In this document: positions 1-64,000 of the stretch, in pieces
How positions within the stretch are numbered: position 1 is the first letter of the stretch
How the letters are laid out: each line of letters begins with the position of its first letter
NCBI RefSeq assembly: GCF_032062105.1
Contig: NW_026936910.1
Span: forward strand, 1-64,000
Length of the DNA: 64,000 bases
Direction: 5' to 3'
Origin: Saccostrea cucullata
Taxonomy: Eukaryota
Translations under genes and position numbers: made by a program
The notes under the pieces: generated by a model
The model's database searches: none
What the model saw: only the letters and a program-made list of their open reading frames with translations
Told to the model about the DNA's origin: nothing

Positions 1-599
1 TCTGGCATCTAAAACATATAATTAAAAAAGACGGAATGCCTTCCCAGTGTAATAATGCATAAACATTGGACTTTGTATGATTTTTAATTATTTTCTTAGT
101 TCTTTTTCCACTTTTGAGTACATCTTTGCATGTGTTTGTGTTTTATTCAGTGATAAGAATAACCTTTTTGTCCAGAAATTGGTAACCAGTAGAACTGTCA
201 GTTCCTCATTGTTTATAATTTGACTTTTGAACACTTAAAATTTTATACAATTAACAAAAGATTTGTAATTTGACATTTAGAAGATATCTCATCCTGTTTG
301 TTCTAAAAATTTCCTGGCATTTTTTTTTTAGTAATCTCTATGTATGTTTCAAGTCTTACATGTAGTTAAAGTAATCTTTGTTAAATAAATTTTGTTCTTA
401 CAACAAAGTTTGTTTTCCAATTTATTTATATATTTTTTAAAATCCTTGTGTTCAAAATGATGTTTCAATATGGTTATTTTAGAAGTCTTGGTTAGCTGTA
501 AAAAAAAATGCCACAAGACAATGATGCAATTATAGTTTAAACCAACTACCTTTGTTCATAGTAATTGCCTAAATTGTAATTGAGATCAAGGAAGGAATA

Positions 600-1000
600 T
601 TGTTTTGCTGCTGCCTGTCTGTAGGCCTGTCGATCCATTTAGTTTCCGTTCGTTTTCTTAACAACAACTGCACGTACTGTAGTGAAATTTGGTATTCAGA
701 TTCTTTAATGAGTATCTAGGTCAAGTTTTGTTTTGGGTACATTTACACCAATTTTTACAAAGTTATGCCCCTTGGAATAGAAATATTCCAATTATTTGCA
801 GTCTCAATTCATTTTCTTCACAGAGATAGCACATATTGAAATGAAATTTAATACTAGTATACAGATTTATCAGCTAAATATCTAAGTCAAGTTTTATTTT
901 GATTTGATTGCATCATTTTTGTCAGGGTTATTCCCCTTCGACTTGGAAAAAATCTAATTATTTAGTTTCTGTTGGAATGGACACAAGTTGCACAAATGTG
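600..1000 (+). repeat. Degenerate HINE/Helentron-associated repeat remnant
   Basis: CTGTCTGT-type microsatellite followed by degenerate units (GAAATTTGGTA...CAGATT...GGTCAAGTT...AGTTATGCCCCTTGGA) also seen at ~26640-26960. Confidence 0.5.
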
Positions 1001-1106
1001 TGCAGTTCTCTCCTAAAAGACTTTCAACAGCAAATGAAGAGCGAGTCGACTCTCAGGCCCTTCAGGCCTTTGATTATAGATCCCTAAGACCAGGTCGGCT
1101 TTAATA

Positions 1107-1239
1107 NNNNNNNNNNNNNNNNNNNNNNNNNNNNNNNNNNNNNNNNNNNNNNNNNNNNNNNNNNNNNNNNNNNNNNNNNNNNNNNNNNNNNNNNNNNNNN
1201 NNNNNNNNNNNNNNNNNNNNNNNNNNNNNNNNNNNNNNN
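1107..1239. other. Assembly gap (run of N)
   Basis: 133 consecutive N. Confidence 0.99.
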
Positions 1240-1939
1240 CTGATATTCACCAGAAGGAAGCACGGAGTAACATTAAAGACATACAAGGTCAGCTGTACAG
1301 ATTCACATCTTTGCGTTCATTACAAAGAAATGAATCTTCAGAACATGCTAAACCATACACATTACACAGCTTCTAAAGTAATATTTTGCTTCATAAGTAC
1401 TACAAATTCGTAATCCCAATGCACGCAAAAAATTAAGTACTACCTTTCCTATTATTGTTAAGAATATACACATATAGAATAATTCTATCAACAATATAAG
1501 ATTATCTACTTACACCGTTGCTCTACTTTTAATATCCTTTTACACTTTAGTGCTTTAGAATTACTAAAGGAAATAATCGGCGCAGCAAAGTTTCTTTTAT
1601 CTACATCCGGTCGTTACGACGGTAACAAATTTAGAATTTAATTTAATTTAACTTAATCTACCTTTCAGAAGCTAATCTTTGAATTGAATTACAAGTCAGA
1701 GCTCTTTGCTCCATTCATTTTATTTCACAGAAGTGGGTTTCCGAGTCACTGATTTATTTTGTTGAATTGTTTCATTACTGTAACTAGACATTGCCAGTTA
1801 CATTATATCATCCCTAGCCCTAATTCCAGTAGCTCTAGCGTGTTGTTCCAAGGTATGGTTCATCTCTTCCATCTTTATTTTTTTATGTTTAATAATTTTA
1901 CTCTATTTTTGCTGAAACCAACAAAATGACTGTGACTTT

Positions 1940-2870
1940 AAAGTTTAACCAACTTCTGAAAAACAATGACCTTGTCAAGATGGCTAAAAGAGGAGATGTA
2001 GAATTTCTTTCATGGTTCACTTGTGTATTATTTCGCCAAGACCTTCCTTTGGGTATCAACATTTGTGACGATTTGTCTTCTACCTTGAAAATTGAGCTAC
2101 TTTCGTAGAAATTTAACCTTGCTTAAGACTTTTGAACATTGAGCGTTTGGTGCTTGTACTTTTACACAAATGTATCCCATGACATGAACATCCCTTGCCT
2201 ATTAAAAGTTTTACCTTTAAACCTTGGCATTGATAAAAAATTACATTTGAAAAAACCTTGAACTTTTACCAGAATTTTAAAAGCTTGTACTAGGGCTTTC
2301 GTATTGCACATGTGTAGTTCTTTTGACAAGACTTCCCCCTTGAATCAATATTTTGCACCTCCCGACCTTTAGCCAGAAAACTATATCTTAAGCCATATGT
2401 TTAGTATAGGTTATGCTGGTGCTTTCAAATTTAACTGTTGCCCACGTGGCGCAGTGGTTAGAGTGTCTGCTCTAGAGTTGCTTAGTAAGGTGTCAATTCT
2501 TACGTCGTGGATTCAAATCCCACTGTTGGACGTGGAGATCGGTCCTTCGGATGAGACCGAGGTCACGTGTCGCTGTAGGTGCTGGCACGAAAAAGATCCC
2601 TTGCTCCCTGCACAATGTCCATGAGTGCCGAGTATAGGACAAAATTTGCAGCTCTCCACCGGCAAATATAGTGGCGTCTCCAAATGAGTGAAAAATTCTC
2701 GAGAGGGAGGTTAAACAATCAATTAATCAATCAAATTTAACTTGTATATTCTTTGTGAGAATACCATCATTTGGGAACAAACAAATTTTTCCTCATGACC
2801 TTGAATTTTATTTTTTACCTTGGTCATAAGTTAAGACGTTAGAAAACAATCATTTCTTTGAAAATCTTGT
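1940..2870 (+). repeat. Degenerate HINE-type tandem repeat remnant, interrupted by a SINE
   Basis: Repeated GACAAGACCTTTC...TGACCTTG...TTTAACCTTG units similar to the intact element at 43010-43952. Confidence 0.5.
2440..2735 (+). mobile_element. tRNA-derived Meta-domain SINE (MetaSINE / BivaMeta-like)
   Basis: tRNA-like head with A box (GTGGCGCAGTGGTTAGAG) and B box (GGATTCAAATCCC), Meta core GGTCCTTCGGATGAGAC..CCGAGGTC.CGTGTC...GGCACG.AAAAGATCCC, and (CAAT)n tail. Confidence 0.8.
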
Positions 2871-2884
2871 TCTATGCACCTGGT

Positions 2885-3405
2885 ATGATGGATAGGACGA
2901 TATGGAGATAACGAACAGTATTCAATATTAAAGTCCACAAAACAATACAAAATAGGACAAGAGTAAACACAGTTAACCAAAACATCAGAGGTGGGATCAG
3001 GTGCTATGGAGGAGTGAGCATCACCTGCTGACTGGTCACACCCACCGTGTGCTCCTTGTCATGTCTGGGAAATAACGGAAGAATTCATCGTCAATTCAAT
3101 ATCGATTAACAATAAGTATGAAAAACGTCAGTCAGCAAATGACTTTATGATATATTTTACATTTATTTTGCTGACAAGGTCATTGTATCGACCATTGAAC
3201 TTACTAAATGATGACTTTAAACGAGACGGCTGATATTCTTATTTCATCAAATTGCTTGTCAATAATTTACCTCGTTTTAGAAATTGTTCATACTGTACGT
3301 ACAGCATGCTCTTGCGTATCGAATCAACTGAGATATATACACTCCATATGCAGGTGAATAAGGTATATTGCTGCATAAGTAAGGGAAGTTGACGATTGAA
3401 AATTA
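2885..3405 (-). mobile_element. 3' fragment of a Penelope-like retroelement (RT C-terminal region plus 3' UTR), degenerate
   Basis: Reverse strand reads IVNFPYLCSNIPYSPAYGVYISQLIRYARAC...; closely matches the plus-strand copy at 47952-48390. Confidence 0.65.
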
Positions 3406-3630
3406 ATTGCAAAATAACTGATTATTATAAACACAAGGGCCTCTTCTAAAATTTCTTTGTCCCTGTATTAAAAGTGCATGGATGGGGAGGGATTTCGAGG
3501 ATCCATAAAGTATAAACTTAACTTTTTTTTTAAATCTCAATCAGTGAAGGTTTACATGTAAAAAAAAATCAGAAATGTGTAATATAAACTTTAGCATGAA
3601 ATACCAAGCCAGGTGAATTTTATAAACATA

Positions 3631-5035
3631 CGAGGGTCATTCAAAAAATACGTTGACAATGTTCCTTATCATCACATTATTTTTTACAAATCTTAATATC
3701 GGACTTTTAAGAGGAGTGCTGACTTTTACAGTTGACGCTTACTTTTACACTAGAAAAATATACGGAAGCTCTCTTACGATATAAATATTTAGCTTAACTT
3801 TTAATTTAGCGAAAATAACGGGTAATTTCAGTGCACATATATGTTGTCCTTGAAGAAAACAAAACCAACTACCGTGAATTCCCGGCCTTCACATGCAAAT
3901 ACCCCTTACACCATACATCTGACCACTAGAAAGGTTTTCTTATGTGTTATCAATTCTGTACCTCCGTACATGATAAAAGTTTAAATGTCCAAGTAAACCG
4001 TCAACTGTAAAAGTCAGTGCTTCTCGTAAAAGTCCAATAGTATATTTTTAAATGTAAAAAGATATATTTCATAGATTTCTGAAGTTTCATTCTATTTGAT
4101 TAAACGGAACTCATACTAGACAATTTTAAATGCAACATGTTTTGTCGCCACGGAGCACGATCAAAAACAATGTAACGTCAAAAACAACGTTAAAGAACAT
4201 TTCTCAAACTCACAGGGCCCTTTTCATTTTATACATGGTTTGTATCGTATTTCTCATTCATTAAAACGTTTCCACAACACTTGACACCTAGTATGCTATC
4301 AATAATTTGAGTATAATTTAAATAAGATTGTCAATGTTTTCAAATCCTTTACCATGTAACTCTGCTCTTATAGGTTCCGCAACAGTGAAGTGCACATCAC
4401 GTTACTAACTCTTTTGAAAAGATTTTGAACTATAATCTGTTTCTTGCAGAACGCCCATCACCCAATTTAAAGTCTTTACCCCTCAAAAATTGTCTGTTCT
4501 ATTATAAACAAATACACGGCTCATTTTATGTATTTTTCCTGGTCTCTCCAGCATTTTCGGAGTTTTTTTTTAAGTTTCCAAATGCAAAACAAAATTATAT
4601 TGCTACTCGCTGCTCCGTGACGTCCTTCAACGTCATGATTTTTTGCTTATTTAAATTAAGACTATCTGTCTATATAAATGGATATCTTTTAAACAAAGCA
4701 ATGTATTACATTAACTTTTTGCTTTTGAAGAAATGAAACAATAGTAAATTTAAGTATGTGAATTTTATTTCATTTAAGGACAATTTTAAAGAGGTATGGC
4801 TATAGATATGAAAAGCGAATAATCAGTCAATAACTCAATATTGACCCTGCTCCGTGACCCCATTTTTACTGTCTTAAATCTTTGATAATTTTGACAAACA
4901 CCAAGATATATTCAAATTTCTTTGCTCAAAATATTTGAATCTGTTGTTAAAATATATGTACCAATTTTGGTTTAAATATGACGTTAAATAAAAAAAGTTA
5001 TGACAAAAGTCTACGAACTTTTTGAATTACCCTCG
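3631..5035. mobile_element. Non-autonomous Tc1/mariner-type element (MITE), TA TSD
   Basis: Left end TA|CGAGGGTCATTCAAAAAATACGTTGAC; right end GTCTACGAACTTTTTGAATTACCCTCG|TA; no transposase ORF. Confidence 0.85.
3696..4040. mobile_element. Small MITE nested inside the mariner-like element
   Basis: Inverted repeats GGACTTTTAAGAGGAGTGCTGACTTTTACAGTTGACG (3701-) and CGTCAACTGTAAAAGTCAGTGCTTCTCGTAAAAGTCC (-4035), with TA at both flanks. Confidence 0.65.
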
Positions 5036-5053
5036 TACTAAGCAAGATTTTTA

Positions 5054-6411
5054 TTAATCTTCATATAACAGAAATCCTGAGAAGCTGCTTTCCCATCCAA
5101 AGCTGTTCGTCCCATGCTGCGTTCCAAGTCGAACCCAGACGGAGTCCCCAGCATTAACATGGACGATGGTCATTCCTCCTCCATTATAATACCCTCCTGG
5201 AGTGTGGCTTTGTACATAGTGTCCACCTTTTCTTACTCCTTCTACGACTAGCTCAGTGTGGACATCTCCATTTAAACTTACCACTAGCTGTACGTAAAAT
5301 ACGTATACTCCAGAAACGCGAGGAGTGAAGATTTCTGTAGTGTGATGGTATTGGTTTCCTTGGTTTAAAATGACACGTCCAAAGATCAGAGTATGGTGTA
5401 GGGATAGGTTTTTATAATCTGACGGTGCATCGGCACTGAAAGCTATTCTGGGTAAAATATCTGTAAAAGAAATTTGTATTTGTTATACATTGGAAATTGA
5501 TCTTAAAAACGAAAGAGGTTCTCAATAATATATTTCCATTCTGAAAAATATCTTTGCATTTTTTCATGCGATTTATTTTACTCCTTTACAATTTGTACCT
5601 AAGTTTACTCAGTGTTATTGCTTGATCAAAATTTATTTATTTTTTAATGTCACTATTTCCTTCTTTTTTGTAATCTTCTTTACATATTTGTTCTTTGCAC
5701 TTTATTTGTTTTCTTTTCTGTTTAGCTGTTTGTTTGCACTTTTTCATGTTCTTGTCATTATATTGTATAGCGAGTATACCATATATACGTACTTAGTAAT
5801 AACGCTTCTGTATAATGTAATTGGATTCATTTTCTTTATTTTCTCTTTTCCCACCTTAGATAACATAAGAAATTAATGTAACTTATAAGGATTTTTTTTT
5901 TCGTAATTGTAAATCATTGTCAATTCTTAACATTTGTAACCTTGATATTGGCGAGGACTTATACATGTATAGGCAATGTGATGTCCAATCCAATTATGTA
6001 ATCTTACTTACATAATTAAATATTGATTAAATTAAATTAATTTGTACCTAAGATATAAAATGTTAAAATACCCGGTATACATTGAAGGTCTTGTAAATAA
6101 AGAATATTATACAATTATTGCTGTTTTTTAAAGTCAAAACAATGATTTAGCCATCTGAGGAGAATATTGAATATTGTACTACAAAGTTTGCTAAATCATT
6201 GTATTGACCGAAAAAAACAGCAATAATTGTTTTATTATATGATTCACCGATAAAATGATAAAGCTTCTTACTTGTTTGTATTTTATTAAGTCCTAGCCAA
6301 ATACAAGAAAGAAGCAGAATTAAAATGTGAATAAACCTTACCAGTCGTATCAATTAAAATTTGTTTTTTAAATCTATTTTAGTTGCCCTGAAAGAAATAT
6401 ATAAAGTCAGT

Positions 6412-6459
<48 letters not shown>

Positions 6460-6526
6460 ATTTTGTCCGGCGTCCGTCTGTCTGTCCGTCTGTCTGTAAA
6501 CTTTTCACATTTTCGACTTCTTCTCA

Positions 6527-6557
<31 letters not shown>

Positions 6558-6577
6558 CCACAAAGTATCCTTGGGTT

Positions 6578-6616
<39 letters not shown>

Positions 6617-8926
6617 AATTCAAGGGGAGATAATTGGGAATTAATGAAATTTGGTAGCATATTTTAAAAATCTTCTTCCCAAGAACCATTGTGCCAGGAA
6701 AGATGAAACTTATGGGAAAACATCCTCAGGTAGTGTAAATTCAAGTTTGTTCAAATCATGAGCCCCGGGGGTAGGGCGGGGCAAAAATGGCCGACCAAAG
6801 TTTTACATAGAAATATATAGGAAAATTCTTTAAAAATCTTCTTCCCAAGAATGACAAAGCTATAATTCATCATGTTTATATGGAAGCATGCTCAGGTAGT
6901 GTATATTCAAGTTTGTTCAAATCATGACCCCCGGGGGTAGGGCGGGGCCAAAATGGCTGACCAAAGTTTAACATAGAAATATATAGGAAAATTCTTTAAA
7001 AATCTTCCTCTCCAGAATGACAAATCCATAATTATTCATATTTATATGGAAGCATGCTCAGGTAGTGTAGATTCAAGTTTGTTCAAATCATGACCCCCGG
7101 GGGTAGGGCGGGGCCAAAATGGCCGACCAAAGTTTTACATAGAAATATATATGAAAATTCTTTAAAAATCTTCTTCTCAAGAATGACAAATCCAAAATTC
7201 ATCATATATATATGGAAGCATGCTCAAGTAGTGTAGATTCAAGTTTCTTCAAATCATGACCCCCCAGGGTAGGGTGGGGCCAAAATGGCCGACCAAAGTT
7301 TTACATAGAAATATATAGGAAAAATCTTTAAAAATCTTCTTCTCAAGAATGACAAAGCCATAATTCATCATATTTATGTGAAAGCATGCTAAGGTAGGGT
7401 AGATTCAAATTTGTTCAAATCATGACCCCCGGGGGTAGGGCGGGGCCAAAATGACCGACCAAAGTTTTACAAAGAAATATATAGGAAAAATCTTTAAAAA
7501 TCTTCTTCTCCAGAATGACAAAGCCATCATTCATCATATTTATATGGAAGCATGTTCAGGTAGAGTAGATTCAAGTTTGTTCAAATCATGACCCCCGGGG
7601 GTAGGGCGTGGTCAAAATGGCCGACCAAAGTTTTACATAGAAATATATAGGAAAATTCTTTAAAAATCTTCTTCTCAAGAATAACAAACCATAATTATTC
7701 ATATTTATAAGGAAGCATGCTCAGGTAGTGTAGTTTCAAGTTTGTTCAAATTCTGACCCCCGGGGTAGGACGGGGCCAAAATGGCCGCCCAAAGTCTTAC
7801 ATAGAAATATATAGGAAAATTCTTTAAAAATCTTCTTCTCAAGAATGATAAAGCCATAATTCATCATGTTTATATGGAAGCATGCTCAGGTAGTAAAGAT
7901 TCAAGTTTGTTCAAATCATGACCCCCGGGGGTAGGGCGGGGCCAAAATGGCCGACCAAAGTTTTACAAAGAAATATATAGGAAAATTCTTTAAAATATCT
8001 TCTTCTCCAGAATGACAAAGCCATAATTATTCCTATTTATATGGAAGCATGCTCAGGTAGAGTAGATTCAAGTTTGTTCAAATCATGACCCCGGGGGTAG
8101 GGCGTGGTCAAAATGGCCGACCAAAGTTTTACATAGAAATATATAGGAAAATTCTTTAATAATCTTCTTCTCAAGAATAACAAAGCCATAATTATTCATG
8201 TTTATAAGGAAGCATGCTCAGGTAGTGTAGTTTCAAGTTTGTTCAAATTCTGAGCCCCGGGGTAGGACGGGGCCAAAATGGCCGACCAAAGTTTTACATA
8301 GAAATATATAGGAAAATTCTTTAAAATATCTTCTTCTCAAGAATGATAAAGCCATAATTCATCATATTTATGTGAAAGCATGCTAAGGTAGTGTAGATTC
8401 AAATTTGTTCAAATCATGACCCCCGGGGGTAGGGCGGGGCCAAAATGGCCGACCAAAGTTTTACAAAGAAATATATAGGAAAATTCTTTAAAAATCTTCT
8501 TCTCAAGAATGACAAAGCCATAATTATTCATATTTATATGGAAGCATGCTCAGGTAGTGTAGTTTCAAGTTTGTTCAAATCCTGACCCCCGGGGTAGGAC
8601 GGGGCCAAAATGGCCGACCAAAGTTTTACATAGAAATATATAGGAAAATTCTTTAAAAATCTTCTTCTCAAGAATGATAAAGCCATAATTCATCATACTT
8701 ATATGGAAGCATGCTCAAGTAGTGTAGATTCAAATTTGTTCAAATCATGACCCCCAGGGGTAGGACGGGGCCAAAATGGCCGACCAAAGTTTTTAAAGAT
8801 ATATATAGGAAAATTCTTTAAAAATCATTTTCTAAAAAATAGCAAATCCATGATTGGTCATGGGACTACTTTTGGATTTAAATTTTACAATAAATAGCCA
8901 TTTTCTACTTTTTCCTACCCATAGTG

Positions 8927-8965
<39 letters not shown>

Positions 8966-9852
8966 GGATAGATTTTTTAAAGGAAGGAGTATTATCAGGG
9001 AAAACTGACTGCCAAAGAGTAAAAAAAATGTTGTTCATTAAAAGTGTTGGAGAGGGGTCCCTGCATCCCCTCTTAACACCCTCACCCTAAAATATATATT
9101 CGCTTGTTTTGTTCACATGAAAAAAAAATTCATACTTTTTAGTCGTTCAAATAGCTTTCCAAAACAATTTGTATCAATTTGGAATTTCCCAATCTAATTT
9201 AATATCAATGTAGAGGAAATAAACCCTTGTATTGACCTGGATCGTCACGTGCAGGTCAATACATCGTAGTATTTTTCTAACATAGTTGGATCTTAGCCAA
9301 TCAGAGAGATGGAAATTCAATCATATAATAAAAAATGATATTACGCATTCCGCGTGACTGTGGAATTACGTATTCACCAGGTTTTCGCATGAAAGAACTC
9401 AAGTTGTTATTACACAACTAGACTCATTTAATAAAATACTAAAATTTTCAATGATATAAATTAAAATTACTAGGTGGCGATGACGGACTTGGTGTTGGAT
9501 GTAGCAGTAATCGTCTCATCACAGCTTTGTAGTCTTTCAGAAAGTCTCTGTTGTAACCTTCGTCTGTCCTCAGGACTTTTCTCTGAGTCTGGACATTTTC
9601 TTTTGACTCCGTTTCAGTAAAATCGGTTTGAGGGCATTCACACTTTTCAGGTTTTTTCTTTAAATCGTCTTCGAGTTGCTTTATTTTCTCTTCCTGGTGT
9701 GACATTTCTTTTCGCATTTCCATTAGCTCCATTCGCAACGCCCGGATTTCATCAGACCAAGGTTCGCTCGATGTTCTTGCTGAGCCTTCTGGGTCCTCTG
9801 ATTTGATGCAGGAAATAAGAAAGAGCAGATTCAAGACCAAAAACACTCTCAT
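5054..9852 (-). CDS. C1q domain-containing (C1qDC) secreted protein A: signal peptide, coiled coil, globular C1q
   Basis: Exon 1 9852-9471 (MRVFLVLNLLFLISCIKS, coiled coil IRALRMELMEMRKEM..., donor GTAATT). Exon 2 5460-5054 (acceptor TTTTACAG; ILPRIAFSA...LIFGRVILNQGNQY...IFTPRVSGVYVFYV...GDSVWVRL...SSFSGFLLYED*). Phase-1 intron joins in frame. Confidence 0.93.
6413..8961 (+). mobile_element. HINE (non-autonomous Helentron-associated, DINE-1-like) element with central satellite array, in the intron of C1qDC A
   Basis: 5' TTTTTAGCTCACCTGAGCTGAAAGCTCAAGTGAGCTT (subTIR plus inverted repeat), (GTCT/GTCC)n microsatellite, 3' GCTCAGGTGAGCGATGTGGCCCATGGGCCTCTTGTT (subTIR plus palindrome). Confidence 0.9.
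6700..8840 (+). repeat. Tandem satellite array of ~13 copies of a ~166-bp monomer (Cg170/BIV160-like)
   Basis: AAAT(C/T)(A/C/T)TGA(C/G)CCCC recurs at about 6754, 6919, 7085, 7251, 7417, 7583, 7748, 7913, 8080, 8245, 8411, 8577 and 8742. Confidence 0.95.
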
Positions 9853-10544
9853 ATCTGGTTTGATTGAAATAATAGTTTGTAAAATCTCATGCACAGAATG
9901 TACAGAGACGTATATTGATAAGGAGTGATAAGACGTATTGCGACCTGTATTTGTTGACTTGCACTTATGTTGTCAATGTATATATACAAATAATCATTTT
10001 GTCATCTTAAAACGTTTTCCGTTCAACTCGCATTACTATATTGTATGCATATCAAGGTATTTTTAAACCATTTAGTATGAATTTGTATATATGTACAGTA
10101 ACTTACAATTAAAGATATGAGTGATCAGGTTTAAATCATTGGGAGATATCTACAATGACTTGTTTATTTATTGCCAAATCTGATCGAATTATAAGAGATA
10201 TTTCATGAGGAGATACAATGTTCTAAAAGCGGCATGTGACCTACTTGATAAATGAAATAAATCGATTTATTAGATAAACCGTTTTCTTCTATAATCTTTT
10301 TCAAAGGGACAATAAGGCACAGATTACAAGTTCATATTTTTACAAATTTTCTTTATACTAAATGCCTTACATTATTAATTTGTTGCTAAAACATTTCACC
10401 GGGGAATATTACTGAAAAAATTTATTTTATCTGGAAATCATTGAAACTATACAAATCTCAGCACGCATTTGATTGACACATTCGTGCACTTTTAACAAGT
10501 AAAATAAGATGATCATCAATATTCAAAGCATGGATCGATTAGTT

Positions 10545-11927
10545 TTACTGATCTTCATACAGTAAAAATCCAGAAAAGCTGCTCTCCCAACCAAAAGCGT
10601 TAACTCCATCTGATACTGAGAGTCGAACCCAGACGGAGTCCCCAGCATTTACATGGACGATGGTCATTCCGCCTCCATTTGCGCAAACTTCTTTGCTATA
10701 TACGAAGTGCCCAGCCCGTCCGACACCCTCCACCACTAGTTCAGTGTTGACACTATGCCCAGTAGCACACATAACTAGTTGCAAGTAGAACACATAGACA
10801 CCAGAAACATCAGGAGTAAATAGAAATACCCCTGTGGCGTGATGGTATTTATTTCCAATGTTGGTGATGGCGTTGTCAAAGATCAGGTTCTGATGAGCAG
10901 CAAGGTTGGAGTGGTCCTTTGGAGCATTGGCGTGGAAAGCTATTCTCGGTGTCATTGATGTGAAATTGAAACATGAGAGTGTTCATTAAACAATATTATA
11001 TATATTTACGGCTGGCCATAATCATAATATTCAAACTAACTAGACGAGAAGTCTATACGTATGAGATGAGAGAAAAATGTATTAAATACCAAGATAGAAT
11101 ATGTTTAAAAACTTTACTAAGTAAAAGTTCTCGACTGGAAAAATGACATTTGATAATTTGAGATGAATTTGTATGCAAGTCTACTTCAAACACCAGATAC
11201 AGTATGCTAAATTTCGCTACATACAGCCAACTGTGAAATTGAGTAGGAAAACATGAACTAGGCAAGTCTTCTGCCGGATATTTTACCACATATTTTGACG
11301 GGAAATGATATTTTACAGACTGTGAATGGTATGCCCGGAAGCTATATCCTGTAATCTTTGCATTTTTTCATCATTCTGCGACAGAAGTTCCCTAATGAAG
11401 ATAGTGTTCATCATACAGCCATTAATGTATTATTTATTTGAATCCAGACTACATTAAAAAGCAATTGTGGGCTCATAATTTGTCGCTTGCTAATTTTTAA
11501 AGAAAGAACAGGACAGTAAGAATTACTGTCTGTATAGCTACACTGTACCTGTTTGTTGTACACGGCCTGGTGTTGGGTGTGCCAGTTCTTCTCTTCTTAT
11601 TCTTCTGTCTTGTTTCAATGGGGAACTAATGGAACCTTCTACTGCATGGGGAGTTTCATTCTGAGTTTGGACATTCTCTACAGTCTCATCAGCAGTATGA
11701 TCGGTTTGAATTTGCTCACATTTGTCCGGTTTTTGCGCCACTTCTTCTTTGAGTTCTTTAATTTCCTCTTTCTGGTGAAGGACCTCTTCTCTCAATTCCG
11801 CTAACTCGATTCTCAGTGCCCGGATGTCTTCTGAACATGCTTCATTTGATATACCATGGTTTCTCAGGTCCTCCGATGTAATGCAGCCAATGAAAGCGAG
11901 AATAATCACGATTTTTGTGATCGCCAT
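10545..11927 (-). CDS. C1qDC secreted protein B; non-canonical or mutated splice acceptor, possible pseudogene or defective allele
   Basis: Exon 1 11927-11549 (MAITKIVIILAFIGCITS, coiled coil, RRIRR, donor G|GTACAG). Exon 2 10957-10545 is an open C1q domain (MTPRIAFHA...SSFSGFLLYEDQ*). The position homologous to paralog A's acceptor reads TTTCACAT, not ...CAG. Confidence 0.85.
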
Positions 11928-12139
11928 AACTGGTTTGATTTAAAGAACAATTAGGAAATCCTTATTCACAGTGTAATCCCAGAACTTTCTTCATAAGAAA
12001 AGATAAGGATACTTGTGATCTGTATTTATTTCACTGAGCACTGCTATATTAGTCTTATTTTTTCCCAACTTTTTCGATGTAGTCACATTTGTTTTCTCAA
12101 CGAGAGTGTACAGAATCCTGACAAAGAAAACTAATTTTA

Positions 12140-12345
12140 TTTGTTTGTATGTTGTTTAACGTCTCTCTCGAGAATTTTTCACTTATACATGTATTGAGAG
12201 TCAACCACTTGACGATGGAGAGCTACAAATGTTGTCCTATACTCGGCACTTAAGGCTATTGAACAGTGAGAAATCTTTTTCGTGTCAGTACCTACTACGA
12301 CACGGGACCTCGGTTTATAGAGTCTCATCCGCAGGACAGGTGTTT
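12140..12345 (-). mobile_element. 5'-truncated MetaSINE copy
   Basis: Reverse complement matches the core and tail of the SINE at 2440-2735 (GTCCTGCGGATGAGAC...CCGAGGTCCCGTGTCG...GTGCCGAGTATAGGAC...GAAAAATTCTCGAGAGAGACGTTAAACAAC). Confidence 0.8.
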
Positions 12346-12774
12346 ACGTCCTACATACTTGCGACCGAGTTGAAATCTCTCACCCCATTCATTAAACGGA
12401 AGTCTCTGGTGGTGAAAAATATACCCAGATGATTTCAAAGTTGGTTTCTTTTCAGTGTATTTTTCTTCTTCTTTAATGAACGATTTATTAATTCAAAATA
12501 GGTATATCCATGATCGAACTTGAAAATTCATTTTAGGAGTGCATGGTGCAGCAAATTAGTACTAGGTTACCACTAGTTTTATATTGATAAACACTCTCTT
12601 ATCGTTTAAATTAGTACTTAGTAAACAGACTGAGTTCATTTATTAGAACAGTGTAACTTTTTTTTGACTGTACATCAACTTTAACACACAACTTGTATTT
12701 CACCACCAAGTTAGTTACAGCATTCAGAAATAACTTTCAATAAAAATTGATTTTTAAATCTATTATTCTTTTTA

Positions 12775-14365
12775 TTAATCCTCATACAGTAAAAACCCAC
12801 AGAAGCTTGTCTCCCACCCAAATAGATTCCTCCCGCTCGTTGTAGCCTCCCTTACCCACACGGCATCTCCGGCGTTCACGTGGACGATGGTCGACCCTCC
12901 GCCGTTAGCGCACGTCGTCGATCCCCCGGCATAGTGTCCCCCTTTACTGACCCCCCTCCACGAACAGTTCCGTCCGGTCCTCGTGACCAGCGGTACACAT
13001 GATCAGTTGTACGTGGAAAACGTACACGCCCGATACGCTGGGAGTAAAGATCCCGGATGTACCATGGTATCAGTTACCAACGTTTGAGATGACGTTCCCG
13101 AAGGCCAGAGTTTGATGGACCGAGATATTCTGATAATCTATGGGTTTGTTGGCATAGAAAGCTATTTCTGCAAAAGAATTGTTTAAGATATATTAAATAA
13201 TAGATCAAAATTATACTTTAAATCCCCATTTATACGTGTCCGCTTAAACTATAGTCATTTATATACATGTATCAGCAAGTAACTAACTTTTTAAAATCTG
13301 GTTATGAAAGTTTCGAAAGTTTCCATAATGCTACACCTCTTGAACTACAACTAAACCTTATTGTTCTGAGTTTTTATAACCTTTGCAATATATCGTTACC
13401 GATAAAATACATTATATATGTGCATATATTTGCACAATCTAACTTTATTCTCATAATTTGGACAGTGATCGACGTACACCGGCGGACTTTGTTTTGAGCC
13501 TCGCGGCTAACACTCGGAGTTCCTCGGATGGTTCGTACCTAGCACATAACCTCGGACGTCAACGGTGATCTTCCATCTTGCTGATACAGTCATGTGATAT
13601 TATTTGAATTTCATTCAAATGTTATACTTTTGAAATCTGAGTTACTTTGTTGCACGCCCAACACTGTGTTCTTCTAGATCTTTCAAAAACTACTCAGTAA
13701 CATATGGTTGTGATTAACATGAGGAATTACACAAATCAAGAAACCTATTTGGAAGAACTTTAGGCAGAGGGAAATATGAAAAGAGACAAGGCAGTTTCCG
13801 GCGGGGAAATGTGTCGACTTGATGCGTATCACTCCACCTGTCATATCCCAAACTCCATACAGTGTCGATTCTCCGGGACTACTTTCCCTACGAATAATGA
13901 TATGGAGTTGTAGCGTAACGTAATACTGAGCTGTTTGGAGCTTGGTCATATCCGAGGTTTCAATAGAGCGTAGCGGAGTCAGCCGAGAATTGCCGATTGT
14001 GCGGCTACATTTAACAATTCAGTCTGACTTAACTCTATCCAGAAAAATAAATGGCCCATCGACTATTTACCTGTGGTGACCTTTTGCGAGTTTAGCAATA
14101 ATCGTCGATTTCTTTCTTGAGTAAGTAATAATCTATTTAGATCAGTTTCATCTCTCCTGGAAGCGCTGTCGCTCTGCGGACTTCCAGTTTTAGGGTTCAG
14201 TCTTACTTCCTGTCGGAGCTGCTCGACTTCCTGTCGTAGTAACGATCGTTCCTGTCTTAGAAATCGAATGTCATCTGAGGAAGATTCTTCGCCATTTGAC
14301 TCTGTTAATCCTAACCACACAAAAAACAAACATATCGCTATAAAGGCATATTTCTGGATGGTCAT
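12775..14365 (-). pseudogene. C1qDC gene C, disrupted
   Basis: Exon 1 14365-14071 is open (signal peptide, coiled coil, RNRR, donor G|GTAAAT). Exon 2 13167-12775 (IAFYANKP...TSFCGFLLYED*) has an in-frame TGA at 13072-13070 and a +1 G in the homopolymer at 12951-12956. Confidence 0.85.
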
Positions 14366-15885
14366 TATACTATATTTTTAAGTTTTCCTTAATAAGTTTA
14401 TATTACAATACTTAATAATTTGATCTTTCCCTAGAGGAATTGATAAGGATTTGTAGGTCAGAATGTAGGAGCTACATGTAGTATAGAACCACATGTGATT
14501 ATACAAGTCACTGATAATGCAGAATCCGATGACTAATAAGCGTTAATTAACAAAGAAGGGACCAAAAAAGCAAGGTGTTTCAACCATCTGAATAAAACTT
14601 CGGGAAAACATAAAATCAGGGTCATTGTTTTGGCGGCTTAACACGCTCCAATTTATGTACATGTATGTCATTGCTATATATTATGTAAAGATATGATTCC
14701 CAGCAAGTTATACATGTAAAACTAATGATTTCCGAATCCTTTCTGATATAATAAATATTTTCGTGGCTGTTAGGGTACTTACTTACTTAGAACCTATTTT
14801 CATTGGCTATTAAGTCAGAGTTACTGCATAGACAAAAAATCTTAACAATTAAGTGCTGATTGGAGGAAAAAGCGCGGGTTAGGTTCTATACACATTTAAA
14901 AAAGTCACTGTAATATTTTACAAATATATAACGAGATATATTTTGTGAATATGCATGCTTTTTGAGTTCTTCTCTACATTGATCCAACATACATGTACAT
15001 CCAGGAACGTATAATAGATTATAATAAAAAATCGAGACGTTATTCAAGAATCTTTTTCAGGAATACGCTTAATATATAATTTAAAAAAAAATGTATTATA
15101 CTAAATCTTATATTGATTGCTATCGAGTTCATGACTGTTAATTGTCCACATTTTATTCAAATTTATTGTCCTCAGACTCATCGAAAAAGAATAGAAAATG
15201 TAAATAATTTGTAATTGATTTATTGCTCAGGATAAACATCCTATGGCATTTAACAAAATGCACAATTATATTTACATAGAGCTCTAGGAAATGAAGCGTT
15301 GTACATATGATGGGAAAAAGTCACAATGACCTTGTATGACAGGGATATTATAACTGTCCTTTACAGATTTACAAATGTAATAAATACAATATGCATGTAA
15401 AGTTTACATATAACATACAGATAAATTATTGACAGTTCCTTATTTCAAAAGCTTTTAAAATATATTTTCCAAGACTACAGAGTTCTTTGACAATATTAAC
15501 ACTAATGAGCTGTATAAATTTAAACACAGAGGGTTTACTCCAATAACATTTCTTAATGATTTTTTTTTTCTCAAGTCTATATGTATCAAGGATATATATG
15601 AGTATAAAATCAAAATGACATTCATCCTCTAAATCTTTATGTGATTTACAAATTGGACATTATCTTTGGTCTCTTGGGATATTTTTGTGCGTGTCATTTT
15701 CAATTACTATAGGTTGTATGAGGACAAAGGAATTTTAGAAATACATCTCTTAAACATTTTTGGAATAGGCTTCACCAATTAGTATACTGTAGACAGAAGT
15801 TACTAATTAAGTGTTTATATATACTACACTTTGATTCTTTATATACTTGATTCTTTCTATATATATTCTTTATAAATAAAAAAAA

Positions 15886-16137
15886 CATAGGCGGTGGGGG
15901 GGGGGGGGGGGGCTTGGCAGAGACGGACATCATATATGTATCAAATGTTGGGGCGTAGGTTTAGACGTCCCCCCCCCCCCCAAACTTTCAACAGGCACGT
16001 TGCAGTGTAAGTGTCGTCGAAGAAGGGTAAGTGGTAGTGTTTTGGAAGGAAAATTGTACTTATAGAAGTTCGATCCTACAACCCCCCCCCCCTCCTTTAT
16101 TTATCCCCCCACTTTCAATTTGCTTCAGACGCCAATG
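15886..16137. mobile_element. Short hAT-like MITE with poly-G/poly-C tracts
   Basis: Termini CATAGGCG... and ...CGCCAATG; A-rich flanks prevent a clear TSD call. Confidence 0.4.
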
Positions 16138-16984
16138 AAAAATATATAATAAATTAAAATTCATGCTCAAGATTATGTTTCAACTTCATCGGTATCTATT
16201 AATTAATCATGTGAAGTAACCTAAAAATGACCTTGGTCATGTTGACTGCGGATTTGTAAAACCTTGAGAAAACAAAGATTCCTCGCAAATTGGTACATAT
16301 AAAGAAGGACTTAACTCTAACAGAAAATTGGCCCCAGTCTCCCAAATTTTAAAACAATCTTCGCTGGCCTAGTGTCCAATTATTGCATGTCATGTTTTTT
16401 TTCACGTTTAGGCACAGGGGCTTGCTATAAGCGATATATACTAAAAGTGTGAAGTTTTAGCATATCGATTTTTTTCAATAAACATTTTTTACACGCCAGG
16501 AGCAAGCCCCTATTCATTTGCTTGTCAGAAAAATGTTGGGTTGGTAATGATCAATTCCTGGATCCGTTTATGATACTTTGTTAGCTATTCAAAACTATTG
16601 AGTATGGAAAATCTGTTAGCAAAGCGCAACAACTCTTACCACTTACCATTCAGTCTATGTATTTTAATGCCCCCCCCCCTCTTTTCTTTTTATTTTTCTA
16701 TTAACGTCATTTATTTTTCCATCTAATATCTTTCGAAATGTCTCAAAATGTTGCTTGTCATGACCTTGTGAGTGCAATTTCATTATGAAACACAAAAGAG
16801 AGAACTTTGTTCCATCTTGGAATACATAAGGCATAGACACAGCTGCATGAAATATATGTAAAAAATTAATTCAGATTAATGAATTGTACTTGCATAAGAA
16901 TTCTAATTATTGAATATTCAATGCATTCATCATAACTTTTCTGAGTTTGTAAACATTGTCATTAGTTGTACATGTATATGACTG

Positions 16985-17280
16985 TATGTTTGCATTTTTG
17001 TTTAGAATTTGTCACTCAATCCATATGGAAACACCACAATTTGCTAATGAAGAGCTGCAAATTCTGATCTATACTCGGCCATCATGGCCATTGAGCAGGG
17101 AGGGATCTTTTGAAAATTTTCTTGCCAGCATCTGCTGCGACACCGGACCTTGGTTTAAATACGGTTTCATCTGAAGGACAAGATTCCACTGCCCACTGTA
17201 GGATTCACACCCATGACTTATGGATTAACAACTTACTCCGCGACTCTAGAGCAGACACTTGACCACTTTGCCATGTAGCT
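16985..17280 (-). mobile_element. Near full-length, diverged MetaSINE copy
   Basis: Reverse strand shows a tRNA head GCTACATGGCAAAGTGGTCAAGTGTCTGCTCTAGAGTCGC and core GTCCTTCAGATGAAACC...CCAAGGTCCGGTGTCGCAGCAGATGCTGGCAAG; same family as 2440-2735. Confidence 0.8.
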
Positions 17281-17743
17281 GACTTGTAAATGTATCTACT
17301 AGTATATTAAGTTCAAGTCGATACATATGGTACATGTGTAATATAAAATGATCTTTTTATAGCATTACTCAGACAAAGGTACAACTTTGGAACAACATGT
17401 ACGTTACACCTGCATCATGGCTGCATGCGATAGAAAGACACAGGATATGACTTATGGCATAATTACATCTCTCACTCATTAGCTGTTAAAAATGTATCTT
17501 TTAAAATAAGAAAGGCTTTCAATCAATGCATCATTGACTTTTGAAGAAAAATATAGCTTTGCAATGTCCCAGATTATATCAACTATAAAATTTTGTTCAA
17601 GTTTGCTTCTTCTACTGAGCATCTATGGATACTGAAGTTCAATCAATACAAAAAACTTTTTAAATGAAAGTCTGCTTTGAATTCAATAAGGGGCGCACAG
17701 GGTGGGCTATAAAAATATTATTCAGGTCCTTTTCTGAAATATT

Positions 17744-18877
17744 TCACACTCTTCCATTGTTGCACGTTTTCTTCAGTTTCTCTACTTCACTGGACAATGA
17801 TTTTATTTTCTTTCTCTGCTGTTCTAACTTAGCGATCAACTCCGTCCTACTCATTATTTTATGGGAATCAGTGCTGTTCAGATAATTTTTATCTTTCGCA
17901 TTCATAGCTCTCTCTGTCTCTCTTGATTTTCTCATTCTGAGCTTATGACGAATTCTTTGGCAAGGCTTGCACCTGCTATTTTGCACCAGTAAAGGGCAGT
18001 TTACAGACCGGATGCACGAGCTATATGAAACATCCCCCAAGATGGCACAAAAATCTCCTTCTCGGAAAGCCACTATGTCATTATTACCCGTGGTAACCCC
18101 ACTCTTGACGGAACCGTCCACTGGCACAATGCTATGAAATTCCTCATCAGGATTTCCAAAACAAACAGAAAACGAACTTATTCTTCTCATTAGGTCTTCT
18201 ACCAAGGTCACTGTTGAAAACTCACTGGGCATACCAACCCAGCATGGATGAGTTTTTGACAATTCTCTCCTGTGCACAAAAAGACGGGCATGAAACTCTG
18301 TATCGATAAGGACGGAAAGTTTGACACCCGTTCTCGCTGGAGAACTGCGGTACATTTCTATGATATTTATAGCATCATCATTAAAGTCTAAAAAGTAAAG
18401 CATTTTAAGGAAATCACTTCCATGCAGGTTGTCATAAAGGATTTGTAGTGGAGTGACTTTGGTCTCTATCTCGACACTTGGCTGAGAGAGTTGAACATGG
18501 TTGAATTCAGTATCGGTAGATTCTTCATTAGTCTGTAATTCAGTTGTTGTGAGGGTGTACCAGTTTACTTGGGATTCACATTTCACTCTTTCTTCTAGTT
18601 CTTCTGGGACATTATTTACATGTTCTCCGTCTACCTGTGCATCACATTCATCCTTTTCTTGTTTGATTATTTGACTGGGAACACTACATTGATAATTCCA
18701 GCCTCCCTGTGGGTCCGACTTCTCCATTTCTACAACAGTTTGAAGTCCTTGTGGCGCACTATATCCATGTTCCTGAAGGATTCCTTTTTTAACCTGGCAA
18801 TTTTCTTCTGTTATCTTCCTCTTTTTATAATGATATTTCTTTCTCTGGCAAATCAAGGTTCTTTTTTTCCTAGCCAT
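17744..18877 (-). CDS. 377-aa uncharacterised nuclear-type protein resembling the N-terminal non-catalytic region of invertebrate P-element-like (THAP9-related) transposases
   Basis: Uninterrupted ORF preceded by a splice acceptor (ATTTTAG|A ATG at 18880-18875). Basic NLS-like N-terminus (RKKR, KKYHYKKRK), motifs VCFGNPDEEF and IRSVNCPLLVQNSRCKPC, C-terminal coiled coil. No DDE catalytic region. Family resemblance is from memory, not a search. Confidence 0.65.
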   Translation of the reverse strand: MARKKRTLICQRKKYHYKKRKITEENCQVKKGILQEHGYSAPQGLQTVVEMEKSDPQGGWNYQCSVPSQIIKQEKDECDAQVDGEHVNNVPEELEERVKCESQVNWYTLTTTELQTNEESTDTEFNHVQLSQPSVEIETKVTPLQILYDNLHGSDFLKMLYFLDFNDDAINIIEMYRSSPARTGVKLSVLIDTEFHARLFVHRRELSKTHPCWVGMPSEFSTVTLVEDLMRRISSFSVCFGNPDEEFHSIVPVDGSVKSGVTTGNNDIVAFREGDFCAILGDVSYSSCIRSVNCPLLVQNSRCKPCQRIRHKLRMRKSRETERAMNAKDKNYLNSTDSHKIMSRTELIAKLEQQRKKIKSLSSEVEKLKKTCNNGRV

Positions 18878-19950
18878 TCTAAAATAAGAAAAATTATTTT
18901 TGTATTAACTAAATACATTCTCATCAATCTTTTCTAAATTTAAATTATAAGGCTTTAGCTCTAATGATAAACCATGATTAGTTGATTACATTTACCAGTT
19001 CCAATCAGGAAGCTTAGCTATACCTAGCTAGCATACCTATACCGTAGCTTTCTTTATAGGTACAATGTACTTTCATGCAACTTTGGACAATTTTTTGCTT
19101 TTTTTATCATGCTGGCGCTCTCAATGTAATTCTTAAATGAGGCAAGATAAAGCAACAAGACCTTTATAGTATAGAGGGCTAGACCAATTTCCATAGCAAA
19201 ATTTTACTTAAAAAATAAAATCCGTCATTTACAGAATTACATGAAGCGTCTTAGCCCTATATGCTTTCTTTTTTATAGATTACTGATGTTGATACATAAC
19301 AAGTTATTTTTTTTAAGCGATCCAAAGCAGAGAAAAATTGGAAAGTAGAACGTACATTTAAGTAACTGTTTAGTTATATGTGTATTGAATTGCCCAGTCA
19401 AAACACCTGCAGTTTCAAGTGATACCCTTTGACTAAAGCCAGGAGTGAACTCGCAATTTTTTTTTCTCACTTGATTGACCATTCATCTTAATTAAGCCTT
19501 GAGTTTTGTGTACAAGTATATGCATTAGATGATTACTGTAGCAGGCTATGCTAAAGCATACAGCTCATGGCTTGGTGACAATCGAGTGATTTTCTATTAA
19601 CTTTTTTGATAAAGTATTAATTGTGAACTTCTGACAGTTCTGTGGACTAAGCTCAGACGCTATTTCATGCATGCTTGGAAATAATCACTGCATGCATCAA
19701 TCAGCAATTATGCACGTGCTAAGAAAAATAAAAATGCTAAATAATGTTAGACTATTCTTCAGGTAGCTAGGTAAATAAGGCTACATCAGTATGTAGCTAT
19801 ATTGATACTGGACACTATAAACATGATAAACTGTATTTGCTCAATGCAACTCGATATGTTGCATGTTCACCTTACATGTAGTTATAATAGTCATGGGCAC
19901 GTCAACAAAATTCCAATAGACTTTGTTTGCTAACTGAAAACAAAATTTAC

Positions 19951-20394
19951 CCTTCCGGAGAGCTGTAGACTGCAGATTAGGCTATATTATGGAGCAAAAG
20001 TAGGTCAGTACGCAGGGCAAACATGTTGTCTGACGTCACCCCTTTAGTTAGGGAGAATGACACGGTCACCGGATGTTGCGAAAACTTTACAAGGGTGACT
20101 CCATTTTTAAAGAAGGGGTGTCAAGGTTTCAACCATTGCGGTTCGAAATGCGCAGAATATAATTGCGATATAAGATTTATTGGAAACATTCGCACAGAGA
20201 TCGCTGAAAGGTGTTTATGCATGGATTAAAAAATGAAAACGTCGAAATCAGAAAGTGCAGCTGTGATAAACAAATCGCATGAATTTAGAACGACCTATTA
20301 GCGGAAGTTGACAGCATGCAGGTGTGACGTCAGAGGGAAAACAGAAACAAGATGGAAAACTAAGTTATACAGGTGCGTAATAAGCCGTGTTATC
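19951..20394. promoter_or_regulatory. Compact bidirectional promoter, including a putative non-coding first exon of the minus-strand gene
   Basis: Minus-strand donor AAGG|GTAAAT at 19950. Two perfect CRE palindromes TGACGTCA (20031-20038, 20325-20332), ETS-type CCGGAAG/CCGGATGT/GCGGAAGT (19952, 20069, 20301) and YY1-like AAGATGG (20349), lying between two divergent genes. Confidence 0.6.
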
Positions 20395-23300
20395 ATGATG
20401 AATTCTGACCTAATTACCCCAAAATTTGACGCTGATGATGAAGGAAGCATGAACGAGGACGAGTCGGAAGTTGTCATTAGGACAGGGATAAATTATTTCA
20501 AAGACTACGTGAGTGCGAAGGGACACAGTCTGCAGGCACTTGCTATGATGCCGCCCGTTCAAATTGCAGATTATCTGAAAGATTTCTACACAACTATTAA
20601 GTCCCAGGATGTCGAGCCTTTTCCGTCGTCTCTGAAATTCATAAGGAATGGTCTGCAAAAATATTTTATGAAGCATCATGGCATTGACATTGTGAAAGAT
20701 AGAGATTTTGTGCATGCGAATAGTGTTTTTGATAAAGCAATAAAACAGGTTCCCCGTAGGTGTCATCGGCTTAGAATAGAATTCGAGGATCTTAAAAAAC
20801 TCTACATGGGTCCTGCTTTGGAACTCGAGCAGCCTATATGAACAAAGTGTTTTTAAAGATTCAATTTGTACATAACAAGTTATTTTTTGAGAGCAATCCA
20901 AAGCAGAGAAAAATTGAAGTTGCAACAAGTATGTTTTTATATGTGTATTGAATTGCACAGACAAAGACACATGCAGTTTCAAGTGATAACCTTTGACTAA
21001 AGCAGGAGTGAACTCGCAATTTTTTTTTCTCACTCGATTGACCATTCATCTTAATTAAGCCTTGAGTTATGTGTAGATTTTTGCAGTAAAATTGGTTGTG
21101 GAGAGTATGCTAAAGCAACAGCTCATTCTTTGAATTGCATCAACTTCAGTTGCCAACTTTTTTGATAAAATATTAAAGTGTGTCCTGACAGGCTTTCACT
21201 GCAGTCAAAAGCTATTTCATGCATACTTGGAAATAATCACTGCATCAATCAGCAATTATATGCAACATGTAAGAAAAATTATTTCAAAGATAACAAAAGG
21301 GGTTGCACTGAAATTAACAACCATTTGAGATTGTTTGACTTTTATTCCAATTCATACAAAGTTGAAAACACAACTAATTTCTTAAATAATTTTTCGCTTC
21401 AAATTTACACGCCATGTTTACCATTTGTGTTTACATTTAGCATGTTTCAGAACTCTCAGGATTGTTTGTAGTAAATGGACTGATTAAGATTTATCCCTTG
21501 TGTTTATTTTGCTACATTGCTAATACGCAGGTCAGGAACCTGTTGTAGAACAATCACCCCTTTTTAACGATTGAAGGTTCATCTATATTGTGAAAAGTTC
21601 AAGGGTGCATTTTTAAAGAATCTACTTTGCACCATTGGGGTTGCCACAATCCATTAATCGCAATATAAATTTATTGGAAACATTAGCATACTTAAAATCT
21701 TGATAAAAGTTTACTGATTAAAGATTGAACAAATCAGAAAGTACAGCTATGAAAAACAAATCGCATGAATTTAGAACGACCTATTAGCGGAATTGACAGC
21801 ATGCAGGTGTGACGAAGGAAAACAGAAACAAGATACTAAAAGAAGTTATACAGGTGCGTAATAAGCCGTGTTATCATGATGAATTCTGACCTAATTTCCC
21901 GAGGTAAAAAATTTGATTTTCGCACTCCTGATGATGATAGGAAGCAAAATGAGGAAAAAAAGTTGTTTAGGAAAGAATGGATAAATTATTTCAAAGACTA
22001 CGTGAGTGCGAAGGGACACAATATATAAGCACTTGCTATGATGCCGCCCGTTCAAATCGCAGATTATTTGAAAGATTTCTACACAACTATTAAGTCCACA
22101 GGATGTCGAGCCTTTTAACATGCTCGTTTCTGAAAAAAATTAAAATAAGGAATGGTCTGCAAAAATATTTTATGAAGCATCATGGCATTGACATTGTGAA
22201 AGATAGAGATTTTGTGCATGCGAATAGTGTTTTTGATGTCACAGTAAAACAGGTCCCCCGTAGGTGTCATCGGGGAAGGGGGAATAGAATTCGAGGATTT
22301 TAAAAAACTTTACATTTTTTAAACCTTAGCAGCTTCTGATACTTTGCAGAACAAAGTGTTTTTCGATGTCAATTTGTACATTTGCAATCGTGGAAAAGAC
22401 TTTCTGAGAGTGATGTCGAAATCTGACTTTGAAGTTGCAACAGATATGGAGGGACGACGGTATGTTTGGCTGAAGTATAATTCCAAGTTCAGCTTCAAAG
22501 AGTTGATCGGAGGGCTGAGTGAGAATGACTCGGTCATTCATGGAAATCAGATTGGCGAACGCATGTATGAGCGCCCAGGTATTCTATTTTTAGTAAAATT
22601 GGTTGTGGAGAGTTTTGAAAGTTTCTTTGAATTGCATCAACTTCAGTTGCCAAATCTGTGATCAGTCCAGTTAGAATAATCTAAGTGTGTCCTGCAGGGT
22701 TCGACACTAACATTTTTAGGCTTTGGTCCGGCCAGACTAGTGCGTCTTTACTTTTACTAGTCCGCGATCAATTTTATGAGTCCGTCAAAAATAAAAATAA
22801 ATAAATAAAATTAATGTTGCAATGTACTTTTTATACTTTTTTTTAAAAAAAACAAAAACAAAGCATTTACATGAAATGTTTATACCAAGAATTCGTTGAA
22901 ATCGCACAATCAGGAACTACGATCATATTCCTGATCTCATTCGTTTTTCACTATACATGATTACATCATCTAAACATCTGACATCTTTCTTTATGTGGCA
23001 TACTAAATCATAATCGCTAAAATGTTTAATTTCATTCCTGACCAATGAGTCCTAAAATTAAGCGCCGAATTGACTCAGAATTACCTAACTTTCTGCTAAG
23101 AAGCTAGAAAGCTAAAAATAAATATGGGGTTTTCCAGTGAAAGTTATCGAAAATTTGAACATCGGTAAATTCTTTTTTTTTTCCCCAGAAAATTTTATTA
23201 GTCCGTTCGGACTAATTAGCTACAATTTTTATTAGTCCGAATGAAAATGTATTAGTCTGAGACTAACGGACTAACGTTAATGTCGAACCCTGTCCTGGGT

Positions 23301-26300
23301 CAAGCCCTCACTGCAGCATCTTCGCTAGCCAAGAGTTTCTGATACGCTACTCTCCTCATGAACCCTTGGCAGTACAGTGAAGTCAAAAGACAGGATTGTT
23401 TTCGTCATGTGATCTCGAATCTATCAAGTTTTTGTCACGTGATCTGGAATCTGTCAGGTAGGGACAGATTGTGTCATCGACAGAAATAAAGACGCATGTT
23501 TAAAAAAAAAAATTAAATCAAAGTGTTTTTTCAAGAATAATTAAGAAGCAATAATTGAATTATGTTATTTTAATATTTATAGTACAAATCTGACGCTTTA
23601 ATATAGATTCTTAATCACATATTTAGAAGATATTGGATGACACCATAGCTATTCATAGAATTGCATGTTATCTTATGGATCGTTGTTTACTTGCGTTTTT
23701 CATTCCCGAGATTAAAGAGTCAAGAAGTATCCCGAATGCCAATATCATCATTTACAAAATTGCTGATTGGTCGACCAGGTGTACCGAAGCCCAATCAGAA
23801 CTCAAGGAAAAAACCTAACTTCTATCAACACCGTATGCCACGGTATTATGAGGAGAGTAGCTTATCAGAAACCCTTGGCTAGCGAAGATGTCACTGCAGT
23901 AATAATATGTCCCATATGCTTGCAATATACATGTAGCAAATCGGAGTGGATCCACTCTAAAGCAATTTTGAAGAATACAAAAGGGGTTGCACTGAAATTT
24001 ATAACCATTTGAGATTGTTTGCCTTTTTATTCCCCCCAAAAATTCATACAAAGTTGAAAACACAAACTAATTTCTTCAATAATTTTTCGCTTCAAATTTA
24101 CACGCCATGTTTACATTTAGCATGTTTCAGAACTCTCAGGATTATTTGTAGTAAATGGACTGATTAAGATTTATCCCTTAATTGTGTTTATTTTGCTACA
24201 TTGCTAATACACAGAAGGAACCTGGTCCGTAAAACAATCATTTTAACGATAGAACGTTCTATCTATATTGTAAGTTCATGTCTTCAACATGTACTTTGGA
24301 ACAGGAGGGGCTTGCCAGAATCCATTCCTCTTCTGTCAACTTTTTTCCCATACTTTAAATCTTGATAAAAGTTTACTAATAAAGGCATTGAACATTGGGG
24401 CAATGGTTTAGACCCTTCAGATTCCCTCCTACTTTCATTCAACATGCAGAGGTTGCAGAGCACTATTCAAAGAAGGTTAAAAAAAAAATAAAAGACTGAA
24501 AGAGTGTTGTCTTTCATGTCGTCCCTCCCCCTCCTTCCCCCGAAATAGAATTGTCACGTTCGGACAATTTACTATTTTTCCCGAGGTAAATCATTAATTT
24601 TGTCCTCTTTAAATTTGCCCACTCCTATGCCTTGTATACTATAAAATGAAAAAAAAATAAATTTTGGGAAGGAATGGTCAAATTTAAAGAAGATTACTAA
24701 GTCGTGATGAGACCACAATATATAATGATCATGATGATGCAGATTTGACCTTTTAGTTTGTTGCAACTTTTGCATATTTGACATTTCTAGACCAAACTTA
24801 CTCCTACATGCCCATGAGTAAGAGCCATGCTTTATAATTTACCTTGGGGAAAAAAAACTAAAATTAGAAAATCGTCCAAACGCAAGCCAACAATCCTATT
24901 TCGTACTTTTTCCACGCATGAGTGAATAAAGCAGTCCCAGGGTGACCGTAAAGCAATCCAGGGGACTGCTTTCTGGATATTTTGGGTGTCACTCTGCCAT
25001 GGTTGGGATTGGTTGGTTGGGGGTGCATGGGGATGGGGGAATCAAAATTCTTTTGGTACCAATTTTTTTTAAACCAAACCACTTGTTCTTCTTCAAATAC
25101 ACTGCTACCTGTACATGTAAGTGTTGAAAGTAAGAATGCTAAATCTATGCCCCAATATTCAATGCCTTTACTAGTCTTTTTTTTTTTTTTTTTGGAAAAA
25201 AGGGGGGAGGCTCCAAGTCTCAAATGCCTGTAGGGGGTGGGGCACTCAAAGGGATGGATATGGTAATTGGAATATTTTGATTTTAAAGTGAATAAAAAGA
25301 TATTTGTGTTGAGTATTTCAATTAATAAGATGATTAATGTGCTAATTATGTTCTTTGAAATTCCTGATTAAATATACTCTCAGAGCTTTTAATAACTCAT
25401 ACTTCTTAATTAAAGCCTTTGTATGTGTCATTTTCATTTTTTGGTGAATACTATTGGTTGCATTGTATCTACATGATACAGGTCAGATATTTACAATTGT
25501 CAGAGACTGTTTGATTGGCTAATTTTTGAAAGTGTTAATTGCACCATACACACATTACATCACCAGGATCAGATAGTTGTATGTAATTATGTCAATTCTT
25601 CACGAGGGTCTATTTTTCAAGCAATTCTTTCCAGACAAGTTTTATATTTGTTCACACAAAACTGTTATTGATTTCTATTTTAATCAACTTTGAGTTATTT
25701 AAATACCAATGAACATGATGAAGCAAATTTTTAAATTAAAATATAGACTTCATTTAACCATGTATATATAGTTTAAAAAAAAATGTCATATCCATAGATC
25801 ATAATATTATGCATATGTTATAGAGTCTGATATACTAATATTTCAAAAAACAAAATGATGGGTCCATGTTTTTAAAATTCTGTACATTGATATTTGGAGG
25901 TGTAAATAAACTGAACCATTTTCTCCTTTTAAATCAAGCATATCCCTTGTCAATCATCTGTAGAATGGAATACAGCTTTAACTTGCTGTTATCTCAAATG
26001 CTGGTATTTAAGTACCAATCCATGTAGTGGGCATGTGCTAGTCAGTAGTGTATGTCTGTTATTTGGAAGACCCAACTGCTGATTCTTAATGTATATATAT
26101 AACTTCTAATATCTCAAATCATAGGAATCAGATATATATCTTAATTTTTTTTTTTTTTTTTCAGGGTCTATGATAAATCTTTAAAGAGTAGAAGAGAATG
26201 CATAGTTACCCAGGTTTGACTATACGCACTCTTTGTTATTCTTTTCCCAGGTGATCCTAAATGTCCCGTGGCCTCGTTTCTGCAGTACTTAACACATCTT

Positions 26301-26516
26301 CACCCAATGACGGAGGCGTTCTGGCAAAGACCGAAGCGGAACTTTGTGTCGGAGGATTATGTCTGGTACGATAACACCCCGCTGGGAAACAGCACAATCA
26401 GCAAAATCATGACCCGCACATGTCAGGTAGGTCAAGGTCAGATATTTAGTGACCTAATTTATAATCTTGGTAACCGCAGGTTTGTCACTTCATATTCACT
26501 TGGTATGATATCCCCC

Positions 26517-26549
<33 letters not shown>

Positions 26550-29500
26550 AAAAATAGATCTGTAAATCACACGTTTTATTTGTGAGAACTTTTATTTTTG
26601 TAATTACCTGAGAACATCTGTTCATAAAAATTAAATTATGCCCCCTTAGAAGAAGCGTTCTGTCTGTCTGTTCACCAACAGTCTCTGTTGACTTCATTTT
26701 TCTTTGCGCAGGTTGCACATACTGAAATTCTGCTTGAGTATGGTCAAGCAATATTGGACAGAGTTATGCCCTTGGACTTAGAAAATTTGCAGTTGTTTGC
26801 AGTTTCTATTCATTTTCTTTGTATAGGTTGCACATGTTGCACTTACTGAAATGAAATTTGGTTTACAGATATATCATTAAAATATTTTAAGTCAAATTCT
26901 GCTTTGGGTGTGATTGAGTAATTTTGGACATGGTTATGCTCTAAGACTCAGAAAACTTCGAATTTACTATAATAGAGGCCTTCCAGGTAAACACAAGGTA
27001 TTTAAACAGAATAGTGCTTACAATTGCACCAGAAACGGAATTGCAAAATATTATCACAAGTGTCTGTGAATCTAGTTTAAATATTGCGAAATCATTCAAC
27101 TACTGAACTAGTCAGGATCAATATGCAGAACCTTGTGATTTATTTTATAATTTACAAAATAGTTTGTTATAAAATAAGTATATTTAGAAATAATACAAAA
27201 AAGTATTGCAACATTCCAAATGAACATGATGAAAGTGTCTCAGCATTGCAAAATTTGATATAATTTTCCTTTTCGGTTTGCCCCAATTCTCACTGATCTT
27301 TACACCAGGCCAGTTTATTTTGACATTTTACATGTTTTACAAAAGCTTTCGCTATTGTAACTTGGAAAATTTTGCCAGCCAGCATGGTCCATATTTCCTT
27401 CCTCTTGAGCAAAGCAAATTTTGAGAGCAATTCACCAATGTTTTGCTTACCAACATTGAAATTTGTATGTGTTATTAGTTAATAGTTATTAGTTTGCTTT
27501 CTAGTAGAATATTTGAATTATAAAAGTAAAAAATTATTACAATTAACTTATACCAGTGTTTAAAACTCACTGTAAAATAAGCGAGACATGGAGGACTGAT
27601 TGATAGTTAAAGTTGTCTGCCCTGCTAAAAATCTACTAGCCCCCCCCCCCCCCCCCAAAAAAAAAATTGTTATTTGAAAAGTTTGATTTAGCCAAAATGT
27701 GAATGGGATCGACTCACTATATATTTGATTCCGGACCTATACGCATGATGAATTCTACCCATTTGCTTGTTACACTTTGCAACCAGTAATAGTTGATTTG
27801 AAAGTTTTATCAAATTTATGGAAAATTTTTACTCATCAAGCCGGGCGTCAAAATTTGTGCGTCTCGAGCAGTCGGGTGCAGGGTTATTATCTCACCTCAA
27901 CGAAGTTGGGGGAGCTTATGTAATACTGTCGGTGTCAGTGTCGGCGTCCCAGGTAAAGGTTAAGTTTTTTGAAGCAGTTTTCTTTTCAAGTACTTCTATG
28001 ACCTATATTGATTAGACATGCATGGAAGATGTTTCTAGTGTGTTTCATTGTACCAGTCAAAGTTTCAGATGCTGCAATTTCAACAAAGGAATGACCAGGT
28101 TTAATATTTTTGGAGCAGGTTAACATATTTGGTGCAGTTTTTGGTGTAGGTCTCATTTCCAAGTAACAATAAGCCCTATGTTGACCAAACTTGCATGGAT
28201 GGTACATCTTACTAGGATGCACACTACCAAGCTGCTGCTTGCTTTGGATGCTGAATCTGACCTACATTTTCCGCATGAGTAAACAGGTTTATGTTTTTGG
28301 TGCAAGTCTCATTTCCAAGTAACTATGAGCACTATAGTGACCAAACTTGCATGGATGATGAATGCAATACTGGTAGGATGCAATACTACCAGAATTGCTT
28401 CAGATGCTGAATCTGACCTACATTTTCCAGTTCAGTAAACAGGTAAAAGTTTTTGGTGCAGGTTTCATTTCAAAGATACTATGAGCCCTATAATGACCAA
28501 ACTTGCATGGATGGTACATCTTAGGATGCATACTGTCAGGCTTGCTTCGGATGCTGAATCTGACCTACATTTTCCGGTTGAGTGAACAGGTTAAAGTTTT
28601 TGGTTCAGGTTTCATTTCCAATTTACTATGAGCCCTATAATGACCAAACTTGCATGGATGGTACATCTAAGGATGCATACTTCCAGACTTGCTTCGGATG
28701 CTGAATCTGACCTACATTTTCCGCATGAGTGAACAGGTTTATGTTTTTGGTGCAGGTTTCATTTCCTAGGTACTGTGAGGCAGCCCTATAATGACTAAAC
28801 TTGCAAGAATGATACATCTTAGGATGAATACTACCAGACTTTTCTGGATGAGTGAAAAGGTTAAATTTTTTGGTGCAGGACTCATTTCCAAGTAACTATG
28901 AGCCCTATAAGGACCAAACTAGCATGGATGGTACATCTAAGGGTGCATTCTACTAGACTGACTTCGGATGCTGAATCTGACCTACACTTTCTAGATTTGT
29001 GAAAAGGTTCGTTTTTTATACAGGATTCATTTCCAAGTAACTTTGAGCTCTATGTTGAGCAAACTTGCATGGATGATACATCTTAGGATGCACACTAATG
29101 GACTTGCTTCAGATGCTGAATTCGACATACATTTTCCAGATAATGGACCTCGTAAAAGTTATGGGTGTAGGTCTATTACCAAGAAACTATAAGGCTTATA
29201 TAAACCGAACTTGCACAAATGATGCATCAAGGGATGAAAACTCTCAAACTTGCTTCAGATGCTGGATTTTAATTACGTTTTTATGATGAAGAACTAGTTT
29301 GAAGTTTTTATATAGGTCTATTCCAAAGTATCAAATCAAAATTGCATAAATTTTGCATTTTTGGATGTACACTTTTTGTTGGTTAATTGTGTGACTTGGC
29401 CTTACTTAAAGACAACATTCGTTGAGGTGAGCTCTGTAATCTCTGATTACCTATGTTTGGACTTTTGGAAAAATTCCATTTGGGGGGGAGGGGGCATGAG

Positions 29501-31638
29501 TGTTTTACAAACATCTCTTGTTTATTAGGATTTGAAATAACAATGGTAAATACGTGTATCATGAAAAAAAAGTTGTTGGGACCGCACACTCACTTTGGCA
29601 TTTCCCTGATATATCATTCTATTAGACTCAGTGTTGTGTAAAATAAAGTTTGAGTTTAACTGTATGTTGTCTATTTCAGATGGCAGGACTTTTTGAGAAC
29701 TACACAAATCATGCCATCAAGAGTACATACGTACCGGTCATAGAGAACATCTGCCAGGAGGCCGCCAGAAAGCGCGTGGAGGGGAGTTCCCCACCCCTGC
29801 AGCAGAGAAGACAGGTCTCACGTACAGACTCAGGAATCGGGGAGGGGTCAGTCTGCTCCGACGTCAAGGACGGTCAGACAGATGACCTTGATGAGCCCAA
29901 AGATGGTGAGAGGTCATAAATAGACAGTAATAATTATAGTTACTATAGTCATACCTTGCTATATGTATACTTGTATGCAATGTGATGGGACCAAGAAAAA
30001 ATGACATTATGGGGATTAGAGATAAAGTTCAACACTGATTTCTCAAATAATGAAATGTCAAAGTGATTTAGAGGTTACCTCATAATTAATGTATTTTACC
30101 AGATCTTATAGATCATATGTAGATATTTTAAGTCTTTGGATATCAATAAGTTTTTTTTTGTTCCCATTGATTTTGAGATATCGAGGTTGAATTTATCTGT
30201 ATTAGGTTAAAAAATAATAAAAAAAAAGAATGATGTATGAAATTCAATTTCATTTATAAACATGACATTGAAGATAGATCTGTTTTTAAACTGTATCTTC
30301 CTTTTTAGGACTACGCCAAGCTAAAATGAAGGTCCTTGACGTGGTCCATGGCCTGGAGGTCAAGGACATCCGTACTTTTGTGGAGTGGATCAAAACATTT
30401 AGGGTGGAGTATGATGGAGGGGGTAAGGAACATATTGAGAAAATCTTGGCATTTAAAATTATATCAAAGTTAATGAACCATGATAATGAACTGTGGATAA
30501 AAATTAAAAAAAAGTATCATAATCCACACTTCAAGAAACTACTAACAATTTAAGTGTCAAGTGAATCCTTTCTGAAAACTTTTTATTTTTAATATGATGG
30601 TCTGAATATTTAAGCTTACATGTTGAATAAGAGGTACAAAGAAAAAATAATGGCATGAATGAATTAATGCACAAATTGACATGAAATGAACTTTTTGATT
30701 ATTATTAATATGTATATTCTGTAGGTCTTGTGGTTATGTGCAGCCCAGTGGACCAAACCAACAGTGAAGCCAAGAGTGACATCAAACCAAAAATAGACCT
30801 GGGTCTCGTAAATGGGGACAGACTGCGAGAATACTCCCCCACCCCACCTCCCAAGAACAAGTCTGGATCCCCCTCCCCCATGGTTCTTAAGAATATTGAC
30901 CCCCTGTCCCGTCTTTCCCATCAGGACAGCAGAGAAAAATTGGTGGAGGATCGAGCAGAAGACCTAGGGGTGGCGGTGAAGCAGGTGGAGTTTGAGTGTG
31001 TTAACAACACCTACTGCTCCACGTCCAGCCTTGATCCTCTGAAGATCACGGTGCCCAGTGAGAATTCCGTCCTTCTGTCTGGAGTCTCAGACAGTGTCCA
31101 GGTACTGGTTCACAACAAAGACTCCCCCTCAGTCATTCCTGAGCCATTGAAGTCCCGAATCTTCTACTCTAAGCACGAGAAAGACGTGGCTGTTCTGTCC
31201 GTCTTGAGCAACAAAGATGGTAACTCCAAAACAGCCTGTGTCCCTTCTACGGCTGCCGCCGAGAAGACGGACTGCTCTAAAATACTGCAAGATAAACACA
31301 AGCCGGTAAAGAAGAGAAGTCTTACCGACTTGCATGCTGGGATACCGAGGGAGGAGTACGAAATGCCTCCCAGAAAACAGCCAGCCATCAGTACCATTCC
31401 TCCATTGATTCCTAAGTGTCAGCAGACGTCGGAGTTTAAGCCCACGTCTATTTACAACGTCCCAATGTTAAGCCAGGTGCCCCTCTACGACAGGCTGCCC
31501 CGGTCCAGGAACATGCCCTTCGCCCCGGTCCACAGGAGCCACAGCAGTCCCCTGATTACATTCGCTAACAGTGCACCCTCTACAGTGCTGAGGAACCCTG
31601 GGGAGAACGGGGATATTAAGAGGGAACAATACAAGTGA
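20395..31638 (+). CDS. Crypton-derived DUF3504 (degenerate tyrosine recombinase) protein, KCTD1-N/ZMYM/KIAA1958-like, with a long C-terminal extension
   Basis: Exon 1 20395-~20836 joined to ~22338-22578 across the misassembled block (YLKDFY...SLKFIRNGLQKYF...DIVKDRDFVHAN...IEFEDLKKLY...TLQNKVFF...NRGKD). Exon 2 26251-26426 (DPKCPVASFLQYL...FWQRPK...WYDNTPLGNSTISKIM). Exon 3 29680-29905 (AGLFENYTNHAIKST). Exon 4 30309-30422. Exon 5 30725-31638. All introns are GT-AG with compatible phases. Confidence 0.85.
20840..22330. other. Probable assembly artefact: chimeric duplicated segment
   Basis: 20840-21270 copies 19270-19730 interleaved with words from 22340-22700. 21275-21700 copies 23970-24380. 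21720-22320 is a frameshifted copy of 20245-20805 interleaved with words from 24570-24700. Confidence 0.8.
22695..23292. mobile_element. Non-autonomous DNA transposon with CAGGG termini and 5-bp TSD (hAT5-like)
   Basis: TCCTG|CAGGGTTCGACA...TGTCGAACCCTG|TCCTG; subterminal AGTCCG/GGACTA repeats. Confidence 0.8.
23317..23890. mobile_element. MITE with ~60-bp TIRs and 9-bp TSD (Mutator-like)
   Basis: TCACTGCAG|CATCTTCGCTAGCCAAGAGTTTCTGATACGCTACTCTCCTCAT...ATGAGGAGAGTAGCTTATCAGAAACCCTTGGCTAGCGAAGATG|TCACTGCAG. Confidence 0.88.
26635..26965 (+). repeat. Degenerate HINE remnant
   Basis: TTATGCCCCC start, CTGTCTGTCTGT microsatellite, and degenerate units like those at 600-1000. Confidence 0.5.
27884..29458 (+). 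mobile_element. HINE element with ~8 copies of a ~147-bp tandem unit
   Basis: 5' TTATTATCTCACCTCAACGAAGTTGGGGGAGCTTATG, (TGTCGG)n, units starting GACCAAACTTGCATGGATG at ~28183, 28338, 28495, 28642, 28792, 28912 and 29057, 3' CGTTGAGGTGAGC plus palindrome GTAATCTCTGATTAC...TGTT. Confidence 0.85.
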
Positions 31639-32183
31639 TAAGTCAGTGTTTCTGTATGAAGAAAGAAGGACCACATTATATCAGATTTTAGTCAGACTGA
31701 GTGTAGTTAATCTGTTTAGGTTGAGGTGAGTTTATTTAACTTTATCACCAGGGTAGTGATTTTTTGGGTTAATTGTGTCAACGAGGTCAGAGGTTGTAGG
31801 AGGAAGGACATTTATAATTACTGTCATATTTTGTATTAATTATAGGGATAAAGTTTTACTCTTAACTGGTGTTTCCATACATTTAAAACTGGTTTTTGAC
31901 TGGTTCAGTGAAAGAGTTAGTCTCCTTGTTACTGATATTGTATATTTTATCATACATTTTGATTTTTTTACTTCCATGTTTTCTAAATAGTTAAAATACT
32001 GGATCAGTGTATAAACACTAAATGTGTTTAACAGTAAAGCTTTGGTATATTTGTTTGTATACTTTGATAAGACACACATTTTACAAAACTGAATGTCTTT
32101 TAAAATCACTTTATTTACAACTTTTGCTGTGTCCATTTTGTAATTTCTCTTTTACATGTTTTAGGGATCAGATGCCCGATAAT

Positions 32184-32615
32184 AGAGAGGTTAAGCATTT
32201 TAGCGTGTATGTCTACTTGTACGTGTAAAGCTAGAAGTGATTTTACACGTATGCGTAACTATCGTTGTGTACAGTTTAACAAACTGTACTTGTAACTGTA
32301 AGTGTAAAACGTCATTTGAGCAAGGCACTTTACAATCCATTTGTATTAAATAAATCTATGACTGAAATAAAAAAACATACATTGGATGTACGTAATAAAT
32401 TCTCAACTTCATACCAAATACTGGCTGAAAAATATATATGCTGTAGTTTGATTTTAAAAAGCTACAAGTTTTCACTTACATGTACTTGCAAAGCTACACG
32501 TTATGTACAACTTGTAGAATTACGCAGTTTGCAAAACTGATGATGTAAATCGCATAAAATTAGGGGAATTCCCTAGTTACACGTAGACATACACGGTCAT
32601 CTGCTTAACCTCTCT
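32184..32615. mobile_element. MITE with 3-bp TSD (PIF/Harbinger-like)
   Basis: AAT|AGAGAGGTTAAGCA...CGTGTATGTCTAC ... GTAGACATACACG...TGCTTAACCTCTCT|AAT. Confidence 0.8.
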
Positions 32616-34259
32616 AATAAATCAGAAAAGGCTCAGTGTCTCCAGTGTAGGTTGCGGAGGATGGGAGTTGGGTTGGTGGGTTGTTATTGAAATATTATTT
32701 CTTTGAAAAAAATTCTATTCCCGGAATTCAGAATGTAAGATAATGATATTGAGCTAGAGGATCCTCCATCATGTAAAATGTTGTTGTCATGTTCCATGCA
32801 TGATTATGGAAAAACTCACTGGCTACTTTCAAGCTCTGTGAACCTTGTGAAAATAAAAAATAATTCATTTGACCTATAATACTGTTAAAGGAGAGACATC
32901 ATAATGTACATAATATCTACAAAAAACCAATTTCAGGTTTTCACATTTATGAATTCTTGAGATATTAGATATTACATTTATGTATTCTGCGACTGTTATT
33001 TTTCCGAAAAAAAGTTTTGTAAATATACTATTGCATAGAGCAAGCATACAATAGGAATTGCTCATTTAAATCGTTTAAAAGATGTTCTTATTTCCAGTAT
33101 GTACATGTACATGTAGATATGTAAAATATTTGTAAATAAGTATTTCTCGATCTGTAGATAGTTTAAAGCTTGCCTTATATTCTGTACCTTAGGCCGCTGC
33201 CTGACTGATTGTGTATAATGACCAATGTTTTTCTAGTTAGTCTGTTAGAAGGTTTTATAATTTTTAGAATTTAATTAATGAACATTTTTCATTGTTAGGT
33301 AACTATTAAATATATTGATGGAGGTAATATGTGTCACATTGTTCACATGTCATGGAAATATTCATTGCATTTCATTATAAAAAATATACCTTTAGTTAAT
33401 TGATGACAATGAATAACAATAATTTAATAACTTGACATACATTTTAACATTTGCAAATTAACAATACATTTTTTTAAAAGTTAGATGTAGAAATCTGATG
33501 TTTATCAAGCACTGTGATGTTGTTTCCATGGTAACAGAAAACAAACATTCCATAACACATTTTTTTTTCATTATTGATAGTTAGTTATTTGACATTTGTA
33601 ATATACATAGATACATAAACTATTCAATTGTCATTTTAAAGGTTGGAATTGTTAAAGGTTGATCATTAAACTTACCCGGTGAATGATTGTCTGTTTACTG
33701 AAGCATTTGAAGATTGTTAACATTTTAAGAATTTTGTTTCATTAAGATGGTGTTATGTTATATGTCTTGAATTAGTCTGTAGGATGCACTGCAGCTCCTC
33801 ATTCCAAGTTGTACACAAATTAAAATCAAAACAAATTTGTATAAAATACCTTATTTTTACTCCATATTAACTTTTACCCCTACACTTTTCCTGAAACTGT
33901 AATTTCTCAAAGTCTAACATTCTTTGTAGGATAAAAAAAAAATTATGCACAGTGCACTTTCTGTTAAAAGTTTCTGAAAGCAAAATGTTGTTCTAAAGTC
34001 CTTGATTGTTATATTTATTTTAAGACAATGTCAGACAGATCATAAAGGTGAACACTGCAAAGGAACATAATATGATATTGAAGCTAAAACATTGATGTTT
34101 AGTTTTACTTACTTAATATACAGCCAAAGATACATAAACTATTCAATTGTCATTTTAAAGGTTGGAATTGTTAAAAGTTGATCATTAAACTCACCCGGTG
34201 AATGTTTGTCTTTTTACTGAAGCATTTGAAGATTGTTAAGATTTTAAGAATTTTGTTTC

Positions 34260-34660
34260 AAGGGGAGATAATGACGAATTAATGGAAAATTAATGGCATC
34301 TTTTAAAAAGCTTCTTCTGCAGAACCACTAGCCTGTAAGATGCACTTAATGTTAATAACTTCCTCAGGTAGTGTTCCAAGTTTTTCACACAAATTAATAT
34401 CCTGATCAAAGTTTTACATAGGAATATATGGAGAAAAAAAATCTTTTTCTCCATACAAACAATGGGCCCATGACACTCATGTGGAAATCCTCAGGTAGTG
34501 TAGATTAATTTGTTCAAATCATGACCCCCGGAGCTAGGGTGGGTCCAAAAAAAAGTTTTACATAGGAATATATGAGAAACCTTTTAAAATCAAAATGTTC
34601 AAGTACTTCAAATCCATGCTTAGTGATATTTATATTTAATCAATCTCAGGTAGTATAGAT
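34260..34660 (+). repeat. Degenerate copies of the ~166-bp satellite/HINE family
   Basis: CCTCAGGTAGTGTAGATT...TTTGTTCAAATCATGACCCCCGG...AAGTTTTACATAGGAATATATG, matching the 6700-8840 monomer. Confidence 0.7.
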
Positions 34661-35499
34661 TAAAGGTGAACACTGAAAGGAGGTTAATATTCAAGCCCCC
34701 TTTAAAACAGTAAACTTTCAGTTCTGATCTGATATTCTTTTTCAGTATTTTAACTTATCAAAGAATGCATAGTTGGTTTTTTTCTTTTGTTTTTTTTTTT
34801 ATTTTGAAGGCATCTTTCAAATTATTTTTTGGTTTCACTGGAAGAGCATTCTTTTAAATAAACTGTACATTGATGTCTCTTTATATAAAAAATACGGTAT
34901 TTGCTCTAAAATGTCAGGATTGTTAAAATTGTGTTCTGTAGTTGCTATTGTAGTTGGCTTAGTATTGATCATTTTGATTGTTATTTCTGTTGCTGTGATA
35001 TTTCAAGTGGAAAAGTTCATATACAAAGAACAATAACAAACGAGTTCTGTTATCACAACATATTTTTTTTGAAATCTTACTTTGTTTTCTTATCACAACA
35101 TATTTTTTACCTCATGTGTAATTTATATTTTAGATTTCAAATGTTATGATAAGTTGATTTGTTATGATTAGATATTGTACAATGAAGAAAACACCCCCTG
35201 TCTTTGTTGACTGTGTCATGATTGTTATGGTGTTAAAATAGTGTTGAATGATTATAGTATTTCACTATACTCGCTATATTTTGTACTTGGGTACATTTGT
35301 AGTTACGTGCATCAGCTAGAGTGCTTGTATTCTATGCCAAATTGTCGTGTAAAATCTTTTGTTTTATATGATGATTATTAAATACTTTTGTTTTTATATT
35401 GTTAAGTCTCGTAGACTTGTCTTCATGGCTAGATGTAATATTGTCTCATTGTTTTATACATGTTTATTAAAAGCCTTCCCAAAAGTTAAGTTTCCTTTC

Positions 35500-35985
35500 A
35501 TTTTTAGCTCACTTCCACCAAGTCCACCTACTCTAGGCATTGTGTCTGCCTCAGCATTAGAATCAGGAGTCCCAGTTAAAGTTTTGGGAGCATGTCCATA
35601 AACTATTATGGATGACGCATACAGGGATGGACACTAACAGACTTGCCATGAATCTTGGGCCTGACCTACATTTTCAAGATGAGCGACAAGGTTCAAGTTT
35701 TAAGAGCAAGTCCATTCCTAAGTAGCTTTAAGCCTTACATAGACCAAATTTGACATTTCTAAACTTGCATTGATGATGCATCTAAAGATGGACACTTTCA
35801 AGTTTGTATTGGATGCTGGATCTGACTTGCATTTTCATTTTCAGGGTGAGAGCAAGGTCAGTGGTTTTGGAGCAGGTTCATTCACAAGTAATAAAACCTA
35901 AATTGTCTAAACTAGCATGGATATGCATGTAAGATCGATCACTATCAGGCTTACTTCAGATGTTGGATCTGACGTACATTTTTAG
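35500..35985 (+). repeat. Degenerate HINE of the 27884-29458 family
   Basis: TTTTTAGCTCAC start; units GATGCTGGATCTGAC.TACATTTT and AAACTTGCAT.GATGATGCATCT. Confidence 0.6.
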
Positions 35986-36775
35986 CTATCCTGAAAGAGC
36001 TTATGTAATGACAGTTTGTGAAATGTGATTGAACGTATATGTATTAGAACAAACGCCATATATCTAGATCTGAAAAAAAAACCTTGGTCAATTTTTTGTA
36101 AAATTTGTTACAAGTGCGCTCTCCGATGCGACCCTTAAACAAAAAGAGATAATCAGAAAAATTAAATGTACATGTTGCTAGAAAATATTCTCAAGAACCA
36201 ATGGGTAGATTGTCACCAGTCAGATATGTTGTGGATTGAAAATTGTTCAAGACATCAACCTTAAGGAAAAGGTTGTCCCAAGGTCACTTCAAAGTTAACC
36301 AAAGTCAAAGTTTTGTTAAAACTTTGATATTTTGATTACTTTGGTGACTAGGATCATCAAGTCTTGTCAGTTGACCTCATATCATGTTGAATTAAGAGTA
36401 GGTAACTATGACCTACTTTTTGAATTTTGCAGGCATATTTGGGGCATTTTAAAACATACGATCATCACACTTCGTCAGTTGATGCATCTTGGATCCCCAA
36501 AGTATGTCAGCTATACTAATGAAAACAGGAGGGGATACTGTAGATTTGAAAATTTACAAAGGGTAGGAATCCTTGTTGTATATAAAGAAATTCATCACCC
36601 AAACAGAACAATAGCACACTCCCACAATCTTCACGAGATGCTACCGGTGACCAAGGGTGTAGTGTCTAAAATTTGTATATCTCTGAACTGGAATGGTTAA
36701 AGCCACTCTAAAGAACAATTTTGAAGAGAAAGCATCAGATTGTCAGTTGTTGAAATCGTTAATTAAACGGAGACT

Positions 36776-61275: not shown

Positions 61276-62337
61276 ATGTCGTCAAATTCCAAATCGGTGG
61301 GTACAAAACGTAAACACAATAGTCCCTCTGATAGCTCATCTAAAAACTCACGTAGAAGGTTCAGATCTTCATCATTACCAGATTTAAACGAACTTAGTGA
61401 TCAAACTGAACTTGAAAAAATGAACGGGAAAGATACAATCACCTCCGTCCCAGCCTCTAAAGATCTTTCTCAATGTAATCAAAGTTCATCTGTGAATGCT
61501 AATTCTTCTGCTACTGAAAACATTGGGGAGCCAGGTACTGATAAGCAACCCCCTTTTATCCAAACTCAGGGTAAAACTTTCAGTCTTCCAGAGTTAATAT
61601 TCAACTCCATGAACAGCCAAACTTTTATGGCGCAATTAATACCAGTGCTTGCAGAAGCTATCAAACCCTCCATCGAGTTAGCAGTCCAGTCTGTTTTCAG
61701 CTCATTAAATAAAACAATTCAGAACCAAGCTGAAACAATTACAAAACAAAATAAACAAATTGTTGATCTGACAGGGCGTTTAAAAAATTATGAAGAACAA
61801 AACACTGATCTACAAAATCAAATCTGGAATCTTGAGGATACAGTAGATGACCTAGAGCAGTACGGAAGGAGAAACTCCTTAAGATTTCACAATTGCCCGG
61901 TTCCCGACCAAGGCACGGACACTGATGCTAGAATAATTTCTATATGCAATCAGCACTTATCAATAGAGCTCTCAGAGGATGACATTTTTAGGTCACATCC
62001 CATTGGTAAACCCAACAAAGACGGCAATATTCAAATTATATGTCGCTTTAAAAATTGGAAAGTTAAAAATAAAATCTACACAGCGAAACGAATGCTAAAA
62101 GGCTCTACTGTATTTATAACCGAAGACCTCACTAAATACAGACAATCAATTGTCAAAGAACTGGCAAGTGCGAAACGTGCTGAAAAAGTGCATTCTTATT
62201 GGACAAGCGATGGACGGATATTTACCCAGTTGCAGGAAAAGGGACGCAAATACATGATCCAGTCTATTAGAGATCTGTATGATCTGGCCCCACCACAGTC
62301 CTATCCACCAGAGGATGTGTTTTCTGAGGACATGTAA
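61276..62337 (+). CDS. ORF1 of a CR1/L2-type LINE (coiled coil, RRM, CTD; L1-ORF1p-like)
   Basis: Coiled coil then LEQYGRRNSLRF, DIFRSHPIG, IICRF, FITEDLT, YWTSDGRIF. Confidence 0.88.
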   Translation: MSSNSKSVGTKRKHNSPSDSSSKNSRRRFRSSSLPDLNELSDQTELEKMNGKDTITSVPASKDLSQCNQSSSVNANSSATENIGEPGTDKQPPFIQTQGKTFSLPELIFNSMNSQTFMAQLIPVLAEAIKPSIELAVQSVFSSLNKTIQNQAETITKQNKQIVDLTGRLKNYEEQNTDLQNQIWNLEDTVDDLEQYGRRNSLRFHNCPVPDQGTDTDARIISICNQHLSIELSEDDIFRSHPIGKPNKDGNIQIICRFKNWKVKNKIYTAKRMLKGSTVFITEDLTKYRQSIVKELASAKRAEKVHSYWTSDGRIFTQLQEKGRKYMIQSIRDLYDLAPPQSYPPEDVFSEDM

Positions 62338-62846
62338 ATTCAGAACCCATTAACTATTTAATGGTGTCATCATTTCATCCACAAACTTGAAATCAAAAGT
62401 GTTTAAAGCGATTTTAAATTTGGTCTTTTCAAGTTAATAACTACTAATACATATCAGTATGGACTATTTATGATATTTCTTAATTGTTTACCCTAAACTC
62501 TCCCATTACAATTACAGTATGTTTACTGTTACTTGGAAAATCTTGTACATAGTACAAATACTTTTATTGTCTTTCAACAATGCTTCTGTCACTACGCGCC
62601 ATGTTTTGCCTAGTGACACAGAGGTGCCATTTTCCTCACGCTTGTTTACAATTTTTATTTTGTTTCCTTCATTATTGTTCTGTTCTTTTTTGTTTTTTGA
62701 TTTCTTTCTACACAAACTCTTTTTCAACGTTTTTTCGTTTTTATTTTTAACCAAAGGTCATACAAACAAATTTGCATGTTTACTTATTATATGTCTCCTT
62801 GTGGCTGGCTCAAATATTGCTTTATACGTCTCTCTATTTCTTGAAA

Positions 62847-64000
62847 ATGGCTAATTCAATAGAACAATATCGAGCTGCAATCGGACTTTTCTATTGTAAA
62901 TGTAGATGTACATCAAAATCTCTGCTATTCTACGTACTACGATTTAATGATGTTGTTTATTTTTTTATTGAGTGTCTTAATTATATTTGGAAAAATACCA
63001 AATGCTTATTGTCAAAAGGGGCGCAAGAAAACATTTTTTTAAATTATGTGTTACAAATTATGTACTTCCTTATTTTGTTGTCAGGCGACATAGAGACAAA
63101 TCCGGGGCCATCTCAAAGTATACAATCCACACTAGACATTTTTCATTTAAATGTGAGAAGTATTAGAAACAAGTTTGATAAGTTTCTGAGTATTGTGTCA
63201 GATTTCGATATTTTATGTTTCACAGAAACCCATCTTGATGCTAACATTTTAAATGAAGACATTGCTATTGACGGATTTAACTCAATTTTTCGTAAAGATA
63301 GAAACTCTCATGTGGGCGGTGTAATTACCGGTATATATGCATCTGACTCGTTGCGCACTAGTAGACGCCTTGATCTTGAACCTGTGAACCTTGAATGTGT
63401 ATGGGTAGAAATTAGCGATCCTACCTGCAATATCTTGCTCTGTTGTGTTTATCGTCCTCCTAACTCCGATAATTCCTTTTGGAAAAAATTCGAATGGTCT
63501 CTTGAAAAAGCTGTTGATATATCCGATAGAATATTAGTCATAGGTGACCTAAATGTAAACTTTTTAAATCTTCAAATCACACATGTAGTCAACGAAATTC
63601 TTTTAAAATACTCCTTTCAAAACACAGTATGCGACGCTACTAGAGTCACGAAAAACACGAAATCTCTCATAGACCCAATTCTTGTCAGCGAAAATTTACA
63701 TGCCGATGTACTGGACTCGGGGACAATAGATGTAGAACAATCTCTCAGCGATCACAAAGGCACATACATATATCTTAAATCACATACAATACAAGCACAA
63801 TCATATGAAAGGAAAATATGGCTATATAAAAATGCAGATTTTGAAACACTGAACACACTCATACGCAATACAGATTGGAATACACTTATTAATGACGCTA
63901 AAGATATAGATCAGGCGGAGAGTAATTTCTCAACAAGTTTTTTAAACCATGTTAAAAATTGTATTCCCGAAAAAACAGTAACGATTAGGCCTAAAGATAA
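62847..64000 (+). CDS. ORF2 of a CR1/L2-type LINE (5' part, runs off the window): leader, 2A-like peptide, APE endonuclease
   Basis: Open from ATG 62847 (MANSIEQYRAAIGLF) through LLSGDIETNPGP, HLNVRSIRNK, CFTETHL, RKDR, YRPP, GDLN, LIDPI, SDH, YKNADFE and DW to the window end. Confidence 0.9.
   Translation, partial: MANSIEQYRAAIGLFYCKCRCTSKSLLFYVLRFNDVVYFFIECLNYIWKNTKCLLSKGAQENIFLNYVLQIMYFLILLSGDIETNPGPSQSIQSTLDIFHLNVRSIRNKFDKFLSIVSDFDILCFTETHLDANILNEDIAIDGFNSIFRKDRNSHVGGVITGIYASDSLRTSRRLDLEPVNLECVWVEISDPTCNILLCCVYRPPNSDNSFWKKFEWSLEKAVDISDRILVIGDLNVNFLNLQITHVVNEILLKYSFQNTVCDATRVTKNTKSLIDPILVSENLHADVLDSGTIDVEQSLSDHKGTYIYLKSHTIQAQSYERKIWLYKNADFETLNTLIRNTDWNTLINDAKDIDQAESNFSTSFLNHVKNCIPEKTVTIRPKD
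63066..63110 (+). other. 2A-like StopGo ribosomal skipping motif
   Basis: FLILLSGDIETNPG|P matches the D(V/I)ExNPGP consensus, in frame just upstream of the APE domain. Confidence 0.85.

Follow-up and report, generated by a model that had tools for sequence, protein, structure and literature searches.

The window analyzed here, a 64,000-nucleotide stretch of the Saccostrea cucullata genome, contains a locus in which two spliced, single-copy genes of unrelated DNA-transposon origin lie head-to-head on opposite strands. The original prediction described a transcribed and spliced pair, one partner resembling the N-terminus of a P-like transposase and the other a catalytically degenerate Crypton, and both the RNA joints and the protein matches given below bear this description out; the single-copy state that it wished to see checked also holds for both genes.

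The minus-strand gene consists of a non-coding first exon of at least 30 nt seen in RNA (19951..19980), an intron (18879..19950), a coding exon with RNA coverage (17744..18878, ATG at 18877, 377 aa), and an unspliced 3' UTR that extends at least over 17454..17743. RNA contigs and reads join 18878 to 19951, with the skipped intron reading CT..AC (GT..AG on the minus strand), in three of four RNA runs (a single read in X24, plus X4 and X11; overhangs of 20–30 nt), while this splice was not seen in run X3. The predicted donor at 19950, 445 bp from the plus-strand ATG at 20395, is thus confirmed. The acceptor, TTTTAG/AATG, comes from the element itself and is common to both parent elements inspected. 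Upstream of the ATG, homology to the element extends for about 24 bp, and no similarity was detected between the first exon and the 5' parts of the two parent elements, in which a CRE is also absent. A first exon contributed by the element could have diverged past recognition.

The encoded protein runs from a basic N-terminus through an acidic, low-confidence linker and an alpha/beta domain to a Cys/His-rich module and a coiled coil, the helices of which (170–195 and 210–239 of the core model) have a mean pLDDT of 94.7. Pfam finds no THAP domain in it. Foldseek gave no match at E<=0.001 for either of two models, and the best VIA hits (Z 6.3–6.4) are RWD/UBC/Mediator-like and cover the first ~100 core residues only; the Cys-rich part entered these fold searches within the whole models rather than as a separate query. 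ESM Atlas feature matches were all below 0.9. The stop codon at 17744–46 reads Trp in 8/8 X24 reads, in the X4 and X11 contigs, and in Saccostrea echinata, and the flank beyond it still aligns with the S. echinata tail. In addition, a 27-nt in-frame insertion is present in the ORF of X4 and X11, and the X4 contig has 4-nt and 1-nt deletions that are not in X24 or X11; compensating X4 indels may be among 12 differences beyond those listed.

Full-length relatives of this gene, with TIRs and TSDs, persist in the S. cucullata genome. In C18547 an 886-aa ORF is open, the 31-bp TIR is perfect, and the TSD measures 7 bp; in C6715 a perfect 32-bp TIR goes with an 8-bp TSD. Both TIRs start with CAG; PMC1562414, in the part available, gives ~31-bp TIRs and an 8-bp TSD for the P superfamily. 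The parent elements encode a P-type DDE transposase with RNase H and GTP-binding insertion domains (PF21787/21788/21789), which matches the Drosophila P transposase 6p5a at E 1.9e-13, and a second ORF without any Pfam or PDB match. The minus-strand protein corresponds to residues ~1–326 of the 886-aa parent transposase, i.e., its N-terminal ~40%, and a tblastn search of the window with that transposase recovers residues 38–326 only, with the remainder at E>=2. Identity is 71% to C18547 at the DNA level over 467 bp and 56–57% to the nearest transposase at the protein level.

The window copy lacks the TIRs and catalytic core of a mobile P element. No TIRs were found near the gene, the best match in the window having 11/31 mismatches, so the predicted absence of TIRs stands for this partner. 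For the plus-strand gene the same absence is uninformative, because animal Cryptons are described as being without terminal repeats (PMC3212892, portion available). A 3' alignment to the element (score 77 versus a shuffled maximum of 67) was set aside as AT-rich noise because it had no protein support. The parent family also differs in its N-terminus: Pfam finds no THAP in the 886-aa ORF, no THAP-like motif is present on the sense strand in the 5' parts, and THAP occurs in 0/60 relatives scanned, 9 of which have the module of the fragment fused to C2H2 zinc fingers. N-half-only genes of a similar kind are annotated in several other bivalves, among them scallops, Mytilus, Mya, and Dreissena.

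The plus-strand gene encodes a 703-aa Crypton/DUF3504 derivative. Exon 1 is present in the assembly as two parts, both supported by RNA (20395..20833 and 22336..22578, the latter keeping the first catalytic Arg), and is followed by exon 2 with the DUF3504 core (26251..26426, RNA), exon 3 with NHAIK (29680..29905), exon 4 with the start of a C-terminal module (30309..30422), and exon 5 to the stop (30725..31638). The intron before exon 4 is absent among the RNA joints listed and was placed from its GT-AG ends and the ortholog. The two parts of exon 1 are separated by 1,502 bp (20834..22335) that RNA from X24, X1, X8, X4, and X11 skips at non-canonical CT..TT ends. These bases are an interleaved mosaic of degraded copies of 19293–19729, 22586–22653, 23965–24394, and 20009–20873. 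Both a real intron and a tandem duplication were rejected, on account of the non-canonical ends and of 40-bp tiles that alternate between unrelated sources; judged from its sequence, the insert, which the original prediction had overlooked, is likely an assembly artifact.

The S. echinata ortholog of the plus-strand protein scores 34.3 bits against PF12012 (cut-off 29.7), and exon 2 alone reaches E 4e-06, below the cut-off. The catalytic tetrad is degenerate, with the first Arg and the His kept, the second Arg replaced by Lys (NHAIK), and GH..Y absent, whereas P0040 retains an intact NHCLR..GH..Y. The predicted loss of catalysis holds for both proteins; retained DNA binding would be conjectural for either one, and the P fragment is without THAP. 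The C-terminal module is kept among mollusc orthologs and has no Pfam match; neither a BTB domain nor a MYM finger was found by Pfam, P0007 showing nothing but DUF3504 at E<=0.05.

Identity of this protein to its orthologs is 93% in S. echinata, 83% in M. gigas, 80% in C. virginica, and 36–56% in other bivalves and gastropods. Ortholog loci are LOC133180708 / LOC133180817 in S. echinata, LOC105322056 in M. gigas, and LOC111110197 in C. virginica. In a quick tree, 20 mollusc sequences group together as a single clade (SH-aLRT 100), with a branching order that broadly tracks host phylogeny; the tree has no vertebrate or insect sequences because none was among the 31 matches from which it was drawn. 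The gene is expressed, vertically inherited, and single copy, the exceptions being two near-identical C. virginica loci and two Candidula proteins. The mollusc DUF3504 gene is likely an independent Crypton domestication shared by bivalves and gastropods.

Between the two genes lies a divergent promoter region (19981..20394; neither strand assigned). Transcribed exons extend to 19980 on the minus side and to 20220 or nearer on the plus side, so that the divergent starts, judged from these exon extents, are less than 1 kb apart, as in a bidirectional pair. The interval 19950–20397 has a GC content of 0.42 and a CpG o/e of 1.05. It holds two perfect CREs (20031 and 20325), three ETS-type cores (19952, 20069, and 20301), and a YY1-like AAGATGG at 20349. 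Against a background of 225,499 bp from other stretches of the same genome, two CREs in 448 bp have P~0.001 and three ETS cores P~0.0014. The predicted CRE and ETS sites are thus enriched; the YY1-like site, also predicted, is present at chance level (P 0.07) and was rejected as meaningful. A motif scan of the interval did not find the full AAGATGGC.

Part of this promoter can be followed outside oysters. A metagenome scan reduced 206 pattern matches to one clam locus, L042, which has 76% identity to the Mya ortholog of the plus-strand gene and 471 bp of upstream sequence, too short for a test of a divergent partner. The proximal CRE precedes the ATG by 70/73 bp at the oyster locus and by 73 bp in L042, the positions of this CRE and of a CAGGTGCG..ATAA motif are kept, and the score of the promoter alignment was reached by 0/1000 shuffles; no perfect equivalent of the distal CRE occurs within the 471 upstream bases of L042. 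The proximal CRE thus accompanies the old gene in a clam as well, so that this portion of the promoter, at the least, is older than the pair.

The P-derived gene has a much shorter record. The sole ortholog found, in S. echinata, has an open ORF with 66% protein identity, and it shares its truncation point and flank with the S. cucullata gene. Both S. echinata orthologs are on a contig of 7,733,234 bp, and from this equal contig size, rather than from coordinates, the pair is probably syntenic there. The synteny expected of the pair is accordingly probable within Saccostrea, and the minus-strand gene was not found elsewhere. This absence rests on a homology search that missed many 40–47% relatives, with Crassostrea, Magallana, and Ostrea genomic DNA outside the comparison, and an older, fast-evolving ortholog may exist outside Saccostrea. 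In a quick tree the window and S. echinata sequences form a clade with support 99, sister to the S. cucullata P copies C18547/C5084 with support 92, unstarred.

Moderate purifying selection acts on the P-derived gene. The 33 listed substitutions comprise 15 synonymous and 18 non-synonymous changes, giving a pN/pS of 0.32–0.45 that is below 1 at P 0.001–0.02; these 33 are what remains of 40 listed differences after six in the UTR and the stop site were dropped, with 112 more outside the list. Moreover, 8/8 near-invariant family residues are kept. The fast divergence of this gene, its variable stop codon, the 27-nt insertion, and the X4 indels would also suit a transcribed, slowly decaying remnant that is open by chance, with the Crypton-derived gene as the only host gene at the locus. 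We consider such a remnant unlikely, in view of an ORF that is open in two species whose proteins are 66% identical, a pN/pS significantly below 1, the complete set of conserved Cys/His residues, and a spliced transcript in three of four RNA runs.

The original prediction went further and proposed a co-regulated pair, possibly a module. Such a functionally linked pair, acting on chromatin or in TE repression, would agree with the presence of both transcripts in the same RNA runs, with the 445-bp spacing and one CRE close to each 5' end, and with probable retention in two Saccostrea species. The Crypton gene occurs, however, in about 20 molluscs in which no partner was found, and the two proteins evolve at rates far apart (66% versus 93% identity to S. 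echinata). Head-to-head arrangements are also common without a functional link, as in 23/63 human domesticated-transposon cases (PMC2777200, Table 1). We therefore regard a linked pair as very unlikely, and the idea of an ancient, co-evolved two-transposon module is not upheld: one gene is pan-molluscan, and the other nests within the genome's own P elements.

Promoter capture by a late-arriving transposon is the reading that fits best, and an old pan-molluscan Crypton-derived gene whose promoter was later captured by a P-like fragment is, in our judgment, the probable history. A P-like element would have arrived in Saccostrea and inserted about 1–1.5 kb upstream of the Crypton-derived gene, facing away from it. 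Divergent transcripts of the CpG-rich CRE/ETS promoter would then have been spliced from the donor at 19950 into the element's acceptor, after which the element ends, the catalytic ~60%, and the second ORF would have been lost, and the surviving N-half retained under moderate purifying selection. Drosophila P neogenes, too, are immobile and have a captured promoter and a non-coding exon. What makes the locus useful is that this gene birth is datable: the genome retains the donor transposon family in intact form, and the older owner of the promoter can be traced across molluscs.

As to function, the Crypton-derived protein may, by analogy, be a non-catalytic nuclear regulator like ZMYM/QRICH1/KCTD1, independent of its neighbor. 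For the P-derived fragment we tentatively suggest, as the likeliest job, a KP-like dominant-negative brake whose coiled coil would let it oligomerize with the parent family's transposase. Complex prediction for the fragment and the N-half of the parent transposase, run without alignments, gave a median of 0.32 (mark 0.34; one control 0.64) and weighs neither for nor against this role. The missing THAP, the 56–57% identity to the nearest transposase, and the fast evolution speak against a repressor role. The same history could alternatively have left a nuclear adaptor, i.e., a protein-interaction or zinc module with no part in transposon control. The C2H2 fusions in 9/60 relatives, a weak likeness (TM 0.48–0.49) to a region of chordate MBD/CXXC proteins, and an RWD/UBC-like first domain (Z<=6.3, an arrangement that is merely common) point this way; the cut directly after the coiled coil, as in the available description of KP, and the intact parent element in the genome point away from it, and we hold the adaptor to be a somewhat doubtful possibility. 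The broader reading, in which bivalves repeatedly make KP-like N-half genes (or adaptors), ending directly behind the coiled coil and based on an unnamed zinc-type domain, from THAP-less P transposases, the birth seen here having occurred by promoter capture from an undescribed pan-molluscan Crypton-derived gene, is offered as a speculation. The recurring N-half-only genes are candidate protein-level transposon repressors, and the broader reading, if true, would amount to one domestication seeding the next.

Our literature search, which lay outside Repbase and subscription journals, found no paper on the plus-strand gene, the pair, or bivalve P fragments. Hijacking of bidirectional promoters by domesticated transposons is described in mammals (Kalitsis & Saffery 2009, PMC2777200, Fig. 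1D-iii). In comparison with the cases in the portion of that paper available, the present one is in a mollusc, its captured gene is truncated and THAP-less, and its host gene goes back to an earlier transposon domestication. Crypton-derived DUF3504 genes include KCTD1, KIAA1958, ZMYM2/3/4, QRICH1, and WOC (Kojima & Jurka 2011, PMC3212892), and, going by the part of that source available, the plus-strand gene resembles them in having lost the second Arg and the catalytic Tyr, with the His kept as in KCTD1, and in being spliced and conserved with a long non-Crypton C-terminus. Unlike KCTD1 or WOC/ZMYM/QRICH1, it has its own conserved C-terminal module and no BTB/MYM; here it is found in molluscs only, and it is not among the domestications named in that part. 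Finally, the minus-strand gene resembles Drosophila KP, as far as the available text of bioRxiv 10.1101/2020.10.06.328815 describes it, in being an N-terminal P fragment that ends after the coiled coil and has lost the catalytic core; unlike KP, both the fragment and its parent family carry an unnamed alpha/beta and Cys-rich module in place of THAP.

With its closest named proteins in Saccostrea echinata, the window most likely comes from a rock oyster. Two of its genes, a Crypton/DUF3504-derived gene on the plus strand (703 aa, ATG at 20395) and a P-derived fragment on the minus strand (377 aa, ATG at 18877), flank a 448-bp promoter in which the CRE, ETS-type and YY1-like motifs sit where they had been noted (distal CRE at 20031, proximal CRE at 20325). 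Against a background of 225,499 bp from the same genome, the two CREs and the three ETS-type cores are above chance (P~0.001 each), and the YY1-like site is not. The minus-strand donor at 19950 was borne out by an RNA joint, 18878–19951 over a GT..AG intron, in three of four runs, and the plus-strand joints 26422–29676 and 30421–30724 occur in four of four runs. Continuity of plus exon 1 into exon 2 is given by loose ends in X3, X4 and X11. Among these sequencing runs, X4 and X11 had been classed as RNA by guess only and X1 is labeled “DNA?”; because spliced joints are present, all three contain transcripts. X4 and X11 diverge from the window by ~4.5–6%, and hence come from related lineages, and X1 by ~1.4%. 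Read depth climbs ~9- to 30-fold from bin 20196–20376 to bin 20377–20557 (X11, X24), a step which suggests that the main plus start may lie directly downstream of the proximal CRE and a minus start a little past the distal CRE. Two further perfect CREs, 19 bp apart at 37341–37367, perhaps mark another promoter.

The plus gene is old. Its protein shares 93% identity with that of S. echinata, 83% with M. gigas, 80% with C. virginica and 36–56% with other bivalves and gastropods; 26 of 31 matches are close and orthologue-like (E<=1e-91, all named ones molluscs), and the other five are far weaker. In a tree from which the Logan rows without names and an incomplete protein from Mytilus were omitted, 20 of the homologues form one clade broadly tracking host phylogeny. 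The active site retains the first Arg and the His, the second Arg is replaced by Lys and the GH..Y segment is lost; in protein P0040 it is intact. In the genome searched (1.17 Gb in 23,869 contigs, with the window as bases 1–64000 of C19047), the last exon is single copy, and exon 1 has just distant Crypton-like relatives elsewhere (49 matches, 25–38% identity). A clam locus with an orthologue (L042, 76% to the Mya orthologue) carries a perfect CRE 73 bp upstream of the ATG, at 70/73 bp in the window, and the two promoters also have in common a CAGGTGCG..ATAA motif; the score of their alignment was equalled by 0 of 1000 shuffles. Since both are conserved in the clam, the proximal promoter is the old plus gene's own.

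Plus exon 1 is split at 20834–22335 by a mosaic of degraded copies from four neighboring stretches, which is absent from RNA, being skipped at CT..TT ends, in X24, X1, X8, X4 and X11. Once it is removed, the joined exons encode 703 aa without interruption and all four introns are GT-AG, and the insert is probably a consensus error of the assembly. Plus intron 1 also holds a ~600-bp insertion (22697–23293), MITE-like when read from sequence, with inverted ends CAGGGTTCGACACTAAC..GTTAATGTCGAACCCTG.

Elsewhere in the window, C1q-domain exons (PF00386) and signal-peptide-like exons at 10545–14377 (minus strand), with a segment duplicated at 5049–5359, 10543–10856 and 12770–12912, likely form a small gC1q cluster. 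The stretch 56214–62337 holds a minus-strand LINE-like element with broken frames (endonuclease 58922–59551, RVT_1 56214–58544) and a plus-strand ORF1-like coiled-coil ORF (61267–62337). A single-exon 377-aa minus-strand ORF (51954–53087) has several hydrophobic segments and is GPCR-like by eye; a Pfam search of it was empty at E<=0.01. Tandem arrays occupy 6663–8862 (~166-bp units) and 28136–29309 (~150-bp units), the latter heavily covered in RNA runs.

The minus gene is single-copy at the DNA level and has 11 matching places in the genome, itself included. The best other match, an 886-aa P-like transposase with 56–57% identity over the common part, is encoded by an element of 8.2 kb whose 31-bp TIRs are perfect and whose TSD measures 7 bp; in a second P-like subfamily the TIRs are 32 bp long and the TSD 8 bp. 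Just transposase residues ~1–326 are retained, and neither TIR nor catalytic remnant of the window copy was found across the contig. Homology to the elements ends ~24 bp upstream of the minus ATG, at an acceptor common to both elements inspected; for the first exon and promoter, alignment to the 5′ parts of the elements is no better than chance (103/200 and 54/200 shuffles score as well), and those 5′ parts contain no CRE. In S. echinata, LOC133180817 (66% identity) has the same GRV breakpoint followed by the same flank, on a contig of 7,733,234 bp, the length also of the contig with the plus gene's orthologue; in the tree the two fragments group together, with P elements of this genome as their sister group. 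The minus gene looks young, probably limited in age to Saccostrea. The 33 listed coding differences to X4 divide into 15 synonymous and 18 non-synonymous changes, for a pN/pS of 0.32 (0.38–0.45 under transition weighting). A variable stop codon, a 27-nt insertion in X4 and X11, and 4- and 1-nt deletions in X4 alone, with no compensating change among the differences listed, count against a minus gene maintained by selection, and a function for either gene is putative.

The minus core (residues 135–377) has a confident predicted fold (pLDDT 94.7, pTM 0.82), comprising an alpha/beta domain, two long helices and a beta-rich part whose near-invariant H, C, G, N, R, C, C, C may bind zinc. Fold searches of the core gave no clear structural relative; Atlas structure rows 3–4 liken it (17747–18475, minus strand) to chordate MBD/CXXC proteins at TM 0.48–0.49, a lead that the module may have been captured in chordates as well. 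The fragment, in which a THAP domain is absent, ends just ahead of the part whose alignment to Drosophila P transposase begins at chain residue 124. In this it is comparable to the KP repressor, a protein that binds the ends of P elements and may join transposase in heteromultimers (bioRxiv 2020.10.06.328815). Since oligomerization survived deletion of the coiled coil in the same source, the helix alone is an unsure interface.

A basic N-terminus occurs in 45 of 147 new library matches, and 22 of these end at most 60 residues past an alignment stopping at transposase residue 300–349. Bivalve names are on 11 of the 18 relatives looked up, with ten N-half-only proteins (two each in Pecten, Mizuhopecten and Dreissena, one each in Ylistrum, Argopecten, Mytilus and Mya) and one C2H2 fusion (Mactra); fusion to C2H2 zinc fingers was found in 9 of 60 relatives scanned. 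Stand-alone N-half genes may recur in bivalves, as far as protein sequences indicate. Many N-half-only relatives in scallops, Mytilus, Mya and Dreissena (among P0043–P0113) stop right past the coiled coil. The bivalve proteins are interspersed with full-length transposases in the tree, and they could alternatively represent broken copies, or the first exons of transposases whose genes are spliced. In the parent elements, the opposite strand holds a further gene, convergent with the first (L019:9129–9968, minus, in C18547; L020:8846–9880, minus, in C6715), with a small C2H2-like exon and an exon containing FYICGF..RGGLL.P; it had no match in Pfam or PDB. This gene resembles the C-terminal domain that ordinary P transposases have and that seems to be missing from the first ORF; the elements possibly encode a split P transposase.

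A literature search retrieved no paper on either gene; supplements lay outside its scope, and the DUF3504 accession lists of PMC3212892 could name a mollusc member. The plus gene fits the pattern of the domesticated DUF3504 genes of Kojima and Jurka (PMC3212892), is unnamed among the domestications in section 10 of that paper, and differs from them in having no BTB or MYM domain by Pfam. The minus gene would have captured the promoter of the old plus gene, a route already known in mammals (PMC2777200). Two things set the present case apart: the owner of the promoter was itself domesticated from a transposon, and the gene that would have been captured is a KP-like fragment without a THAP domain.
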